Assembly: GCA_035252605.1 (NCBI GenBank)
Contig: DATFCZ010000123.1
Coordinates: forward strand, 6,632-70,631
Length of the DNA stretch: 64,000 nt
Direction of reading: 5' to 3'
From: Steroidobacteraceae bacterium
Lineage (GTDB): Bacteria; Pseudomonadota; Gammaproteobacteria; Steroidobacterales; Steroidobacteraceae
The position numbers and the translations under genes are program-made. Positions 1 through 64,000 of the stretch are shown here, piece by piece. Every line of letters begins with the position of its first letter. Within the stretch, counting starts at the first letter, position 1. The notes under the pieces are model-generated. The model made no database searches. It saw only the letters and a list, made by a program, of their open reading frames with translations, and was not told where the DNA came from.

Positions 1-1328
1 GCAGCCGCGGGGCCTGCACGTTCACCGTCCTGCCGCAGAGCGTGGAGGTGGACTTCGGTGGCTTCGCCAGCCGGCTCGTCAAGGCGCTCGCGGAGCTCGG
101 GCGCGCCGAGCTCGTCTGGAGCGTGCGCGCCAAGACCCACACCAGCCAATGGTTCAACCGAATCGAAGCCGCGAACGACTACGTCGTGTACGTCGCCGAT
201 CCGAGCGCGGACCGGTGGACCAAGCTCTGCGTGCGCCAGGCGGATGCGCTGCTGCTGCTCGCGCGGGCGGAAAGCCCGGCCGGCAGTTGGGCTGCGCTGA
301 ATCCGCACGATCACAGCATGGCGCCGCAGCGCTCGGAGCTCATCCTCCTGCACGACAGCACGCTCGAGACCGGCGCCGCCGCGCGCTGGCTCGCGGACCT
401 GCCGGACATTCCCCATCACCACATTCAGGATCCCGGCGACTATTCGCATCTCGCGCGCGTGTTGACCGGACGCGGCGTGGGGCTCGTGTTCTCCGGAGGA
501 GGCGCGCGGGGATTTGCGCACATCGGCATCGTCAGGGCACTGCGCGAGGCGGGTATCCCCATCGATCTCGTGGGCGGCACCAGCATGGGCGCCATACTCG
601 GCGCCGGCGTGGCGCTGCGCTGGAGCATCGACGAGCTGACGGAGCGCTTCCGGCGGGCGTTCGTGGATTCGCGGCCGCTGCGGGACTACACGCTGCCCTT
701 CGTCTCGCTCGTCTCCGGGCACAAGGTGAGCACGCGGCTCTACGAAGCGTTCGGCGACCTTGCGATCGAGGACCTGCCGCTCGAGTTCTTCTGCGTTTCC
801 TCCAATCTCACCACCGGCCAGACGATGGTGCATCGGCGCGGAACCCTGTGGCGCTGGCTGCGCGCCTCGGTAGCGGTTCCGGGAGTTCTGCCGCCGGTCC
901 TGCATCGCGGCGAGGTGTTGGTTGATGGCGCCGCGATGAACAACCTGCCGGTCGATGTCATGCGTGAGCTCGGCCGCGGACCTGTGATCGGAAGCGATGT
1001 CGGGGCGGACAGGGCCTTCACCGCCCGCAGCGACGAGATCGACGTGCCGTTGCCGTGGCAGCTGCTGCGCTGGATCAAGGCGCGCCGGCGCTGCCCCACC
1101 ATTTTCCAGATCCTCTGGCGTGCCGGCATGGTCAACAGTACCGCGAGCACGATTGCTCATCGCGCGCAATCGGACCTCATCCTGCAACCCTCGCTCGCGG
1201 AGGTCGATATGCTCAATTGGCAGGCATTCGATCGCGCGATTCAGGCCGGATACGACTACGCGGTGAAGAGATTGGAGGAGCTGCCCGCGGACTCGCCGGT
1301 GTTGAGATGCGCGGCGGGCGGCTCATGA
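1..1328 (+). CDS. Patatin-like phospholipase domain protein, C-terminal part (5' end cut by window edge)
   Basis: Reading frame is open back to base 3. Oxyanion motif SGGGARG, nucleophile elbow GTSMG and catalytic Asp context LVDGAAMNNLP are typical of NTE/RssA-type patatins. The upstream part, often cNMP-binding domains, lies outside the window. Confidence 0.85.
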   Translation, partial: SRGACTFTVLPQSVEVDFGGFASRLVKALAELGRAELVWSVRAKTHTSQWFNRIEAANDYVVYVADPSADRWTKLCVRQADALLLLARAESPAGSWAALNPHDHSMAPQRSELILLHDSTLETGAAARWLADLPDIPHHHIQDPGDYSHLARVLTGRGVGLVFSGGGARGFAHIGIVRALREAGIPIDLVGGTSMGAILGAGVALRWSIDELTERFRRAFVDSRPLRDYTLPFVSLVSGHKVSTRLYEAFGDLAIEDLPLEFFCVSSNLTTGQTMVHRRGTLWRWLRASVAVPGVLPPVLHRGEVLVDGAAMNNLPVDVMRELGRGPVIGSDVGADRAFTARSDEIDVPLPWQLLRWIKARRRCPTIFQILWRAGMVNSTASTIAHRAQSDLILQPSLAEVDMLNWQAFDRAIQAGYDYAVKRLEELPADSPVLRCAAGGS

Positions 1329-2816
1329 GGCAGCCACGGCGCCGAGAGACCCTCGAGCCGTGATGAGATCGTAGGCCTCGCCGAGCGCGCGCACGAAGCG
1401 CGGCTCGCGCGCCAGAGTCTCGGGAAAGACGCTGCGCAGCGCAAGGAAGCGCGGCAGATCATGGCCGGCATCGCCGGTGAGGCAGCCGCCGAGCGCCGTC
1501 AGCTCCGCGGCGAGCGGGTCGACGATCGCCACGCCTTCCCGGGCGCGCGCCCGGATGAATTGCATCCAGGCGGCGACGGGCGTGGTGAGCCGCGCGAGCG
1601 GCTGCCCGAGGCGCAGGGCATCGGCGATGGTGCCGAGGATCCTGATCGGCAGCTTCTGCGAGCCGTCCCACGCAATCTGGGAGAGCTGATGGCGCATGGC
1701 CGGGTTCTCGAATCGGCGCAGGATCGATTGTCGGTACTCATCCAGCGCGTCGGCGCCCGGCGCGGTCAGGGTACGGCCGATGTCTTCGACCATCAGGCGC
1801 TCGATGAAAGCGCGCAGCAGGGGCTGCGCCACGGCTTCGGCGACCGTCTCGAGCCCGGCGAGGAGGCCGAGGTAAGCGAGGCTCGAGTGCGCGCCGTTCA
1901 ACAGGCGCAGTTTCGCCCGCTCGTACGCCGTCACATCGCGGCTCACCGTGACGCCGACCGAGGCCCAGTCGGGTTGTGCCGCGGACTCGACTTCCTCCAA
2001 TACCCACTGTACGAAGCGCTCGCGCTGGACCGGCCAGGCGTCCACGAGCCCGGCGGCCTGCGCCACCCGATCGCGCAGCGCCTGATCCGTGGCCGGGGTG
2101 ATGCTGTCGACCATGGTGCGGGGAAAGCGCGCCGTCTTTTCGATCCAGGCGGCGAGGCCGGCCGCGCGTCGCGCCGCGAAAGCCAACACGGCACGCCGCA
2201 GCGTCGGGCCGTTGTCGGCGAGATTGTCGCAGGAGACGAGGAGATAGGGCGCGAGCCCGCGCTCGCGCCGCAGCTCGAGGCCGCACACCAGCCAGCCGAT
2301 GAGGCTGCGCGGTGTCTCGGGATGGCGCAGGTCGTGCGCGATGTCGGGATGTGCGAGGTCGAGCTCCCCACTGCCATCGAGGCAGTACCCCTTCTCGGTG
2401 ACCGTCATCGTGACCACGGAGGTGTCAGGATCGCAGAGGCGGCTGCTCACCGCGCCCGGGCTCTCCGCCGCCACCAGCAGCTCGCGCAGTGCGCCGATGA
2501 TACGCAGTGTCGGCGCGGCATCGAGCTCGACCAGGGTATAGAGCCCGTCCTGAGGCGCGAGCGCATCGCGCAGCGAGGCGGTCCTCAGCGAGACCGCGCA
2601 GAGGGCTCGCGTCGGATCCTTCTCCAGCAGCCGCTCGAAATAAGACGCCTGGTGGGCCCGGTGAAACGCCCCCGGCCCGAAGTGCACCGAGCCGATGCGC
2701 GTCTGCGAGCGGCGATAACCGGGACGAAGCAGTTGCGCCGATGCGCGCTCGAGCGTGTGCTCGCTGAGGCGCGGCAGGCCTGCCAGCTCGCCTGCGGGCC
2801 CGGCGCCGCGGCTCAT
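1323..2816 (-). CDS. Mannitol dehydrogenase family oxidoreductase (mannitol 2-dehydrogenase / fructuronate reductase-like)
   Basis: 497 aa. N-terminal Rossmann segment VHFGPGAFHRAHQASYF and TMTVTEKGY motif are characteristic of the long-chain mannitol dehydrogenase family. ATGA overlap with the upstream GST stop (2813-2816). Confidence 0.8.
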   Translation of the reverse strand: MSRGAGPAGELAGLPRLSEHTLERASAQLLRPGYRRSQTRIGSVHFGPGAFHRAHQASYFERLLEKDPTRALCAVSLRTASLRDALAPQDGLYTLVELDAAPTLRIIGALRELLVAAESPGAVSSRLCDPDTSVVTMTVTEKGYCLDGSGELDLAHPDIAHDLRHPETPRSLIGWLVCGLELRRERGLAPYLLVSCDNLADNGPTLRRAVLAFAARRAAGLAAWIEKTARFPRTMVDSITPATDQALRDRVAQAAGLVDAWPVQRERFVQWVLEEVESAAQPDWASVGVTVSRDVTAYERAKLRLLNGAHSSLAYLGLLAGLETVAEAVAQPLLRAFIERLMVEDIGRTLTAPGADALDEYRQSILRRFENPAMRHQLSQIAWDGSQKLPIRILGTIADALRLGQPLARLTTPVAAWMQFIRARAREGVAIVDPLAAELTALGGCLTGDAGHDLPRFLALRSVFPETLAREPRFVRALGEAYDLITARGSLGAVAAS

Positions 2817-3412
2817 TGGGTCCCGTCTTTCTCCATCATGCGTTTGAAGGCGGGACGGTTGGTGATCCTCGCGGCGTAGTCCTTGAACACCGGCGTTTCG
2901 GTCATGAGCCTGAACATCATCATGAAGTTGATGGTGCCCCCGAGGGAGATGTCCGCGGCGGAGAACTCATCGCCCAGCAGGTACTGGCGGCGGGAAAGCA
3001 CCGAGTTCAGCACCTCCTCCACCTCGCCCGCCTCCGCCCAGCCCATCGTGCCCGGGATGTGCTTGACCTCGAGTCGGCGCATCATCAGCGCGGGCTCGAG
3101 CACTCCCGGCCGATAGGCGAGCCAGGAGAGATACTCGCCGCGCCTCGGATCACCCACGCGCGGACCGAGCTTCGCTTCCGGAAAAAGATCGGTGAGATAA
3201 AGCGTGATGGCGGCGATCTCGAACACCCGCTGTCCGTCATGTTCGAGACAGGGCACCTTGCCATGCGGATGAGGATTCCCCGGATCGCGCGCGCCGCTGC
3301 CATCGCCGCGGCGGATGTTGACGATCTTCGTCTGGTAGGGAACACCGAGCTCCTCGAGCACCCAGACGACGGTTGCGGAGCGGGACTTCGGCGCGTGATA
3401 GAGCGTAAGCAT
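2813..3412 (-). CDS. Glutathione S-transferase
   Basis: The track ORF runs to 3511, but the GST fold starts at MLTLYHAPKSRSATVVWVLEELGVPY (ATG at 3412). Thioredoxin-like N-domain plus helical C-domain; about 200 aa is typical. Confidence 0.8.
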   Translation of the reverse strand: MLTLYHAPKSRSATVVWVLEELGVPYQTKIVNIRRGDGSGARDPGNPHPHGKVPCLEHDGQRVFEIAAITLYLTDLFPEAKLGPRVGDPRRGEYLSWLAYRPGVLEPALMMRRLEVKHIPGTMGWAEAGEVEEVLNSVLSRRQYLLGDEFSAADISLGGTINFMMMFRLMTETPVFKDYAARITNRPAFKRMMEKDGTQ

Positions 3413-3523
3413 GGGATGGCCTCTGTCGGGTGGGCGCCCCGACTGTCGCATAACCGCAGGATGCCTGCCAGCTGCGCGCCGGCGGTGGCTAACCCCGCGG
3501 CGCGATGACACAGCGCCGTAAGA

Positions 3524-3883
3524 TCAGTCGTGCGGCCGCGGGCTCCGCGGGTGTTCGCGGATGGGGCGGATGGGGCGCACCTCGATGCAGCCGACCTCCG
3601 CCGGCGGGATTTTCGCGGCGATCTGGATGGCCTCGTTGAGGTCGCGCGCCTCGACCAGATAGAAACCGGCGAGCTGTTCCTTCGTCTCGGCGAACGGACC
3701 ATCGGTCACCGACAGCCGGCCGTTGCGCACGCGCACCGTGGTCGCCGTCGCCACCGGCTCGAGCGCCTCGGAAGCGACACATTGGCCGCGCGCACGCAGC
3801 TCGGCGTCGCAGGCCAGGCACTTGCGGTCGTCCATCTCGCCGATCTTCCGCTCCTCGCCATACACCAGGCACAGGTATCTCAT
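3524..3883 (-). CDS. YciI-like (YCII) family protein
   Basis: 119 aa, MRYLCLVYGEE... start and overall pattern are typical of YCII-related proteins. Lies immediately downstream of an ECF-type sigma gene, a recurrent pairing. Confidence 0.8.
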   Translation of the reverse strand: MRYLCLVYGEERKIGEMDDRKCLACDAELRARGQCVASEALEPVATATTVRVRNGRLSVTDGPFAETKEQLAGFYLVEARDLNEAIQIAAKIPPAEVGCIEVRPIRPIREHPRSPRPHD

Positions 3884-3955
3884 CGCCGCACCTCGCCGTC
3901 AGGGTTGAGTCAAGGGCCCTACCGATAGCCGAATCGGTCTGCGCAGGATCGACAC

Positions 3956-5212
3956 TCAGCCTCCGGCGAGCTCCGCCAGCCGGCGCTGCAGGAACTGCCG
4001 CTCGGGCTCGAGCTGCGTCAGGGCAAGCGCCCGCCCATAGGCCGCGCGCGCCTCGGCCCCTCTGCCCAGCCGGCGGCAGAGGTCGGCGCGCGCCGCATGC
4101 GCCAGCCGGTACTCGCTGAGCTCTCCCCTCTCGAGCAGGTCGTCCACGAGCTCAAGTCCCGCCGCCGGGCCATCGCGCATGGCGAGAGCCACCGCGCGGT
4201 TGAGCTCGATGATCGGGCTCGGCTCGATGCTGAGCAGCAGATCGTAGAGCGAGACGATCTCCTTCCAATCGGTGTCGGCGGCCCGGGGTGCCCGGCAATG
4301 GACCGCGCTGATCGCGGCCTGCAGCGTGTAGGGACCGAAGCGGCGGGTTGCCAGCGCCCGTCCCACCAGCGCCGACCCTTCCTCGATCTGCGCGCGGTTC
4401 CAGAGCGAGCGATCCTGCTCCTCGAGCACGATGAGCTCTCCTGCCCGGGAGGTGCGCGCGCCGCGCCGGGAATCGTGCAGCAGCATCAGCGCCAATAGCC
4501 CGATCGCCTCCGTCTCCGGCAGCATCTCGGTGAGCAGTCGCCCGAGGCGGATGGCCTCGCTCGCAAGATCGAGGCGCATGAGCTCCGTGCCGCTGCTTGC
4601 GATGTAGCCCTCGTTGAATACGAGATAGATGACCCGCAGGACCGACTCCAGGCGCGAGGACAGCTCGTCCGGTCCGGGCACTTCGTAAGGGATCCGCGCG
4701 TCGCGAATCTTCGCCTTGGCGCGCACGATCCGCTGCGCCAGGGTCGGTACGGGCGTCAGGAAAGCCTGCGCGATCTGCTCGGTGGTCAGGCCGCAGACTT
4801 CCCGTAGAGTCAGAGCCACCTGCGCGTCGGCGGCGAGCGCCGGATGACAGCAGGTGAAGATCAGCCGCAGCCGGTCATCCGCTACGCCGCTGCCCTCATC
4901 CTCCGCGGCAGGCTCGCTGGCGGCGGCATCGTGAGCGAGGGGGTCGAACGCCTCGAACCGAGCCTGGCGCCTCAGCTGATCGATGCTGCGAAACCGTCCG
5001 GCGGAGACCAGCCAGGCGCGAGGGTTGTCCGGCAGACCTTGCTCCGGCCACTTCTCGAGCGCGGCCCGGAAAGCATCGTGCAGAGCTTCTTCGGCCCGGT
5101 CGAAATCGCCGAGCAGCCGGATCAGGGTCGCGAGCACCGCGCGCGACTCGCTCTGATAGACGGCCTCGATGCGCCGCTTGATGTCCGGCTCGGGCATGGC
5201 GCTCTCTCTCAT
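3956..5212 (-). CDS. ECF-type RNA polymerase sigma factor with long C-terminal extension (SigJ-like)
   Basis: 418 aa. Sigma-70 region 2 (RAWLVSAGRFRSIDQLRR) and region 4 (LTLREVCGLTTEQIAQAFLTPVPTLAQRIVRAK) are followed by a helical/TPR-like tail of about 230 aa. Alternative start at 5197 (MPEPD). ATGA overlap with the mtnP stop if 5212 is used. Confidence 0.8.
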   Translation of the reverse strand: MRESAMPEPDIKRRIEAVYQSESRAVLATLIRLLGDFDRAEEALHDAFRAALEKWPEQGLPDNPRAWLVSAGRFRSIDQLRRQARFEAFDPLAHDAAASEPAAEDEGSGVADDRLRLIFTCCHPALAADAQVALTLREVCGLTTEQIAQAFLTPVPTLAQRIVRAKAKIRDARIPYEVPGPDELSSRLESVLRVIYLVFNEGYIASSGTELMRLDLASEAIRLGRLLTEMLPETEAIGLLALMLLHDSRRGARTSRAGELIVLEEQDRSLWNRAQIEEGSALVGRALATRRFGPYTLQAAISAVHCRAPRAADTDWKEIVSLYDLLLSIEPSPIIELNRAVALAMRDGPAAGLELVDDLLERGELSEYRLAHAARADLCRRLGRGAEARAAYGRALALTQLEPERQFLQRRLAELAGG

Positions 5213-6054
5213 TGCAACAGAAAGTCGAGCAACGCCTTCTGTTCCCGAGTCAACTGATCCCTCGGGGTCACCACCGCCGCCTCGAGCGCCCGCCGGCAGG
5301 GACGCGTCTCATCCTCCACGTACTCGGCCGCCACTGCCGCGATCAGCCGCTGCACCCGCCCCAGGCTCTCGCGGAACTGCCCGATCACCTGCTCCGCCGA
5401 CACATGCTGCGTGACATCATCCAGCCAGCAGTCGTAATCCGTCGCCACCGTAACGACGCAGTATCCCAACTGCGCCTCGAGCGCCAGAAACGCCTCGGGC
5501 ACATTGGTCATGCCCACCAGGTCCGCGCCCGCTGCTCGCAACCAGAAGCTCTCCGCGCGGGTCCCGAGCCTCGGTCCCTCGACACAGGCGTAGGTCTTGT
5601 CGCGATGGATCGGTTGGCCCAGGGTCTGCGCCACGCGAGCGATGAGGGCCGCCGTGTGAGCGCAGGTTGGGTGAGCGGTGGACACGTGCGCGACCAGCCC
5701 CCTGCCGAAGAAGCTCGCCGCGCGCAGGCCCTTGGTGAAATCGAGATACTGCGAGGGCAGCGCCAGGTCGCCGGGACGGATCTCCTCCCTGAGGCTCCCG
5801 ACGGCCGATACCCCGATGACGGTCCGCACCCCGACGCTCTTCAGCGCCCAGACGTTCGCCCGGAAATTGATCTCGCTCGGCAGCAGGTCGTGGTGCAGGC
5901 CATGCCGTGGCAGAAACGCGATCTCCCGCCCGGCCAGCCGGCCCAGCATGATCGGTCCCGAGGGATGCCCGAATGGCGTCTCGATCTCGCTCGAGCGGGT
6001 GACTTCGAGGCCTTCCATCCGGTAGAGACCGGTGCCGCCGACGATGCCGATCAT
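5209..6054 (-). CDS. mtnP: S-methyl-5'-thioadenosine phosphorylase
   Basis: PNP/MTAP family. IGIVGGTGLY phosphate loop at the N-terminus (start trimmed to ATG 6054) and GMTNVPEAFLA motif. Confidence 0.8.
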   Translation of the reverse strand: MIGIVGGTGLYRMEGLEVTRSSEIETPFGHPSGPIMLGRLAGREIAFLPRHGLHHDLLPSEINFRANVWALKSVGVRTVIGVSAVGSLREEIRPGDLALPSQYLDFTKGLRAASFFGRGLVAHVSTAHPTCAHTAALIARVAQTLGQPIHRDKTYACVEGPRLGTRAESFWLRAAGADLVGMTNVPEAFLALEAQLGYCVVTVATDYDCWLDDVTQHVSAEQVIGQFRESLGRVQRLIAAVAAEYVEDETRPCRRALEAAVVTPRDQLTREQKALLDFLLQ

Positions 6055-6340
6055 TGGGATACTCCGTTGCGCGGGTGCCCCGCGAGGCGGCAAGATGCCA
6101 GATGCGCAGCCCTCGCGGTAGGCTTGCGGGTTCGCGCCCCTACCTTCAGCGAGTTACCTAAAGCATGAATCGGAACGACCGAGTGATCCAGGCACAGGGA
6201 TGTGCCCCGCCGCCGCAGGGCGAGGCGGTGTCTTCTAGCGAAGCACTGCTTCGCCCGCCGAGCGGGCTTTGGGCAAAAACCACGCTTTTTGACCAAAGCA
6301 GCGCTGGGCCGGGCAGGATGCCTGGATCCAGCGCTTCAAC

Positions 6341-7924
6341 ATGAGCAGCCCCGGCCTCGACATCGCCTTCGAGCGGCGCCTGTCCGCGCTCGTCAACTGC
6401 GGTCAGCCCGAAATCCTCCAGGGCGGACGCAAGGGCCTCGAGAAGGAGTCGCTGCGCGTCACGCCGGAGGGGCGCCTCGTCCAGACGCCACATCCGCGCG
6501 CGCTCGGCTCGGCGCTCACCAGCGAGCACATCACGACCGATTATTCCGAGGCGTTGATCGAGCTCGTGACACCGACCTTCACCGCGACCTGGGAGCTGTT
6601 GCAGTACCTGCTCGATCTGCACCAGTTCGTTTACCGCCACCTCGGCAGCGAGCTGCTGTGGGCGACCAGCATGCCGGGGGCAATCTCCCGGGATGAGGAC
6701 ATCCCGATCGCTGACTACGGCCGCTCGCACATCGGGATGATGAAGACCGTCTACCGGCGCGGACTCGGGCTGCGATACGGCCGCATGATGCAGGCCATCT
6801 CGGGCGTGCACTTCAACTATTCCTTCCCGCTGCCCTTCTGGGAGACTTACGCCGATCTGCTCAAGTCCCGGGAGCGGGACGGCCCGTTCGTGTCCGCGCG
6901 ATACTTCGATCTGCTGCGCAACTACCGGCGCCACGGCTGGATTGTGCTGTATCTCTTCGGCATCTCGCCCGTGGTCTGCAAGTCCTTTCTCAAGGGACGC
7001 GACTACTCGCTTCGAGATTTCACCGCCGATACCGCCTACGAGCCCTATGGGACCAGTCTCAGGATGAGCGACATCGGCTACCGCAACCGCAACCAGGCGG
7101 ATCTCACGGTCTCCGTCAACAGCCTGGAGGAGTACGTTCGCGATCTGACTCACGCCATCACGACCCCGCATCCGCCCTATGAGGCGCTCGGCGTCAAGGT
7201 CAAGGGCGAGTACCGGCAGCTCAACGCCAACATCCTGCAGATTGAGAACGAGTACTACAGCTTCATCCGTCCGAAGCGCGTGGCCCGCTCCGGCGAGCGG
7301 CCGACCAAGGCGCTCACGCGCGCCGGCGTCGAGTACGTCGAAGTGCGGGCACTCGATGTGAGCGCCTTCGATCCCGTGGGCGTCAATCAGAACAAGCTGC
7401 GCTTCCTCGAGGCCTTTCTCGCCCTCTGCCTGCTGAAGGACAGCCCCATGATCGGCGCCGAGGAGCAGCGCTCGCTCGATCAGAACCATCTGACGGTGGC
7501 CCGCCGCGGACGTGAGCCCGGGCTCACGCTCTGGCGGGACGGACGCAATGTTCCGATGCGCGAGTGGGCACGGGAGCTCATCGACTCGCTCACCGGTATC
7601 TGCGAGATTCTCGACCGGGGCGATGCTTCCCGGCCCTATTCGGCGGCGCTCGCCGACCAGAGGGCCAAGGTCGAGGATGTGGGGCTCACGCCCTCGGCGC
7701 GCATGATGGAGGATCTCACCGACAGCGGCGAGCCGTTCTTCGACCTCGCGCTGCGGATGTCGGCGACCCACAAGGACTATTTCCTCGATCTTTACCCGCC
7801 GAACGAGGCGCGCCTGAAGGAGTTCGCGAGCGAGGCCGAGGAGTCCCTCGCCCGTCAGCGGGCGATCGAGGCGGCCGATCGCGGCAGCTTCGATGAGTTC
7901 CTGGCGCGCTACTTCAAGGATTGA
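6341..7924 (+). CDS. gshA: Glutamate--cysteine ligase (proteobacterial type)
   Basis: 527 aa, full-length resemblance to GshA (GVHFNYSFP, YFDLLRNYRRHGWIVLYLFGISP, VEYVEVRALD). Confidence 0.9.
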   Translation: MSSPGLDIAFERRLSALVNCGQPEILQGGRKGLEKESLRVTPEGRLVQTPHPRALGSALTSEHITTDYSEALIELVTPTFTATWELLQYLLDLHQFVYRHLGSELLWATSMPGAISRDEDIPIADYGRSHIGMMKTVYRRGLGLRYGRMMQAISGVHFNYSFPLPFWETYADLLKSRERDGPFVSARYFDLLRNYRRHGWIVLYLFGISPVVCKSFLKGRDYSLRDFTADTAYEPYGTSLRMSDIGYRNRNQADLTVSVNSLEEYVRDLTHAITTPHPPYEALGVKVKGEYRQLNANILQIENEYYSFIRPKRVARSGERPTKALTRAGVEYVEVRALDVSAFDPVGVNQNKLRFLEAFLALCLLKDSPMIGAEEQRSLDQNHLTVARRGREPGLTLWRDGRNVPMREWARELIDSLTGICEILDRGDASRPYSAALADQRAKVEDVGLTPSARMMEDLTDSGEPFFDLALRMSATHKDYFLDLYPPNEARLKEFASEAEESLARQRAIEAADRGSFDEFLARYFKD

Positions 7925-7981
7925 GCCCATCTACCGAAATAGGCATTGCGGCACGATGACAGCTGACGGATTCTTCACGGC

Positions 7982-8902
7982 ATGAACGCACTTTCCGTCC
8001 GCGGATTGACCAAGACCTACCGCAACGGCGTGCAGGCCCTCAAGGGCATCGACCTAGAGGTCGAGCAGGGCGATTTTTTCGCGCTCTTGGGGCCCAACGG
8101 CGCCGGCAAGACGACCTTGATCGGCATCATGACATCACTGGTCACCAAGACCGGGGGCGAGGCCGCGGTCTTCGGCCACGATATCGACCGCGAGCTCGAG
8201 GCGGCCAAGGCCTGCATCGGCGTCGTGCCGCAGGAGCTCAACTTCAACATGTTCGAGACGCCCGAGACCATCGTCGTCAACCAGGCGGGTTTCTACGGCA
8301 TTCCTCGAGCGCAGGCCCGGCAGCGGGCGGAGCGGTACCTGAAGCAGCTGCAGCTCTGGGACAAGCGCGATAAAGCATCGCGCGGCCTCTCGGGCGGCAT
8401 GAAGCGGCGCCTGATGATCGCCCGCGCCCTGATGCACGAGCCGCGGCTCCTGATCCTCGATGAGCCGACCGCCGGCGTCGATATCGAGGTCCGCCGCTCG
8501 ATGTGGGATTTTCTGCGGGAGATCAACCGCCGCGGCACCACCATCATCCTGACGACGCACTATCTCGAAGAAGCCGAGACGCTCTGCCGGGACATCGCCA
8601 TCATCGACGGCGGCCGCATCGTCGAGCGCGACCGCATGAGCAGCCTGTTGCGGCGCCTGCACATGGAGACTTTCGTGCTCAACACCAACTCGCCGGTCAC
8701 GGCCGCGCCGCGGTTGGAAGGCTACTCCGTGCGGCTCAGCGACGACCACACTCTGGAGATCGATGTCTCCAAGGGTCAGAACCTCAATGATGTGTTCGGG
8801 CGCCTGTCGCAGCTCGGCATCGAAGTGGTGAGCATGCGCAACAAGGTCAACCGCCTCGAGGAGATCTTCATGCGCCTGGTCGAGAAGGGAGCAGCGGCAT
8901 GA
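7982..8902 (+). CDS. ABC transporter ATP-binding protein (ABC-2/YadG-like)
   Basis: Walker A GPNGAGKTT, signature LSGGMKRR, Walker B LLILDEPT. Confidence 0.9.
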   Translation: MNALSVRGLTKTYRNGVQALKGIDLEVEQGDFFALLGPNGAGKTTLIGIMTSLVTKTGGEAAVFGHDIDRELEAAKACIGVVPQELNFNMFETPETIVVNQAGFYGIPRAQARQRAERYLKQLQLWDKRDKASRGLSGGMKRRLMIARALMHEPRLLILDEPTAGVDIEVRRSMWDFLREINRRGTTIILTTHYLEEAETLCRDIAIIDGGRIVERDRMSSLLRRLHMETFVLNTNSPVTAAPRLEGYSVRLSDDHTLEIDVSKGQNLNDVFGRLSQLGIEVVSMRNKVNRLEEIFMRLVEKGAAA

Positions 8903-9711
8903 GCACGCTCGCCGAGACCGCCGCGCCGCAGCCGCTCAGGCTCGGCCGCACCCGCTGGATCGGCTTCGAGACCATCGTCGTCCGCGAGTACCAGCGGATC
9001 ATACGCATCTGGACCCAGACCATCCTGCCCTCGGCCGTGACGCAGGCGCTCTACTTCGCGATCTTCGGCAGTCTGCTCGGCAACCGCATCGGAGCCATGG
9101 GCGGCTTCGGTTACATGGAGTACATGGCCCCCGGTCTCATCATGATGGCCGTCAACGTCAACTCCTACTCCAACGTCGTCTCGTCGTTCTATGGCGCGAA
9201 GTTCGGCAAACATGTCGAGGAGCTGCTGGTCTCGCCGCTTCCGAGCTGGCTCATCGTCTGCGGCTATATGACGGGCGGCCTCGTGCGCGGGGCGCTGGTC
9301 GGCCTCGCGGTGACGGGCGTGACGCTCGTTTTCACGAATCTTCACGTGCAGCATCCGCTCATCGTCGCCGCCGCGGCGCTTCTCAGCTCGATCATCTTCG
9401 CCCTGGGTGGGTTTCTCAACGCGCTCTTCGCCAAGAACTTCGATCAGGTCAACATCATCCCGACCTTCGTGCTGACGCCGCTTTATTGGTTCGGTGGCAT
9501 CTTCTACTCGGTCGCGCTGCTGCCGCGCTGGGCGCATGCAATCTCGTTCTTCAACCCCATCCTCTACATGGTCGACGCCTTCCGCTACGGCTTCCTCGGC
9601 GTATCCGACGTCAGCGTGGCCGGTGCGTTCGCCATCATGGCCGGCGCCGCGGCGGTGCTGTTCGTCGGCTCCATCGCCTACATGGAGCGGGGCGCCGGAA
9701 TCCGCGAATGA
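8899..9711 (+). CDS. ABC-2 type transporter permease (YadH-like)
   Basis: 270 aa multi-helix hydrophobic protein. ATGA overlap with the preceding ATPase gene. Confidence 0.85.
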   Translation: MSTLAETAAPQPLRLGRTRWIGFETIVVREYQRIIRIWTQTILPSAVTQALYFAIFGSLLGNRIGAMGGFGYMEYMAPGLIMMAVNVNSYSNVVSSFYGAKFGKHVEELLVSPLPSWLIVCGYMTGGLVRGALVGLAVTGVTLVFTNLHVQHPLIVAAAALLSSIIFALGGFLNALFAKNFDQVNIIPTFVLTPLYWFGGIFYSVALLPRWAHAISFFNPILYMVDAFRYGFLGVSDVSVAGAFAIMAGAAAVLFVGSIAYMERGAGIRE

Positions 9712-9724
9712 TCAGAGCCGGCTA

Positions 9725-10621
9725 GTGAGGCCACGGGTAGCGCTGGTCAGCGCGCGCGCCGCGCGCGACCTCGATGAGGATCTGCCACCGCTCACGGCCG
9801 CTCTCGCAGCGGCGGGCATCGATGCGACGGTCGTCGACTGGGACGACCGCCAGGTGGACTGGGCGGCTTTTCGGCTCGCGCTCCTGCGCTCGGCCTGGGA
9901 TTATCCCGAGCGCCTCGCGGAGTTTCTCGCCTGGGCCGATCGCACGGCGACGCTCACCACCCTCCTGAATCCTCCGCCCGTGCTGCGCTGGAACACCGAC
10001 AAGCATTATCTGCGCGAGCTGGCGCGCGCGGGCGTGCCGGTCGTGCCGACGCGGTTCGTCGAGCCCGGTGAACATCCGCAGCGCGCTCTCGAGGGCTTTC
10101 TGCGAGAGAAGCGCGCGGCCGAGTGGGTCGTGAAGCCGGCGGTCGGCGCAGGATCGAGGGATGCCGCGCGATATGCCCGCAGCGATGATCGCGTGGCGAG
10201 CCGACACCTCGAGCGGTTGCTCGAGGCGGGGCGCAGCGTGATGTTGCAACCCTATCTCGATCAGATCGATGTGCACGGGGAGACCGCGCTCATCTACTTC
10301 GCCGGCCGGTTCAGTCACGCGGTGCGCAAAGGGCCGCTCCTGCAGCGGAGTGCGGCGCCAACGGCCGCGCTGTTCGCGGCCGAGCAGATCACGCCGCGGC
10401 CGCCGGCGGCGGAGGAACTGCAGGTGGGAGATCTGGCGCTGGCGGCGGTGCCGTTCGAAACGCCGCTCTATGCGCGAGTGGATCTCATCCGCTCCGAAGG
10501 CGGCAGGCCCTGTGTGCTCGAGCTCGAGCTCACCGAGCCGTCACTGTTCCTGGCGCAAACTCCAGGGGCTGCCGAGCGGCTCGCTCAGTTGTGCTGCCAC
10601 TTGCCGTCGCTGTCGCGGTAG
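9725..10621 (+). CDS. ATP-grasp domain protein (RimK/glutathione-synthetase-like fold)
   Basis: The track ORF starts inside the permease gene. A plausible GTG at 9725 gives about 298 aa. WNTDKHYLRELARAGVPVVPT and VVKPAVGAGSRD resemble ATP-grasp pre-ATP-grasp/central-domain motifs. Function unknown. Confidence 0.55.
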   Translation: MRPRVALVSARAARDLDEDLPPLTAALAAAGIDATVVDWDDRQVDWAAFRLALLRSAWDYPERLAEFLAWADRTATLTTLLNPPPVLRWNTDKHYLRELARAGVPVVPTRFVEPGEHPQRALEGFLREKRAAEWVVKPAVGAGSRDAARYARSDDRVASRHLERLLEAGRSVMLQPYLDQIDVHGETALIYFAGRFSHAVRKGPLLQRSAAPTAALFAAEQITPRPPAAEELQVGDLALAAVPFETPLYARVDLIRSEGGRPCVLELELTEPSLFLAQTPGAAERLAQLCCHLPSLSR

Positions 10622-11250
10622 TACCAGCCCTTCTCGCGCGAGCGGGCCATCCAACGCTGCGCGAACACGTTCCGGATGTCGGCAGCCCACTCCGGGTGGC
10701 CATTCGCCCGGGCAACCTCCCCGTAGAGCAGAGACAGGTCCCGATTCTGCTCCGCGACCAACCGAACCAGCGTCGCGCGCTGTGCGAGTGGCACGGCGCC
10801 CGCATCCCGCACCGCGACCGTTCCGTCGGCCGTCATGCCGACCGTTCCGGAGGCGAAGAAGGGGTCGAGCTGCTGAAACCTCTGATGCATGGAGCCGATG
10901 ATGGCGCGGATCTCGGGAGTCGAGATGTCGAGATTGGCTCGCTCCTGCGCGGCAGCGGCCGGTACCAGGAGCTCGAGCAGGCGGCCGGTGGCGGCGAGCA
11001 GCGCGGATCCGGAGGTCTCGGGTGCTCGGATCTCGGCGGAGGGCGGGCTGGACCCCGGAGGGGTCTGCGGTTTCGACTGCGAGCTCCCGGCTGGCGGCTG
11101 GCCCGTGTTGCCGGTCACTGCATCGATGATCTTGTCGGCCGCCTTCTGCGCCTCGGCGGCCGGAAAGTAAACGTTGACCGTCACGCAGGCGCCCAGGAGG
11201 CCGAGGGCCAGGAGGCTGGTGAGGCTCGTTACGGCTCTCGCATGCTTCAT
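10585..11250 (-). CDS. YdbL-like (DUF1318) lipoprotein with extended N-terminal module
   Basis: Lipobox LLGAC. C-terminal 110 aa resemble DUF1318/YdbL (AEQNRDLSLLYGEVARANG...FAQRW...GWYYRDSDGKW). Sits directly downstream of a ydbH-like gene. Confidence 0.7.
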   Translation of the reverse strand: MKHARAVTSLTSLLALGLLGACVTVNVYFPAAEAQKAADKIIDAVTGNTGQPPAGSSQSKPQTPPGSSPPSAEIRAPETSGSALLAATGRLLELLVPAAAAQERANLDISTPEIRAIIGSMHQRFQQLDPFFASGTVGMTADGTVAVRDAGAVPLAQRATLVRLVAEQNRDLSLLYGEVARANGHPEWAADIRNVFAQRWMARSREKGWYYRDSDGKWQHN

Positions 11251-11323
11251 GAGAGGCTTCTCCTCGAGGCTCGATACTTCTCTATCGTGTCATTCACCGC
11301 TGAATCAGGGCTTAACCCACCGA

Positions 11324-13267
11324 TCACTTCACCACGAACTTGTGCTCGTGCATACCCTGCGCGATCTGGCCGATGAGCCGCGGCCAGTTGACGCGGCGGA
11401 CATTGCCGATGATATCGAGACGCGGGAGTCCGCTGCCCTTCACCAGATAATAACCCCCATCCGGTGCGGGTCCCACGCCCGACATGGCACAGACCTCGTT
11501 CTGCAGGCGGCAGCCGATCCCAATGCGAGAGTAGTGGAAGGTGTGGAAGAACCTGAGCACGCCGGATTCCAGCGCCGCCGTCACCGCCCCGGCGGAGCCG
11601 CCGAGACCGGCGATGCGCGTAACCGCGTTCTGGTTGATCCGATGCGGGGAGCGGTCGCCCGGCATGGTGTAGAGCCGCGCGTCGAAGGCGACCGGCGACC
11701 AGTCGAAGAGCTGCAGACCGCGTACGTCGATATCGACGCGGCCGGTCATGGAGCCGAAGGCGAACGTGTGGGTGAGGAGGTCGAGGTCGAGGCGGCGCGC
11801 GAGCACATCGGCCGAAAGACTCGGCCACGGACCGAGGGGATTCTCGAGCACGATGTGGCTGCCGGTGATGACGCCATCGAACACCTTCGCGACGAGGTCA
11901 CCGTCGAAGGTCAACTCATGGTTGCGGTAGCGCACCAGGGGAATATGGCCCGAGAGCGTCCCGTTCATCACCGGCCAGCCGAAGGCCGCGGATAACCGCG
12001 GCATGCTGATCGGGGTGACATCGGCATCGAAGTCGAGCTTCGCCTGCGGGGTGCCGAGATCCCGACCGACCAGCGTGCGCACGATGACGGCGCCATCGAG
12101 GACCGGCAGGCGCGAGTTGCCGCCGAGCAGTGCGAAGTTGCGCTGCCAAGTCACGAATCGCAACCGCACCGGGCCGCCGCTCAAGCCGTACACGGCGGCG
12201 CGCTGCCACGTGAGCCCGGAGGGAGCGATTGCAGCACCGGAGGCGGCTGCCCAGTGGATCTCGCCGCTCGCGCGCTGTATCAGCAGCCGCGCATCCGGGG
12301 CGGTGAAGCTCACATCGTGCAGCGCGCCGTCGAACCGGGTGAGCGCATCGTGCCCGATCTCGAGCGATCCGCTCGCTTCACCGCTGCTCTGGAGCGAGCC
12401 GAGCTCGGTCGTGGCGAGCGCGAGCTGCAGATAGCTCGTGTATGCCGCCGGGAAATGCAGGCTCGAGATCGTTACCCGCGCGGTCAGAATATCGGGGTGC
12501 GGGGTCAGCTGCACGACGCCCTGCGCGGTTGCCCGCATCAGGTTTTGCTGCTCGAGCCGCAGCCAGGACACGAGGAGCGGTCCGTCGCCGTTGCGCTGCA
12601 GGCTGGCATCGAGCGTAAGCGGATTGGCGGCGAAGTCGAGGAGCGCCGGTCCCGCGAGCGCCTGGCCGCCTGAGGCCTTCACATGCGCAGAGACGGTGCG
12701 GGTGGTCCCATGCCGCACCAGCGCGCCTGACAGCGCCGCCGCCACCTGTTGGGCGACTATCGTGCCCGACTGATTGGTCAGGCTGAGATCGGAGCTACGC
12801 GCCTCGACCTGCAACGTCTGCGCGCGATGGCCCGTCAGAGACATTTCCAAGTCCGCGTGGCCGGAGATCTGGTATCCCGCGGGTAGTTTCAGCCATGGCC
12901 GCGCGATCCGGGCTGCCTGAGTGAGATCGATCGCGGTGGCGCGCGCTTTGAGACTCCAGCCTCGAGGCCGGAGCACGGCGGCGATGTTCAGCCGGCCGCC
13001 GGCCAGGGGCAGGTCCGTGACTTCGATCCTCCACGTGCGGCCGCGGGGCTCGAAGTGTCCTGATATTGCGGCCGAGAGTAGCGCGGATGCGCCGGCGGGC
13101 GCCGCCAGCGCTGCTGGAGGCACGGGTCCGTCGATCGCCCTCGCGGACTCTCCGACCGCGAGGGCGGTCAGCGCCGCGGCCAATGCCAGCGCCGCGATCA
13201 GGCGGCCGCCGCCACGGCGTGCCAGCATCGCGGACACCAGCCACCTCCTCAAAGCCCGACCCGACAT
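11324..13267 (-). CDS. YdbH-like AsmA-family intermembrane transport protein
   Basis: 647 aa. N-terminal membrane anchor, long beta-rich body, and a C-terminal segment (YYLVKGSGLPRLDIIGNVRRVNWPRLIGQI) resembling the DctA-YdbH domain. Synteny with the ydbL-like gene. Confidence 0.6.
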   Translation of the reverse strand: MSGRALRRWLVSAMLARRGGGRLIAALALAAALTALAVGESARAIDGPVPPAALAAPAGASALLSAAISGHFEPRGRTWRIEVTDLPLAGGRLNIAAVLRPRGWSLKARATAIDLTQAARIARPWLKLPAGYQISGHADLEMSLTGHRAQTLQVEARSSDLSLTNQSGTIVAQQVAAALSGALVRHGTTRTVSAHVKASGGQALAGPALLDFAANPLTLDASLQRNGDGPLLVSWLRLEQQNLMRATAQGVVQLTPHPDILTARVTISSLHFPAAYTSYLQLALATTELGSLQSSGEASGSLEIGHDALTRFDGALHDVSFTAPDARLLIQRASGEIHWAAASGAAIAPSGLTWQRAAVYGLSGGPVRLRFVTWQRNFALLGGNSRLPVLDGAVIVRTLVGRDLGTPQAKLDFDADVTPISMPRLSAAFGWPVMNGTLSGHIPLVRYRNHELTFDGDLVAKVFDGVITGSHIVLENPLGPWPSLSADVLARRLDLDLLTHTFAFGSMTGRVDIDVRGLQLFDWSPVAFDARLYTMPGDRSPHRINQNAVTRIAGLGGSAGAVTAALESGVLRFFHTFHYSRIGIGCRLQNEVCAMSGVGPAPDGGYYLVKGSGLPRLDIIGNVRRVNWPRLIGQIAQGMHEHKFVVK

Positions 13268-13401
13268 ATTCGATCTTCGAGAATCCGTGATGCCCCTGCA
13301 ACACCAATCCGGCAGGCGCCTGGCCGGTCTACCCGGGTTGTCGCCCGGTTGAGACGGCTTGCCGTTGCACGCTGCGCGCAGCGCATGTAAGACTCTCGCG
13401 C

Positions 13402-14694
13402 ATGGCGCAAAAGCGGGCGTTGATCGTCGATGACTCGAGGTCGGCGCGTCTCTTCCTCGCGCGCATTCTCGAGAAGCACGACATCGAAGTCGACAGCGTG
13501 GAGAGCGCCGAGGCGGCGATCGGTTACCTGGCGAGCAGGCGGCCGGATGTCATCTTCATGGACCATCTGATGCCCGGCATGGATGGCTTTCAGGCCGTGC
13601 GCGCCATCAAGAACGACCCCCGCACGGCCACCATCCCCATCATGATGTACACGTCCCAGGAAGGGGAGGTCTACCTCGGGCAAGCGCGTGCGTTGGGCGC
13701 GATCGGCGTGTTGCCGAAGCAAATCAAGCACGCCGATGTCTCGAAGGTGCTCTACCAGCTTCATCTGATCGCCGACCGTCGCACTGAAGAGCAGACGACT
13801 TTCAAGCCGCTCGAGTCGGTCATGCAGGCCGCCACCACGGAGGCGGGCGACGCCGTACCCGCGCGCCCGCTCGCGACCCATGCGCGCGCCTCTGTGTCGG
13901 GCTCTGCCGCCGAGACGGAATCCCTCGAGGGACCCTCCTCACTCCGTCGCTGGTTGCAGGCCAGTCTCGACTCCCAGGCAGAGCGCATCCTGGCCGAGAT
14001 CCACGCGCTGCCGCCGTCGCGCGTTCCACGCAGCTCCGGCTGGCTGGCCGCACTCACGATCCTCGCCTGCGCCGCCGCCCTGGTCGCGACCGGACTGTGG
14101 TGGAGTGATCGCACCCGGCTGCAGCTGGCTGCAGCGGAGCTGGCGCAGCTGCGCCAGGCTGTCGCTGCGCGTCCGGTCGCCGTGCCCCCGGCTGCTGCGG
14201 CGGCAGGGGTCGTCGCAGCGCAGAGCGCGGCCGCACCGGTGCTGCCCAAGCCCATTGTGCTCGATGTGCCCTACGGCGCCGATGCGCTCGGCGGCTCGCG
14301 CCTGACCGTGATCCGGCAGGTGCTGCAGCGCCTGATTGCGGATCACGTGAGCGGCGTGGTGGAGATCCGCGCCTTTGCCGGCCGGTTCTGCCTCAAGGGT
14401 GATCCCGTCGACGGCTACGCTCTCGCGCCGGCCAAAACTCCCTTCGCACAGTGCGACGTGGTCGGCAACCCCGCCGATGACGCCCTGCCGCCGGCGCAGC
14501 GCATGCCGCTCGCGCTCGCCAACCTCATCGGCGAGATCCGCGACTCCACCCACGGAGCGCTGGACGTTGAGACCTCGGTGGGCGATCCTGCCAATATCCG
14601 AGTGGCGTATCCTCCGGTCAGTGACGATCTGACGGCAGGCGAATGGAACCGAGCCGGCAAAGCCAACAACCGAGTCGAGATTCTGGTGCGTTGA
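13402..14694 (+). CDS. Response-regulator receiver protein with TM helix and periplasmic OmpA-like C-terminal domain
   Basis: N-terminal CheY-like REC (LIVDDS...DVIFMDHLMPGMDG...MYTS). One predicted TM helix (WLAALTILACAAALVATGLWW). The C-terminus ends NNRVEILVR, resembling the OmpA/MotB NRRVEI signature. The REC call is solid; the OmpA-like call is tentative. Confidence 0.8.
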   Translation: MAQKRALIVDDSRSARLFLARILEKHDIEVDSVESAEAAIGYLASRRPDVIFMDHLMPGMDGFQAVRAIKNDPRTATIPIMMYTSQEGEVYLGQARALGAIGVLPKQIKHADVSKVLYQLHLIADRRTEEQTTFKPLESVMQAATTEAGDAVPARPLATHARASVSGSAAETESLEGPSSLRRWLQASLDSQAERILAEIHALPPSRVPRSSGWLAALTILACAAALVATGLWWSDRTRLQLAAAELAQLRQAVAARPVAVPPAAAAAGVVAAQSAAAPVLPKPIVLDVPYGADALGGSRLTVIRQVLQRLIADHVSGVVEIRAFAGRFCLKGDPVDGYALAPAKTPFAQCDVVGNPADDALPPAQRMPLALANLIGEIRDSTHGALDVETSVGDPANIRVAYPPVSDDLTAGEWNRAGKANNRVEILVR

Positions 14695-15731
14695 GGCGCC
14701 CGCCGCCGCTCGCCGGCCCCGGCGGTGATTTCCAGCCCCCGCTCTGGCTGCGCAGCCGCCATCTGCAGTCGATGCTGGCCAGCACCGCCCTGCGACGCGG
14801 TCCGATCGCCCGCCGCGCCGCACCGCTCATCGCCGCGCAGCGGGAGGTGCTGCTCGACTGTGGCGGCGGCGTGCGCCTGCAGTGCTTCCTCTCTTCACCG
14901 CGCGAGCGCCGCGCCATCCCAGTGGTGCTGCTGCATGGCTGGGAGGGCAGTGCGGAATCGCTCTACGTCCTCTCACTCGGCCAGCAGCTCTTCGAGAGGG
15001 GATTCGACGTCCTGCGGCTCAACCTGCGCGATCACGGCGACACTCATCATCTCAATCGCGGACTCTTCCACTCGTGTCTGCTCCCGGAGGTGATCGGCGC
15101 CGTGCGCGCGCTGCAATCGGCGCCCGGCGGGCGGCCGCTGCGCCTCGTCGGCTTCTCGCTCGGGGGCAACTTCATGTTGCGCGTGGGCGCCGCGGCCGCG
15201 GCGGCCGGGCTCGACATCGCCAAAATCATCGCGGTCTCGCCGGTGTTGGATCCAAGCGATACCCTGCGCGCCCTGGAAAGCGGCTTCGTCGGCTACCCGC
15301 TTTATTTCGTGCGCAAGTGGTGGCGCTCGCTCCTGAAGAAGCAGGCCGCATGGCCCTCGCATTACGATTTCGCGGAATTGCGCGGCGTGCGGGACCTGCG
15401 GCGCCTGACGGCGGAGCTCATCCGCCGCTTCACGGACTTCGGCAGCCTCGAGCAGTATCTCGAGGGGTACTCGATCACCGGCCGCCGGCTGGCTACGCTC
15501 ACGGCGCCGACCACCATCATCACCTCACTCGATGATCCGATCATCCCGGCGGGCGGCCTCGAGCGGCTCTCGCCCGGCCCGACGCTGCGCATCGTGACGA
15601 CGCGCTTCGGCGGGCACTGCGGGTTTCTCGACCGGCTCACGGGGCCCACCTGGGTGGAGCGGCGCATTCTCGCGGAGCTCGATGTCGGGGATGAACCGGC
15701 CGACCTCGATCCCGTACTGAGCGGCGCTTAG
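14691..15731 (+). CDS. Alpha/beta-fold hydrolase (YheT-like)
   Basis: FQPPLWLRSRHLQSMLAS N-terminal pattern, HGWEGS, and nucleophile elbow GFSLGGN. The start is uncertain: TTG 14691 overlaps the upstream stop as TTGA; the track ATG is 14643. Confidence 0.75.
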   Translation: MRRPPPLAGPGGDFQPPLWLRSRHLQSMLASTALRRGPIARRAAPLIAAQREVLLDCGGGVRLQCFLSSPRERRAIPVVLLHGWEGSAESLYVLSLGQQLFERGFDVLRLNLRDHGDTHHLNRGLFHSCLLPEVIGAVRALQSAPGGRPLRLVGFSLGGNFMLRVGAAAAAAGLDIAKIIAVSPVLDPSDTLRALESGFVGYPLYFVRKWWRSLLKKQAAWPSHYDFAELRGVRDLRRLTAELIRRFTDFGSLEQYLEGYSITGRRLATLTAPTTIITSLDDPIIPAGGLERLSPGPTLRIVTTRFGGHCGFLDRLTGPTWVERRILAELDVGDEPADLDPVLSGA

Positions 15732-16153
15732 GGCGCCCGACGCTCGGCTCTTCGGTGCTCGTGGTGGCGCTTCTCGTCGAAGTGCAGCACCGGTTCTCCG
15801 CCCGTGACTGTCATGTCACCGTCCACCACCGCACCGCGCGCAATCGCTACGGCGTGCGCCACGATGTCGGCGTGAATCACCGCAGACGCGCCGATCTCGA
15901 GCTTCCCTTCGACGACCAGCCTGCCGCTGAAGCGGCCGGCGATGATCGCCGCGCCGGCATGGACTTCGCCTTCCCACTGCGCCTCCTGCGTGAGACTCAG
16001 TGCGCCGCCGATGTGACCGTCGCCGCGCACCGAGCCGCAAAGGAGCAACGGGCCTTCGGTTTCCACATCGCCCGTCAGCCGGCAGCCCGCCGCCACGAAC
16101 GTGGGTGAGCCTCCGAGGCGATCGAGCAGTCGGCGTTTGGGTGCTTCGCTCAT
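15728..16153 (-). CDS. Bactofilin family polymer-forming cytoskeletal protein
   Basis: Start trimmed to ATG 16153 (MSEAPK...). The repetitive beta-helix pattern (G.V.G.L.V.G.V.G) is typical of the bactofilin/DUF583 domain. Confidence 0.75.
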   Translation of the reverse strand: MSEAPKRRLLDRLGGSPTFVAAGCRLTGDVETEGPLLLCGSVRGDGHIGGALSLTQEAQWEGEVHAGAAIIAGRFSGRLVVEGKLEIGASAVIHADIVAHAVAIARGAVVDGDMTVTGGEPVLHFDEKRHHEHRRAERRAP

Positions 16154-16347
16154 GGTCCGACGATGATAGAGGCAGCTCTCTCGCAGATGTCGGTGAGATT
16201 CACGTACCGTGCGGCAGGTCCGATTGCGCCGCTGCCAAACGCCGGTGCCACAAGCGGCCAGCCGTCGGTCACAACCTGACACGGCACGTCACCCCGGTGG
16301 AGCGAGGGTGAGCTACCTAACGCATTGATTTTACTATGGATCCCCGC

Positions 16348-16364
16348 CTGGCACGCCCTTTGCT
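16348..16364 (+). promoter_or_regulatory. Sigma-54 (-24/-12) promoter
   Basis: CTGGCACG-CCCT-TTGCT is an exact match to YTGGCACG-N4-TTGCW (GG at 16350-16351, GC at 16362-16363). Intergenic, on the plus strand, with no downstream ORF. Confidence 0.6.
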
Positions 16365-16374
16365 CCAACTGGTG

Positions 16375-16483
16375 CAGGCGCCGCCTCTGCGAGGCGACGC
16401 CGTGGAACTGCGAACAACTTCCCCGGTGTTCGCGTAACTCCCGCGCCGCGATGCGCCTTCCCCCGCTCGCGGCGCTTTTTTTT
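16375..16483 (+). ncRNA. Candidate sigma-54-dependent small RNA (about 110 nt, three hairpins, intrinsic terminator)
   Basis: Predicted TSS is about 12 nt after the -12 GC. Hairpins at 16377-16401, 16410-16433 (loop ACTTCCCCGG) and 16443-16475 (loop CCTTCCCC), then T8. There is no credible coding potential. The 5' end is inferred, not observed. Confidence 0.45.
16443..16483 (+). terminator. Rho-independent terminator (plus strand)
   Basis: GCGCCGCGA / TCGCGGCGC 9-bp GC stem (plus inner GCG/CGC pairs) followed by eight T (16476-16483). The minus-strand reading has an A-tract before the stem and no U-tract after it. Confidence 0.7.
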
Positions 16484-16566
16484 GGCGCACCCGCCAGCGC
16501 CGGGCGCGGCTCGCCAGGAAACCGAACGGCCCTGGGCCGCTTCGTTACCTGCTGTTGGAGTTCTTG

Positions 16567-18723
16567 TTAGGTGAGCATGGCGACGTCGAGCTTGCCGGAG
16601 CGCCGCTCGACGTTGAGACCGACCGTTCCGGAATAGCGGTACAGCGTCAGATCCACCGAGCTCTCGCCCACCTGCAGAGAACGGATGGAGACCCGCTCCA
16701 CGCGCGGCGGCAGCTGCGGATAGCGGAAGGCGATTTGCCCCGCCGCCGCATCGACGGTGAGCCCGAGACAGGCCTGCAACATGGCGAATACGGCCGCGGC
16801 CGACCACGCCTGCGGCGAGCAGGCCACCGGGTAGCTGGTCGGCGCCTTGCCCTCGCGGCGGCGAAAGCCGCAGAAAAGCTCCGGCAGTCGGCCGGACTCG
16901 AAGTAGGTCGAGGCGTCGAGCTGCGCCGACAGAATCCTGACGGCCAGCTCCTTGGCGGAGGAGCCGGCGAGGCCCGCCGCAATCACCGCGTTGTCGTGCG
17001 GCCAGACCGAGCCGTTGTGATAGGCCATTGGGTTGTAGAGAGCCTCGCGGTCGGCAACCGTGCGCACGCCCCAGCCGGTGAAGAAAGTGTCCTGTCCCAG
17101 CATCCGCGCAATCGACTCGGCATGCTCCGGCGCAGCGATGCCGGAGAAGAGACAGTGTCCCGCGTTCGAGGCCCGCACCCGGCAGGGCTCCTTGTAACCA
17201 TCGAGCGCGAGCGCATACAGCCCGAGCTCCGGACACCAGAAGCGGGCGCGAAATCGCTCCCGAAGCGAGTGTGCCTGCTCGCGCAGAGTCCTTGCCATGT
17301 CGTCATGCCCCAGCGCCTGAGCGAGGGCCGCCGCTGCCAGGCGCGCGGCATACGTGTAGGCCTGCACCTCGCAGAGCGCGATCGGCCCTTCCGCCAGACG
17401 CCCGTCGGCGTGGAACACGGAGTCGTTCGAGTCCTTCCAGCCCTGCTGCGCGAGCCCGTGGGGCGAGCGGCGCTGGTACTCGATGAAGCCGTCGCCGTCC
17501 CGATCGCCATAACGATCGATCCAACCGAGGGCCGCGCCTATGTTGGGCCAGATCGTCTCGATGAAGGCGAGGTCGTCGGTGCGCCGCCAGTACTCTCCGG
17601 CCAACAGCACGTAAAGCGATGTCGCATCGATGCTGCCGTAATAGCGGCCGAACGGCACTTCCCCGAGCGCCGCCATCTCGCCGCGGCGCGCCTCGTGCAG
17701 GATCTTGCCGGGCTCGGCGTCATGCTCCGGCTGATCCCGGGTCGCCTGCGTCGCCGCCAGGAATGAAAGCACGCCGCGGGAGATCTGCGGCGCCAGCCAC
17801 AAACACTCGAGTGCCGTGATGATGCCGTCACGGCCGAAGGTGGTATCGAACCACGGCACGCCCGCGTACGGATAAAGTCCGGAGCTCGTCTCCGTGAGCA
17901 ACATGTTGAGATCGGCGGCGGAGCGGGTCATCCAGGCGTTCATCTGGTCATTGGAGGTCTCGATGCCGCAGACGAGCCGCGCGCCGCTCGCCCGCGACTG
18001 CTCCGCGCGGACCACGGCCGCCGGGAAGCTCATGGCGGCCGGGCGCTCGCCATCGATCGCGCAGGTGACCTTCACCTCGAACACCTGCTCCGAGCGCCCC
18101 TCCAGGCGCGCGCCGAGCTGCAGCTCCCCGCCCGAAATGCGCCGCGGACGCGGCTGACATTCGATCAGCGTCCGTCGCGCCACGCCGTCGAGCCCCTGGT
18201 AGGCGAGCTCCGCCCGATCCTCCGTCACCCGGGGCTTGCGCAGCTGCCCTCGTTGCCGGCGCTCCTCGCCGCGCACCTCGAAGATGTCGGCGAAATCAGC
18301 CGAGAACTCGAGTGTCAGCGCGATATCGAGCGGCGTGCGCGTGAAATTGCGCACGTGCAGGTGCTCGTAGCAGACGGCCCCCCAGATGAGCTTCGAGCGG
18401 TAGATGTGGAGCGAGCCGCGAGGCAGCATCATGTTGCCGCCGAGATAGATATCGGGATTGGTGAGGTCCACCCCCATCAGCAGATTGTCGCGGCGCACGG
18501 CCGAAGAGAGCAGCAGCGGGCGTCCGCCGACGAGCTTGAGCGCGAGACGCGACAGAAAGCGCGTGCCCTGGTGATAAAGTCCCTCCTCGTGGCGCGCGCC
18601 GGCCGCGATATCGCCGAAGTCGTTGAAAAGGCCGAACGTGTCGCCGTCCTTGAGCACGAACGTGCGCTCCGGCACCGGAACCTCGGGCGCCAGGATGTAG
18701 AACTCGGTTGCCGCCGTGTTCAC
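16567..18723 (-). CDS. Amylo-alpha-1,6-glucosidase / glycogen-debranching-enzyme-like protein (GDE_N_bis + GDE_C)
   Basis: About 718 aa. The GVPWFDTTFGRDGIIT motif and (alpha/alpha)6-barrel-type C-terminal region are typical of the bacterial GDE_C family. Start set at GTG 18723, which forms a GTGA overlap with the upstream glycosyltransferase stop. Confidence 0.8.
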   Translation of the reverse strand: MNTAATEFYILAPEVPVPERTFVLKDGDTFGLFNDFGDIAAGARHEEGLYHQGTRFLSRLALKLVGGRPLLLSSAVRRDNLLMGVDLTNPDIYLGGNMMLPRGSLHIYRSKLIWGAVCYEHLHVRNFTRTPLDIALTLEFSADFADIFEVRGEERRQRGQLRKPRVTEDRAELAYQGLDGVARRTLIECQPRPRRISGGELQLGARLEGRSEQVFEVKVTCAIDGERPAAMSFPAAVVRAEQSRASGARLVCGIETSNDQMNAWMTRSAADLNMLLTETSSGLYPYAGVPWFDTTFGRDGIITALECLWLAPQISRGVLSFLAATQATRDQPEHDAEPGKILHEARRGEMAALGEVPFGRYYGSIDATSLYVLLAGEYWRRTDDLAFIETIWPNIGAALGWIDRYGDRDGDGFIEYQRRSPHGLAQQGWKDSNDSVFHADGRLAEGPIALCEVQAYTYAARLAAAALAQALGHDDMARTLREQAHSLRERFRARFWCPELGLYALALDGYKEPCRVRASNAGHCLFSGIAAPEHAESIARMLGQDTFFTGWGVRTVADREALYNPMAYHNGSVWPHDNAVIAAGLAGSSAKELAVRILSAQLDASTYFESGRLPELFCGFRRREGKAPTSYPVACSPQAWSAAAVFAMLQACLGLTVDAAAGQIAFRYPQLPPRVERVSIRSLQVGESSVDLTLYRYSGTVGLNVERRSGKLDVAMLT

Positions 18724-19817
18724 GCTCTCTGCCGACACCAGCGCGCCTCGCAATTGCGATAGATGGAGCAGTACTCGCGCGCCATGCGCGCGGCGCTGAA
18801 GCGGCGCTCGAACTGTTGCCGACATCTCCTGCGGTCGAGCTGCCGCGCCTGCTCGATGCAGGCGACCGCCTCGTCGACGCTCGATACGACGAAGCCGGTG
18901 ATCCCCGGGTCCACGACTTCCGCAACCGAGCCCCGGTCGAATGCTATCACGGGCGTGCCGCAGGCCATTGCCTCGATCATCGCGAGACCGAAGGGCTCCG
19001 GCCAGTCGATGGGAAAGAGCAGGGCGAGCGCGCCACGAAGCAGCTCCGACTTGGCGCTCTCGTCGATCTCACCCAGGTACTCGACACCGGGAGCGGCAAG
19101 CAGCGGCCTGATCTTTAGGGCAAAATAGTCCCGATCCGAGACGTCGATCTTGGCCGCGATCTTGAGCGGCAGACCCGCGCGCTGCGCGATGGCGATGGCG
19201 CGGTCCAACCGCTTCTCGGGCGAGATGCGCCCGAGGAACACGAGGTAGTTTCCCGCGTCATAGTTCGGACGGTGCAGCTCGAGGGGCAGACCATGATGGA
19301 CCGTTCCCGCCCAGCTCGCCCAGGGAATCGGCGCGCGCTGGGAATCGGAGATCGATACCAGCGGCAGCTCCGGGAACTCGCCGTGAAGGCAGGCGAGCGC
19401 GGCGATGTCGAGTCGACCGTGCAGAGTCGTGACGACCGGTACCGCGCAACGTCTGGCGAGCGGGAGATGAACACTGTCGATATGGCAATGGATGACGTCA
19501 AAAAGGTCGGCGCGCCCGAACACCGTCTCAACGAGCAGCGCATGCAGCGCGACGGCGGCCGTTGGCTCGCGCTCGAGGCGCACTGCGCGGTCGCAGACCG
19601 GCACGAGCTCGGCGGAAGTGCGCGAGTCCCCGCTTGCAAAGAGCGTCACCCGATGTCCCTGCCGCACCAGCTCCTCGGTGAGATACGACACCACGCGCTC
19701 GGTGCCGCCGTAGAGCTTTGGAGGAACACTTTCGTACAGCGGCGCCACCTGAGCGATGCGCAAGCTCGTGTTCCGTGCACACATCGCCGCTGGTACAGCA
19801 AACCGTATTCCCGTCAC
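18720..19817 (-). CDS. Glycosyltransferase family 4 (GT-B, GT1 domain)
   Basis: RIAQVAPLYESVPPKLYGGTERVVSYLTEELVRQGHRVTLFASGDS N-terminal GT4 pattern and C-terminal EPFGLAMIEAMACGTPVIA motif. Alternative start at 19784. Confidence 0.85.
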   Translation of the reverse strand: MTGIRFAVPAAMCARNTSLRIAQVAPLYESVPPKLYGGTERVVSYLTEELVRQGHRVTLFASGDSRTSAELVPVCDRAVRLEREPTAAVALHALLVETVFGRADLFDVIHCHIDSVHLPLARRCAVPVVTTLHGRLDIAALACLHGEFPELPLVSISDSQRAPIPWASWAGTVHHGLPLELHRPNYDAGNYLVFLGRISPEKRLDRAIAIAQRAGLPLKIAAKIDVSDRDYFALKIRPLLAAPGVEYLGEIDESAKSELLRGALALLFPIDWPEPFGLAMIEAMACGTPVIAFDRGSVAEVVDPGITGFVVSSVDEAVACIEQARQLDRRRCRQQFERRFSAARMAREYCSIYRNCEARWCRQRA

Positions 19818-19915
19818 GCGCGTCTCTCATTCTCGTGATCGGTCCTGCGCAACCGCCCGTCTCGCCCGAACCGGCGCCGGGCTCTCGGTCCGCGGCCCTG
19901 GCGCCGCGGCGCCTC

Positions 19916-21175
19916 ATGGTGTCAGGAGCCGAGGCGGTGCGCGCCGCGACCTTCGCCAATGGCATGCGCGTGATCGTCTGGCCGGTACATAACATCCCGA
20001 ACGTCGCGCTCTACAACTGGGTGCGGGCCGGCAGCCGCAACGAGGCGCCGGGCGCCACCGGGCTCGCTCATTTCTTCGAGCACATGATGTTCAACGGCAC
20101 CAGCCGTCATCCGCCGGGGGATTTCGACCGGCTGATGGAAGCCGAGGGCGGAGCCAACAACGCCTTCACCAGCGACGACGTCACGGTCTACCAGGACTGG
20201 TTCCCGCAGGGCGCTCTCGAGCTCGTGCTCGATCTGGAGGCGGATCGGGTGGCGCACCTTGCCTTCACGCCGGAGGTGATCGAGAACGAGCGCGGGGTCG
20301 TGGCTTCCGAGCGGCGATTGCGCGTCGAGGACAACAGTCAGGGACTGCTCGCCGAGCAGGTGCAGGCCACCGCTTTTGTCGCGCATCCCTACCGCTTTCC
20401 GACCATCGGCTGGCCGGCGGACATCCGCTCGTGGCGGCTCGAGGACCTGCAGGGCTTCTACCGCACGTACTACGCTCCCAACAATCTGACACTGGTGCTG
20501 GCGGGGGACGTGGACCCGGAGCGGGCCATCGCCCTCGCGCGGCGCTACTTCGAGCCCATCGCCGCGCAGCCGCCGCCGCCGCCCGTGCGAGCCATCGAGC
20601 CCGAGCAGCTCTGCGAGCGCCGCGTGTTGATCCGGCGCAAGGCACAGACGCCGATTCTGCAGTGTGCCTACAAGGCGCCGCGGGCCGCCGACCCGCGCGG
20701 TCCCGCGGTGAGCCTGTTGCTCTGCGCGCTGGTGGAGGGTGACGCCTCGAGGCTCCATCGCTCGCTGGTGGAGGACCGGCAGCTGGCCATCGAGGTGAGC
20801 GGGCACTGGCAGGAGGGGTTCGATCCGGGGCTGCTGTGGCTCTCAATCATGCTGCCGCAGGACGCCGATCCCGAGGAGGCGCGCGAAGCGCTCGATGCCG
20901 AGCTGACGGCGGTAGCGGCGGATGGTCTCACCGAGGCAGAGCTCGAGCGGGCGCGCAATCTCGCGGCCGTCGGTCTGTGGAAGAAGCTCGCCACCATCGA
21001 CGGCAAGGCGCAGCTTCTCGGTGAGTACGAGGTGTTTCACGGTGATTGGTCGGCGTTGTTCGAGGCGCCGGCGCGGATTGCAGCGGTTTGCGCCGAGGAG
21101 CTGCGCAGCGTCGCGAAGGAGATCCTCGACAGCCGCCGGCGGACGCTCGGCGTGCTCACGAGCGCCGGCTCATGA
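19916..21175 (+). CDS. M16 family zinc peptidase (insulinase-like, catalytic subunit)
   Basis: Inverted zinc motif HFFEHMMFNGT (HxxEH). Start trimmed to ATG 19916. Confidence 0.85.
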   Translation: MVSGAEAVRAATFANGMRVIVWPVHNIPNVALYNWVRAGSRNEAPGATGLAHFFEHMMFNGTSRHPPGDFDRLMEAEGGANNAFTSDDVTVYQDWFPQGALELVLDLEADRVAHLAFTPEVIENERGVVASERRLRVEDNSQGLLAEQVQATAFVAHPYRFPTIGWPADIRSWRLEDLQGFYRTYYAPNNLTLVLAGDVDPERAIALARRYFEPIAAQPPPPPVRAIEPEQLCERRVLIRRKAQTPILQCAYKAPRAADPRGPAVSLLLCALVEGDASRLHRSLVEDRQLAIEVSGHWQEGFDPGLLWLSIMLPQDADPEEAREALDAELTAVAADGLTEAELERARNLAAVGLWKKLATIDGKAQLLGEYEVFHGDWSALFEAPARIAAVCAEELRSVAKEILDSRRRTLGVLTSAGS

Positions 21176-22515
21176 TGGTGCGGGTGCCGCAGCACGAGCG
21201 GCTCTCCCTCGGCAACGGCGTCGCGCTCATTCTGGTGCCGCGCCGCGAGGTTCCGCTGGTGGCGTTCAACGCCGTGCTGCGCGGTGGCGCCCTCGGTGAT
21301 CCCCCCTCGCGGCCCGGCGTCGCTTCCCTGGTGGCGGGGCTGTTGGAAAAGGGCGCCGGCGAGCGCAGCGCCTACGCGTTCGCCGATATCGTCGAAGGAG
21401 TGGGCGGCAGTTTCGGCGCCGGCGCCGGGGCGGAGGCGATCAGCGTGCGCGGACAGTTCCTCGCGCGCGATCAACGGCTGATGCTCGAGCTGCTGGCTGA
21501 TGCGCTGTTGCGGCCCGCCTTGGACGGGGGAGAGCTCGAGGATCTCGCGGCCCGCCACATCGAGCTCATCAAGGCGGCCAAGGACTCCGATCCGGCGGAG
21601 CTGATCGATACTTACGGCCGCGCTTTCCTGTTCGCCGACCATCCGTACGCTCGGCCGGTATTTGGCAGCGAGGCGTCGCTCGCTGCGATCGAGCGCCAAG
21701 ACGTGTTGCGCTACTACGATGAGCAGTTCGGCGCCGAGCGGCTGATCCTCGTACTGGCGGGCGACATCGATGCGGATCTGCTCGCCCGCGGCGCCGCGGA
21801 GAGCTTCTCCCGCTGGCCGCGCACGGTCGCCCCTGTCCCCGCCCCGGCGCCGGCGCGCGCGCTTGCCGGCAGGCGAGTGTTGCTGGTCGACTTTCCCGGC
21901 TCGGCGCAAACCTACTTCTGGGTCGGCAACGTGGGGGTCGACAAGCGCTACCCTCGGCGGGCGGCGCTCGATCTGGTCAACACGCTCTTCGGCGGCCGCT
22001 TCACCTCCCTGCTCAACACGGAATTGCGGATCAAATCCGGCCTCTCCTATGGAGCGCGCTCGAGCTTCACGCGCGGCAGCGCTCCCGGAGAGTTCTCGCT
22101 GCGCTCCTTCGCGCAGACCGAGAACACCGGCAGGGCGCTCGAGCTGTCGCTGCGCACGCTCGATCGGCTGCGCAGCGAGGGCCTCAGGCGGGAAATGCTC
22201 GATTCCGCGCGCGCGTACATCCTCGGGCAGTATCCGCTCGGGCTCGAAACCGACGCGGACTGGGCGGGCGCATTGGCCGAGATCGAGCTCTACGGGCTCG
22301 GCAAGAGCTACATCGACGATTATCCCGCCCAGCTCGCCGCGGTCGGCGTGGAGGAAGCGCAGGCGGTGATCGAGGAAGCGTTCCCGAGAGCCGACTCGGT
22401 GGCGATCGTCGCGATCGGAGACGCGGCGCGGATCAGGAGTGAAGTTACCGGCTTCGGGCCGCTGTCGGAAATGGCGTTGACCGATCCGGAATTTTTCCCG
22501 CCGAAGGTCGTATAG
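21172..22515 (+). CDS. M16 family peptidase, non-catalytic partner subunit
   Basis: M16 fold without HxxEH. ATGA overlap with the preceding M16 gene (start ATG 21172). Confidence 0.8.
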   Translation: MMVRVPQHERLSLGNGVALILVPRREVPLVAFNAVLRGGALGDPPSRPGVASLVAGLLEKGAGERSAYAFADIVEGVGGSFGAGAGAEAISVRGQFLARDQRLMLELLADALLRPALDGGELEDLAARHIELIKAAKDSDPAELIDTYGRAFLFADHPYARPVFGSEASLAAIERQDVLRYYDEQFGAERLILVLAGDIDADLLARGAAESFSRWPRTVAPVPAPAPARALAGRRVLLVDFPGSAQTYFWVGNVGVDKRYPRRAALDLVNTLFGGRFTSLLNTELRIKSGLSYGARSSFTRGSAPGEFSLRSFAQTENTGRALELSLRTLDRLRSEGLRREMLDSARAYILGQYPLGLETDADWAGALAEIELYGLGKSYIDDYPAQLAAVGVEEAQAVIEEAFPRADSVAIVAIGDAARIRSEVTGFGPLSEMALTDPEFFPPKVV

Positions 22516-22520
22516 GACGA

Positions 22521-22976
22521 TCAGGCCAGGGCGCGGTCGAGCCAACGCGAGAGGGTGGCGGCGTCCACCGCGCCGGACTGGCGCGCGAGCTCGCGCCCTT
22601 CGCGAAAGAGTATCAGTGTCGGAATGCTGCGAATGCCGAAGCGCGCGGCGAGCTGCGGCTGCTCCTCGGTGTTGACTTTGGCCACGCGAAGCCCGGTCGC
22701 GCGCTCAGCCGCCGTGCGCTCGAGCACCGGCGCCATCATCCGGCACGGTCCGCACCAGGGCGCCCAGAAGTCGACCAGCGCCGGGAGCGTCGCCCGCTCG
22801 ACATGCGCGGCAAAAGCGCCGCCGTCCAACTCGACCGGCTCGCCGGTGAGGACCTGCGCCTTGCAGCGCGGGCACTTCGGATGCTCGCCGGCTCGCGCCT
22901 CGGGAAGCCGCACCAGGGACTGGCAATGCGGGCAGGCCACGAGCAGCGTGCCGGTGACGGAGGTTTCGGCGCTCAT
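22521..22976 (-). CDS. trxC: Thioredoxin 2 (zinc-finger thioredoxin)
   Basis: N-terminal CPHCQ...CPRCK zinc-binding extension plus WAPWCGPCR active site. Start trimmed to ATG 22976. Confidence 0.85.
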
Positions 22977-23095
22977 GGGCCGCTGCATGGGGCCGCGCCG
23001 GCGCAAATCAAGCGCCGGGGGCTTGGCTTCGCGCGCCCCGCCCCCATGTCACGGCTCACCGCCTGCCCAACTTTTGCGCGAGGCCCGCATCGCTC

Positions 23096-24070
23096 ATGGA
23101 ATACCGGGATTACTACCAGATTCTGGGCGTCGCCCGGACCGCCACGGCCGAGGACATCAAGAAGTCCTACCGCCGCCTGGCGCGCAAGTACCATCCCGAT
23201 GTCAGCAAGGAGAAGGACGCCGAGCAGAAGTTCAAGGAGGTCCAGGAAGCCTACGAGGTGCTCAAGGACCCGGAGAAGCGCGCCGCCTACGATCAGCTCG
23301 GCAGCGAGTGGCGCGCAGGACAGCAATTCCGGCCGCCGCCGGACTGGGCGAGCGGCTTCGAGTTCAGCGGCGGTGCGCGCTCCCGAGGCGCCGGCGGCGC
23401 GTCTTTCCACGAGCAGGGGTTCGAGGATCAGGGCTTCAGCGACTTCTTCTCGTCGCTGTTCGGCGGCGGCGGACCCTTTCGCGCCGGCGCGCGCAGCCGC
23501 GCCGGCAGGGACCACCATGCGCGCATCGATATCGACCTCGAAGAAGCCTTTCGGGGAACGACGCGCACCCTCGAGCTCAAGCGACCGGAGCTCAAGCCCG
23601 ACGGAACTCTGGAGCTGCGCTCGCATCAAGTGCGGGTGAGCATTCCCGCGGGAGTGACCGACGGCCAGCCGATCCGCCTTGCCGGCCAGGGTGAGCCCGC
23701 CGCCGGCGGTCGCGCCGGTGACCTTTATCTGGAGGTGCACCTTCGGCCCCACCGGCTCTATCAGGTGGAGGGCCGCGACGTGACACTCACTCTGCCGCTT
23801 GCGCCCTGGGAAGCGGCGCTCGGGAGTTCCATCACGGTACCGACCCTCGGCGGCCCGGTCGACATGCAGGTGCCCGCCGGTGCTCAATCGGGCCAGAAGC
23901 TGCGCCTGCGGGGGCGCGGGCTTCCGGGCAAACCGCCGGGCGATGAGTACGTGCAGCTCAAGGTCGTCCTCCCTCCCGCCAACTCCCCGGAGGCGCGGGC
24001 GTTGTACGAGGAGATGCGCGCGAAGCTCGGGAGCTACGACCCGCGCGCCGATCTGCAGGTCAAAGATTGA
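23096..24070 (+). CDS. cbpA: Curved-DNA-binding DnaJ-like co-chaperone
   Basis: J-domain DYYQILGV...KYHPDV, a G/F-like region, DnaJ C-terminal domains, and no zinc-finger domain. Followed by cbpM. Confidence 0.85.
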
Positions 24071-24083
24071 GGAGGCGACGCGT

Positions 24084-24407
24084 GTGACCGATGCCGTGGA
24101 GATGCATGAGGCGAAGCTCGTGGGCGAGGCCGACTGGCTCGCGGCGAGCGAGATCTGCCGGCTCTGCCGGCTGGAGCTCGGGGTCGTGATCGAGCTGGCC
24201 GAGCTCGGCGTGATCTCACCGCGAGGCTATGCGCCCGAGCAATGGCAGCTTCCGGCCGCCGCGCTGCCGCGCCTGGCAGTCGCCGGCAGACTCATGCGCG
24301 ATCTCGGGATCAACGTCAGCGGCGCGGCCCTCGCGCTCGAGCTGTTGGAAGCGCAGCGCGATCTCGAGCGGCAGATCCGCCGATTGGAGCGGCTGGTCCA
24401 CGGATGA
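24084..24407 (+). CDS. cbpM: Chaperone modulatory protein CbpM (MerR-like fold)
   Basis: 107 aa. GTG 24084 lies 8 nt after GGAGG (24071-24075). Position directly after cbpA and MerR-like helix pattern. Confidence 0.7.
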   Translation: MTDAVEMHEAKLVGEADWLAASEICRLCRLELGVVIELAELGVISPRGYAPEQWQLPAAALPRLAVAGRLMRDLGINVSGAALALELLEAQRDLERQIRRLERLVHG

Positions 24408-24436
24408 GGGCCGCGGCAGCCGGCGGCGCGATCCTG

Positions 24437-25054
24437 CTACTGGCCGAAGCTCTCGGCGCACTCGCGCAGGTACGCCTCTTCCTCGGCGGTGTTGGCGCGG
24501 CCGAGCGCACGATTGCGATGCGGGAATCGGCCGAAGCGGGCCACGATGGAGCGGTGCAGCTCGGCATACTCGAGCGAGCTCGCGAACACGGCTTTGAGCT
24601 CCGCCGGCGCCTCGTTGAGCAGCCGGCGGTAGGCCGCGACCGACTCATCCTGCGCATCCGGCAGCTCGGCATGCTGCAGCGGCATGTAGAAGAAGATCCT
24701 CTCGAGGGGCGTGAGCGCCGCATCGGCAGCCGACTGCATGCCCGAGAGAGTCAGCGCCAGCGCCGCGCGGTCGCTGGCGAAGGCGCGGCCGGTGCCGCGA
24801 AAGACCTGCCGCGGGAATTGATCCAACAGCAGGATGAGAGACAGGCGCCGCCGCGGGCTATCGGCCCAGGCCGCGAGCTCGCCCGCGGCCGCCCGCTCGA
24901 TGAGCGGCCCGAAGCGCGAGCGGATGAGCTCATCGGCGCGCCGCTGCTCCTCGGGATCTGCGCCGAACCAGAGCGCGAGGCGCGCCTGCACGGCCGCAGC
25001 GGTCAGCGGCAGCTTTCCGAACCAGAACCGGCGCACCTCGAGGGCCTCATCCAT
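24437..25054 (-). CDS. DUF924 family protein
   Basis: 205 aa with N-terminal VRRFWFG and the overall helical pattern typical of DUF924. Confidence 0.7.
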   Translation of the reverse strand: MDEALEVRRFWFGKLPLTAAAVQARLALWFGADPEEQRRADELIRSRFGPLIERAAAGELAAWADSPRRRLSLILLLDQFPRQVFRGTGRAFASDRAALALTLSGMQSAADAALTPLERIFFYMPLQHAELPDAQDESVAAYRRLLNEAPAELKAVFASSLEYAELHRSIVARFGRFPHRNRALGRANTAEEEAYLRECAESFGQ

Positions 25055-25133
25055 CGGCGCAGTTTACCGGCGCGCGTGCCCCGGGACACCGAGCGGCCCT
25101 GAGCCGCTCAGGGACTTGCTCTTGAGCGGGAGC

Positions 25134-25553
25134 TCACTCGCAGAGGCTTTCCAAATACCCCTGGGCGACTCGCGACAGGCGCTTCAGCGCCAGCGCGCGC
25201 GCCCTCGGCGCATCGACGATGTATTCCAGCGGTCCCGAAACCAGCATCTGTCGGATGCGCGGATGCCGTGCCGAAGCCCTCGCCATCTTGTTGAGGACGG
25301 TGAAGCCGCGGTTGATCTTGTCGCGGGAGGCCCGGTTCTGCTCGATGGTTCGAGCCAGGTACTGGCCGAAGCGCGCGTAGAGGAAATAATCATCATTCCC
25401 GACCTGGAAGCGCGCTTCGGCGAAAAAGTCGGGAAAATTCTTCTCGAGATAGGAATTGACGCTGCGAAGAAAGGGCTCACTGAGATCCGCTGACGCGAGT
25501 CCTGGACCCCCGGGAGACGGGTCGCTGTCAGTCGACGCTTGTCTCGTCTTCAT
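25134..25553 (-). CDS. Hypothetical protein (orphan, AT-richer than surroundings)
   Basis: 139 aa from ATG 25553. GGAGG lies about 13 nt upstream on the minus strand. I recognise no family. Codon usage is visibly less GC-biased by eye. Confidence 0.5.
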   Translation of the reverse strand: MKTRQASTDSDPSPGGPGLASADLSEPFLRSVNSYLEKNFPDFFAEARFQVGNDDYFLYARFGQYLARTIEQNRASRDKINRGFTVLNKMARASARHPRIRQMLVSGPLEYIVDAPRARALALKRLSRVAQGYLESLCE

Positions 25554-25707
25554 CTCGCTGGTCACACCTCCGAGGTTGCGGACGGCGCGGATGTTGATCC
25601 AGCCGCTCGCGTATTGCAATAGCCCAGGTCTCGAAAGGAGCGGCGTTCCAACACCCATGGCTGAGCCGCTTGCGGCAGTCGGGCGCCTGCCACGGCAGCG
25701 GCAGGCC

Positions 25708-25735
25708 AAAAAAAAGCCGCCGGGTTACCGGCGGC
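25708..25735 (-). terminator. Rho-independent terminator (minus strand)
   Basis: On the minus strand: GCCGCCGG-TAAC-CCGGCGGC (8-bp stem, 4-nt loop) followed by T8 (plus-strand A-run 25708-25715). Confidence 0.65.
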
Positions 25736-25997
25736 TCAAATCGGAATTCGATGACCCGGTGAGTCGCTGTCAGCTTGCGTCACGGGCATCTATTTGACTC
25801 GGCTGAAACGCTGGGGCTCTCGCCCCGGCCCAATCTCAAAGGCCCGCGTGTCAATACACGCGCTGGATCGTTCCTGACATCCGCTGCAAAAGTTGCGGCT
25901 GCCTTGACCCGTGCCCGCGTCGACTTCCGGATTTCTGCCTTTCGTTATCCTCCGCAATCTTGGCGCGTACGCATCACCTGCGGCTCTCTCCCCAAAA

Positions 25998-28055
25998 TCA
26001 TACCGATTCCAGCTTGACTTTTTCGTTGTAATTGGGCAACAACGAGGCGTTCACGCGCGGTAGCCGCACTGCGAAGCGCGCTCCTTCCCCGCCCGGTAAA
26101 TCCGTTGCCGCGACTTCGCCCCGGTGGTACTCGGCAATGAGGCGCACGATGTAGAGGCCAAGCCCGAAGTGCGGCCGGCTGTCACTGCCGGTGCGTGACT
26201 GCCAAAGCGACTCGAAGAGCCGTCCGCGCGCTTCGGGCACGAGCGGCGGGCCGGGATTGTCGACTTCGAGCACGGCCGCATCGGACTCCCGCCGCAGGCG
26301 CACGGTGATGGTGGCGCCGGCGGGACTGAAATCGACCGCATTGTCGATGAGCTTGTCGAGAAGCTGCACGATCAGATCCGGCGCACCCTCGATCTCGAGC
26401 GGCTCTTCCGTCAGCTCGCCCGCGAAGCGGCGCTGCGGAAATGCGACGCGGTACGCACTTACGGCGGAGGCGATGATCGGGGTCAGATCGAAACGCGAGC
26501 GCTCCGCGTTGCCAATCGCTTCCTCCACTCGCGTCGCCGCGCCCATCGCCACGAGGATCGCATTCAGGCGCTCGCTCCCCTGGCGCGCACGCTCGAGATA
26601 TTGGCGCGCCGCGGCTGGCACCTCCTCGGACTCGAGGTTCTCGAGCGAGGAGCGCACGATGGTGAGCGGCGTGCGGATCTCGTGCGCGAGTTTACCCGCG
26701 AGTGAGCGCAGATAACTGGTGTACTCGTTGAGACGGCCGAGGAGGCGGGAGAAGCTGCGCGCCACGTCCCCGAGCTCATCAGCGGCGGTGGTTTCCGGGA
26801 ACTCGGTCACGAGCGCAGCGCGGGCGCTCGGTTGGCTCGCGCTGTCCAAAACGGTTTGCGGTGGTTTCGCGAGCGCCGATTCACTCGCCCGGCGCAGCCG
26901 CGAGAGTCGCAGCGCCAGCCGGGCGGCGAACGCGAATGTGACAATAACCAGAATGGCGCTCGTCACCAGCGTCCAGTCGAGCATGCGGGTGAGCGCGCGA
27001 TCGCGCAGCCCCTCCCAGCGGTTGGCGGCCTGTGTCACCTCGATCTCGCCGATCGCCGTGTGATGGCCGCTGTCGTAGATCGGAGCGGCGGATGCGATGA
27101 ACTGCGGCTCGCGCTCGCGGTCGACGAACCGCCGGTAGATCTGTGTCAGGACGCCGGGCTCGGGCGCCAGCACGCCCGGCACCGCGAGCTCGTCCGACTG
27201 TGCCAGGACCGAGCCCGCCGGCGTGCTCACCGACAGCCGCATTCCCGGCTGCATGAACTGCGCGAGGTATGGAGTCAGCGAGGGCGAGGCTACGATGAGA
27301 CCCCCGAGCGTATGCAGGTCGGTGCTGCGCAGCGTTCCATAGCTCAGCGGATCGAGGCCACGCTGGTCGCGATCGTCGAGCTCCACGCCGAACTGTCGGC
27401 CCACCATCGAGAGCGGCATGGCGAGCTCGACCTCGTACCCGCCGGGATGCGGTTGCAGCGCACCGACGATGCGCGGATCCTCCACCGCGCTCTCCTCGCC
27501 GTACTCCCCGGTTTCGATCCGCCTCGCAATGATGGGCCCCGGTCCGGTGAGTGCGAGGAAGACCTGCTCCTGTGCGTGCTGCGGATCCTCGTAGCCGATC
27601 CAGACACGATCACCGAGCGCGGCAGAATCGAGCGGATTCGCGCCGGGCGCATCGAACACCAGATGAGGATCGCGCACTTCGAGCAGTACGTAGAGCATGC
27701 GGTCATAGACGCCGGTCAGAATACGGAAGCGATGCGCGCCACTGCCGTAGCGCCGCCAGGCGCCCGGCTCAGGGGGCCAGTCATCCGCATAACCGTCGAT
27801 GTACGGCGGCGCCGTCAGTGCGAGCGGCGTGAGGTCATAGGGACCGACGTCGCTCGGCGCGCTCTGCCCGGGGTTGCGGTAGAGCAGGTCCATCCGCCCC
27901 TGGAGCGAGGCAGCCATGGTTTCGGCTACGGCCTGCAAGGCGTGCTGCTCGCTTTCCCGCAGAGCGGCTTCCATCTCCCGGGCGTAGCGAATGCCGGTCC
28001 AGGGCAGCACCAGGGTCGCAAGGCCTAGGAGCAGCAGCTTCAGTCGCAGCGACAT
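25998..28055 (-). CDS. Sensor histidine kinase with large periplasmic domain
   Basis: TM1 at residues 5-25, a periplasmic region of about 330 aa, and TM2 (WTLVTSAILVIVTFAFAARLAL). H-box LAHEIRTPL, N-box DKLIDNAVDF, G-boxes VDNPGPP and GLGLYIV. Confidence 0.85.
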   Translation of the reverse strand: MSLRLKLLLLGLATLVLPWTGIRYAREMEAALRESEQHALQAVAETMAASLQGRMDLLYRNPGQSAPSDVGPYDLTPLALTAPPYIDGYADDWPPEPGAWRRYGSGAHRFRILTGVYDRMLYVLLEVRDPHLVFDAPGANPLDSAALGDRVWIGYEDPQHAQEQVFLALTGPGPIIARRIETGEYGEESAVEDPRIVGALQPHPGGYEVELAMPLSMVGRQFGVELDDRDQRGLDPLSYGTLRSTDLHTLGGLIVASPSLTPYLAQFMQPGMRLSVSTPAGSVLAQSDELAVPGVLAPEPGVLTQIYRRFVDREREPQFIASAAPIYDSGHHTAIGEIEVTQAANRWEGLRDRALTRMLDWTLVTSAILVIVTFAFAARLALRLSRLRRASESALAKPPQTVLDSASQPSARAALVTEFPETTAADELGDVARSFSRLLGRLNEYTSYLRSLAGKLAHEIRTPLTIVRSSLENLESEEVPAAARQYLERARQGSERLNAILVAMGAATRVEEAIGNAERSRFDLTPIIASAVSAYRVAFPQRRFAGELTEEPLEIEGAPDLIVQLLDKLIDNAVDFSPAGATITVRLRRESDAAVLEVDNPGPPLVPEARGRLFESLWQSRTGSDSRPHFGLGLYIVRLIAEYHRGEVAATDLPGGEGARFAVRLPRVNASLLPNYNEKVKLESV

Positions 28056-28062
28056 CGACGCT

Positions 28063-28755
28063 TCAATCGACCCAGCGGTAACCCATCCCGTAGACGGTCT
28101 GCAGGGCGTCGAACGTGGGCTCGATGCTCTGGAACTTGCGCCGGATCCGCTTCACGTGCGAGGTGATGGTGTTGTCGTCGAGCACCACGTTGGCCGCGTC
28201 CATCAGTTGCTGCCGGTTCTTCACGTGCCCCGGATGACGGGCCAACGCATGCACGATCCAGAATTCCGTCAGCGAGAGCAGCACCACCTTGCCGTCCCAC
28301 TCCACGCGCATGCGCTCGGCGTCGAGCGCAAGCGGTCCGCGACGCACCATCTGGGCTTCATCGCCCGCCGGCTTGCGCAGCGCATCCACCCGGCGGAAAA
28401 GAGCGTTCACCCGCGCAATGAGGTGGGCGAGGCTGAGGTCCTTGGTGAGGAAATCATCCGCTCCGAGGCGCAGTCCCGATACCGCATCGAGCTCCGAATC
28501 GCGCGCCGTGAGGAAGATGATCGGCAGCTCCGCCGAGAGCGCCCGCAGCTGCCGGCAGAGCTCGAATCCCCCTTCCGGCTCCTCCTCGAGCGAGATGTCG
28601 ATCACTGCCAGGTCGGGCAGGCGCGCGGCAAAGGCCGCCATCGCCGCGCCCCGATCGCCATAGGTGCGCACGAGATAGCCCTCGCGCGCGAATGCCGCGG
28701 CGTAGTTGTCACGGATGGCCGGCTCGTCTTCCACGATGGCGATGAGGCGCTTCAT
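28063..28755 (-). CDS. OmpR-family two-component response regulator
   Basis: Start trimmed to ATG 28755 (MKRLIAIVEDEP). REC domain plus winged-helix C-terminus ending GMGYRW. 7-nt gap to the kinase gene. Confidence 0.9.
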   Translation of the reverse strand: MKRLIAIVEDEPAIRDNYAAAFAREGYLVRTYGDRGAAMAAFAARLPDLAVIDISLEEEPEGGFELCRQLRALSAELPIIFLTARDSELDAVSGLRLGADDFLTKDLSLAHLIARVNALFRRVDALRKPAGDEAQMVRRGPLALDAERMRVEWDGKVVLLSLTEFWIVHALARHPGHVKNRQQLMDAANVVLDDNTITSHVKRIRRKFQSIEPTFDALQTVYGMGYRWVD

Positions 28756-28833
28756 GAGCCGATTATAGGGGTATGGGAGGGGTTGCTTGCGGCCATGGCC
28801 GGGCTGTGGCGGCGCTGGTATCGTGCGCCCGGT

Positions 28834-30126
28834 ATGAAGATACCCGAGATCCTGATGGTCGAGACCGTCCACCAGCCCGGAAGCCTTGCGAAAGTGCTGC
28901 AGGTCATCGCCGAGGCGGGTCTCACCATCGAGCATCTGGTCGCGTTGCGGCGCGACCAGGGACGCACCCTCTGGGAGATCACGCTCGAGATGGACGAGGA
29001 GGCGAATCGGAGCCTCTACGAGCGCATCGACCAGCTGCCGACGGCCCGCTTCATCGGCAAGTCCGACCGTGTCTTCAATCGTCACCGCGGCGGCAAGATC
29101 CGCACGGTTGCGAGTCTCCCGATCAACACCCTGCAGGTGCTGCGCGACATCTACACGCCGGGCGTCGCGCGGGTGTGTCTTGCCATCCAGAAGGACCCTC
29201 AGGCCGCGCACGAGTTCACCAGCATCGATAGCACCGTGGCCGTGGTCACCAACGGCACGGCGGTGCTCGGTCTCGGCAACATCGGCCCGCTCGCCGGGCT
29301 GCCGGTCATGGAGGGCAAGGCGGCGCTGTTCGCCGACCTCGTCGGGCTGTCAGCGGTGCCGATCCTGATCGAGGAGCGGCAGCCGGATCAGGTGGCGGAC
29401 ATCGTCGCCCGCATTCATCTGTCCTTCGGTGCCGTGCAACTCGAGGACTTTGCCGCGCCCGAGTGCTTCGAGATCGAGCGCCTGTTGCGGGAGAGACTGC
29501 GCAAGCCCGTGTTGCACGATGACCAACATGGCACCGCGGTGGTGGCGCTTGCCGCGTTGACCAACGCCGCGCGGCGGGCAGGCAAGAGCTGGGAGGAAAG
29601 CGTGATCGGCCAGATCGGGCTCGGCGCGGCGGGGCTCGGGATCGTGCGGCTGCTGCGCGCCGGCGGGGCGAAATGCGTGCTCGGCGCCGATCGCAACGCG
29701 GATGCGGTGGCGCGTCTGGTTGCGCTGGGAGGCGAAGGCGCGACGCTGCAAACCATCATGCAGCGCGCCGACATCGTGATTGCGACCACCGGCGTCAAGG
29801 GTCTGATCAGACCGGAGTGGGTGCGCCCGGGCCAGGTGATCCTCGCGCTTTCGAATCCTGATCCGGAGATCGAGCCGCTTGCGGCGAGGGAGCGCGGCGC
29901 GGCGTTCGCGGCCGACGGCAAGGGAATCAACAACGTGCTCGCCTTCCCCGGCCTCTTCAAGGGAGCGCTCGCCGCGCGCGCGCTGCGCTTCACCGATGCG
30001 ATGCTCATGGCGGCCGCGCGCGCCATTGCCGAGCAGGCCGCGCCCGATGCGCTGGTGCCCGACCCGCTCGACAAGTCCGTGCACGAGCGGGTCGCGGCCG
30101 CGGTGCAGCGGGCTGCCGAAGCCTAA
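28834..30126 (+). CDS. NAD(P)-dependent malic enzyme with N-terminal ACT domain
   Basis: Start trimmed to ATG 28834; the track ORF extension is antisense to the regulator gene. ACT-like first 75 aa, then malic-enzyme motifs [31 protein letters not shown] and GLGAAGLG. Confidence 0.85.
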
Positions 30127-31007
30127 GCCGGAACCGCCTCCGGTCCCATGAAGCCTTTCAGCTTGCCGAGCGCGTTCGACTCGATCTGACGGATGCGCTC
30201 CGCCGAGACTCCGTACTTGTCGGCCAGCTCGTGCAGGGTCGCTTTGTGCTCGCTCATCCAGCGGCGCTGCACTATGTCACGGCTGCGGTCGTCCAGATGC
30301 TCGAGCGCATCGTGAAGCCGCGCCGAGGAGTCGTCTTCCCACTCCGCGCTTTCCACCCGCTCTGCCGGATCGGCATTGGGCGCCGGCAGATAAGCGGCAG
30401 GACTGTAGGTCTCCTCTTCGTCCGTCTCCGGCGTCGGGTCGAATGACAGGTCGCGGGCCGCGAGGCGCTTCTCCATTTCGGTCACCTCGGTCGGCGTGAC
30501 GCCGAGGTCGCGCGCAACGGCCGCGGTCTCCTCCGCGGACAGCCACGTCAGGTTCTTCTTCAGGCGGCGCAGGTTGAAGAAGAGCTTACGCTGCGCCTTG
30601 GTGGTGGCGATCTTGACCAGCCGCCAGTTGCGCAGCACATATTCGTGGATCTCTGCCCGGATCCAATGGACCGCGAAGGACACCAAGCGCACGTTGAGCG
30701 CCGGGTCGAACCGCTTGACCGCCTTCATCAGGCCGACGTTGCCCTCCTGAATGAGGTCTCCGACCGGCAGCCCGTAACCGCTGTACCCGCGCGCGATGTG
30801 CACCACGAAACGCAGATGCGAGAGCACCAGCTGGCGGGCGGCGTCGAGGTCGTCGTGGGAGCGGAAGCGCTCGGCCAGCTTGCGCTCCTCTTCCCGGCTC
30901 AGCACCGGGATTCGGCTCACGCGATCGAGGTAGGCGTCCAGGCTCCCGACCGGACCGGCCAGCGCCAGATCACCGGGGCGGGCAATCAATGCGGTATTTG
31001 CGGTCAT
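30123..31007 (-). CDS. rpoH: RNA polymerase sigma-32 (heat-shock sigma factor)
   Basis: 294 aa from ATG 31007. RpoH box [12 protein letters not shown], with sigma-70 regions 2 and 4. Confidence 0.9.
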
Positions 31008-31036
31008 GCAGTCTCCGAATTCATTGGACAGGCATT

Positions 31037-31063
31037 TTAGCACTCGCGGTATTTGAGTGCTAA
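31037..31063. promoter_or_regulatory. CIRCE element (HrcA operator), perfect consensus
   Basis: TTAGCACTC-GCGGTATTT-GAGTGCTAA equals TTAGCACTC-N9-GAGTGCTAA. Lies 30-56 nt upstream of the rpoH start codon. Confidence 0.85.
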
Positions 31064-31161
31064 TGGGCCCGCAAGTTCCCCGGGCGCGCCGGCTTTTACC
31101 CTTATCGCCCAGCAGCTTGCGCCTTTCCGGGGACCCCGGGAATCCCCCTGAAGGGGGGTCA

Positions 31162-32096
31162 TCACCCCACCTCGAGGACGACCTTACCCTGGGCGTGATG
31201 CCGCTCGAGCTGGGCCTGAGCCTGGCGCGCGTCCTTGAGCTCGAACACCGCGCAGATATGGGGATGCACCCGGCCCTCGTCAATCAGGCGCCCGATCTCG
31301 ATGAGCTCACCACGATCCGGATGGGCGATGAAATTCTCTGCCCGGGCGTGAAGCTCGCGGGCGCGGTCGGCGGAGGGCCGTGCCAGCGAGGAGATCATCG
31401 TCCCCCCGTCCTTGAGCACTGCCCAGGAGCGCTCCTGCGTCTCGCCCGCCACGAGGTCGAGCACCAGGTCGACCTTGTCCACCTCCTCCTCGAACCGCTC
31501 GCGGGTGTAGTCGATCACCTGGTCGGCACCGAGATGTCGGGTGAATTCCACATCCTGGCTCGCGACCGTCGTCGCAACCGTTGCGCCCTTGGCTCTCGCG
31601 AACTGCACGGCGAGATGCCCCACGCCGCCGGCGCCGCCATGGATCAGCACGCGCTGGCCGGCCTGAAGACGGCCGTGATCGAAGAGGCCCTGCCAGGCCG
31701 TGAGTCCGGCGAGGGGCACGGCTGCGGCCGAACGTAATCGAGCACCGCGGGCTTGGGCGCCACCAGCTCGGCCCTCACGGTGACGTACTCGGCGTAGCCG
31801 CCCGGGCCGCCATCGAGCATGGCGTAGACCGTGTCGCCTTCCTTGAAGTTGCGCACCGCCCGACCACAGCGCGCGACCTCGCCCGCAACGTCGCGGCCGA
31901 GCACCTTGGGCAATTGATCCTGTTTCACGACGGGGTAAGCGCCCGAGCGGATCTTGTAGTCCACCGGGTTGACGCTCGCGGCGCGAACCCTGATCAGCAC
32001 CTCCTCGTCGCCGGGCTGCGGCATCTCGATGTCGGTGAGCTCGAGCACCTCGGGCCCACCGAAAGAGCGGATGCGCACGGCTTTCATGGTGGTCAT
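31162..32096 (-). pseudogene. NADPH:quinone oxidoreductase / zeta-crystallin-like MDR gene with an apparent 1-nt frameshift
   Basis: The N-terminal 120 aa (MTTMKAVRIRSFGGPEVLEL...APKPAVLDY) are in one frame. The continuation (AAAVPLAGLTAWQGLF...GGAGGVGHLAVQFAK...) is in another. The join is near 31730-31737. Confidence 0.7.
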
Positions 32097-32242
32097 GGCG
32101 ATCTCCGGCCAAAAGTGTCGGACGGCAGAATCAATCATCGCGCGCGGCGAGGGTTCCGCGCCGCGCCGGCCCCGCGGCCTGATATTTTCAGGTGCCATTT
32201 ATGCGTATTGCGTAGGCTGCGCGTCCCGGTAAAGTCGCAGCC

Positions 32243-32821
32243 GTGGGGGGTTTCATGCAGGCACGGACTTCGGAGCGGATCGAGCAGGCCACCGCGGCGC
32301 TCGCCCAGCCGGCGCGCTACGACGGCGTCAGCATTGCCCTTCACTGGCTGACCGCCGCGCTGGTGGTGATCCTGTGGACGCTCGGACAGACCATCGACTT
32401 CTTCCCCAAGGGATCTCCCAGAATCGACGCGCGCTCGATGCACATCGTGCTCGGCGCGGCGCTCGGGCTCATGCTGTTCGCGCGCGTCCTGTGGCGCGTG
32501 AGCGCGGGCCGCAGCCTGCCGCCGGCAGACTCGGGCTGGATCGGCCTCCTGGCCAAGCTGGTGCATTACGGCCTCTACGCGCTGGTCGGAACGACCGTAG
32601 TGCTCGGCGTGTTCAACGCTTGGCAACGTGGCGATGCGCTCTTCAATCTCTACACGCTGCCGAAGCTGGTCCCCGGCGATCGGGCGCTCACGAGAACGCT
32701 CGCATGGCTGCACGGCGATCTCGCCGATCTCGTGCTGATCGTGGCGGGCCTGCACGCCGCTGCCGCGCTGGCGCATCATTACCTGCTGCGCGACCCGGTG
32801 CTTCGCCGGATGCTCCCCTAG
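32243..32821 (+). CDS. Cytochrome b561 family protein
   Basis: 192 aa with four TM helices. Conserved His positions (ALHWLTA, HIVLG, LHGDLA, LAHHY) are typical of CybB-like proteins. Confidence 0.8.
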   Translation: MGGFMQARTSERIEQATAALAQPARYDGVSIALHWLTAALVVILWTLGQTIDFFPKGSPRIDARSMHIVLGAALGLMLFARVLWRVSAGRSLPPADSGWIGLLAKLVHYGLYALVGTTVVLGVFNAWQRGDALFNLYTLPKLVPGDRALTRTLAWLHGDLADLVLIVAGLHAAAALAHHYLLRDPVLRRMLP

Positions 32822-32827
32822 CGCGCC

Positions 32828-33643
32828 ATGCCGGAGCTACCCGAGGTCGAGACGACGCGGCGGGGTCTCGAGCCACACATCGCCGGCCGGCGCATCGTGG
32901 CGCTTGCGGTGCACGAGCCGCGGCTGCGCTGGCCGGTGCCGGACGATCTGCCGGCGAAGCTCGCCGGACAGCGGATCACCGGCTTGGGAAGACGCGCCAA
33001 GTACCTGCTGATCGCTCTGGACTCGGGCACGCTGCTCGTACATCTCGGCATGTCGGGAACGCTGCGCGTTCTGGCCGCCGACGCGCCGCGCATCGCGCAC
33101 GATCACTACGACCTGCTGCTCGAGTCCGGGCACACGGTGCGGTTCAACGATCCGCGCCGCTTCGGCAGCCTGCACTATACGAGCGGCGACCCGCGCCAGC
33201 ACCCGCTGCTCGCGCGGCTCGCACCCGAGCCTTTCGACCGCGAGTTCGACGCCAACTACCTGTGGCGGATCACCCGGCGTCGCCGGGCATCGATCAAGCA
33301 GGTGTTGATGAACAGCCGGCTGGTCGTCGGCGTCGGGAACATCTATGCCAGCGAGGCGCTCTTTCGGGCGCGGATCCGGCCGCGCCGGCGGGCGCAGAGC
33401 CTCTCGCGGCAGGAGGCAGCCCGGCTGGCGAAGGCGGTGCGGGCGGTGTTCTCAATGGCGATCAAGGTCGGCGGGACGACCCTGCGGGACTACGTCGGAG
33501 CGGACGGAGAGCCGGGATACTTCCGGCAGAAGTTGTACGTGTATGAGCGGGCAGGAAAGCCGTGTCGGGTGTGTCGCACCGCGATCCGGCAGATCACCCA
33601 ACAGGGCAGGTCGACGTACTACTGTCCGAAGTGTCAGAAGTGA
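32828..33643 (+). CDS. mutM: Formamidopyrimidine-DNA glycosylase
   Basis: N-terminal MPELPEVE and C-terminal zinc finger CRVC...CPKC, with H2TH region. Confidence 0.92.
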   Translation: MPELPEVETTRRGLEPHIAGRRIVALAVHEPRLRWPVPDDLPAKLAGQRITGLGRRAKYLLIALDSGTLLVHLGMSGTLRVLAADAPRIAHDHYDLLLESGHTVRFNDPRRFGSLHYTSGDPRQHPLLARLAPEPFDREFDANYLWRITRRRRASIKQVLMNSRLVVGVGNIYASEALFRARIRPRRRAQSLSRQEAARLAKAVRAVFSMAIKVGGTTLRDYVGADGEPGYFRQKLYVYERAGKPCRVCRTAIRQITQQGRSTYYCPKCQK

Positions 33644-33759
33644 TGCGCCGGGCGCATCACAAAACACCCTTGGCCAGAACGCCGCAAGTACATCCCTGTA
33701 GGCTCGCGCGCCGGCTCTTGCCGGCGAGCGTCTGGCCAAGAGATATCTTGCGCTGCGCT

Positions 33760-34245
33760 CTAAGTCACTTTCCGGTGCTTCTTGAGTTCGGCCTCCACGA
33801 TCGGATGCACGAACTCGTGCACGTCACCGCCCAACACCGCGATCTCGCGCACGAGCGAGGAGGAGATGAAGGTGAACTGCTCCTGGGGGGTGAGGAACAC
33901 CGTCTCGATGTCGCGGTCGAGGTGGCGGTTCATGTTGGCGAGCTGGAACTCGAACTCGAAGTCCGAGACCGCTCGCAGCCCGCGGATGATCACCGCGCCG
34001 TGGTGTTTGCGGGCGAACTCGACGGTGAGCTCGGAGTAGCCGAGCACTTCGACGTTGGGCAGATCATCGAGCACGCGGCGCGCGAGGTCGATGCGCGCAT
34101 CGAGCGGAAAGAGGGGAGCCTTGTTGAGGTTGGAGGCGATGGCGACGATGACGCGGTCGAAGATTCCGGCCGCGCGGCGCACCAGGTCCTGGTGGCCGTT
34201 GGTGATCGGGTCGAAGGTGCCCGGATAGATGGCGTTGCGGCTCAT
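33760..34245 (-). CDS. coaD: Phosphopantetheine adenylyltransferase
   Basis: Start trimmed to ATG 34245. [12 protein letters not shown] motif. ATGA overlap with the rsmD stop. Confidence 0.92.
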
Positions 34246-34850
34246 TCGATGTCTGTCCCCCGCGCAGCTCGCGAGTAGAGATGATACCCGACCTCGCCGG
34301 CCCGCTTCCCCTTCAGGGCGCTCCAGCTCTGCGGAATGAGCGGCGTGGCTGAAGCCGGGCATTCGACGTAGATGAGCGCACCGTTGGCAAGCCAGCCGCC
34401 TTGCTCGAGGCGCTGCGCGCTCTCCTCGAGCAGTCCGGCGGCGAAAGGCGGGTCGAGGAACACGAGGTCGAACGGCGCGGCAGGTGTCCGCTCGAGAAAG
34501 GCGCGCGCGTCGGCGTGCTCGACGCTCCCCTGGTGAGCGCCCCATTCCGTCAGGCGCGCGGCGATTTCGCGCGCCGCGGCGGGGTCGCGCTCGACGAAGG
34601 TGACCTGCGCGGCGCCCCGAGAGAGCGCCTCGAGGCCGAGCGCGCCGCTGCCGGCGAACAGATCGAGGCAGTGCGCGCCCGGCACGCGCGAGCTGAGCCA
34701 GTTGAAGAGCGTCTCGCGCACGCGATCGGGCGTCGGGCGGATCTCGGGCGAGGCTGGGAAGCGCAGGCGCCGCCCGCGCCAGCTGCCGCCGATGATTCGT
34801 AGCGTCCGCGCGGAGCTGCCGCGGCGTACTGAGGGAGAGGGGCGGCTCAA
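34242..34850 (-). CDS. rsmD: 16S rRNA (guanine966-N2)-methyltransferase
   Basis: [30 protein letters not shown] and LDPPF motifs. Conserved rsmD-coaD pairing. Confidence 0.85.
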
Positions 34851-34896
34851 GGGACTGCTCTCACGCCGCTACGATACACTACCGGTAGACAGATCC

Positions 34897-35871
34897 ATGT
34901 TCGGACGCAAACCCAAAGACGGCGCCGCCGAGGCCGAGGAGCGCCAAGGCTTCTTCAAGCGGCTGCGCACGCGGCTGAACCGCGGCAACTCCTGGCTCAC
35001 CTACGATCTGGCCGACCTCTTCAAAGGACGGCAGATCGATGCGCAGATTCTGGAGGAGCTCGAGACGCGCCTGCTTACCGCCGATGTCGGTGTCGAGGCT
35101 ACCGAGGACATCCTGACCAGGCTTCGCAGCCGCGTCGCGCGCAAGGAGCTCGCCGATGTCGAGGCGCTGGTCAACGCGTTGCGCGATGCCATCGTCGATA
35201 TCCTGGAGCCCTGCGCCCGAGCGCTGGTGATCGACGAAGGCGTCAAGCCGTTCGTGATCCTGGTGGTGGGCGTCAACGGCTCCGGCAAGACCACCACCAT
35301 CGGCAAGCTCGCCCGGCGCCTCGCCGACGAGGGGCGCAGCGTCACGCTTGCCGCCGGTGATACCTTTCGCGCGGCCGCCATCGAGCAATTGCATGTCTGG
35401 GCCGAGCGCGCCGGCGCCGTGTTCATCGCCCAGCGCGCGGGCGCCGATCCCGGGGCCGTCGTGTTCGATGCGCTGCAGTCGGCGCGTTCGCGCGGGGCTG
35501 ACGTGCTGTTGGCGGACACCGCGGGGCGATTGCACAGCCAGTCCCATCTGATGGAGGAGCTGAAGAAGGTGAAGCGCGTCATGCAGCGGGTCGAGCCTTC
35601 CGCCCCGCACGAAGTGCTGCTGGTCCTCGACGCCAACCAAGGTCAGAATGCGCTCTCCCAGGCCATCCAGTTCAACCAGGCGATCGGCGTGACCGGCATT
35701 GCCCTCACCAAGCTCGACGGCACCGCCAAGGGCGGCATCGTGATCGCCATTGCGCGCCGCCTCGGCCTCCCGATCCGCTTCATCGGCATCGGCGAGCAGC
35801 CGCAGGATTTCGGCGAGTTCGACGCCCGCGCCTTCGCCACCGCCCTGGTCGAGGGGCCGCGGGAGCCATGA
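34897..35871 (+). CDS. ftsY: Signal recognition particle receptor
   Basis: Start trimmed to ATG 34897. NG domain with [20 protein letters not shown] and TKLDG. Confidence 0.9.
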
Positions 35872-36560
35872 TCGAATTCGAGCGGGTCAGCAAACGCTAC
35901 CCCAACGGACGGGAGGCCCTCACCAACGTCAGCTTCAGGATCGAGAGCGGCGAGATGGTGTTCCTCACCGGCCGCTCGGGCGCCGGCAAGAGCACGGTGC
36001 TGAAGCTCGTGGCGCTCCTCGAGCGGCCGACGCGCGGGACCGTGACGGTGAACGGCAAGAAGACGAGCGCCCTCAAAGCGCGCCACATTCCCGCATTCCG
36101 GCGTCACCTCGGTGTTGTATTTCAGGACCACAAGCTCCTCGCCGACCGGCCGGTGTTCGACAACGTCGCGTTGCCGCTCGTCGTCGCCGGCGCGCCGCTC
36201 AAAGAGATCGACAAGCGCGTGCGCGCCGCGCTCGATCAGGTGGGGCTCTTGGGCAAGGAGCGCATGCTGCCCGCGGAGCTCTCGGTGGGCGAGCAGCAGC
36301 GGGTCGGCATCGCGCGAGCCGTGGTCAGCAAGCCGCCGCTCATCATCGCCGATGAGCCGACGGGCAACCTCGATCCCGAGCTCTCGCTGGAGGTGATGCG
36401 GCTCTTTCGGCGCTTCAGCGACGTCGGGGTCACGGTACTCGTCGCGACTCACGATCAGCACATCGTGCGCGAGCTCGCCATGCGCGAGATCGTGCTCGAG
36501 AGTGGTGAGGTCAAGGACGGAGGAGGCGACTCCCTGCCGCATCTGGTGGCGCGCCGATGA
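35868..36560 (+). CDS. ftsE: Cell-division ABC ATPase
   Basis: [18 protein letters not shown] and [15 protein letters not shown] overlap with ftsY. Confidence 0.9.
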
Positions 36561-37480
36561 GCCTGGGCGTGTTTGGCACCCGCCACGCGCAGGCCCTGCT
36601 CGGCTCTCTCGGGCGTCTGAAGCGCAATCCGCTCGCCACCGTGCTCACCTTGCTCGTCATCGCACTTGCGCTCGCGCTGCCGACGGCGCTCGGCCTTTTC
36701 GTCATCAACGCGCAGACCGCGACCGGCGGCTTCGGCCATGCCGTCGACATGTCGGTGTATCTGAAATCCGGCGTGCCGCTCGCCAAGGCGCAGCAGCTCG
36801 CGGCCAATGCCCGCGAGCGGCCCGGGATCGCGCAGGTGGTGGTGATTCCGGCGGATGAGGGGCTGAAGGAGTTTCGCAAGTACTCGGGGTTCGGTGCGGC
36901 GCTCGATGCGTTGCAATCCAATCCTCTGCCCAACGTGCTGCACGTGGTGCCGCGCCGCGGGGCGAGCAGCGCGGCCGACCTCGAGTCGCTGCGCCGCTAC
37001 TTTGCCGCCTGGCCGGAGGTCGATCTCGTGCAGCTCGATACCGAGTGGGTCCAGCGCTTCAACGCCATTCTTGCGGTGCTGCGGCGCCTCGTGCTCATCG
37101 CCGCCGTGCTGCTCGGGGCCGGAGTCCTCGCGGTGGTCGGCAACACCATCCGCCTGGAGATTCTCAACCGCCGGGCGGAGATCGAGGTGACGAAGCTGGT
37201 CGGCGGCTCGAATGCTTTCGTGCGCCGGCCGTTCCTCTACACGGGCCTCATCTACGGAGTCGCCGGGGCGGTGCTCGCCTGGGGGATCCTCGAGGCGGCG
37301 TTGCTGGTGCTCGATCAGCCGGTGGCGACACTGGCGCAGCTCTATGGCAGCCGCTACGCGCTGCAGGGCCCCTCGGGCCAGGTGCTCGCTGCGCTTTTCG
37401 GCGGCGGCATGGCACTCGGTTGGCTGGGGGCGTGGATTTCCGCCCACCGTCATCTGCGCAGCATCGAGCCGCGCGCGTAA
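36557..37480 (+). CDS. ftsX: Cell-division ABC permease-like protein
   Basis: 307 aa with a periplasmic domain between TM1 and TM2 and a C-terminal FtsX 3-TM bundle. Overlaps the ftsE stop. Confidence 0.85.
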
Positions 37481-37509
37481 TCGACCCGCCGGGCGGCCGG
37501 CGGTGGCGG

Positions 37510-37665
37510 CTACTTGATCTTGCTCTCTTTGTAAGCCACGTGTTTGCGCGCCACGGGGTCGAACTTGCGCACCTCGAGCTTATCGGGATGCAGGCGCTTG
37601 TTCTTCGTGGTCACGTAGAAGTGGCCGGTACCGGCCGAGGAGAGCAGCTTGACCTTCTCGCGCAT
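37510..37665 (-). CDS. rpmG: 50S ribosomal protein L33 (not in the supplied ORF track, under 60 aa)
   Basis: Hand translation of the minus strand gives [55 protein letters not shown] lies upstream, 10 nt downstream of rpmB. Confidence 0.9.
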
Positions 37666-37675
37666 GGGGGCTCCT

Positions 37676-37912
37676 TCAGATCTTCAGTCCCTGGGCACGA
37701 AGCTCGGCAACGACCTTGTCGATGCCTTTCTTCTCGATGGTGCGCATGCCGTGGGTGGACACACGCAGCGAGACCCAGCGCTTCTCGCCCTCCAGCCAGA
37801 ACCGCTGGGTGTGCAGGTTCGGCAGGAAGCGCCGGCGCTTCTTGTTATTCGCGTGGGAGACGCGGTTTCCGACGGCCGGCCCTTTGCCGGTGATCTCACA
37901 GACGCGCGACAT
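37676..37912 (-). CDS. rpmB: 50S ribosomal protein L28
   Basis: [33 protein letters not shown]... is canonical L28. Confidence 0.95.
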
Positions 37913-38082
37913 ATGAATCGACCTTGAAATTCAGCTACTTGGATGCGGGGAGGCGTCGGCCACCTCGCGGGAGCCGAGCTTTATACCAGCCCCACGCATC
38001 CGGAACAAGCCTGGGGGACGGAGAACCATTCCCGCGATTCCCGGAACTTACGGAATCCTTAACGTCGCTAGGACGAGCCACC

Positions 38083-38838
38083 ATGAGCATCATCCGCCGC
38101 TTGATCTTAGCGCTCATCGGCGCCGGCGCTCTGGGCGCGCTGGGCGCCAACGCCGCAGTGCCGAGTAGGATCGCCGCCGCTGTCGCCAACCCCGCGCGAC
38201 CCGCAGCCGACGTGAAGCGCGACCGCGCGCGCAAGCCGGCCGCGGTGATCGCCTTCTCCGGGATGCGGCCCGGCTGGACGGTGGCCGACCTGATCCCGGC
38301 CACCGGCTACTACGACCGCATCTTTGCCGGCGTGGTCGGGCGCAAGGGACACGTCTACGGCTTCTACCCGACCGAGCTCACGAACTTCCTGAAGATCCGG
38401 CTACCTGCGAACGGCGGCACGCCGGATCCGAAATTCCCCAACTTCACCGCCGTGGTGGCGCCGGTGAACGACTTCGCCCTTCCGGCTCCGGCCGACCTCG
38501 TCTGGCTGTCCGACAACTATCACGATCTGCATGACCCGTTCTTCGCGCCGGCGGATGTCGCCAAGATCAACGCCGCCATCTTCAAGGCGCTGAAGCCCGG
38601 CGGCATCTATCTGATCGTCGACCACGCGGCCGCGGCAGGCTCGGGGCTTCGGGACACCAACACGCTGCACCGGATCGACGAGGCGACCGTCAAGTCCGAA
38701 GTCGAGGCCGCCGGCTTTCAGCTGGTGGGCGAAAGCAACGTGCTGCGCAACAAAGCCGACGATCGCCGCAAGAACATCTTCAATCCCTCGATCCGCGGCA
38801 GGACCGATCAGTTCGTGCTGCGGTTTCGCAAACCGTGA
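38083..38838 (+). CDS. Class I methyltransferase-fold protein with N-terminal signal peptide
   Basis: Start trimmed to ATG 38083 (MSIIRRLILALIGAGALGALGANAAVP). Motif-I-like VADLIPATGYY and GGIYLIVDH. Confidence 0.65.
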   Translation: MSIIRRLILALIGAGALGALGANAAVPSRIAAAVANPARPAADVKRDRARKPAAVIAFSGMRPGWTVADLIPATGYYDRIFAGVVGRKGHVYGFYPTELTNFLKIRLPANGGTPDPKFPNFTAVVAPVNDFALPAPADLVWLSDNYHDLHDPFFAPADVAKINAAIFKALKPGGIYLIVDHAAAAGSGLRDTNTLHRIDEATVKSEVEAAGFQLVGESNVLRNKADDRRKNIFNPSIRGRTDQFVLRFRKP

Positions 38839-38875
38839 CGCCGGCGGGGTGCGGGGTGCAGGCCGCGGGCATCCC

Positions 38876-39565
38876 CTACAGGAGGCCGTGCTCGGCGAAG
38901 GAATAGCACCGGCTGTCGCCGACGATGATGTGATCGACGATCCGCACGTCCATGAGGGCGAGCAGGTCCTTGAGGCGGCGAGTAATGAAGTCATCGGCGG
39001 GACTGGGCTCGAGGACGCCCGAGGGATGGTTGTGGGCCAGGATCACGGCGCTCGCGTTGTGCAGCAGCGCCTGACGCAGCACCTCACGCGGATGCACCTG
39101 CGCGCAGTCCACCGTGCCGCGGAAGAGCTCCTCGAAGGCAATCAGGCGATGGCGGTTGTCGAGGTAGAGGCAGCAGAAGACCTCGTACGGGCGGTCGCGC
39201 AGCTGCGCCTGTAGATAGCGGTGAGTCGCCTGGGGACTGGTGAGCGGCGAGCCGATGCGCAATTCCTCGAGCAGGTGGCGCCTGGCGAGCTCCACGGCAG
39301 CTTGCACCGCAGCGTAGCGCGCAAGGCCGATGCCCTTGCGCCGCCAGCGCGCCAGCGGCGCACTCAGCAGATCGCGCAGGCCGTTGAAGTCCTTCATCAG
39401 CGAGCGCGCCATGCCGACGGCTGAGCAGCCGGGAATGCCGGAGCCGAGGAGCAGGGCGAGGAGCTCCGCGTCGGAGAGGGCTCGGGCGCCGCGGTCGAGG
39501 AGCTTCTCGCGGGGGCGCTCGCTTTCCGGCCACTCCCGGATGGTGAGGGCGCTCGAACGTTCCAT
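38876..39565 (-). CDS. radC: RadC-family JAB/MPN domain protein
   Basis: Start trimmed to ATG 39565. HhH region (LSDAELLALLLGSG) and JAMM motif HNHPSG. Confidence 0.85.
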   Translation of the reverse strand: MERSSALTIREWPESERPREKLLDRGARALSDAELLALLLGSGIPGCSAVGMARSLMKDFNGLRDLLSAPLARWRRKGIGLARYAAVQAAVELARRHLLEELRIGSPLTSPQATHRYLQAQLRDRPYEVFCCLYLDNRHRLIAFEELFRGTVDCAQVHPREVLRQALLHNASAVILAHNHPSGVLEPSPADDFITRRLKDLLALMDVRIVDHIIVGDSRCYSFAEHGLL

Positions 39566-39760
39566 GGCGCTTCTGGCATGAGCTGATAACCGGACCTCAT
39601 GATGAGGGCCGCAGCGCGGCTGCGACCAGGGGGCAAAAGCCGGTGCTTTGCGCAGAAACAGCGCGATTCGCCGAGCCTCGCTGAGACCCGCCGCACGAAG
39701 GCTGAAGGTCGGCTGGGAAACTCGTTTGCCCGCGGGGAAGCGGCGCCGGATAATCCACCC

Positions 39761-40987
39761 ATGCAAGGCAAACGCGTCCTGCTCGGCGTGACCGGCGGTA
39801 TCGCCGCCTACAAGAGCGCGGATCTGGTACGGCGGCTCAGCGAGCGCGGCGCCGAGGTGCAGGTGGTCATGACCGCGGCGGCCCGCGAGTTCGTCGGGCC
39901 GCTCACGTTTCAGGCGCTGTCCGGCCGCCCGGTCCGCGCCGAGCTCTGGGACGCGGCGGCCGAGGCCGCGATGGGCCACATCGAGCTCGCGCGCTGGGCG
40001 GAGCTCGTGCTGGTGGCGCCCGCGAGCGCCGATTTCCTCGCGAGGTTGGCCGGCGGACACGCGAACGACCTGCTGGCGACGCTCTGCCTCGCGACCGCGG
40101 CGCCCATTGCCGTGGCGCCGGCCATGAATCGCGTGATGTGGGCGAACGCCGCCACCGCGGCAAATGTGGCAACGCTGCGCGAGCGCGGCGTCCACGTGCT
40201 CGGTCCCGCGGAGGGCGAGCAGGCCTGCGGTGAGGTCGGCGAGGGAAGGATGCTGGAGCCCATCGAGATCGCGGACCGGGCGGACATGCTGTTACCCCGA
40301 AGCGGACCCCTTCAGGGCCGGCGAGTGCTCATCACTGCCGGTCCCACGCGCGAGCGCATCGATCCGGTGCGCTTCATCAGCAACCGCAGCTCGGGAAAGA
40401 TGGGCTTTGCGGTTGCACAGGCCGCGCGCGAGGCGGGGGCGGAGGTCGTTCTCGTCGCCGGCCCCGTCAGCCTGCCGACACCCTCCGGCGTGCGGCGGGT
40501 GGATGTCGAGAGCGCCGAGAGCATGTTGGCCGCGGTGCTGCGGGAGGTCGGCGAGGCGGACCTCTTCATCTCGACGGCGGCGGTGGCTGACTATCGTCCC
40601 GCCAATCCTCACGGTCAGAAGATCAAGAAGACCGCCAACACGCTCGAGCTCAACATGGAGCGCACGCCCGACGTGCTCGCGACCGTGGCAGCCCGTCCCG
40701 AGCGGCCGTTCGTGGTGGGCTTTGCCGCGGAGACGGAGTCGGTCGAGCAGAACGCGCGCGCCAAGCTGCTGAAGAAGAATCTCGACATGATCGCGGCCAA
40801 TGAGGTGGGCGACAGCAAGGTCTTCGAGTGCGAGGACAACCATCTGATCGTCCTGTGGCGCAACGCCCGCCGCGACCTCGGTCGCGGCTCCAAGCTCTCG
40901 CTCGCTCGAGAGCTCATCCGCCTGATTGCGGAAACCTACACCGCGAGCCTCTCCGGGGCGGCCCAACGCGATACGGCACAGGCGTGA
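39761..40987 (+). CDS. coaBC: Bifunctional phosphopantothenoylcysteine decarboxylase / phosphopantothenate-cysteine ligase
   Basis: Start trimmed to ATG 39761. [10 protein letters not shown] flavoprotein motif and [10 protein letters not shown] ligase motif. Confidence 0.9.
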
Positions 40988-41463
40988 GCGCTGCCCCAGC
41001 GCCCGAGCGGCGGCCGCTCAAAGTGAGGATCCTCGACCGACGTATCGGCACCGAGTTTCCGCTGCCGGCTTATGCGACGCGCGGCTCGGCGGGGCTCGAT
41101 CTGCGCGCCTGCCTGGATGCGCCGCTCGCGCTCGAGCCCGGCAGCGCCGAGCTCATTCCGACCGGCCTCGCCATCCATCTGGAGGACCCGGGCCTCGCCG
41201 CGGTCATCCTGCCGCGCTCCGGCCTCGGCCACAAGCACGGGGTGGTGTTAGGCAACCTGGTGGGTCTCATCGACTCCGACTACCAGGGCCAGCTCATGGT
41301 CTCCTGCTGGAACCGCTCGCGCGCGCCCTTCACCGTCCGTCCTGGCGAGCGGATCGCGCAGCTCGTCGTCGTCCCCGTCATCCAGGTGGCCCTCGAGGTC
41401 GTGGAGTCGTTCGAGGACAGTGCCCGCGGCGCGGGCGGATTTGGCCACTCCGGCCGGGACTAA
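40984..41463 (+). CDS. dut: dUTP diphosphatase
   Basis: GTG 40984 forms a GTGA overlap with the coaBC stop. Motifs [24 protein letters not shown] and [10 protein letters not shown]. Confidence 0.9.
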
Positions 41464-41481
41464 CCGGGCGCTGCCGGCGGA

Positions 41482-41709
41482 TCAGTGGCAGTGCGGGTCG
41501 TCGCGATCGCGGCACTGGTGCCAGGAGTGATCATGATAGTACCGGTCGTGGTCCCGATCGTAGTAGCCTTCGCGGTACTGGTCGTGGTACCCGCCGTCGT
41601 CGCGATACCCGCCGTCGTCGTGATCGTGGGGAACCCAGACACAGCTTGCAAGGAGCGTGATCAGGCTCAGGAGACAACTGAGCCGGGTGATGCTGCTGGT
41701 GGCTGACAT
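41482..41709 (-). CDS. Small His/Asp/Tyr-rich lipoprotein (hypothetical)
   Basis: 75 aa from ATG 41709. Signal peptide with lipobox LLASC. The mature part, VWVPHDHDDGGYRDDGGYHDQYREGYYDRDHDRYYHDHSWHQCRDRDDPHCH, has a duplicated DDGGY unit. Confidence 0.55.
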   Translation of the reverse strand: MSATSSITRLSCLLSLITLLASCVWVPHDHDDGGYRDDGGYHDQYREGYYDRDHDRYYHDHSWHQCRDRDDPHCH

Positions 41710-41784
41710 GGCAAACCTACGGGCTGATGTACGCACAGGCACCAATCGCAAGGCTCATGCCCGAGGGGGCCGAGGAGATCGATC

Positions 41785-42342
41785 GTGACCGAGAGCATCG
41801 ACGTGGTAGGCATCGTGGGGAGCTTGCGACGGCAGTCCTTCTCCCGTCGCCTCGCTTTGGCGCTCACCTCGGTGGCGCCCGAGGCGCTGAAGGTGGAGCT
41901 GGTGCCCATCGGCGCCCTTGCGCTTTATAACCAGGACGAGGATACCGAGCCGCCCGCGCCCTGGCGCGAGTTCCGCGAGCGGGTGCGCCGCGCGGATGCG
42001 GTCCTTTTCGTGACGCCCGAGTACAACCGCTCCATCCCCGGAGCGCTGAAGAACGCCATCGACGTAGGCTCCCGTCCTTACGGCAAGAGCGCCTGGAACG
42101 GCAAGCCGTGCGCCATCGTCAGCTGCTCACCGGGCGCGCAAGGGGCCTTCGGCGCCAACCATCACCTGCGCCAGTGCCTGGTATTCCTCAACATGCCGGT
42201 CATGCAGCAGCCGGAGGCCTACATTGGCGGTGTCGACAAGCTCGTGGACGAGCAGGGGAGCTTCACCAACCCCTCCACCCGGGATTTCTGCGGCGGCGTG
42301 ATGGCGAGCTTCGAGCGCTGGATCGTGCGCAACATCCGCTAG
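41785..42342 (+). CDS. NADPH-dependent FMN reductase family oxidoreductase
   Basis: GTG start with GAGGAG upstream. Motifs GSLRRQSFSRRLA and LFVTPEYNRSIPGALKNAID. Confidence 0.8.
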   Translation: MTESIDVVGIVGSLRRQSFSRRLALALTSVAPEALKVELVPIGALALYNQDEDTEPPAPWREFRERVRRADAVLFVTPEYNRSIPGALKNAIDVGSRPYGKSAWNGKPCAIVSCSPGAQGAFGANHHLRQCLVFLNMPVMQQPEAYIGGVDKLVDEQGSFTNPSTRDFCGGVMASFERWIVRNIR

Positions 42343-42384
42343 GAAGCCGCCCAGCGCCGCGGCCTCAGGAGCCCGGCGTTCGAA

Positions 42385-43068
42385 CTAACTTCGAGCGGCG
42401 AGAAAGACCGAGGACCGCAGCCATCTGAGATCGGGATAGTATCCGACCAGAACGGTATTGCCGCGGATGAGCTTCACGATCGCGCTCTCCACCTGGGGGC
42501 TGAGGGCGAGGCAACCCCAACTTCGGCCCATCCAGCCGTGGCCCTGCGCAAAGCTCTTGCTGACATACCAGGCGCTGTGGATGACGATGTCGCGACGGTA
42601 CGCCGTGTCGTTGAATCTAGGCTCCAGTCCCTGGAGCCGCAACGAAAGCCCGTGCTCGCCGTAGTAAGTCTGACCGGTCAGATACACGCCCAGGCTGCTC
42701 GCATCCGTCCCGGGTGTGTTGGAGAAATGGGTGGCGTACTTGAGACCGCTCCCCTTGCCGTGCGCCACGTAGGTGTAGAAGAGCACCTTGCCGCTCTGGA
42801 CATCGGCCACCGCCAGGCGCCGCTTGTCGGACGGCTGCGAGTAATCGACGATCGTGACGAGGGGCTTGTCGGTCAGATGCTCCTGCCTCGCATGCCGGTA
42901 GGCGCTGATCGCGGTCGAGATGGCGCCGGTGCTGATGTTGGGAGCCTGCGCATGGATCATTTCGACGAGGTGCCCCGAGTCCTGCTGCGCGCGCATGCCG
43001 GCGTGAGCCGAGACTGCGATGAGCAAGGCGGCGAGGGTCGCCCATCGGGCTGCAATGGGAGCCCTCAT
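42385..43068 (-). CDS. L,D-transpeptidase catalytic-domain family protein (YkuD_2-like), exported
   Basis: Start trimmed to ATG 43068, giving the signal peptide MRAPIAARWATLAALLIAVSAHA. Active-site context HS...GRSWGCLAL. Confidence 0.65.
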   Translation of the reverse strand: MRAPIAARWATLAALLIAVSAHAGMRAQQDSGHLVEMIHAQAPNISTGAISTAISAYRHARQEHLTDKPLVTIVDYSQPSDKRRLAVADVQSGKVLFYTYVAHGKGSGLKYATHFSNTPGTDASSLGVYLTGQTYYGEHGLSLRLQGLEPRFNDTAYRRDIVIHSAWYVSKSFAQGHGWMGRSWGCLALSPQVESAIVKLIRGNTVLVGYYPDLRWLRSSVFLAARS

Positions 43069-43292
43069 CGGCGGCAGTCCTTGCGCCGCGGAGAGTCGCT
43101 GGTTTTCGGCTGAGTCGAGCTCGGTCATGGTTCACCCAACAAGAGAGTGCATTGTGGCCGTGGCTTGCGGGTTGGCGCAAGGCGACCACGTCTCATCGCA
43201 TTAAGTCCCTGGTTGGCAAGGTCTTTTCGTCCTAGAATTCCGCGCTTCACACGCCAGCTTGCGATGGCGCACGTAAGAGAGATGCCAACGAG

Positions 43293-46200
43293 ATGAACGC
43301 CAACCCTTTCGCGAAGCTGCTTGTCGTGCTTTCCCTGCCGGCGATGGTCGCCCTGCCGCCGGCCGCCGCCGCCCGGGACGTCGCCGCCAAAGATCTTCAA
43401 TCCATGCGATTCCGTCTCATCGGCCCGGACCGCGGCAACCGCGCGAGCGCGGTGGTCGGCGATCCCGGAGACCCGAACGTCTACTATGTCGGCGCCGCAT
43501 CGGGTGGTGTCTGGAAATCGACCGATGGAGGCAACGACTTCAAACCGGTTTTCGACAAGGAGCCGGTGCAATCGATCGGCGCTTTGGCGATAGACCCGAG
43601 CAATCACTCGGTGCTCTGGGTCGGCACGGGAGAGTCCTGGGTCATCCGCAATGGCATCACCCCGGGCGATGGAGTCTACAAATCCACCGACGCCGGCCGC
43701 TCCTGGACTCACGAGGGTTTGACGGACACGGGGCTCATTGCCCGCATCGTGGTCAACCCGAAGGATTCACAAAATATCTTCGTCTGTGCCATGGGGACCG
43801 GTACGACAAGCGAAAAATCGCGCGGTGTGTGGCGCACCGACGATGGCGGCAAAACCTGGAAACACGTGCTGTTCGTCAACGGCGATACCGGCTGTTCCGG
43901 GCTGGCGATGGATCCGCAGGATCCGCACATTCTGTTCGCCGGCATGTGGCAGTGGAAGATTCGCCCCTGGGCCATGACCAGCGGCGGACCCGCGAGCGGC
44001 ATCTACGCCTCGCATGACGGTGGGGCCACCTGGAAGGAAATCAAGGACCACGGCTTGCCTCATCCTCCCGTGGGCAAGATAGACGTGGCTATCGCGCCTT
44101 CGGCCCCCAAGCGCGTCTATGCCCTCATCGAGACGAGCCAACAGGGATCCCTGTGGCGCTCCGATGACGGCGGCAAGCACTGGCACGTCGATAGCTACAG
44201 CCGATTGCTCACGGAGCGCGCCGGCTACAGCGTACGGCTCGCCGTGTCTCCGAGCGACGAAGACAAGGTGTACGTCGCGAGCAACGGCTTCTACGTGTCC
44301 GGTGACGGCGGCAAGACCTTCCGGGAAGTTCACTGGGGGGGTGACAACCACGATATCTGGATCGATCCGCAGAACTCGAACCGAATGATGATCAGCGATG
44401 ACGGTGGGGTGGAAATCAGCACGACGGCTGGCCGGCACTGGAATCATGTGTCGCTGCCCATCGGTCAGCTATATCACGTCGCCGTCGACAACCAGGTGCC
44501 ATACTGGGTGTACCTCAACATGCAGGACGATGATGCCGAAAGGGGTCCCGCCTATCCTGAAGCGACTCCCATGCTGGGCGGCGTCGGCGGCCCGATGTAC
44601 TCCGGGCACTTCAGCCGCGGCTGGCAGGAGCCGCTCGGCGGCTGCGAGTCGGGATTCACCTACCCGGATCCGACCGACCCCGACATCATCTGGAGCTCGT
44701 GTTATGGCGATGAGGTCACCCGCCTCGACACCAAGGTGGGTTATCCGCGGGCGGTAAGCCCGTGGCCGATGCATTCGGTCGATTCGCCGCCCGAGGACCT
44801 CAAGTACCGCTGCCACTGGACGCCGCCCCTGGCGATCGATCCGTTCGATCACAACACGGTCTACTACGGCTGCCAGGTGATTTTCAAGACCAACGACGGC
44901 GGCCAGAGCTGGACGGTGATCAGCCCCGATCTCTCGACACACGATCCCAAATATCTCGTGCCATCGGGCGGCATCCCGGAGAAGGGGCAGCTGCGGCGGC
45001 AGGACAACCTGGGGCAGTTCTATGGCGAGGTCGTGTTCGCGATCGCGCCCTCATCGGCGCAGCAGGGCCTCATCTGGGCGGGCACCAACGACGGGCAGGT
45101 CTGGTTGACGCGCGATGGCGGCGGCAGCTGGAGCAACGTGACGAAGAACATCCCCGGTTTACCGCCCCTCGGCACGGTCAGCCGTATAGAACCCTCGCAC
45201 TTCGACCCCGGGACCGCGTATCTCGCGGTGGACCTTGCCCTCACGGGCGACAGCAAGCCCTACATCTACAAGACCACGAATTTCGGACGCAGCTGGAAGC
45301 TCACCGTGCACGGCATCCCGGTCAGCCGCACGAGCAATGTGAGCTCGGTGGCCGAAGACCCTTACAACGGCAATCTGCTCTTCGCCGGTACCGGCAACGC
45401 CCTCTATGTCTCGCTCGATGCGGGTCGCGACTGGATGCCGTTGCAGGCGGATCTGCCGCATGCGCCCGTCTCGTGGGAAACGGTGCAGAAGCAATTCCAC
45501 GATCTCGTGGTTTCGACCTATGGGCGCGGCATCTACGTATTGGAGGACATCACGCCGCTCGAGCAACTGGCCAACGGCAGTCCCGAAGCACCGGCCCGGG
45601 TTTTCGAGGCGCGGCCGGCGTATCGGTTCTTCCACGGCGGCCAAGCGTTCGTTGATTTTTGGCTGAGCTCGGTGCCCAAGGTCAAGGAGACGGCGAAGGA
45701 CGAGGACGACAGCAACAGCCAGGATGCCGGCAACGATAAAGAGAGCGCCGAGGAGAAGGCGGAGAAGGAGAAGGCGACGGCCGGCATCAAGGTCGCCATA
45801 CTCGACTCCGAGGGACACGTGGTGCGCAAGCTCAAGCTCATCGCGGAGAAGAAACCGGGGCTCAACCCGAAGTATGAGGACGGAGTATGGAAGCACGACC
45901 CCGACGCGCACGTGCATCCCGGCATCAACCGGGTCTTCTGGGATCTGCGCTATGCGCCGCCGAAGCTGATCAAGCTGCGCACCACGCCCGCGACCAACCC
46001 GCATGTCTGGAACGATCTGCGCTTCCTCGGCAAGGATTCACGGCCGATCACCCACTGGGGCATCGAGGAGGCGGAAGTCGGGCCGCTGGTCGCGCCGGGC
46101 ACGTATACGGTGCGCCTGACAGTGGCTGGCAAGACCTACAGTGAGTCATTGCGGGTCGTAGCGAATCCCCGCTCGCCGGCAACGCCCGAGCAGACCGCGG

Positions 46201-46712
46201 CCAGAGTGAAGATGCTGGTTCACATCCGAGACGATATCTCCGCCGTGACCGCCATGGTCAACCAGTCGGAGTGGCTGCGCAAACAGCTGCAGACCGTGGA
46301 GGCGATGCTGAAATCCGACAAGAAGTCACATCATCCGAAGACGCTGCAGTCGATCAAGGACATGGACAAGAAAATCGAGAGTCTGGAGAACAAGCTCCTA
46401 TCTCCGGCGCTCGCCAACAGCGATGAGAAGAGCTACCTCGCCAAGTACGGCCTGTACCTGCACCTGATCTGGCTCAACGGCGAGCTCGGTACCGGCGCGG
46501 GCGATGTATACGGCGATCCGGGCTATCCGCCGACGGATGCTACGGTACAGGTGTTGCACCTCCTCGATGCGCAGTTGGATGCCGCCAAAGCGCAGTATCA
46601 CACTCTCATGCAGCAGGATCTGCCGCAGTTCGATCAGATGCTGATCCACGACAACATCTTTCCGCTGGTGGCGCGGGCCGCCGCTGACCCCCATGGCTCG
46701 CCGCAGCAGTGA
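43293..46712 (+). CDS. Exported BNR/Asp-box repeat protein (sortilin/VPS10-like double beta-propeller)
   Basis: 1139 aa with a signal peptide. At least 10 Asp-box SxDxGxTW-type motifs (STDGGNDF, STDAGRSW, TDDGGKTW, SHDGGATW, SDDGGKHW, SGDGGKTF, TNDGGQSW, TRDGGGSW, SLDAGRDW). Confidence 0.8.
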   Translation: MNANPFAKLLVVLSLPAMVALPPAAAARDVAAKDLQSMRFRLIGPDRGNRASAVVGDPGDPNVYYVGAASGGVWKSTDGGNDFKPVFDKEPVQSIGALAIDPSNHSVLWVGTGESWVIRNGITPGDGVYKSTDAGRSWTHEGLTDTGLIARIVVNPKDSQNIFVCAMGTGTTSEKSRGVWRTDDGGKTWKHVLFVNGDTGCSGLAMDPQDPHILFAGMWQWKIRPWAMTSGGPASGIYASHDGGATWKEIKDHGLPHPPVGKIDVAIAPSAPKRVYALIETSQQGSLWRSDDGGKHWHVDSYSRLLTERAGYSVRLAVSPSDEDKVYVASNGFYVSGDGGKTFREVHWGGDNHDIWIDPQNSNRMMISDDGGVEISTTAGRHWNHVSLPIGQLYHVAVDNQVPYWVYLNMQDDDAERGPAYPEATPMLGGVGGPMYSGHFSRGWQEPLGGCESGFTYPDPTDPDIIWSSCYGDEVTRLDTKVGYPRAVSPWPMHSVDSPPEDLKYRCHWTPPLAIDPFDHNTVYYGCQVIFKTNDGGQSWTVISPDLSTHDPKYLVPSGGIPEKGQLRRQDNLGQFYGEVVFAIAPSSAQQGLIWAGTNDGQVWLTRDGGGSWSNVTKNIPGLPPLGTVSRIEPSHFDPGTAYLAVDLALTGDSKPYIYKTTNFGRSWKLTVHGIPVSRTSNVSSVAEDPYNGNLLFAGTGNALYVSLDAGRDWMPLQADLPHAPVSWETVQKQFHDLVVSTYGRGIYVLEDITPLEQLANGSPEAPARVFEARPAYRFFHGGQAFVDFWLSSVPKVKETAKDEDDSNSQDAGNDKESAEEKAEKEKATAGIKVAILDSEGHVVRKLKLIAEKKPGLNPKYEDGVWKHDPDAHVHPGINRVFWDLRYAPPKLIKLRTTPATNPHVWNDLRFLGKDSRPITHWGIEEAEVGPLVAPGTYTVRLTVAGKTYSESLRVVANPRSPATPEQTAARVKMLVHIRDDISAVTAMVNQSEWLRKQLQTVEAMLKSDKKSHHPKTLQSIKDMDKKIESLENKLLSPALANSDEKSYLAKYGLYLHLIWLNGELGTGAGDVYGDPGYPPTDATVQVLHLLDAQLDAAKAQYHTLMQQDLPQFDQMLIHDNIFPLVARAAADPHGSPQQ

Positions 46713-47334
46713 TCGCCGGGCGCACTGGCAGCACGTCTATCGGAGCAGGGGCGCCGCCGCCGTCAGCTGGTATCGCGCTCATCTGGATACATCGCTCGCG
46801 CTCCTCGCCGAGGCGGGAATGAGCCCCGGGTCGCGGCTGATCGATGTGGGCGGCGGCGCATCGACGCTCGTCGACGATCTGCTCGATCGGGGTCTCACGG
46901 ACGTGAGTGTCCTCGATGTCTCGGAAGAGGCTCTCGCGCTTGCGCAGCGCCGGCTCGGCGAGCGCGCGAAGACGGTCAGGTGGTACGTGGGAGATCTTTT
47001 GGAGGTTGAGCTGCCACCGGCAGGCTTCGATATCTGGCACGATCGGGCGGTGCTGCACTTCATCATCGAGCCGGCGGAGGCTGCACGATATGCGCGCATC
47101 GCCGCGAGCGCTCTGCCCGTCGGCGGCTACGCCGTGATCGCCGGCTTCGCGCCGGACGGTCCGGAGCGATGTAGCGGACTATCCGTCGCGCGCCGGTCGG
47201 CGGAAGATATCGCCGCCATCTTCGCGCCGGCATTCGCCCTCGTGCAGAAGCGGTCGGAGCTGCACCGCACGCCGAGCGGATCCGACCAGTCATTTTCATA
47301 CGCGCTTCTACAGCGGCGGGACAGTCAGACATGA
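46693..47334 (+). CDS. Class I SAM-dependent methyltransferase
   Basis: Motif I LIDVGGGAS followed by an acidic motif II (VLDVS). 213 aa. Confidence 0.75.
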   Translation: MARRSSDRRAHWQHVYRSRGAAAVSWYRAHLDTSLALLAEAGMSPGSRLIDVGGGASTLVDDLLDRGLTDVSVLDVSEEALALAQRRLGERAKTVRWYVGDLLEVELPPAGFDIWHDRAVLHFIIEPAEAARYARIAASALPVGGYAVIAGFAPDGPERCSGLSVARRSAEDIAAIFAPAFALVQKRSELHRTPSGSDQSFSYALLQRRDSQT

Positions 47335-47834
47335 ATGCCGATGAGCTGCGGGGCCTTCAGGCTCCACTGAAGCAAAAATATCGAACCGATGCTCGCTCCG
47401 CGCTGGTCACCTCGCGGGTCGAAGTGCAGCTCGATCCACAACGGCTGAATGCGAGACTCGGTGCCCGGCAGCCGCGGATCGCCGGTCTGCACCCCGCGAC
47501 CGGGGGTAAAGGGAACGAGGCCTGCTCGGCGGACCTGCTGCTCGAATCGCTGGCGGCGTGTGCCGCCGTCACGCTCCTCGCCGTCGCGACATCGATGGGT
47601 GCGCCGCTGACCGGCGGCAAGGTCATTGCGCAGGGCACCTGGGACGCGCGTGGTACGCTCGGCGTCGACAAGAGTGTACCCGTGGGGTTGCGCAGCGTCG
47701 CGTTGACCTTCGAGCTGGAGGGCCCGCTCGATGAGCCGACGCGCCGGCGCCTCATCGACACGGCGGAGCGCTATTGCGTCATTCTCGCGACGCTCCGGAA
47801 TCCACCCGAGATCGAGATCCGAGTCAAGCCCTGA
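47331..47834 (+). CDS. OsmC/Ohr family protein
   Basis: 167 aa. Paired Cys contexts (EACSADLLLESLAAC, ERYCVI) are typical of the OsmC fold. ATGA overlap with the upstream gene. Confidence 0.7.
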   Translation: MNADELRGLQAPLKQKYRTDARSALVTSRVEVQLDPQRLNARLGARQPRIAGLHPATGGKGNEACSADLLLESLAACAAVTLLAVATSMGAPLTGGKVIAQGTWDARGTLGVDKSVPVGLRSVALTFELEGPLDEPTRRRLIDTAERYCVILATLRNPPEIEIRVKP

Positions 47835-48957
47835 GCGCTCGATCGAGATCGACCCACAGGTCCTCGACGGCCTCGATACCCACGCTCAGCCGCAGCAGCG
47901 TCGGCGGCAGGTGCTGCTGTCCGGGAATACCGGCCCGCCGCTCGATGGTGGACTCCACGCCGCCCAGACTGGTCGCATGTTGGATGAGCTGCAGGCCTGC
48001 GCAGACCGCGTCGGCGGCGCGGGCATCGCCGCGCACGTCGAACGAGATGATGGTGCCGAAGCCCTCGAGCTGGCGTCGCGCGGCCTGGTGGGTCGGGTGG
48101 CTCGCCAGCCCCGGATATCGGGTCAGGGTGACGTTCGGATGAGAGGCGAGGCGCTCGGCCAATGTCGTGGCGTTGCGCTGTGCCCGCTCGAGCCGCAGGG
48201 AGAGCGTGCGCGCGCCGCGAACGGCGAGAAACACCTCGAGAGTGCCGGGTGTCGCACCCGCGAGCTCGCGCGCCTGCCGCACGGCCGCGAGCAGCTTCGC
48301 GTCGCGCACGGTGACCGCGCCTCCCAGGAGGTCCGAGTGTCCGCCGATGAATTTGGTCACCGATTGCACGGCGACATCGGCTCCCAGCGCCAGCGGTCGC
48401 TGATTGAGCGGGGTGGCGAAGGTGTTGTCCACCGCCAGGATGGCACCTGACTTTCGCCGCGAGGCACAGATGACATCGAGGTCGGCCACGCTCAGCAACG
48501 GGTTCGAGGGCGACTCGAGCCAGACGAGGTCGGCGAGGCCGCACATTTCGATCCAACCGGAGGTGTCGGTCACGCCGATGCGGTGGACCTTCCAACGGCC
48601 GCGGCTTTGGCCGGCTTCGGCGAGGCCGACGACGCCCTGGTAGCAGTCATCCGGCAGAGCGATGACCGAGCCCGTTGGGAGTTGCTCGAAAACCGCGGCG
48701 ACCGCTGCCATGCCGGAGGCGAAGGCGACCGAAGCGCCACCTTCGAGGCCGCCGATGATCCGCTCGAGCGCTTCCCAGCCGGGCGTGGCGTCATCGCGGG
48801 AGTAGGCGCGGCCCTCGCCCCGGACGAAGTTCGAGGCCGGCCAGGGTGGCACGTTGAGCGGTGAGCCGGGGCGCCGGTCCCGCCCTGCCGAGACGAGCCA
48901 TGATTCGACCGAAACCGACTCGGCCGGAAGGTGCACGTTCGGATCTTTCGGTTGCAT
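47824..48957 (-). CDS. Cys/Met-metabolism PLP-dependent enzyme (cystathionine gamma-synthase/beta-lyase family)
   Basis: PLP-lysine context SVTKFIGGHSD. 377 aa. Confidence 0.8.
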   Translation of the reverse strand: MQPKDPNVHLPAESVSVESWLVSAGRDRRPGSPLNVPPWPASNFVRGEGRAYSRDDATPGWEALERIIGGLEGGASVAFASGMAAVAAVFEQLPTGSVIALPDDCYQGVVGLAEAGQSRGRWKVHRIGVTDTSGWIEMCGLADLVWLESPSNPLLSVADLDVICASRRKSGAILAVDNTFATPLNQRPLALGADVAVQSVTKFIGGHSDLLGGAVTVRDAKLLAAVRQARELAGATPGTLEVFLAVRGARTLSLRLERAQRNATTLAERLASHPNVTLTRYPGLASHPTHQAARRQLEGFGTIISFDVRGDARAADAVCAGLQLIQHATSLGGVESTIERRAGIPGQQHLPPTLLRLSVGIEAVEDLWVDLDRALRA

Positions 48958-49023
48958 CGGTCGAGTTTAGCCGATGAAGCCAGACCGCGCCTTACCTAGG
49001 CCGGGGCAACGTCCGCCCCCGCC

Positions 49024-50187
49024 TCAATAGCATTTTCCGCGCGCGGACACGGGCCAGACCACCTCGACTGTGCCGTCGCGCACGCCGACATACCAGTCGT
49101 GGAGATTGCAGGTCGGGTCGCAATGTCCCGGAACGAGCTTCAGCTTTTCATTGATGCGAAGAACGCCGCGCTTATCCTCGATCACGCCGTGCTCATCCGA
49201 GGCGCTGATGTACTTCACGTCGTCGCGGCCATAGACGACCGGAAGGCCGCTATCGAGCGAGTGCGCCTTGAGGCCTGCGTCGCAGACCGCCTGATCGGGC
49301 TTGGCACGGCTCATCACCGAGGTCAGGATGAAGAGCGCGTTCTCCCATTCACCACGGTCGATGCGGTTCCCGTCCTTGTCCTTGATGCGCCCGTAGTCCG
49401 CATCCATGAAGGCGTAACTGCCGCACTGCAGCTCGTTATAGACGCCGGAACTCGACTCGAAGTAATAGGAGCCCGTGCCGCCCCCGGAGACGAGCTCCGG
49501 TTTCAGCCCGACCGCCTGCAAAGCATCGACAACCGCCTTGACCAGGATGACGGCGTCGTCGAGCTTGGCCTTGCGCTCCTCGTAGCTCTCCAGGTGCTGC
49601 ATGGCGCCCTGATAAGCCTGCACACCGCTGAATCTCAGTGCCGTCGCCGCATCGATGGCTGTCGCAATCTCGGTTGCCGCGCTGACGCTCCTGACCCCGC
49701 AGCGGCCCGCGCCGCAGTCGATCTCGACCAGGCACTCCAGCGTCGTGTCGTGCCGTCGTGCGGCGGCAGAGAGTTCCGCCACGTTCGCCAGGTCATCGAC
49801 GCAGACGATGATTCGCGCGCCGTGTTTCGGCAGATGGGCGAGGCGCTCGATCTTGACCGGATCGCGCACCTCGTTGGACACGAGGATGTCCTTGATGCCG
49901 CCTCGGGCAAAGACCTCGGCCTCGGAAACCTTCTGACAGCAAACGCCAACGGCACCGCCCAGGAGCTCCTGCAGCTTCTGAACGTCGACCGACTTGTGCA
50001 TCTTGCCGTGACTGCGGTGGCGCATGCCGTGCCGCTTCGCATACTCGCCCATCTTCCTGATGTTGCGCTCCAGTGCATCGAGATCGAGGATCAGGCAGGG
50101 TGTTTGGATATCCGCCTCGTCCATGCCGGGCAGAGCGGGGATGTCGTAGCCGACCACGTGGCCGGCCAGATTCGTGTCGGCACTCAT
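49024..50187 (-). CDS. DSD1-family PLP enzyme (D-threonine aldolase / D-serine dehydratase-like; Ala-racemase N-domain)
   Basis: TPCLILDLDALERNI and HGKMHKS (PLP Lys region), with a C-terminal D-serine-dehydratase-like beta domain (GHCDPTCNL). Start uncertain (50187 or 50229). Confidence 0.7.
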   Translation of the reverse strand: MSADTNLAGHVVGYDIPALPGMDEADIQTPCLILDLDALERNIRKMGEYAKRHGMRHRSHGKMHKSVDVQKLQELLGGAVGVCCQKVSEAEVFARGGIKDILVSNEVRDPVKIERLAHLPKHGARIIVCVDDLANVAELSAAARRHDTTLECLVEIDCGAGRCGVRSVSAATEIATAIDAATALRFSGVQAYQGAMQHLESYEERKAKLDDAVILVKAVVDALQAVGLKPELVSGGGTGSYYFESSSGVYNELQCGSYAFMDADYGRIKDKDGNRIDRGEWENALFILTSVMSRAKPDQAVCDAGLKAHSLDSGLPVVYGRDDVKYISASDEHGVIEDKRGVLRINEKLKLVPGHCDPTCNLHDWYVGVRDGTVEVVWPVSARGKCY

Positions 50188-50277
50188 TCTCTTCGCCGCG
50201 GAACTCCGCGCCCACCGATGCGCAAACAATGGCCGCGCCTTGCGATCGGGTCGCCGTCCCTGCCATTGCCGCGCCGC

Positions 50278-51831
50278 TCATTCACAACCATGCTCCCGCC
50301 TGAAGGCCAGGTCTTCGTAGTCGTCGCTGAAATCGGCGTCGGGATCGACCTTGGCCATGCGCAGCGCCTCGCCAGCCTGCTGGGGAAAAAGCAGCCACGC
50401 CTCGGAGTTGCCGCTTCCCCAGTGCACCAGATAGTGCTCTCCGACGCGCATGACTTGTCCGGCCAGGCTGGGCGATTTCTGCGAGGCGAAAAACACGGCA
50501 TCCCCCCGAGCACAGATCCGCGCCTCGCCGAACCACGGATCGCGCCACACGCCGAGTTGATCCTTCAGATCCCTGGACGTCGCGGGCGTGCGCGATGAGG
50601 TATCGGGAACGCGCGAGATGCGCCGCTGTTGCTCCTCGCGAGCCAGTTCGGCCGCGTAGCTGGCCACACTGCGGGCCTTCTGCGGGGCGGTAAAACGCTT
50701 GGTCAGCACCTCGTTGAGCACGGTGCGGGCATCGTCGGCATCGCCATCGATGAGGAAGACATAGCCGCTCTTGCGGTAGGGCAGCAGCGTCACGGCCGAG
50801 TACATGCCCGACAGCGTTCCGGTGTGCGACATCGTGATCCGCCCATCCACATCGTCAATGCGCCAACCATAACCATAGCTGTAAAGGAGCGTGCCGTCCC
50901 AGGCCCGACGGCGCGCGGATATCGGCATGGGCGTGTAGCCGGTCCACTCCCGCTGCCGCTGTTCCTGCGATAACCAGGCTAGTTGCTTCGGCGTCGGCGC
51001 CAGCCAATTCATGGCCCAGAGCAGCATGTCGTTCAGGCTGCAACGCACGCCCCCCGCGGCGTCCATGGTAGCAGCATGCACGATGGGCCCGCTGGCAGGC
51101 ACTTCGACGTACCGGCCGTCGCGCAGTATGTGCGGCCGTGCCACGTTACCTACCTCGTCGCGGTTCCAGGTGCCGATCTGGCAGCGGCTCATGCCGAGCG
51201 GCTGGAACACTTCCCGGCGCATGAGCGTCGGATACGGCGCGGCGCCGGCCGCGGCTGCGACCAGACCGGCAACGATGTAGAGCGTGTTGTCGTAGGCGTA
51301 GCCCGCGCGAAAGCTGTATGCCGGCTTCAGGTAGCGCAGGCCCTGCACCACGTCCTCGGGCGTAAAATGATTCGGCTCCGGCCACAGCATCAAATCGCCT
51401 GCGCCTTCGGGCAGGCCGCTGTGATGCACCAGCAAATCACCGACCTGCATGTTCGCCGTGACCCACGGGTCGTACATCCGGAACGATGGCAGGTACTTCG
51501 TGACCGGGTCGTCCCAATGCAGCTTGCCTTCCTGCACGAGTCGCGCCAGCAGCGTCGCCGTCATGGCCTTGCTGTTGGAAGCAATCTTGAAGAGCGTGTC
51601 GGCGTTGATCGGCTTACCGGATTCCAGGTCACCCATTGCGCGCGTGTAGACCACCTTACCGTGGTCGATGACACCGACAGCAATGCCGGGCAGGTGGTAT
51701 TGCGCCACTACCGATTTGACCAGGCGCTCGTAGCCGGATCGAGAGCCGGACCGCGGCGCGGCAGCCCGCGCGGCCGTTGCGCACACGATCAGCGCCAATG
51801 AGATCACCAGGGGTCGGGCGAGCCGCTTCAT
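50278..51831 (-). CDS. Exported serine hydrolase of the beta-lactamase/PBP (class C-like) family with C-terminal lipocalin-like domain
   Basis: Signal peptide MKRLARPLVISLALIVCATAARA and SxxK motif ASNSK. ATGA overlap with the lysA stop. Confidence 0.8.
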   Translation of the reverse strand: MKRLARPLVISLALIVCATAARAAAPRSGSRSGYERLVKSVVAQYHLPGIAVGVIDHGKVVYTRAMGDLESGKPINADTLFKIASNSKAMTATLLARLVQEGKLHWDDPVTKYLPSFRMYDPWVTANMQVGDLLVHHSGLPEGAGDLMLWPEPNHFTPEDVVQGLRYLKPAYSFRAGYAYDNTLYIVAGLVAAAAGAAPYPTLMRREVFQPLGMSRCQIGTWNRDEVGNVARPHILRDGRYVEVPASGPIVHAATMDAAGGVRCSLNDMLLWAMNWLAPTPKQLAWLSQEQRQREWTGYTPMPISARRRAWDGTLLYSYGYGWRIDDVDGRITMSHTGTLSGMYSAVTLLPYRKSGYVFLIDGDADDARTVLNEVLTKRFTAPQKARSVASYAAELAREEQQRRISRVPDTSSRTPATSRDLKDQLGVWRDPWFGEARICARGDAVFFASQKSPSLAGQVMRVGEHYLVHWGSGNSEAWLLFPQQAGEALRMAKVDPDADFSDDYEDLAFRREHGCE

Positions 51832-53111
51832 GTCCTATTCCAGCTCCGCGCCGGCTGCTCGCCGGCGATCATCTCCTCGAAGCTCTGGCGCCGCCGCACA
51901 ACCGCGTAACGGCCCCGGTCGAGCAGCGCTTCGGCGGCCAAGGGTCGCGAGTTGTAGTTCGATGCCATCGCCGCGCCGTAGGCCCCCGTCGTCCTGATCA
52001 TCAGCAGATCGCCCGGCTCGCACGGCGGCAAGCGGCGATCAACGGCAAAGGTGTCGCTGCTCTCGCACACCGGTCCGACGACGTCGTAGATCTGCGGCGG
52101 GTGCTGGCGGGGCGAGATCGGCACGATCTCGTGCCAGGCATCATAGAGGCTCGGGCGCAGAAGCTCGGTCATACCCGCGTCCACCACCAGGAATTGCCTC
52201 TGCCGGCCCTGCTTGATGCGCAGCACGCGCGTCAGCAGCACTCCGGCCTCGGCGACGAGCCAGCGGCCCGGTTCGAGCAGGATGCGGCCACCGAAGCCGC
52301 TGAGCGTGCTCCGAATCACCTGCGCGTAGTCCTCTACGGAGGCGGGCCGGTCGCGGTCCTCGCGATAACACACGCCGAGTCCGCCACCGACATCGATGCT
52401 GTTGATCTCATGTCCGCCTGAGGCCAGCTCGCGCCCGAAGGCGGCCAGGCGTTGCAATGCCAGCCGGATCGGATCCAGGCAAAGCATTTGCGAGCCGATG
52501 TGCACGTGCAGACCATCCAGGCGCACATGCGTCAGCCGCGCGCGATCCGCAAACCATTCGCGCGCCTCGTCAATGCCGACGCCGAACTTGTTTTCCAACC
52601 TGCCGGTGGAGATCTTGACGTGCGTGAGGGCATCGACGTCGGGATTGACGCGTACCGAGGCGCGCGCGATCACATTCCGTGCCGCCGCCAGAACCTGCAA
52701 CGAGCTCAGCTCGTCCTTTGATTCCACGTTGAAGCGTGCGATGCCGGCAGTCAGCGCATCGCCGATCTCCTCGGCGCTCTTGGCGACGCCGGAAAACACG
52801 ATGCGGTCTGCGGGAATGCCCGCACGCAGACTTCGCTGCAACTCGCCGGCCGACACGATGTCGGCGCCCAGTCCGGCGTCCGCCATCATCTGCAAAACCG
52901 CGAGGTTGGCATTGGCCTTGACCGCATAGCAAATGAGCGTATCGAGTCCTTGCACGGCCGTCTGCAAGGCACGGATGCGCTGCCGGATGGCGGAGGCGGA
53001 ATAGACATGGAGCGGCGTGCCCACTCGCTGCGCCAACACTCGCAGATCCACGCCGTCCAGACGCGCCGCGTCAGCGCACACGGCTTCGGTGGGGGTGATC
53101 GTGGTGGTCAT
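51828..53111 (-). CDS. lysA: Diaminopimelate decarboxylase
   Basis: PLP-lysine context CYAVKAN, plus DVGGGLG, CESSD and GAYGAAMASNYN. Confidence 0.88.
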   Translation of the reverse strand: MTTTITPTEAVCADAARLDGVDLRVLAQRVGTPLHVYSASAIRQRIRALQTAVQGLDTLICYAVKANANLAVLQMMADAGLGADIVSAGELQRSLRAGIPADRIVFSGVAKSAEEIGDALTAGIARFNVESKDELSSLQVLAAARNVIARASVRVNPDVDALTHVKISTGRLENKFGVGIDEAREWFADRARLTHVRLDGLHVHIGSQMLCLDPIRLALQRLAAFGRELASGGHEINSIDVGGGLGVCYREDRDRPASVEDYAQVIRSTLSGFGGRILLEPGRWLVAEAGVLLTRVLRIKQGRQRQFLVVDAGMTELLRPSLYDAWHEIVPISPRQHPPQIYDVVGPVCESSDTFAVDRRLPPCEPGDLLMIRTTGAYGAAMASNYNSRPLAAEALLDRGRYAVVRRRQSFEEMIAGEQPARSWNRT

Positions 53112-53167
53112 CGCTCGCCGCCGCGCGGTTTGTTCTCCATTCAGCTGACGGGCACGGCAGCGGCGAA

Positions 53168-54946
53168 TCAGTAACCCGCCGCGAGACCGGCCGGACGACG
53201 CCGATCGTTGGCGCCTTCGAGCATGCCGGTCTTCGGATTGATCAGGATGGCTTCATCGGCACCCATGGCGTGGACCGTCGTGAATTGGTAGCCCATTTTT
53301 TCGAGCTTCCGTAGCGACTCGGACGAGAGCATCCCAGCCTCGATCCACACCTCCTGCGGATACCACTGCTGGTGCATGCGCGGGGCGTTCACGGCCTGTT
53401 GCACGTTCATGCCGTAATCCACCACGTTGAGGATACTCTGCAGCGTGGTCGAGATGATGCTGGCGTCGCCGGGGCTGCCGGTCAGCAGAAAGGGCTCGCT
53501 GCCGCGCATGACGATGGTCGGCGTCATCGAGCTCAGGGGACGCTTCCCCGGCTCGATCCGGTTGACCTCGCCCTGCACCAGCCCGGCCGCATTCGCCACG
53601 CCGGGCTTGGAGGTGAAATCATCCATCTCGTCGTTGAGGAAGAAACCGGTGTCGCCGGCGATCTGCCGGATGCCGAACAGGAAATTCAGGGTGTAGGTTA
53701 CCGCAACCACGTTGCCGTAGCTGTCGGCCACCGAATAGTGAGTGGTGTGATTGCCTTCGCGGGCGCCGAGATCGCCCCTGATCGCCGATGAGGCTGTGGC
53801 TTTGTCCGGCAGGATCGTGGATCGCAGCTTTTCCGCGTGAGCGGGTGAAAGCAGCTCATCGATCGGGTTATGGACGAACGCCGGGTCGCCGAGGTAGGTG
53901 TTGCGATCGGCGAAGGCGCGGCGCTCGGCCTCGGCCAGATAGCGCACGGCGTCGACCGAACCGTAGCCCCACTCGGCAAACGGGTAGGGCCCGATGATCT
54001 GCAGGATCTCGCATAGCGTCGTGCCGCCTGAGCTGGGCGGCGGCGCCGAGACAATGGTGTATCCGCGGTAGCTGCATTGGACCGGCTTTTCCCATTGGAC
54101 GGTGTAATCGGCAAAATCCGCCATCGAAAGGATGCCCCCGTTGGCGCGGCTCGCCTTGACCAGGGCGCGGGCGATACGGCCCCGGTAGAACTCGTCGGTG
54201 CCGCCAGCGGCAATCCGCTCGAGCGTTCGTGCCAGTTGCCTCTGAACCAGACGCTGGCCGACCCGGTAAGGCTTGCCCCGGTTCAGGAAAATGGCTGCTA
54301 CGTTGGAATGTCTGGCGAAGTCCCCGACGCTGTCGTTGAGGATGTCGACGTCGCCTGGCCGGAGCAGGTAGCCGTCCCGCGCCAGCTTGATGGCCGGCGC
54401 CATCACCTCCTTCAACGGCATCGTGCCGTATTTCGCGAGCGCGGTATTCAGGCCCATGACGGTGCCCGGTACGCCCACTCCCAGGTAGGAATCGGTGCTG
54501 CGGCTCGGCTCTACGTGGCCGTCGGCATCCTGGAACATGCTCGCCGTGGCATTGAGCGGTGCTCTCTCGCGGAAATTGAGGAACAGGTTCCGGCCATTCC
54601 TGAGATGAATCGTCATGAACCCGCCGCCGCCGATGTTGCCGCAGCACGGATGCACGACCGCCTCCGCGTAGCCCACCGCCACGGCAGCATCGATGGCGTT
54701 GCCGCCTCGCTTGAGGAGGTCCACTCCGACCAGGGTCGCCAGATGCTGAGCGCTGACCACCATGGCGTGCCGCGCGATCACCGGTCTGGCCGTGAGCAGC
54801 GCCTCGCGAGTGGCGGCAGGCGCGTGGATGATTGTGGAAAGCGTTCGCACGCGAGCGCTGTCCCTCGCGCCGGCCACGGTGCTGCATGCAGCGATTGCGA
54901 GCGCCAGCGCCGCCTGCGACCCACGAACCGCGACGGCGCCGCTCAT
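53168..54946 (-). CDS. ggt: Gamma-glutamyltransferase (exported, probable lipoprotein)
   Basis: Start trimmed to ATG 54946 (ATGA overlap with the upstream stop). Lipobox AIAACS, autoprocessing/nucleophile TTHYSV, and SSGG / GSPGG motifs. Confidence 0.88.
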   Translation of the reverse strand: MSGAVAVRGSQAALALAIAACSTVAGARDSARVRTLSTIIHAPAATREALLTARPVIARHAMVVSAQHLATLVGVDLLKRGGNAIDAAVAVGYAEAVVHPCCGNIGGGGFMTIHLRNGRNLFLNFRERAPLNATASMFQDADGHVEPSRSTDSYLGVGVPGTVMGLNTALAKYGTMPLKEVMAPAIKLARDGYLLRPGDVDILNDSVGDFARHSNVAAIFLNRGKPYRVGQRLVQRQLARTLERIAAGGTDEFYRGRIARALVKASRANGGILSMADFADYTVQWEKPVQCSYRGYTIVSAPPPSSGGTTLCEILQIIGPYPFAEWGYGSVDAVRYLAEAERRAFADRNTYLGDPAFVHNPIDELLSPAHAEKLRSTILPDKATASSAIRGDLGAREGNHTTHYSVADSYGNVVAVTYTLNFLFGIRQIAGDTGFFLNDEMDDFTSKPGVANAAGLVQGEVNRIEPGKRPLSSMTPTIVMRGSEPFLLTGSPGDASIISTTLQSILNVVDYGMNVQQAVNAPRMHQQWYPQEVWIEAGMLSSESLRKLEKMGYQFTTVHAMGADEAILINPKTGMLEGANDRRRPAGLAAGY

Positions 54947-55932
54947 TGCCCGCCCCAGAATCCCGGTGACGGCGGCAGCAGCAGGCCATCCTGAAAAGTC
55001 ACGCCATTCGGGTGGTCGCTCTGCAGCCAGAGCGGCCCATCCAGATCGACGAAGTCCGCTTCGCGCGCGATCTCCAACGCCGGCGCGATGGCGAGCGACG
55101 AACAAACCATGCAGCCAACCATGACACCGAATCCACACGCTCTTGCATCACGCAGCAGGCGCCAGGCCTCGGTCAGGCCTCCGGTCTTGTCGAGCTTGAT
55201 GTTGACGGCCTGGTAACGATCGAGGAGCGAGGGCAGGTTGGAGGTGGTGTGGCAGGCCTCATCTGCGCAGAGAGGAATTCGGCTCGAGAACTGCAGCAGG
55301 GCGTCGTCGGCATCGGCCGGAAGCGGTTGTTCCAGCAGGCTCACGGAGGCGCGTTCAAGCGCCGGCGCGACCTGACGGAGAATGTCGATCGTCCAGCTCT
55401 CATTGGGATCGACGATGAGTCTGGCCGCGGGCGCGGCTTGCCGCACGGCTTCGATCCGCCCAACCGGGTCGTCGGCCCCGACCTTGATCTTGATCAGCCC
55501 GGCCCCCGCGATTCGGGCCGCCGCCTTCCCCATCTCGTGCGGCGTTTCGATGCCGAGTGTCAGTGCAGTGACGATCGGGGCCGGCTGTGGCCGGGCCAAG
55601 CGTTTCCACACCGGCACGTGACTGAGCCGCGATTCAAGGTCCCACAACGCCGTGTCCACTGCATTGCGCGCCGCCCCGGCGGGAAGGCGCGCCTGCAGCT
55701 CGTCTCTGCCCATGCCGGCGCACAGGAGGTCGCGCAGCATCTCGATTTGATCCATCACGGATGCCACCGATTCACCGTAGCGGCCGTAGGGAACGCATTC
55801 GCCGCGCCCGATGCAATCTGCCTGGTCAAGCTCGACGGTCACCACGTCCGCCGCGACCTTCACACCCCGCGAGATGCGAAAGGGCGTTCGCAACGGCAAC
55901 GTGCGGTGCCGGACGGTCAGCGCGCGCAGCAC
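54943..55932 (-). CDS. Enolase-superfamily dipeptide epimerase-like enzyme (L-Ala-D/L-Glu epimerase / N-acetyl-D-Glu racemase DgcA-like)
   Basis: 329 aa. Metal and acid-base motifs KIKVG, DPNESW, LEQP, ADE and DLDGP. Confidence 0.75.
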   Translation of the reverse strand: MLRALTVRHRTLPLRTPFRISRGVKVAADVVTVELDQADCIGRGECVPYGRYGESVASVMDQIEMLRDLLCAGMGRDELQARLPAGAARNAVDTALWDLESRLSHVPVWKRLARPQPAPIVTALTLGIETPHEMGKAAARIAGAGLIKIKVGADDPVGRIEAVRQAAPAARLIVDPNESWTIDILRQVAPALERASVSLLEQPLPADADDALLQFSSRIPLCADEACHTTSNLPSLLDRYQAVNIKLDKTGGLTEAWRLLRDARACGFGVMVGCMVCSSLAIAPALEIAREADFVDLDGPLWLQSDHPNGVTFQDGLLLPPSPGFWGGQ

Positions 55933-56960
55933 GAAAGCAGATTGTCCACGATGGCTTCGACTCCCATGGTGACCGGGTCCTCACAGGGCAGATCCAGTCG
56001 TTCGCCGATCTCTCGGCAAGCCGCGCGCGCCTCCGGGGCGGATACATTCGAGGTGTTGAGCGCGACGCCGACTGCCTTGACCCCGGGGTTGGTCAAGCGG
56101 GCGGCGCTGAGGTTGGCTTCCAGGCAACGCGCGAGATCCGGGAGCGGATAGCCGGGGAGGCCGCGCATGTGCCGTCGCGTGAGCTCGTGGCACAACACCA
56201 GCGCGTCTGGTTGGGAACCGTGGAGCAAGCCCAGCGACACGCCGGCGTACGACGGATGGAACAACGATCCCTGGCCTTCGATGAGATCCCATCCGTCGTC
56301 TTCACGGGCCGGCGAGATCATCTCGACCGCTCCTGAGATGAAATCGGCAATCACCGCATCCACGGGTATGCCGCCGCCCGCGATGAAGATGCCGGTCTGG
56401 CCGGTGGCGCGGAAATCGGCCCTGAGGCCGCGCTGGCGCATGCTGCGCTCGATCGCGAGCGTGGTGTACATCTTGCCGACCGAACAGTCGGTGCCCACCG
56501 TCAACAGGCGCCGCCCGGGGCGCCTTTGACCAGTGCCGACCGGGATCCTTTGAGTGCATTCGCGTGCATCGAACAGCGCGCAGCCATTGCGCCTGGCGGC
56601 AGCCACGATGTCTGCATTCTCACGCAGCTTTTCATGAAGACCGGCAACCACGTTGAGCTTGGCATCGAGCGCCGTGATGATGTCGGCTACGATCTCCGGC
56701 GGCATCACACCGCCGGCGTTTGCAGTGCCGATCACCATGGTATCTGCGCCTGCGGCTTTGGCCTGCGCCGGTTCCATGTCCGGCAAGCCGAGCGTCAGGC
56801 GGCAGTCGCAGTCGCGGTACTGGCCGATACACCACTCAGGCCGCCAGTAGGCCAGTCCCCTGGCCGTCTTGATCGCAAGATCGTCCGCTGCTCGACCCAG
56901 ATACAAGAGAAAAGGCGGGCCCCAATGGACGTGGGCGGCTGCATCGCCGTGCTTGAACAT
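55917..56960 (-). CDS. DUF1611 family protein (DgcN-like putative D-glutamate N-acetyltransferase)
   Basis: PPFLLYLGRAADDLAIKTARGLAYWRP and TGQRRPGRRLLTVGTDCSVGKM are typical of DUF1611. The ATG at 56960 is preferred because GGAG lies 9 nt upstream; the track start is 57059. Confidence 0.65.
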   Translation of the reverse strand: MFKHGDAAAHVHWGPPFLLYLGRAADDLAIKTARGLAYWRPEWCIGQYRDCDCRLTLGLPDMEPAQAKAAGADTMVIGTANAGGVMPPEIVADIITALDAKLNVVAGLHEKLRENADIVAAARRNGCALFDARECTQRIPVGTGQRRPGRRLLTVGTDCSVGKMYTTLAIERSMRQRGLRADFRATGQTGIFIAGGGIPVDAVIADFISGAVEMISPAREDDGWDLIEGQGSLFHPSYAGVSLGLLHGSQPDALVLCHELTRRHMRGLPGYPLPDLARCLEANLSAARLTNPGVKAVGVALNTSNVSAPEARAACREIGERLDLPCEDPVTMGVEAIVDNLLSCCAR

Positions 56961-57138
56961 GAATCCGCGCTCCAACTGAATCCGTTCAGCTCGAAAAGGC
57001 CCGGGCAGCATAACCATTGGCGGGCATCGGCCACCAATGAAAAGACGCGTACATGGCATAACTCAGGGTTGTGGGGCGACGGCGACCTGTGCTCAACTTC
57101 AGCATATCACCGCTGCACAAATACCCGACGGGGGGGAT

Positions 57139-58041
57139 ATGCGGGTCCGGTACATCGAATTGTTTCACGCCATTCTGACCTCCGGCAGCATCACCGGAGC
57201 GGCAAAGCTGCTTGACATCTCGCAACCTGCCGCGAGCAAGGCGCTGCAGCACGCTGAAGATCAGCTCGGCTTCGCGCTGTTCAGTCGTGTACGCGGACGC
57301 GTGCAGCCGACACAACAGGCGCAGTTATTGCGCCACCGGATCGAGAATATCATTCAGGAGTTGCAAGAGCTCGAGCGCCTGACCGCAAACATGAGTCAGC
57401 CGGGAAATTGCCCGTTGCGCGTGACGTGCACGCCGACACTGGCGCAGGCATTGCTTCCCTCCGCTACGGTATTGTTGCGCAAGACCTTCCCCGACGTGAC
57501 CGTGGAGCTGTCCACCGAGCATTCGGCGGCGATGTGCGAGTCCCTGACGCTCCGGGAAACGGACCTCGGCCTCACGTTGCAGGATACCGGTCATCAGACT
57601 TTGCACCAAAGGGTGCTCTGCCGCGGTCAGGTCATGGTGATCGCTCCACCGGGGTGGTGGCCGCCGGCCGAATTGCTGCAACCTTTGCCGCTCAGCGCGT
57701 TGGCCAGTCAGTCCCTGATCGGCATCACCGTGCGCGACGCCCTGGGCAGCATGCTTCAAAGCCATCTGGCGAAGATCGATCCCGCGCCGAGAACCGCGGT
57801 CGCGGTGCAGACCTATCAGTTGGCCCGTTCACTCGTCGCCAAGGGCGAAGGGATAGCGCTGGTTGATCCCTTCACGGCGCGCTGTGGCGATGCGAACAGC
57901 GTGCAGGTGCGCCCGCTGAAGCCGTTCCTGGAAGTCGTATTATATGCGATGCATCGACCCGACAGCCCGTTGAATCGGGTGCAGAAGCGCTTTCTCCATG
58001 TCGTTCGACAACTGGCGCAGGGAATGCTGACCAAACGCTAG
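57139..58041 (+). CDS. LysR-family transcriptional regulator (divergent from the DUF1611 operon)
   Basis: Start trimmed to ATG 57139. wHTH IELFHAILTSGSITGAAKLLDISQPAASKALQHAE plus a substrate-binding domain. Confidence 0.85.
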   Translation: MRVRYIELFHAILTSGSITGAAKLLDISQPAASKALQHAEDQLGFALFSRVRGRVQPTQQAQLLRHRIENIIQELQELERLTANMSQPGNCPLRVTCTPTLAQALLPSATVLLRKTFPDVTVELSTEHSAAMCESLTLRETDLGLTLQDTGHQTLHQRVLCRGQVMVIAPPGWWPPAELLQPLPLSALASQSLIGITVRDALGSMLQSHLAKIDPAPRTAVAVQTYQLARSLVAKGEGIALVDPFTARCGDANSVQVRPLKPFLEVVLYAMHRPDSPLNRVQKRFLHVVRQLAQGMLTKR

Positions 58042-58092
58042 CGGTAGCGGCGGGCTGTCCGCAGAGCCCGCTCGCGGAACCTACGGGGCGCC

Positions 58093-59733
58093 TCATTGCA
58101 CGTCGACGCCCGCAGCGCGCAAGCGCTGGCGCAAGCGGTCGAGCTTGTCACCAAAGAGCGCGCTGCGCGCGGTATCGCTGCGCAGGGGTTGTCGTACCAG
58201 CGCGGCACTGGGCAGGCTCTGCACCGTCCGCGTCGTCTTGTGAAACTCCAGGCACGCAGGAGCAAACGCAAGGTTGCAGAACTCGAGCAGGCGACGGATC
58301 ACCGCCTCCGGCTCCCTCACCAGCGTTTCGTATTGCAGATCAAACACCTGATTCGGATACTTCTCGAGCCAGAAGCGTGTCAGGCGGAGGAAGTCACCGC
58401 AGTAATCGGCCATCTCATCGAGATCGCAGGCGAAGCCGCTGGCCTCGCTGAAGCACTGGCGGAAGCAGCCCAAGCAGGTCTCCACCGGATCGCGCCGAAC
58501 GACGACCACGCGTGCGGCCGGCAACATCGCCAATGCCGCGCCGACCAGGTACCACGTCACCAGGCTCTTGTCGGTAAAGCGCGGCCTGGCCCGCCGCCAG
58601 CGCGCGGTTCGCGCAAGATACTCGCGGCCGAGGCGCTGCCAATCCTCCGGCGTCGCCTCGGGTACCCACAGCGGAAATGCCGAATTGCGTCGCGCGCTTT
58701 CCGCATCGATGACCTGCTTCATATCCTTGATCTCGTTCGCACCCTCGACCTCCGGATGCGAAGCCAGGATCTGCTCGACCAGCGTCGAGCCGGAGCGAGG
58801 GATACTGACGATCAGGATGGCTTCGCTCCCCAGTCGGGCATCGACCGGAGTCGGCGCTCCGTCCGCAAATACCCGCAGGATCGCCTCGACACGTTTGTGC
58901 TCGCCCGCCGCGTCCCAGCGCACGCGCCGCCGCCGCGAGGCATTGGCAGCCCGGAACACTTCGAAGGCCTGCGCGTAGTCGCCCTGGCTCTCCAGCGCCT
59001 TCGCAAAGGTGAAACCGAGCAGTTCGCGATCACGGTCCGGCAGGTCTTCGCGCCTCAAGGCGCGCTGCAGAGATGCCCGATCGGCGGCGTCAAAGTGGAC
59101 CACGTTGAGATTCGACAACCCGAACCATCCTTCGGCGTGGGCGGGATCGCGTCGCAGGACTTCGCGAAAGGCGGCCACTGCGGCACTGGTCTCGCCCAGG
59201 TTGGCCTGGGTGCGGGCCAGCGAGAGGCGGGCGGATAGGTGTGCGGGGTCGAGCTCGAGCGCGCGTCGCAACGCATCGACGGCCGCGCTCGTATGCGCCT
59301 GGCGCCCGAGTGCCTCGCCGAGATTGAACCAGGTCGACGCCGCAGCCGGCTCGAGCTCACAGGCGCGTCGAAAGTGCGTCAGGGCTTCATCGGCCTCGCC
59401 CTGCTCGAACAGGGATATGCCGAGTCCCATGTGCAGATCGGAATCCTCGGGCCCGCCCGCAAGAGCCCGCCGGAAGCAGTCGATCGCCTTCAAGTGATTG
59501 CCGAGGCGCTGGGCCACCATACCGAGCAGCCGCATGGCGTCCGGCTCTTCCGGAGCCAATGTCAGCACGCTGTTGAGCGATTGTTCCGCGGCTTCGAACT
59601 GGCGCTGCTCCCACTCCCGGCGTGCCCGCCCCAGCAGGCGGGCGGCTACCGATGAGAGCGGCCGCCGGGAGCCGCCGGGCGCTGCCCCTGGCTCGGTGGG
59701 GGACGTCATGTCATCACGGGCAGGCGGCGTCAC
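58093..59733 (-). CDS. TPR-repeat-containing sulfotransferase family protein
   Basis: The N-terminal 250 aa are TPR repeats. The C-terminal sulfotransferase domain has the 5'-PSB loop SIPRSGSTL. Confidence 0.75.
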   Translation of the reverse strand: MTPPARDDMTSPTEPGAAPGGSRRPLSSVAARLLGRARREWEQRQFEAAEQSLNSVLTLAPEEPDAMRLLGMVAQRLGNHLKAIDCFRRALAGGPEDSDLHMGLGISLFEQGEADEALTHFRRACELEPAAASTWFNLGEALGRQAHTSAAVDALRRALELDPAHLSARLSLARTQANLGETSAAVAAFREVLRRDPAHAEGWFGLSNLNVVHFDAADRASLQRALRREDLPDRDRELLGFTFAKALESQGDYAQAFEVFRAANASRRRRVRWDAAGEHKRVEAILRVFADGAPTPVDARLGSEAILIVSIPRSGSTLVEQILASHPEVEGANEIKDMKQVIDAESARRNSAFPLWVPEATPEDWQRLGREYLARTARWRRARPRFTDKSLVTWYLVGAALAMLPAARVVVVRRDPVETCLGCFRQCFSEASGFACDLDEMADYCGDFLRLTRFWLEKYPNQVFDLQYETLVREPEAVIRRLLEFCNLAFAPACLEFHKTTRTVQSLPSAALVRQPLRSDTARSALFGDKLDRLRQRLRAAGVDVQ

Positions 59734-59814
59734 CCCGAGAGGTTACGCCGGCCACCGACGCGTCGCAAGAAAACGCCGGGTGAGCCGGCGGTAAAGAAGG
59801 GCTGGCCGCGTCGC

Positions 59815-62800
59815 TCAAAAGTCATAGGCAACAGAGAGTCGGACGCTGCGAGGTGGCGTGTAGTTCTCCACATTGCCGTACTCGGAATTGGGACTGGTGG
59901 TGGTCCCAAAGAAGTCATTGATGAACAGCGGTGTCTGATGGTTGAACACGTTGAACACCGCGACGTTGAAGTCGAGCCCTCGGTCAACCCACTTGAGCGT
60001 CGGTTTGTAATCCAAGCTGAGGTCCAGGCGTGTGGTCCATGGCAAGCGTCCCAGCGAGCCCGGAGGAACCGGCACGCCGGCGCACCAGTAGTAGGTATGG
60101 GAACCGTGCAGAGCGATCTGGTCCGGCCCGTACCCGCCGCGGCACATCCGGGGGGTGCCGGAGGCGGCGTAGAGATTGGCGCCCACCGTCAGTTCCCGCG
60201 TGATCCCGTAAGCTCCGAAGATCTTGAACTGGTGCCTGCGGTCGTTCGGTTGAACGCCATACGAATACTGCATCCTCTCGGGGAAGTCCCACGCGGTCGT
60301 GATCGATTCATACGACCCGCTCTGCTGCGAAAAGGTGCTGACAGGCCCTTCCGTGTTGCCCCACGTCTTGGAGAACACGTAATCGAATTTCGCCGCCCAC
60401 CTGCCGTTCCAGACGTGCGTCAGCGAAAGGTCCAGTGAGTAGTATTGGCGCAGTACCCCTCTCGGGAAGCCCTGGTCCGCCGGTGTGAAGTTGACCGGCA
60501 CGAGGCTTCCGTCGGGCGCCTTCATCAGAATATGCTGGGTCACGCCCGGGTTGACCAGGATGAGGCTCTGGGCCCACTGGCTGCAGGTATCCGGCGTCAT
60601 CCACGAATATCCCTGCGCCAGGCCCGCGGCACACTCCCTTTGCTCGTCGTCGTAGTCGTCGATGATGCGGTTCATCTTCTGGTACGTGCCCGTTGCCCCG
60701 GCCACCCACTTCTCGTCCAACATCTCGAACTCGTGCTGCAGGCCGAGCACGAAGTCGTCCGAATACTCGGCCTTGATGTTCTGGGAAGCCGATATCCTCG
60801 GATCCTTCGGCTGGCCGTATTCGCTGTCGATGGATACACCGGTCGACGGAAGCTGGTAAAGGGGCTTGAAGCCGATGGGTACGCCGGTTGCCGGATCGAT
60901 GCCCGTGTAGGTCCCATACAGGGAATAATTCACCACGGGCGCCGCGATCGAGAGGGCGGTGGTCAACGGAAGCGCCAGGTAATAGCGGCCGGCATTGCCG
61001 AATACCTTGAAGGTGGAGTCGCCCTTCACGTCCCAGCTGAAGCCGAAACGCGGAGCCCACTGGGGCTTGGTCAGCTTGATGTAGGGCACGCCCGACCCGT
61101 CGTAGTTGGTGAACTGGTCGTTCCGCAACCCCAGGGACAGCAGCAGGTTTTGAGTGACGTGCCAGTTATCCTCGATGTACTGCGCACGCTGCTCGACCTT
61201 CACCGATGCCGACGATCTGGAATAGGACTGCTGGACATAGTAGCAAGACCCGGCGAAGCATTGATCCGACGGGCCGACATAGGGCGCGATGCCGGGGGTA
61301 GTTCCGGTAAAAACCGGCTGACCAGGCGTGCTGGAGCCGTAGATCCAGGAATAGCCGGGTCCGGTGTTCTCGCTGCCGTCGTGCAAGTCCCATGAATTGA
61401 TATTATCGATGCCCACGGTGATGTCGTGAGCGCGCCACTTGTAATCGAGGCTCACGCGGTAAGACGTGACGTTGACATGGTGCAGGGGGTCGCTTTGCGT
61501 CGAGTTGGTGTTGGCGTTGACGATGCCGCCCGGCGGCGCGAATTGCGGATCTTGCAAGGACGCGCTCTCGATGTGAGGCAACGACGCATTGAACCCCGGG
61601 CCCTCGGGCTGCTCAAATAAATAGTCGCCGTGAGTCTTACCGAACATCGCGTCCAGGGTAAGCCGGTCGGTGAGGTAGGAGGTGAAGTTCGCCACCCCCA
61701 TCCTGAAGGTGGTCTTTGCCGTTTGACCGAAACCCGAGAAAGTCCCGAGGCTCGGTGGGTCGTAGTTGACATTGTAGATCGACTGCCACGTCTTGTTCGC
61801 GCTCTGGAGCCCGGTCAGGGTGAGCAGATTGTTGTCGTTGATGTTCCAATTTATCTTGGCGTAGTACTTGGGCGCATCCGTGCGGTCGTGGGCGATGACG
61901 GGATTTTCGAACGAGCCCGAGTTGCCGAGGGACAGGTCGTTGGTGGTTTGTCCCGTGTAGTCCTCTTCGGCGCCCAGGAAGAAAAACAACCGGTTCTTGA
62001 TGATCGGGCCGCTGACGTAGGCGTCGTAGATCGTCTCCTGGGAATCCTCGGGCGTGTTGTAGCTGTGCAGCAGACCTGGAGGATACCCCTTCGATGCCGC
62101 CAGCGGATTGGCGTAATAGGAATTCCTGAAGTGGGCCTGCAGGGAGGACGGCTGCACCAGCGCGCGCACGCCAAAGTGCCAGTCGTTGGTGCCGCTCTTG
62201 CCGATCTGGTTGATCACGCCGCCGACGGAGCGGCCATATTTTGCGCCGTAGCCACTGATGAGGGTCTGCTGCTCCTCTATGGCGCCATACGGCAGCTCGA
62301 GACCGCCCTGTGCGGTGAGCGCGTCGGTGACATTCATGCCGTCGATGTAGTAGGCATTCTCGGCCGTCGAGGCGCCGCCGAACACATTGATCGGGTTGCC
62401 CAGCGGACCGCTGGTCAGTTGGGGCGAGCCCATGTTGACACCCGGAGCCAGCGCCGCGATATCGGCGGCGTCACGCTGCAAGGGCAGGCGCTGCAGCTCC
62501 TGGGCCGTTACCGTGGTGACCTGATTGGTCGTGGACACGTCGATCGCGGGGATCGCCTTGGCGGAGATGACGATGGTGTTCAGGGCCGTCGTGGTCGAGG
62601 TGGCGGTCGCACTGGAAAAGACCACCGTTACTGCGCCCGCGGCAACGGGACTGACGCCCGTCTTGGACTGCACTACCTTGCCGTTCTGCAGCAGGGATAC
62701 GGTGTAGGTGCCGACGGGAACGGTGGTCGAGTATCTGCCGGAGGGGTCCACGTTGATGGTACGGTCGAAGCCCGAGCCACCGGTGATCCGGATGGTCTCG

Positions 62801-62985
62801 CCGGCAGCAACCGGAACCGTACCCTCGATCGTGCCGGTGACCGCCTGCCCCCAGGCGGTACCCGTTAGGCCCATCAGGGCCGAGCTGACCGCGAGCGCGA
62901 CCGCCTTGCGCTGCAGGGCGCTCTTGCGCTGCAAGGCGCTGTTGCGATGCAATCGACGCGAAGACGCTCTCTTCATGATACCCAC
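59815..62985 (-). CDS. TonB-dependent outer-membrane receptor, Oar-like (N-terminal carboxypeptidase-regulatory-like domain)
   Basis: 1056 aa. Signal peptide, CarboxypepD_reg-like segment (GTIEGTV...SGRYSTTVPVGTYTV), plug, long beta-barrel and C-terminal aromatic residue (...SVAYDF). Alternative start at 62976. Confidence 0.85.
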   Translation of the reverse strand: MGIMKRASSRRLHRNSALQRKSALQRKAVALAVSSALMGLTGTAWGQAVTGTIEGTVPVAAGETIRITGGSGFDRTINVDPSGRYSTTVPVGTYTVSLLQNGKVVQSKTGVSPVAAGAVTVVFSSATATSTTTALNTIVISAKAIPAIDVSTTNQVTTVTAQELQRLPLQRDAADIAALAPGVNMGSPQLTSGPLGNPINVFGGASTAENAYYIDGMNVTDALTAQGGLELPYGAIEEQQTLISGYGAKYGRSVGGVINQIGKSGTNDWHFGVRALVQPSSLQAHFRNSYYANPLAASKGYPPGLLHSYNTPEDSQETIYDAYVSGPIIKNRLFFFLGAEEDYTGQTTNDLSLGNSGSFENPVIAHDRTDAPKYYAKINWNINDNNLLTLTGLQSANKTWQSIYNVNYDPPSLGTFSGFGQTAKTTFRMGVANFTSYLTDRLTLDAMFGKTHGDYLFEQPEGPGFNASLPHIESASLQDPQFAPPGGIVNANTNSTQSDPLHHVNVTSYRVSLDYKWRAHDITVGIDNINSWDLHDGSENTGPGYSWIYGSSTPGQPVFTGTTPGIAPYVGPSDQCFAGSCYYVQQSYSRSSASVKVEQRAQYIEDNWHVTQNLLLSLGLRNDQFTNYDGSGVPYIKLTKPQWAPRFGFSWDVKGDSTFKVFGNAGRYYLALPLTTALSIAAPVVNYSLYGTYTGIDPATGVPIGFKPLYQLPSTGVSIDSEYGQPKDPRISASQNIKAEYSDDFVLGLQHEFEMLDEKWVAGATGTYQKMNRIIDDYDDEQRECAAGLAQGYSWMTPDTCSQWAQSLILVNPGVTQHILMKAPDGSLVPVNFTPADQGFPRGVLRQYYSLDLSLTHVWNGRWAAKFDYVFSKTWGNTEGPVSTFSQQSGSYESITTAWDFPERMQYSYGVQPNDRRHQFKIFGAYGITRELTVGANLYAASGTPRMCRGGYGPDQIALHGSHTYYWCAGVPVPPGSLGRLPWTTRLDLSLDYKPTLKWVDRGLDFNVAVFNVFNHQTPLFINDFFGTTTSPNSEYGNVENYTPPRSVRLSVAYDF
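62905..62958 (-). repeat. 18-nt tandem repeat (2 near-identical copies plus 1 degenerate) in the 5' end of the TonB-receptor ORF
   Basis: Plus strand: cttgcgctgcagggcgct / cttgcgctgcaaggcgct / gttgcgatgcaatcgacg, encoding SALQRK-SALQRK ahead of the signal-peptide hydrophobic core. Confidence 0.5.
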
Positions 62986-63321
62986 TCCCCGGTTGCTCGA
63001 TCGCGAGTGAGCGGCAGGTGCAGCCGCTGCTGTTTCTATCGCGTCGGCACTATAAGCGACCCATGGTCATGCGCGCCGCAGGCAAGGCCACCCGCGGCAG
63101 TGTGCCGAGGATACTCACCGCGCCGCGCAAACCACCAATGAAAAGACCGATATTCGGCATAGCTGCGGGTTATGGTCACGCGGTGCGCGGATGGCCGGCA
63201 GGCCCGCGGGAACCGCTGTCCGCGGCGCGATTCGGTGACTGGCCGCAAGCGCGCGCCGGCCTGGCTCGGCCGGCGCGAACCATCTCTACAGGTCAGCGGT
63301 GACCATGTACGATGCGCGGCC

Positions 63322-64000
63322 ATGACCGAATCCTCAGCAAGCGCGCCGCGCGAACTGCCGCGCAAACTCGGGCTCGTGACCGGCATGGCGGTCGTGGTCG
63401 GGGTGATCATTGGCAGCGGAATCTTTCGCGTTCCATCGCCGATCGCGGAGGCGGCCGGCAGCCTCACCGGGATCGCTCTGGTGTGGATCCTCGGAGGCAT
63501 CGTCGCGCTCTTTGGCGCGCTCTCGATCGCCGAGCTCGCAACGATGTATCCCGCCGCCGGCGGCCCATACGTGTATCTGCGCGAAGCGTACGGCCGCCCG
63601 CTTGCGTTCCTGTTCGGTTGGATGTGGCTGCTGACTACACCGATCTCGTGGGCCGCGCAAAGCCTGATGTTCGCGGAATACCTGGGCTACTTCGTGCCGA
63701 TTCGCCCGGTCGTGCAGCACGGGATCGCGGCGGTGCTCATCATCCTGGTCGCCGCCGCAAACTATCGTTCGGTGAAGCTCGGCGCCGCGATCCAGAACCT
63801 CTCGACCGGCGCAAAAATACTGGCCATCGTGGGCCTGTCCGCCGCGATCTTCGTCTTTGCGCCCCGCGGTCACGCGGATCCCCTCGGTGCAGAGCCAATG
63901 GGCGCGGCGAATTGGACCGGCATCGGCATCGGCCTGATCGCGGCGCTCTGGGCTTACGATGGTTGGGAAAATCTCACCACGTTGTCGGGTGAGGTAAAGG
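63322..64000 (+). CDS. APC-superfamily amino-acid permease, N-terminal part (3' end cut by window edge; absent from ORF track)
   Basis: Hand translation from ATG 63322: MTESSASAPRELPRKLGLVTGMAVVVGVIIGSGIFRVPSPIAEAAGSLTGIALVWILGGIVALFGALSIAELATMYPAAGGPYVYLREAYG... The frame is open to base 64000. GSGIF and multi-TM pattern are typical of APC permeases. Confidence 0.8.
   Translation, partial: MTESSASAPRELPRKLGLVTGMAVVVGVIIGSGIFRVPSPIAEAAGSLTGIALVWILGGIVALFGALSIAELATMYPAAGGPYVYLREAYGRPLAFLFGWMWLLTTPISWAAQSLMFAEYLGYFVPIRPVVQHGIAAVLIILVAAANYRSVKLGAAIQNLSTGAKILAIVGLSAAIFVFAPRGHADPLGAEPMGAANWTGIGIGLIAALWAYDGWENLTTLSGEVK

Follow-up and report, generated by a model that had tools for sequence, protein, structure and literature searches.

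A short element on the plus strand of a 64-kb window (the whole stretch of DNA analysed, from contig DATFCZ010000123.1 of the Steroidobacteraceae MAG GCA_035252605.1) is, as judged by sequence comparison, a real and conserved gene. We found ~120 relatives of it, sharing a common genomic slot, in Steroidobacteraceae MAGs and in soil metagenomes. The product is probably a ~108-nt trans-acting sRNA, sigma-54-driven and enhancer-dependent, that would pair its C-rich loops with G-rich or Shine-Dalgarno (SD) sequences. It appears to belong to no curated RNA family; the nearest designs are those of the anti-SD cuckoo RNAs and of sX13. The first-pass annotation of this DNA had proposed a stand-alone sRNA of ~110 nt with a sigma-54 promoter, its own terminator, C-rich seed loops and no described family. 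The comparative data presented below support this reading, and stand-alone status is in our view very likely.

The element is located in a gap of 413 nt between the ATG of a bactofilin gene (16153; Pfam PF04519) and the stop codon of a GDE-type glucosidase gene (16567), both on the minus strand, exactly as annotated earlier. Features of the gene are listed in Table 1. The promoter sequence CTGGCACGCCCTTTGCT was confirmed at 16348-16364 (plus strand), with the -24 GG and -12 GC elements at the correct spacing. The pattern TGGCAC-N5-TTGCW has a single match in 64 kb, both strands counted, where 0.01 matches are expected by chance; the relaxed pattern TGGYAY-N5-TTGC likewise has only this match in the window. 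The sigma-54 promoter is kept in all five syntenic loci collected via a flanking protein. Conservation of the GG and GC elements had been named as a check on the annotation. A metagenome scan for the core of hairpins 2 and 3 (SL2 and SL3) alone, with no promoter required, gave 120 loci; TGG[CT]A[CT]-N5-TTGC was present upstream of 116 of them, and the remaining four were two contigs with too little upstream sequence and two chance matches.

Table 1. Features of the sRNA gene, in coordinates of the window
Feature	Coordinates	Strand	Basis
Candidate upstream activator sequence (enhancer) GTCACAACCTGACACGGCACGTCAC, GTC(A)-N-TGAC-N7-GTCAC	16268..16292	+	sequence conservation
IHF-like A/T-rich element TAACGCATTGATTTT	16318..16332	.	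read directly from sequence
Sigma-54 (-24/-12) promoter TGGCACGCCCTTTGCT	16349..16364	+	exact consensus match
Predicted primary transcript, ~105-109 nt, non-coding	16375..16483	+	covariance model, fold, absence of a conserved ORF
Hairpin 1 (SL1), variable 5' module, no C-rich loop	16377..16401	+	alignment, folding
Hairpin 2 (SL2) GCGAACA-ACUUCCCCGG-UGUUCGC	16410..16433	+	near-invariance
Hairpin 3 (SL3), terminator stem; outer GCGCCGCGA/UCGCGGCGC, inner GCG/CGC, loop CCUUCCCC	16443..16475	+	conservation, covariation
U-tract (T8) of intrinsic terminator	16476..16483	+	read from sequence

The candidate enhancer, the sole exact match to its pattern within the window, is centred ~95 nt upstream of the predicted transcript start. 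Among 107 distinct relatives, 95 carry GTC-N6-TGAC-N7-GTCA (102 if the half-sites are relaxed), and its position is fixed at 81-88 nt before TGGCAC in the short, intermediate and long forms of the gene alike. We infer that this tripartite GTCA/TGAC site is the binding site of a sigma-54 activator. The arrangement GTCA-N5-TGAC-N7-GTCAC is not known to match any described activator site; in form it may come nearest to the FleQ box GTCA-N6-TGAC. Between enhancer and promoter, ~50 nt upstream of the start, lies an IHF-like element whose minus-strand reading AATCAATGCGTTA fits WATCAANNNNTTR. The pattern AAG-N(3-5)-TG(A/T)TT is found 29-32 nt before TGGCAC in 105/107 distinct relatives. A perfect IHF consensus occurs in just 8/107, and most relatives deviate from it by one mismatch.

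The sequence carries the further marks of a sigma-54 gene, an upstream activator site in the range of ~80-150 bp and an intervening IHF-like site. Sigma-54 polymerase starts only with an activated enhancer-binding ATPase, and we are highly confident that the sRNA gene would depend on both sigma-54 and such an activator. A GAFTGA motif scan detected no activator gene in the window, in agreement with the first-pass annotation, nor within ~8-10 kb around the element in 28 loci (26 of the family). The search for an RpoN box was negative for the window and for every fetched locus (~8-10 kb around the element). A simple promoter/terminator scanner found no sigma-70 promoter.

The predicted transcript start was placed from the -12 GC at 16362-16363, and the end should fall in the T8 tract. 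Our covariance model, R1, matches 16373-16487 (plus strand) with 120.4 bits (E = 1.5e-27) and locates just one copy in the window. The second-best match, on the reverse strand, has 22 bits and the rest at most 14 bits. Folding of the 110-nt RNA gives -53.8 kcal/mol (z = -4.7), a value equalled by none of 200 shuffles. All coordinates given earlier for three hairpins and T8 within 16377-16483 proved correct. As a description of the family, the three-hairpin picture holds for SL2 and SL3, which form the conserved core; SL1 is variable and dispensable.

SL1 has the stem GGCGCCGCCTC/GAGGCGACGCC, with one C.A mismatch, and the loop UGC. Its sequence and length vary among subclades while the hairpin fold persists in most; it is missing from minimal members of the family (e.g. 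L082 and L109), which consist of SL2 and SL3 only. SL2 (in DNA, stem GCGAACA/TGTTCGC and loop ACTTCCCCGG) shows almost no variation in any relative, even in those retrieved with a pattern that left its stem unspecified. Its candidate seed, CUUCCCC, is located at 16418-16424, in a loop that prediction leaves open, with P(unpaired) of at least 0.99 for its final five bases. In SL3 (in DNA, outer stem GCGCCGCGA/TCGCGGCGC, inner pairs GCG/CGC and loop CCTTCCCC) the second candidate seed CUUCCCC lies at 16457-16463. Mean P(unpaired) of the two motifs is 0.78 and 1.0, respectively. A scan that did not specify the loop found CUUCCCC in the SL3 loop of 81 out of 91 distinct sequences.

The GC-rich stem of SL3 (9+3 bp, 16443-16475) followed by T8 has the form of an intrinsic terminator and termination is predicted here; 87 of the 91 distinct relatives have a run of at least four Ts within 12 nt after SL3. 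SL3 was missed by the simple scanner, which was uninformative here since its loop rule does not accommodate the bulged stem; GC-rich stem and T8 are nonetheless plain in the sequence. The sole overlapping plus-strand ORF (16325-16570), already suspected to be non-coding, runs through the terminator and is unconserved in relatives, whose lengths differ by non-multiples of three. A tiny ORF of 11 codons within the window RNA (GTG GAA ... TAA) was rejected, also as unconserved.

Compensatory changes in the stems, another check proposed in the first-pass annotation, were found in part of the structure. In an alignment of 98 distinct sequences, 92.9% of cells are paired, compared with 83.3% in shuffles. 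Covariation scores 0.217 (0.080 in shuffles), a value reached by none of 500 shuffles. Covariation is informative only in this 98-sequence set; for the closest subclade alone (17 sequences) it was not above shuffles. In SL1, compensatory changes occur at 10/10 pairs, and the inner helix of SL3 covaries as well, with GC replaced by AU at two pairs (in 19 and 11 sequences). SL2 and the outer helix of SL3 have no covariation support because their stems are invariant. Some of this invariance is ascertainment, since the 98 sequences were aligned by fitting them to the model and had been collected with patterns that prescribed parts of SL2 and SL3.

GC-rich genomes abound in hairpins, and a promoter-like string might have fallen next to a few of them by coincidence, with no gene present. 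With 0.01 promoter matches expected per window, and with ~120 orthologs in which promoter, enhancer, loops and U-tract are retained at fixed spacing although the intergenic DNA around them diverges, this explanation appears effectively refuted. Sequence and comparison establish how the gene is built and that it is conserved, does not code for protein in this lineage and occurs once in the window. From a separate genome scan, 12 out of 36 matches were discarded as coincidental or unrelated, having no family-model match at the pattern sites; their hosts were Roseomonas, Anaeromyxobacter, Nocardia, Novosphingobium, Verrucomicrobiota, Planctomycetota, Latescibacterota, Flavobacteriaceae, Myxococcota, Acidoferrum and a betaproteobacterium.

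The common slot of the family reads bactofilin(-) / SPOR(+) / RNA(+) / [GDE-GT4(-)] / M16 peptidase pair(+), with flank identities among members down to ~52-60%. Most relatives have the SPOR gene upstream on the same strand and co-oriented M16 peptidase genes downstream. The GDE ORF of the window is 752 aa long (723 aa in the annotated form).

A rival reading makes the element part of a sigma-54-dependent operon, as its cis-acting leader or attenuator or as what is left of one. The promoter would ancestrally have driven a small ORF and/or the M16 genes, SL2, SL3 and the U-tract would terminate transcription conditionally, and the window would hold a remnant that was separated from M16 when the GDE-GT4 module inserted. 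Among the loci from the protein and genome scans, 14 of 26 have the RNA directly upstream of, and co-oriented with, the M16_A/M16_B pair, as do most metagenome loci of sufficient length. Moreover, in the long form of a sister clade, which is a bona fide mRNA, the M16_A start codon follows ~40-60 nt past an interrupted U-tract (GCTTTTCTTTTC). In the window, however, no co-oriented gene follows the terminator; there and in at least 11 other loci the next gene is a convergent GDE gene, leaving nothing to attenuate, yet promoter, enhancer, SL2 and SL3 are as conserved as in loci with co-oriented M16. Short-form loci have 125-300 nt between terminator and M16_A and a separate CATAAT-type -10 directly before the M16_A start codon. 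In addition, the window terminator is strong (9+3 bp GC stem and U8) and no alternative anti-terminator fold is apparent. We consider a leader origin of the window element quite unlikely.

The first-pass annotation had also suggested a cis-antisense role, the plus-strand RNA pairing or colliding with minus-strand GDE/GT4 read-through into bactofilin. Both flanking genes of the window are on the minus strand, and the simple scanner detected no minus-strand terminator between the GDE stop and the element. This arrangement is nevertheless lineage-specific: most relatives have SPOR(+) upstream and many have no GDE gene, while the RNA is equally conserved. A cis-antisense role cannot be the conserved function because most relatives carry different neighbours, and we see very little probability in it as the explanation of the gene.

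Comparison of the relatives showed that the 5' domain is modular: it may be absent, may be a hairpin as in the window or may be a conserved 60-codon ORF, as in the sister clade. The SL2-SL3 module was thus observed in four states: alone, with a variable hairpin, with longer structured leaders and with a small-protein ORF. With the same 3' module in four states, the family constitutes a comparative series on sRNA modularity and on transitions between coding and non-coding transcripts. In the long form, SL2-SL3 makes the 3' end of the small-protein mRNA, ~50 nt before the M16 gene. The 60-codon ORF has diversity of 0.083/0.046/0.248 at the three codon positions and contains a third CUUCCCC, kept at synonymous sites. 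The encoded 60-aa protein is basic, with a KRRRGG motif, and is conserved in the protein alignment; its gene was not found in the window or in any short-form locus. The protein had no match in Pfam, NCBIfam (E <= 1) or PDB sequences, does not belong to DUF1127 and yielded an AlphaFold2 model with a pLDDT of 55, which is poor. A cis or protein-linked role of the module is possible in the sister clade, and the CCUCAAAAAGAACU linker of the long form may be a candidate RNase E release point of SL2-SL3.

The invariance of the SL2 and outer SL3 stems exceeds what a pure seed model needs and hints at recognition by a protein. The hairpins could then be a protein-recognition module and no pairing seed, the RNA being bound, matured or titrated as a sponge or partner. 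A natural candidate for the protein is the 60-aa KRRRGG protein of the long form, on the model of CcaF1, a small Arg-rich protein, acting on CcsR. In line with this, neither the stems nor the loops of SL2 and outer SL3 change in sequence over wide divergence, and the sister clade co-transcribes the module with a conserved basic 60-aa protein in a ccaF1-CcsR-like layout. Nonetheless, the small-protein gene is absent from the window and all short-form loci, the protein has neither a database match nor a confident model, as described above, and no bacterial RNA-binding protein is known to recognise C-rich loops. Protein recognition would also be compatible with base pairing and would not exclude it. 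As a replacement for base pairing we find it improbable. A more speculative and rather unlikely proposal is that the SL2-SL3 CUUCCCC module is the RNA half of a hitherto unseen gammaproteobacterial counterpart of CcaF1-CcsR: a sigma-54 global translational regulator with a new 60-aa basic partner protein, at a locus switching between dual-function mRNA and pure sRNA. If true, the family would offer a natural series on an sRNA born from, or outliving, a protein-coding transcript.

In Rfam, a match to an already described family would have removed the novelty claimed for the RNA; no family reached its gathering threshold on the window or on 10 related loci. The best sub-threshold scores came from ar14 (RF02344), with 29.3 bits (E = 3e-4) on the window RNA and 35.8 and 26.8 bits on relatives, against a gathering score of 58.8, and from CcsR1 (RF02791), with 20.6 bits on the window RNA against 65.3. 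The window RNA was aligned by cmscan over the full sX13 model (RF02232) with 16.3 bits (E = 0.3-1; gathering score 50), which is chance level; a relative, L044, had 20 bits, also below gathering. Sub-threshold matches to TCV_Pr, ncS54, suhB, narK and others were treated as noise.

Cuckoo RNAs carry the anti-SD motif CCUCCUCCC in each hairpin loop (PMC8034643, PMC4615179). The RNA described here resembles the cuckoo RNAs ar14/NfeR1 and CcsR1-4 in its length class (~80-120 nt), consecutive hairpins, C-rich anti-SD loops and a last hairpin serving as terminator, as well as in having an alternative-sigma-factor promoter and in the location of part of the family behind a gene for a small basic protein (PMC8034643). 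It differs in that the window loops, ACUUCCCCGG, CCUUCCCC and the UGC of SL1, present CUUCCCC and not CCUCCUCCC, only two of the three being C-rich, and in its gammaproteobacterial host and control by sigma-54, enhancer and IHF-like site as opposed to RpoHI/HII or sigma-70. In ccaF1-CcsR, the gene of a small basic protein is upstream, the sRNA is the 3' end of its mRNA and CcaF1 binds the CcsR RNAs (PMC8034643). The CcsR/CIN1 subgroup has a co-transcribed DUF1127 neighbour; the window has no small ORF upstream, and the sister-clade small protein, missing from the window, is not DUF1127.

The sRNA sX13 is ~115 nt long, has three stem-loops with CCCC/CCCCC loops and represses mRNAs with G-rich motifs independently of Hfq; it is constitutive, always located downstream of polA and confined to Xanthomonadaceae (PMC3771888). 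Like sX13, the new RNA is a gammaproteobacterial sRNA with three stem-loops and C-rich loop motifs; while sX13 has 4C or 5C in each of its three loops, CCCC is present here in SL2 and SL3 only. The flanks also differ (bactofilin and GDE genes in a Steroidobacteraceae MAG, the family as a whole occupying the bactofilin/SPOR-to-M16 slot), as does the promoter, which is of the sigma-54 type. The sister-clade transcript, an ORF followed by SL2-SL3, resembles dual-function and 3'-UTR sRNAs such as SgrS/SgrT, RNAIII/hld, GlnZ from glnA and CcsR from ccaF1. The copy in the window lacks an ORF and would be a primary transcript from its own promoter.

The genes of Qrr (LuxO), GlmY/GlmZ (GlrR with IHF), NrsZ (NtrC) and CrcZ/CrcY (CbrB) combine an upstream site for the activator and a bend of the IHF type with a -24/-12 promoter, followed by a short RNA that ends at an intrinsic terminator. 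The same gene architecture is seen here, while a relation in sequence or in Rfam is not: models of Qrr, GlmY/GlmZ, NrsZ and CrcZ had no match to the RNA even at E <= 10, and the candidate seeds are C-rich hairpin loops as opposed to a single-stranded region. A sigma-54 sRNA with such architecture is the output of one signalling pathway, and Qrr, GlmY, NrsZ and CrcZ are each the post-transcriptional arm of an important one. To our knowledge, few sRNAs are under control of sigma-54 and an enhancer-binding protein. The gene would add a case, with unusually clean and complete anatomy, in the Steroidobacteraceae, an abundant and almost uncultured soil lineage. Cuckoo- or sX13-like anti-SD hairpin loops under sigma-54 control would be a combination not seen previously; our literature search found no described sigma-54 sRNA with C-rich loops relevant to Steroidobacteraceae. 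The covariance model and the motif of the upstream activator site would serve as handles for tracing activator and regulon in complete MAGs.

In the mechanism that we favour, sigma-54 RNA polymerase would bind TGGCAC-N5-TTGC at 16349-16364 but could initiate only once the appropriate signal has activated an enhancer-binding ATPase, whose gene would lie elsewhere in the genome. Bound to the tripartite GTCA/TGAC site (16268-16292), the activator would be looped to the promoter with the aid of the IHF-like element (16318-16332). Transcription would run from near 16375 to the SL3 and U8 terminator at ~16483 and would yield a free-standing RNA, since the next downstream gene is convergent. The functional core would be the invariant SL2-SL3 module, each apical loop displaying CUUCCCC. 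The loops may pair in trans with G-rich, SD-like sequences GGGGAAG, GGGGAGG and GGGAGG and so keep ribosomes from binding a set of mRNAs as long as the activator signal is present.

Our confidence in the anti-SD/G-rich pairing itself is middling. In the 64-kb window, no GGGGAAG was found at any ribosome-binding site near start codons. With GGAGG the CUUCCCC loop pairs at only -5.1 kcal/mol and is a less perfect anti-SD sequence than the cuckoo motif CCUCCUCCC. Predicted duplex energies with the longer G-rich sequences are -11.2 kcal/mol for GGGGAAG, -10.9 kcal/mol for GGGGAGG and -8.4 kcal/mol for GGGAGG.

The proposed gene was described precisely in the first-pass annotation: the promoter, three hairpins and T8 tract are all where it placed them, and the 413-nt gap between two minus-strand genes, bactofilin and glucosidase, is confirmed. 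The pattern TGGCAC-N5-TTGCW has a single match on both strands of the 64-kb window (0.01 expected), and a relaxed sigma-54 promoter pattern likewise gives just one. The 110-nt RNA is predicted to fold into three hairpins (−53.8 kcal/mol, z = −4.7) with both CUUCCCC motifs unpaired.

Features of the probable sRNA locus in window coordinates
Feature	Position	Strand	Sequence or structure	Basis or remark
Bactofilin gene	ATG at 16153	-		Pfam domain PF04519
Tripartite candidate activator site	16268-16292	+	GTC(A)-N-TGAC-N7-GTCA(C)	Sole exact match in window
A/T-rich IHF-like element	16318-16332		AATCAATGCGTTA (minus-strand reading)	Fits IHF consensus WATCAANNNNTTR
Sigma-54 promoter	16348-16364	+	CTGGCACGCCCTTTGCT	Sequence reading
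Hairpin 1	16377-16401	+	One C.A mismatch	Sequence reading
Hairpin 2	16410-16433	+	GCGAACA/TGTTCGC, loop ACTTCCCCGG	Sequence reading
Hairpin 3	16443-16475	+	GCGCCGCGA/TCGCGGCGC, inner GCG/CGC helix, loop CCTTCCCC	Sequence reading
T8 tract	16476-16483	+		Sequence reading
GDE-type amylo-alpha-1,6-glucosidase gene	Stop at 16567	-		Neighbour of element
GDE-type glucosidase + GT4 glycosyltransferase pair	16567-19817	-		Presence/absence module

Conservation of promoter and hairpins, named earlier as the evidence to look for, was found in three collections of relatives. The window glucosidase has a counterpart of 100% identity in a Steroidobacteraceae MAG, besides hundreds of homologues from soil metagenomes; through it we obtained four distinct syntenic loci (identity 92% to 71%). 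In all four the promoter, hairpins 2 and 3 and the T-run are nearly unchanged, while the remaining intergenic sequence diverges. Scanning GTDB species genomes for the promoter plus two CTTCCCC motifs yielded 36 loci; 24 of these carry this element and belong to Steroidobacteraceae or unclassified gammaproteobacterial MAGs, and the other 12 were ruled out as family members, having no match to the family model. A metagenome scan independent of the promoter, whose query was limited to two pieces of the RNA (hairpin 2, 3′ half; hairpin 3, 5′ arm), returned at least 120 loci. Among the 120 matches listed, 116 have TGG[CT]A[CT]-N5-TTGC upstream; of the other four, two lie on contigs that end too soon upstream for an assessment, and the remaining two match by chance. 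Since these loci were gathered without the promoter, its link to the RNA is not an artefact of collection. With promoter, loops and terminator conserved across relatives, the element is real and the first-pass interpretation essentially right; sequence comparison establishes both the anatomy of the gene and its conservation.

From 17 close relatives we built a covariance model, which scores 120 bits at 16373-16487 (+), the sole copy it detects in the window. We aligned 99 family members to this model (98 distinct sequences). Paired cells amount to 92.9% (83.3% in shuffles), cells changed on both sides to 274 (93 in shuffles), and the covariation score to 0.217 versus 0.080, a value reached by none of 500 shuffles; these figures come from an alignment made to fit the model, and parts of hairpins 2 and 3 were preset by the collection patterns. 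The anticipated compensatory changes are present in hairpin 1, at all ten of its pairs, and in the inner hairpin 3 helix. The outer stem of hairpin 3 is invariant, as is hairpin 2, and so both are supported by conservation, not by covariation; within the closest subclade alone covariation is not significant. Among the matches listed from the promoter-free set (91 distinct sequences), the hairpin 3 loop carries CUUCCCC in 81 and a tail of at least four Ts follows the hairpin in 87. Conserved loops above a covarying inner stem are the pattern one would expect of a single-stranded seed. Two divergent members, L127 and L104, have a hairpin 3 without the CUUCCCC loop and a UUUCCCCU loop in the variable 5′ hairpin instead; the count of C-rich loops seems to be kept while their position shifts.

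The tripartite site upstream of the promoter is common to all forms of the element. Of 107 distinct relatives, 95 have it when the pattern is strict and 102 when it is relaxed, always 81-88 nt before TGGCAC. The IHF-like element between this site and the promoter keeps a fixed distance in 105 of the 107, mostly with one mismatch to the consensus. An activator site, a bend site and a −24/−12 promoter make up the textbook layout of an enhancer-dependent sigma-54 promoter, and the upstream region, as read from its sequence, is of this architecture; sigma-54 dependence of the RNA is strongly indicated. As claimed, the window encodes no GAFTGA-type activator; nor does it hold rpoN or an RpoN box. 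The family loci scanned have neither an activator gene nor rpoN up to ~8-10 kb from the element. The putative activator would therefore be encoded elsewhere.

The 5′ domain is modular. By promoter-to-hairpin 2 distance, the promoter-independent metagenome matches listed fall into a short form (38-76 nt, 75 loci, the window copy included), an intermediate form (95-148 nt, 8 loci) and a long form (226-265 nt, 33 loci). Minimal members consist of hairpins 2 and 3 alone (73-77 nt); others have one extra hairpin or a longer, structured leader, so that the window's hairpin 1 is a replaceable module. In the long form, found in a sister clade (e.g. L071, minus strand ~4,900-5,240, L085, L060 and L100), hairpins 2 and 3 are preceded by a conserved ORF of 60-61 codons, near-leaderless, with its first codon a few nt past the predicted transcription start. 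Its product reads MARSTVTLILPHAQGVASMRPAMAGMLVKRRRGGSVMF...KVSR (consensus MARSTVTLILP.AQGVAS.RP..AGM.V.RRRGG...IDARLARAQLAAI...KVSR). Nucleotide diversity at codon positions 1, 2 and 3 (0.083, 0.046 and 0.248) is a clear coding signature in the sequence, and a third CTTCCCC within the ORF is kept at synonymous sites. The protein forms 172 clusters, always annotated as hypothetical; it has no relative in Pfam, NCBIfam or PDB sequences, and AlphaFold models it with low confidence. Neither the window nor any short-form locus contains the ORF. That the element is a protein-partner RNA is quite improbable and mainly a question for the sister clade. The members form an unusually informative evolutionary series that begins with the bare core, adds a hairpin and ends with the core joined to a small-protein mRNA.

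The element sits at a single orthologous position in all its forms. The gene order there is response regulator, alpha/beta hydrolase, bactofilin (−), in most cases a SPOR-domain gene (+), the RNA (+) and an M16 peptidase pair (+). Identity of the flanks to the window falls to ~52% (bactofilin) and ~60% (first M16 gene). The SPOR gene is missing from the window lineage (16154-16267) and from L002, L013, L017, L020, L021 and L041, so that the window sRNA is directly divergent from bactofilin. In some lineages, the window among these, a convergent GDE(-GT4) module follows, inserted precisely after the sRNA terminator and ahead of the M16 genes; its presence in some lineages and absence from others, in several subclades, suggests repeated gain or loss at this single spot. 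The RNA is equally conserved upstream of a convergent or a co-oriented gene, which argues for a stand-alone RNA; we regard its free-standing status as a strong inference. The same observation speaks against a cis leader, or vestige, of a sigma-54 operon, an unlikely reading that concerns mainly the sister clade, and also against the suggested cis-antisense action as a conserved role.

The element is a new RNA family, a putative anti-SD-type hairpin sRNA under probable sigma-54/enhancer control. As to its proposed novelty, no Rfam 15 family reached its gathering score with the window or ten related loci. The families nearest to the window RNA itself were ar14 (29.3 bits, E = 3e-4, gathering score 58.8), CcsR1 (20.6 bits, E = 0.003, gathering score 65.3) and sX13 (16.3 bits, E = 0.28, gathering score 50); one relative aligns to ar14 hairpin for hairpin with 35.8 bits. 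The cuckoo RNAs (ar14, NfeR and CcsR) have hairpins with CCUCCUCCC anti-SD loops; part of the family is co-transcribed from an RpoHI/HII promoter behind the small Arg-rich DUF1127 protein CcaF1, which binds cuckoo RNAs (PMC8034643). The Hfq-independent sX13 has three hairpins with CCCC loops, is expressed constitutively and is invariably found downstream of polA (PMC3771888); the paper on cuckoo RNAs describes sX13 and RepG as their analogues without demonstrable homology (PMC4615179). The present RNA may resemble these in mode of action, but differs in score, loop motif, genomic neighbourhood and host clade, which rules out membership in the ar14/CcsR or sX13 families. It has no sequence relation to Qrr, GlmY, NrsZ and CrcZ. 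What it has in common with those sRNAs is its predicted sigma-54/enhancer control. A separate candidate, in an uncultured betaproteobacterium MAG (L025, 7103-7250, +), has TGGCACGGTGGTTGC and, downstream of it, three CTTCCCC motifs and a GC hairpin with T8. It was rejected as a family member for want of a match to the model; it has no Rfam hit and folds no better than shuffles (z = −1.4), and may be either a coincidental match or a separate sigma-54 sRNA with C-rich motifs.

We propose that an enhancer-binding protein, activated by a signal and bound at the GTCA/TGAC site, would open the sigma-54 promoter with the aid of IHF-type bending, giving a ~108-nt RNA ended at hairpin 3 and U8. Translation would then be repressed through pairing of the two exposed CUUCCCC loops with G-rich, Shine-Dalgarno-like sequences; we infer this pairing by analogy and from loop conservation. 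Computed loop duplexes have −11.2 kcal/mol with GGGGAAG, −10.9 with GGGGAGG, −8.4 with GGGAGG and −5.1 with GGAGG. No candidate target is evident in the 64-kb window.

Short-form relatives have their own CATAAT-like element immediately before the start codon of the first M16 gene. Conserved CGCGTCATAATGCGGAC stands directly before the ATG in L145, L146, L147 and L161, and similar TCTCATTCTCGTG precedes a GTG start in the window (~19815-19845); this gene seems to have little or no leader. In L073, two tandem GC-rich units of ~97 nt each (…GGCGATTTCGGC.GAGTTGC…CCCGGGG(G)AAAAAGCGTGGTTTTTCCCGCT…) lie ~20-230 nt past the sRNA terminator, before the first M16 gene, and may be a REP-like or duplicated element. 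On the other side of the window locus are a 430-aa response regulator (13402-14694, +), with ~300 residues without a Pfam match after its receiver domain, and its neighbour, a 647-aa protein (11324-13267, −) without any Pfam match; both are kept in the syntenic block adjoining the sRNA locus.

Follow-up and report, generated by a model that had tools for sequence, protein, structure and literature searches.

A conserved Steroidobacteraceae island for the putative uptake and catabolism of D-amino-acid peptides

The window, the whole 64,000-nt stretch of Steroidobacteraceae DNA analysed here, raises the question of why genes for D-glutamate and diaminopimelate (DAP) enzymes are packed together with genes for exported hydrolases, and what such a set would act on. 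The first-pass annotation had read it as a murein-peptide and D-amino-acid catabolic module of seven genes, six on one strand plus a LysR regulator, all of which we found at the positions claimed:

49024..50187, minus strand: bhcC, 3-hydroxy-D-aspartate aldolase of PLP fold type III, cytoplasmic, last operon gene
50278..51831, minus strand: exported S12 serine hydrolase (beta-lactamase fold, 'CubicO'; Pfam Beta-lactamase) with a C-terminal beta-barrel domain
51828..53111, minus strand: lysA2, monofunctional DAP decarboxylase, second copy (TIGR01048)
53168..54946, minus strand: exported gamma-glutamyltransferase (GGT), optional cluster member (TIGR00066)
54943..55932, minus strand: dgcA, enolase-superfamily N-acetyl-D-Glu racemase, near the L-Ala-D/L-Glu epimerase YcjG
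55917..56963, minus strand: dgcN, DUF1611-family D-glutamate N-acetyltransferase, first operon gene
57007..57074, no strand assigned: putative operator-like conserved block in the lysR/dgcN divergent region
57139..58041, plus strand: LysR-type regulator, divergent from dgcN (Pfam HTH_1, LysR_substrate)

The six same-strand genes are tightly packed. Junctions read from the sequence agreed with the reported 16-nt overlap of dgcN and dgcA (GTGCTGCGCGCGCTGA) and with the ATGA overlaps of dgcA with ggt and of lysA with the S12 gene, and gave a gap of 56 nt from ggt to lysA. The gap before the DSD1-type gene, given earlier as 48 nt, is instead 90 nt, with the start most likely at ATG 50187, since alignments to the BhcC model and to PDB 6qkb both begin there. 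The most likely start of dgcN is ATG 56963, which has a GGAG 9 nt upstream, both being kept in 14 relatives; lysR most likely starts at 57139, giving a divergent region of 175 bp, and the ggt start at 54946 yields a 592-AA product. No terminator was detected between the genes on the coding strand, the scan matches being about as frequent as in shuffled sequence. In four soil or rhizosphere metagenomes, each from a different study, contigs cover the stretch at even depth and >99% identity with no supported joints, which rules out an assembly chimera.

The resemblance of the DUF1611 protein to DgcN, proposed earlier, held for the pair: both products score above the NCBIfam equivalog cut-offs, DgcN with 517 bits against NF041892 (cut-off 480; Pfam DUF1611_N and DUF1611 both match) and DgcA with 446 bits against NF042940 (cut-off 400). 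The DgcA residues K148-x-K150, D175, E201, D224, K246 and D296-x-D298 are invariant across 65 DgcN-linked homologues. The D-x-D motif marks dipeptide epimerases, and DgcA reaches 330 bits with the YcjG model PRK15129, just under its cut-off of 343. The margin of DgcN over its own cut-off is modest, many family paralogues lying just under it; both this and the position of DgcA near YcjG were counted against a murein function. The operon shows no deacetylase gene. The DgcN-DgcA route from D-Glu to N-acetyl-L-Glu has been described (EC 2.3.1.312 and EC 5.1.1.25; PMC12363236, PMC11747546) and is attributed, as cited in PMC12363236, to Yu et al. 2023, ISME J 17:537.

LysA2 scores 463 bits against TIGR01048 (cut-off 298) and is 34% identical to E. 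coli LysA, with EPGR, CESxD and SNYNSRP retained. We examined whether it is simply the sole housekeeping lysA and found an accessory second copy, as a bifunctional aspartokinase/DAP decarboxylase (AK/DAPDC; 1218 bits) is encoded on another contig, C21. Of 121 family genomes, 119 carry the bifunctional type and four the cluster type, the latter every time adjoining an exported S12 hydrolase gene. In marine Pseudomonadota, LysA is the DAP-inducible key enzyme for catabolism of exogenous DAP (PMC9602339). GGT (552 bits against TIGR00066, cut-off 358) carries the nucleophile motif NHTTHYS and, by inspection, an N-terminal export signal; the hydrophobic leader is kept in its orthologues, the Cys of a lipobox-like IAAC is not. 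A paralogue, 46% identical, lies on contig C10 of the same genome. Together, the housekeeping AK/DAPDC elsewhere, the rarity of cluster-type lysA and the second GGT point to dedicated accessory copies. Bacterial GGTs accept gamma-D-glutamyl donors, gamma-D-Glu-L-Trp being hydrolysed (PMC8062742). About 21 of about 28 full clusters contain ggt and seven lack it, an absence weighed against the murein reading.

The S12 hydrolase (212 bits with Pfam Beta-lactamase) has an export signal by inspection (MKRLARPLVISLALIVCATAARA/A), and its S85-x-x-K88, Y180-x-N182 and H336-T-G338 motifs are invariant among 27 homologues. Its AF2 model has pLDDT 87, and the best fold matches are Pab87, IS11, the DL-peptidase Lip3, the D-Asn-specific ClbP, an FmtA-like protein, O. 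anthropi D-aminopeptidase and R61 DD-peptidase, the nearest solved relatives being only 18-26% identical. We regard it as a probable D-stereospecific peptidase, in line with the cleavage of D-L peptide bonds by S12 enzymes of the same architecture (PMC12903863). The sequence does not reveal its specificity, which also counted against the murein reading. In soil metagenomes the family makes up a separate clade, with >120 clusters at >=69% identity, and one metagenomic protein fuses S12 and M15 domains. Orthologues (>=53% identity) are found in 7 of 121 family genomes and are missing from three of five of the same genus.

The last gene had been annotated as a DSD1-family PLP enzyme; its presence was confirmed and its identity refined to a BhcC-type D-3-hydroxyaspartate aldolase. 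It scores 745 bits against NF045642 (cut-off 690) and 685 bits against PDB 6qkb, a D-3-hydroxyaspartate aldolase, over residues 1-387 of 387, and is 81% identical to Paracoccus lutimaris BhcC of the canonical bhcR-bhcABCD operon. DgcN, DgcA, LysA and BhcC have no N-terminal export leader. No BhcA, BhcB, BhcD or BhcR orthologues were found in the genome. The assignment of every product to one stem-peptide bond or residue fails for BhcC, which maps onto no stem-peptide residue, even though its linkage is one of the most faithful in the set (bhcC being terminal in the cluster of at least 15 relatives); this, too, was held against the murein reading.

The LysR-type protein reaches 141 bits with its best curated model, PRK11013, under the cut-off of 288 (next best, 89 bits), and shares 30% identity across 284 AA with E. 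coli LysR, whose gene is divergent from lysA in that species. In relatives with the same cluster type it is likewise divergent from dgcN, at 61-92% identity. Within the divergent region, the operator-like block, read on the minus strand as CCACAACCC..AGTTATGCC..TCTTTTCATTGGTGGC-N9-GCCAATGGTTATGCT, shows long invariant column runs across 14 loci from Steroidobacteraceae and Rhodanobacteraceae and holds the dyad CATTGG-N12-CCAATG; the remaining spacer diverges.

Co-conservation was examined with a favourable outcome: the string LysR / dgcN-dgcA-[ggt]-lysA-S12-[S12b]-[bhcC], with bracketed genes optional, stays together in at least 26 genomes at species level, drawn from two orders (Steroidobacteraceae and Rhodanobacteraceae/Lysobacterales). 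Relatives insert into the operon solely enzymes of D-peptide metabolism, namely an M15 VanX/DdpX-like D-Ala-D-Ala dipeptidase (NF033115, 176 bits), an exported S58/DmpA-type aminopeptidase (Pfam, 399 bits), an M19 dipeptidase (Pfam, 327 bits) and a second S12 hydrolase. The genome to which the window belongs lacks an M15 dipeptidase, and the minimal variant in cultured Dyella terrae, dgcN-S12-bhcC with receptor, sulfotransferase and M61, has no dgcA, lysA or ggt nearby, both counting against the murein reading. Between the two orders, cluster proteins share 70-83% identity and the housekeeping AK/DAPDC 50-52%, a sign of lateral transfer; the island is accessory and appears to have moved between Steroidobacterales and Xanthomonadales.

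The gene cluster outlined in the first-pass annotation stands, and its boundaries had been drawn too narrowly: the operon belongs to a larger conserved island (roughly 25 kb) in which it forms one arm, the others being built around a TonB-dependent receptor and around a permease and an aminopeptidase:

58093..59733, minus strand: TPR-sulfotransferase (Pfam Sulfotransfer_3 and TPR repeats)
59815..62985, minus strand: TonB-dependent outer-membrane receptor with Oar-like barrel (Pfam Plug, OMP_b-brl_4)
63172..64000, plus strand: 5' part of an APC-family amino-acid permease (Pfam), first gene of the other arm

Past the window, Pfam searches of the contig continuation (L244) identified an M61 aminopeptidase, a second S12, a transglutaminase-like gene and a third S12 with DUF3471. 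The permease/M61 arm is kept at 65-91% identity in 12 relatives. Receptor orthologues (64-92% identity) lie directly upstream of the sulfotransferase in relatives, and this pair remains with dgcN/S12 across at least four different arrangements. All 19 sulfotransferase orthologues at >=71% identity come from the same island type, 13 of them with dgcN within 10 kb. Coupling of the arms is indicated by the persistence of this pair, by the second S12, which follows either the first S12 or M61 and never both (12 loci and the window), and by Dyella, where lysA-M19-S12-M15-S12 comes directly after a related receptor (30% identity). The cytoplasmic TPR-sulfotransferase fits nowhere in the model proposed below, and the island showed no amidase or glycosidase to release peptides from glycan strands; both observations went against the murein reading.

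Curated gene identities, co-conservation and the accessory lysA support the module reading, and the VanX-like, S58/DmpA, M19 and second S12 genes added by relatives lend it independent support. We therefore consider it fairly probable, judging from gene content, that the island takes up and catabolises D-amino-acid peptides, most probably peptidoglycan stem peptides; the most probable substrates would be L-Ala-gamma-D-Glu-mDAP-D-Ala-D-Ala peptides from dead bacteria. We infer each step as follows. The TonB-dependent receptor would carry peptides across the outer membrane, and exported peptidases would take them apart in the periplasm, with S12 hydrolases cutting bonds beside D-residues, the M61 aminopeptidase (S58/DmpA-type in relatives) taking off the N-terminal L-Ala and GGT, where encoded, hydrolysing the freed gamma-D-Glu-mDAP bond; relatives would add a VanX-like dipeptidase for D-Ala-D-Ala and an M19 dipeptidase. 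Free amino acids would enter through the APC permease. In the cytoplasm, which the operon would serve as the island's cytoplasm-facing arm, DgcN would acetylate D-Glu, DgcA would racemise N-acetyl-D-Glu to N-acetyl-L-Glu, LysA2 would decarboxylate meso-DAP to L-Lys, and the BhcC-type aldolase would split a D-beta-hydroxy amino acid into glycine and an aldehyde or glyoxylate. The LysR-type regulator would control the operon via the conserved 68-bp block, with DAP, D-Glu or N-acetyl-D-Glu as possible inducer.

Other D-amino-acid-rich peptides are a less probable but appreciable alternative, in which soil non-ribosomal lipopeptides or siderophores containing D-Glu/D-Gln, D-allo-Thr, D-Ser or beta-hydroxy-Asp would be opened by the S12 hydrolases, while BhcC and DgcN/DgcA dispose of the D-beta-hydroxy and D-acidic residues. 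Such metabolites do contain beta-hydroxy-Asp and suit the BhcC substrate class better than murein, TonB-dependent receptors commonly serve siderophore uptake, and the minimal Dyella terrae variant keeps dgcN-S12-bhcC, not lysA or ggt. Lip3, a DL-peptidase acting on lipopeptides, is among the best structural matches (PMC12903863). Yet a canonical DAP decarboxylase is translationally coupled to the S12 gene, and many relatives have a VanX-like D-Ala-D-Ala dipeptidase in the same operon; both indicate murein-specific residues, and neither has a role in lipopeptide breakdown. The same enzymes, with their periplasmic peptidases, would serve equally well to recycle or remodel the cell's own peptidoglycan turnover products with no foreign scavenging. 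We judge this improbable, given the patchy accessory spread, the linkage to an outer-membrane importer, the signs of lateral transfer and the catabolic products (Lys and N-acetyl-L-Glu), which are not re-ligated precursors.

VanX-like and DD-peptidase-like enzymes are found in glycopeptide resistance, and the beta-lactamase fold with weak matches to class C models could suggest that S12 and VanX-like proteins protect against beta-lactams, glycopeptides or D-peptide antibiotics, the metabolic genes being bystanders. This is very unlikely: all beta-lactamase model scores are far under cut-off (e.g., 77 vs. 415), no VanH/VanA-type genes were seen at the annotated loci, and the translational coupling of lysA and the co-conservation of dgcNA favour metabolism. 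Hardly any weight is left for chance juxtaposition of a known dgcN-dgcA pair with unrelated housekeeping genes, an explanation that could draw on Alphaproteobacteria, where the pair occurs by itself with a different regulator. When examined, it found no support, as start codons overlap with stop codons, the genes are second copies and their order is repeated in at least 26 species from two orders; finding the same string in dozens of species-level genomes goes far beyond what chance would produce.

If the peptidoglycan reading is true, the island would import wall fragments of other bacteria and convert D-amino acids into ordinary ones in a soil bacterium, making it a plausible candidate genetic marker for bacterial necromass recycling. 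As claimed earlier, the combined set seems undescribed as a unit; we found no description in the searchable literature.

E. coli recycles murein tripeptide with MpaA, the L-Ala-D/L-Glu epimerase YcjG, PepD, LdcA and Mpl. The same peptide would be handled here, and DgcA is a near relative of YcjG; unlike that core system (for Mpl, see PMC3060825), the island is accessory, has no MpaA, LdcA, Mpl, AmpG or Opp/MppA homologues, and appears to carry hydrolysis to completion in the periplasm before the amino acids are imported. With the beta-hydroxyaspartate cycle of Paracoccus (NF045640-45644) it shares a true BhcC orthologue, although the cycle is impossible here because the genome lacks bhcA, bhcB, bhcD and bhcR; a D-peptide operon has taken up bhcC as its final gene. 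The fold, the S-x-x-K, Y-x-N and H-x-G motifs, the C-terminal beta-barrel domain and export are shared with ClbP, O. anthropi D-aminopeptidase, alkaline D-peptidase, Pab87 'CubicO' and Lip3, whereas the low identity and separate clade set the cluster S12 apart from these D-stereospecific peptidases. As in the DgcN-DgcA pathway, a DUF1611 acetyltransferase and an enolase-family racemase are adjacent; here the pair opens a single operon that also encodes LysA2, GGT, exported S12 hydrolases and BhcC and lies within a TonB-receptor island. Finally, as in marine Pseudomonadota, the DAP decarboxylase would be catabolic, turning cell-wall-derived DAP into lysine; there one housekeeping lysA does this (PMC9602339), whereas the task would fall here to a dedicated second copy, translationally coupled to the gene of an exported peptidase.

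The cluster consists of six closely packed minus-strand genes and a divergent regulator gene:

49024-50187, minus strand: bhcC, a fold-type-III PLP enzyme (BhcC model NF045642)
50278-51831, minus strand: S12 serine hydrolase, beta-lactamase fold, exported
51828-53111, minus strand: lysA (TIGR01048)
53168-54946, minus strand: ggt (TIGR00066)
54943-55932, minus strand: dgcA, enolase superfamily (NCBIfam DgcA model)
55917-56963, minus strand: dgcN, DUF1611 family (NCBIfam DgcN model)
57139-58041, plus strand: LysR-type regulator, divergent from dgcN

The overlaps described in the first-pass annotation were recovered from the sequence, with 16 nt shared by dgcN and dgcA and an ATGA at both the dgcA/ggt and the lysA/S12 junctions. 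The gap between the hydrolase and PLP enzyme genes, given there as 48 nt, is 90 nt, since bhcC starts at the ATG at 50187. The starts of dgcN, which is preceded by a conserved GGAG, and of the LysR gene were corrected to 56963 and 57139, respectively. A terminator scan gave a hit count close to that of shuffled sequence, with no hit on the coding strand between the genes, and a promoter scan of 47500-58200 gave no sigma-70-like sites. Contigs of four soil or rhizosphere metagenomes, one from each of four studies, match the stretch at >99% identity with even coverage, so the arrangement is not an assembly artefact. All 24 sequencing runs listed for 49024-57200 are DNA metagenomes, and a search for RNA runs over 50278-53111 listed none. 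Downstream of bhcC, at a distance of 66 nt and on the same strand, lies a cystathionine-gamma-lyase-like PLP gene (47824-48957), with no intervening terminator detected. We considered it as an operon member and rejected it: in relatives it is 1.4-4 kb off or absent, so its position reflects synteny and not a unit, and any co-transcription with bhcC may be incidental.

For comparison, loci were collected around relatives of DgcN, the S12 hydrolase, BhcC and a neighbouring sulfotransferase, and all cluster proteins were then mapped on them. The proposed grouping proved to be co-conserved: the string LysR / dgcN-dgcA-[ggt]-lysA-S12-[S12b]-[bhcC], in which bracketed genes are optional and S12b is a second S12 hydrolase of relatives, recurs in at least 26 species-level genomes, which belong to Steroidobacteraceae and Rhodanobacteraceae/Lysobacterales. 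The lysA gene adjoins an S12 gene in about 38 genomes, and Alphaproteobacteria have dgcN-dgcA only, with a different regulator. Rhodanobacter-type loci carry an exported S58/DmpA-type aminopeptidase (Pfam, 399 bits) as the first gene of the operon, and in relatives a VanX/DdpX-like D-Ala-D-Ala dipeptidase (M15) is placed between both S12 genes. In Dyella (e.g., D. jiangningensis SBZ 3-12, CP007444) an M19 dipeptidase is added, and a TonB-dependent receptor is followed directly by lysA-M19-S12-M15-S12, without dgcNA. Every gene added by relatives is predicted to encode an enzyme of D-amino-acid peptide metabolism; D-Ala-D-Ala dipeptidase, like DAP decarboxylase, acts specifically on murein residues. 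The genome of the window gave no match to M15 at E < 1e-8 and only a weak partial match to M19, so other enzymes would have to carry out those steps, if they take place.

The cluster is accessory, with a patchy distribution in the family, and was probably laterally transferred. S12 orthologues (at least 53% identity) occur in 7 of the 121 Steroidobacteraceae species genomes surveyed and are missing from three of five same-genus genomes. Cluster proteins of Steroidobacteraceae and Rhodanobacteraceae share 70-83% identity; for the housekeeping bifunctional aspartokinase/DAP decarboxylase (AK/DAPDC) the value is 50-52%.

Alignment of the divergent lysR/dgcN spacer from 14 loci of both orders revealed a block of 68 bp (57007-57074) in which long series of columns are invariant and which contains the dyad CATTGG-N12-CCAATG; outside this block the spacer diverges. 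The best model for the regulator, by a wide margin, is the E. coli LysR equivalog PRK11013, at 141 bits and hence below the cut-off of 288. Identity to E. coli LysR, which is encoded divergently from E. coli lysA, is 30%. E. coli LysR is a DAP-responsive activator of lysA, with DAP as the co-inducer. DAP as the inducer of the cluster LysR is only a lead, and family membership is not claimed.

The resemblance of the DUF1611 protein to DgcN, noted in the first-pass annotation, was confirmed by NF041892 (516.9 bits vs. a cut-off of 480, positions 1-326 of 326). The margin is modest; many, indeed most, family paralogues score 430-479 bits, just under the cut-off, so the curated threshold cuts a continuum. 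Such DUF1611/DgcN-like paralogues are numerous in Steroidobacteraceae, with up to six per genome, the six-copy genome having an estimated contamination of 5%. DgcA scores 445.7 bits with NF042940 (cut-off 400) and falls narrowly under the cut-off of the L-Ala-D/L-Glu epimerase model (330 vs. 343 bits); its enolase-superfamily catalytic residues (KxK, D, E, D, K) are invariant among 65 DgcN-linked homologues. The DgcN-DgcA route has been described (PMC12363236, PMC10845958, PMC11747546). The operon and the flanks inspected showed no deacylase or amidohydrolase gene for deacetylation of N-acetyl-L-glutamate; an alternative fate of N-acetyl-L-Glu could be arginine synthesis. In several genomes of Rhodanobacter and Dyella (loci L014, L015, L018 to L020, L026, L063, L170 and L266) no dgcA adjoins dgcN, whose neighbours are ggt, the receptor pair or S12-bhcC, so DgcN may have a role independent of a nearby racemase.

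The cluster lysA product (LysA2) reaches 463.5 bits with TIGR01048 (cut-off 297.9), and its EPGR, CESxD and SNYNSRP motifs align with those of E. coli LysA. That this gene might simply be the sole housekeeping lysA, a possibility raised in the earlier annotation, is contradicted by an AK/DAPDC gene on another contig of the same genome, C21 (PRK08961, 1218 bits vs. a cut-off of 802). The bifunctional type, recognised by its 34-40% identity to the cluster LysA within a frame of ~870 aa, is present in 119 of 121 Steroidobacteraceae species. Cluster-type lysA (at least 66% identity) was found in four of the 121, adjoining an S12 orthologue in all four. In the catabolism of DAP, LysA is known to be the key enzyme and to be inducible by DAP (PMC9602339). 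The GGT, a second ggt copy in the genome, scores 552 bits with TIGR00066 (cut-off 358) and has the autoprocessing Thr nucleophile motif NHTTHYS and a conserved hydrophobic leader for export; a lipoprotein assignment was weakened, since close relatives do not retain the Cys. The substrates of bacterial GGTs include gamma-D-glutamyl donors (PMC8062742).

The hydrolase is assigned to family S12 by its beta-lactamase fold, its S-x-x-K, Y-x-N and H/K-x-G motifs and its export; S85-x-x-K88, Y180-x-N182 and H336-T-G338 are invariant. Its AF2 model (pLDDT 87) includes a C-terminal beta-barrel domain. Among solved structures it is closest to Pab87, the IS11 esterase, the Lip3 DL-peptidase, the D-Asn-specific ClbP, an FmtA-like protein, the Ochrobactrum D-aminopeptidase and the R61 DD-peptidase, with only 18-26% identity to each. 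The protein does not reach the cut-off of any curated class C beta-lactamase model (best 77.5 bits vs. 415) and scores far under every beta-lactamase cut-off. Its gene context (M15, S58, M19, lysA) and distant structural relatives suggest that it likely cuts peptide bonds beside D-residues; S12 DL-peptidases exist (PMC12903863). A predicted metagenomic protein of 746 aa, P0114, combines an S12 hydrolase part (74% identity) with an M15 D-Ala-D-Ala dipeptidase domain; it may be a genuine fusion, or it may come from read-through where genes overlap.

The PLP enzyme (fold type III), annotated earlier as DSD1-type, is a BhcC-type D-3-hydroxyaspartate aldolase (NF045642, 745 bits vs. a cut-off of 690), matching PDB 6qkb over its full length (685 bits). 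The substrate class of BhcC is D-beta-hydroxy amino acids, which are absent from the stem peptide. The cluster enzyme is 81% identical to BhcC of the canonical bhcR-bhcABCD operon of Paracoccus lutimaris, and 62 of the closest 80 BhcC loci contain a full bhcABCD operon. In the genome of the window, which is 94% complete, tblastn with Paracoccus BhcA, BhcB, BhcD and BhcR gave at best 25-40% identical paralogues on other contigs. Without these orthologues a beta-hydroxyaspartate cycle is impossible, and this role of BhcC was rejected. BhcC copies at least 81% identical are mostly found in clusters of the window's type; bhcC has been recruited into the cluster. Orthologues outside both contexts (loci L169 and L190) neighbour a catalase and an acetamidase-like gene and are uninformative on its role.

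Upstream of the LysR gene the cluster continues into a wider island, of which a second arm, divergent from the sulfotransferase and receptor genes, runs off the window:

58093-59733: TPR-sulfotransferase
59815-62985: TonB-dependent receptor
second arm: APC amino-acid permease
second arm: M61 aminopeptidase
second arm: orthologue of the relatives' second S12 hydrolase (77% identity)
second arm, opposite strand: transglutaminase-like gene
second arm: third S12 hydrolase, with DUF3471

The whole layout is kept in 12 relatives. The second S12 gene follows either the first S12 gene or the M61 gene of the other arm, never both, which ties the arms functionally. Across at least four distinct arrangements, the receptor-sulfotransferase pair adjoins dgcN or an S12 gene. 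One of these arrangements, a minimal variant in cultured Dyella terrae (CP089414), has LysR / dgcN-S12-bhcC followed by sulfotransferase, receptor and M61. Lysobacter niastensis DSM 18481 is a further non-pathogenic soil isolate with a variant. All 19 TPR-sulfotransferase orthologues (at least 71% identity) are from Steroidobacteraceae or Rhodanobacteraceae; wherever the upstream flank suffices, they lie directly downstream of a cluster-type receptor, and 13 of them have dgcN within 10 kb. In the receptor leader, at 62905, the contigs of two independent soil metagenomes (X2, X6) lack an 18-nt unit that two others have, so the copy number of a tandem SALQRK-coding repeat varies between populations. 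The transglutaminase-like (papain-fold) gene, of ~480 aa, is located on contig C123 just past the window end (6401-7810, minus strand, of the continuation L244), opposite in strand and between two S12 genes; it is kept in six relatives at 72-88% identity, and its product may act as another isopeptide or gamma-glutamyl hydrolase.

In a farther-reaching interpretation, held with rather less than even confidence, the island is a dedicated peptidoglycan-peptide utilisation locus, comprising a TonB importer, periplasmic D-specific peptidases, a permease and cytoplasmic stereo-converting enzymes, laterally spread among soil Gammaproteobacteria, with BhcC (taken from the beta-hydroxyaspartate cycle for D-amino-acid catabolism) and the receptor-tied TPR-sulfotransferase in undescribed roles. 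In the proposed mechanism of stem-peptide uptake and breakdown, which is considered somewhat more likely than not, the receptor would take peptides through the outer membrane, and periplasmic peptidases (the S12 hydrolases, M61 or S58, and in relatives M15 and M19) would break them down fully, with GGT cutting the gamma-D-Glu bond after its amino group is freed. The permease would carry the free amino acids inward, where D-Glu would be converted to N-acetyl-L-Glu via DgcN/DgcA, and meso-DAP to lysine via LysA2. Several features sit poorly with murein as the target and keep alive the alternative that the island is aimed at broader or different D-amino-acid peptides, e.g., lipopeptides or siderophores. 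The D-beta-hydroxy amino acid expected as BhcC substrate does not occur in the stem peptide; the minimal Dyella variant retains dgcN-S12-bhcC without lysA, ggt and dgcA; a cytoplasmic-looking sulfotransferase linked to an outer-membrane importer fits nowhere in the stem-peptide model; and the island showed neither an amidase nor a muramidase.

The component families are known, and dgcNA is a known pathway. The expectation of the first-pass annotation that the combined set is undescribed agrees with the literature searched, which gave no TonB-linked island with a second lysA, a recruited BhcC and S12/M15/S58/M19/M61 peptidases; the Caulobacter recycling paper deals with the sugar moiety. Slow degradation of cell-wall residues and D-amino acids in soils is widely held. 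In the ocean, residues of bacterial cell walls, with their D-amino acids, have been described as an organic pool that is degraded slowly (PMC12363236, PMC9602339). Genes for consumption of the peptide part are so far known only in isolated pieces, with dgcNA serving D-Glu and lysA serving DAP. If peptidoglycan-peptide utilisation is the correct reading, the island would join uptake, hydrolysis and stereo-conversion in a single conserved locus, and would provide a genomic marker for necromass-peptide consumers and a system open to direct tests in cultured strains of Dyella, Lysobacter and Rhodanobacter. It would also offer an example of enzyme recruitment, with BhcC acting outside its cycle, and a family of exported, likely D-specific S12 peptidases as possible biocatalysts. 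Such an island would be the peptide counterpart of the polysaccharide utilisation loci.
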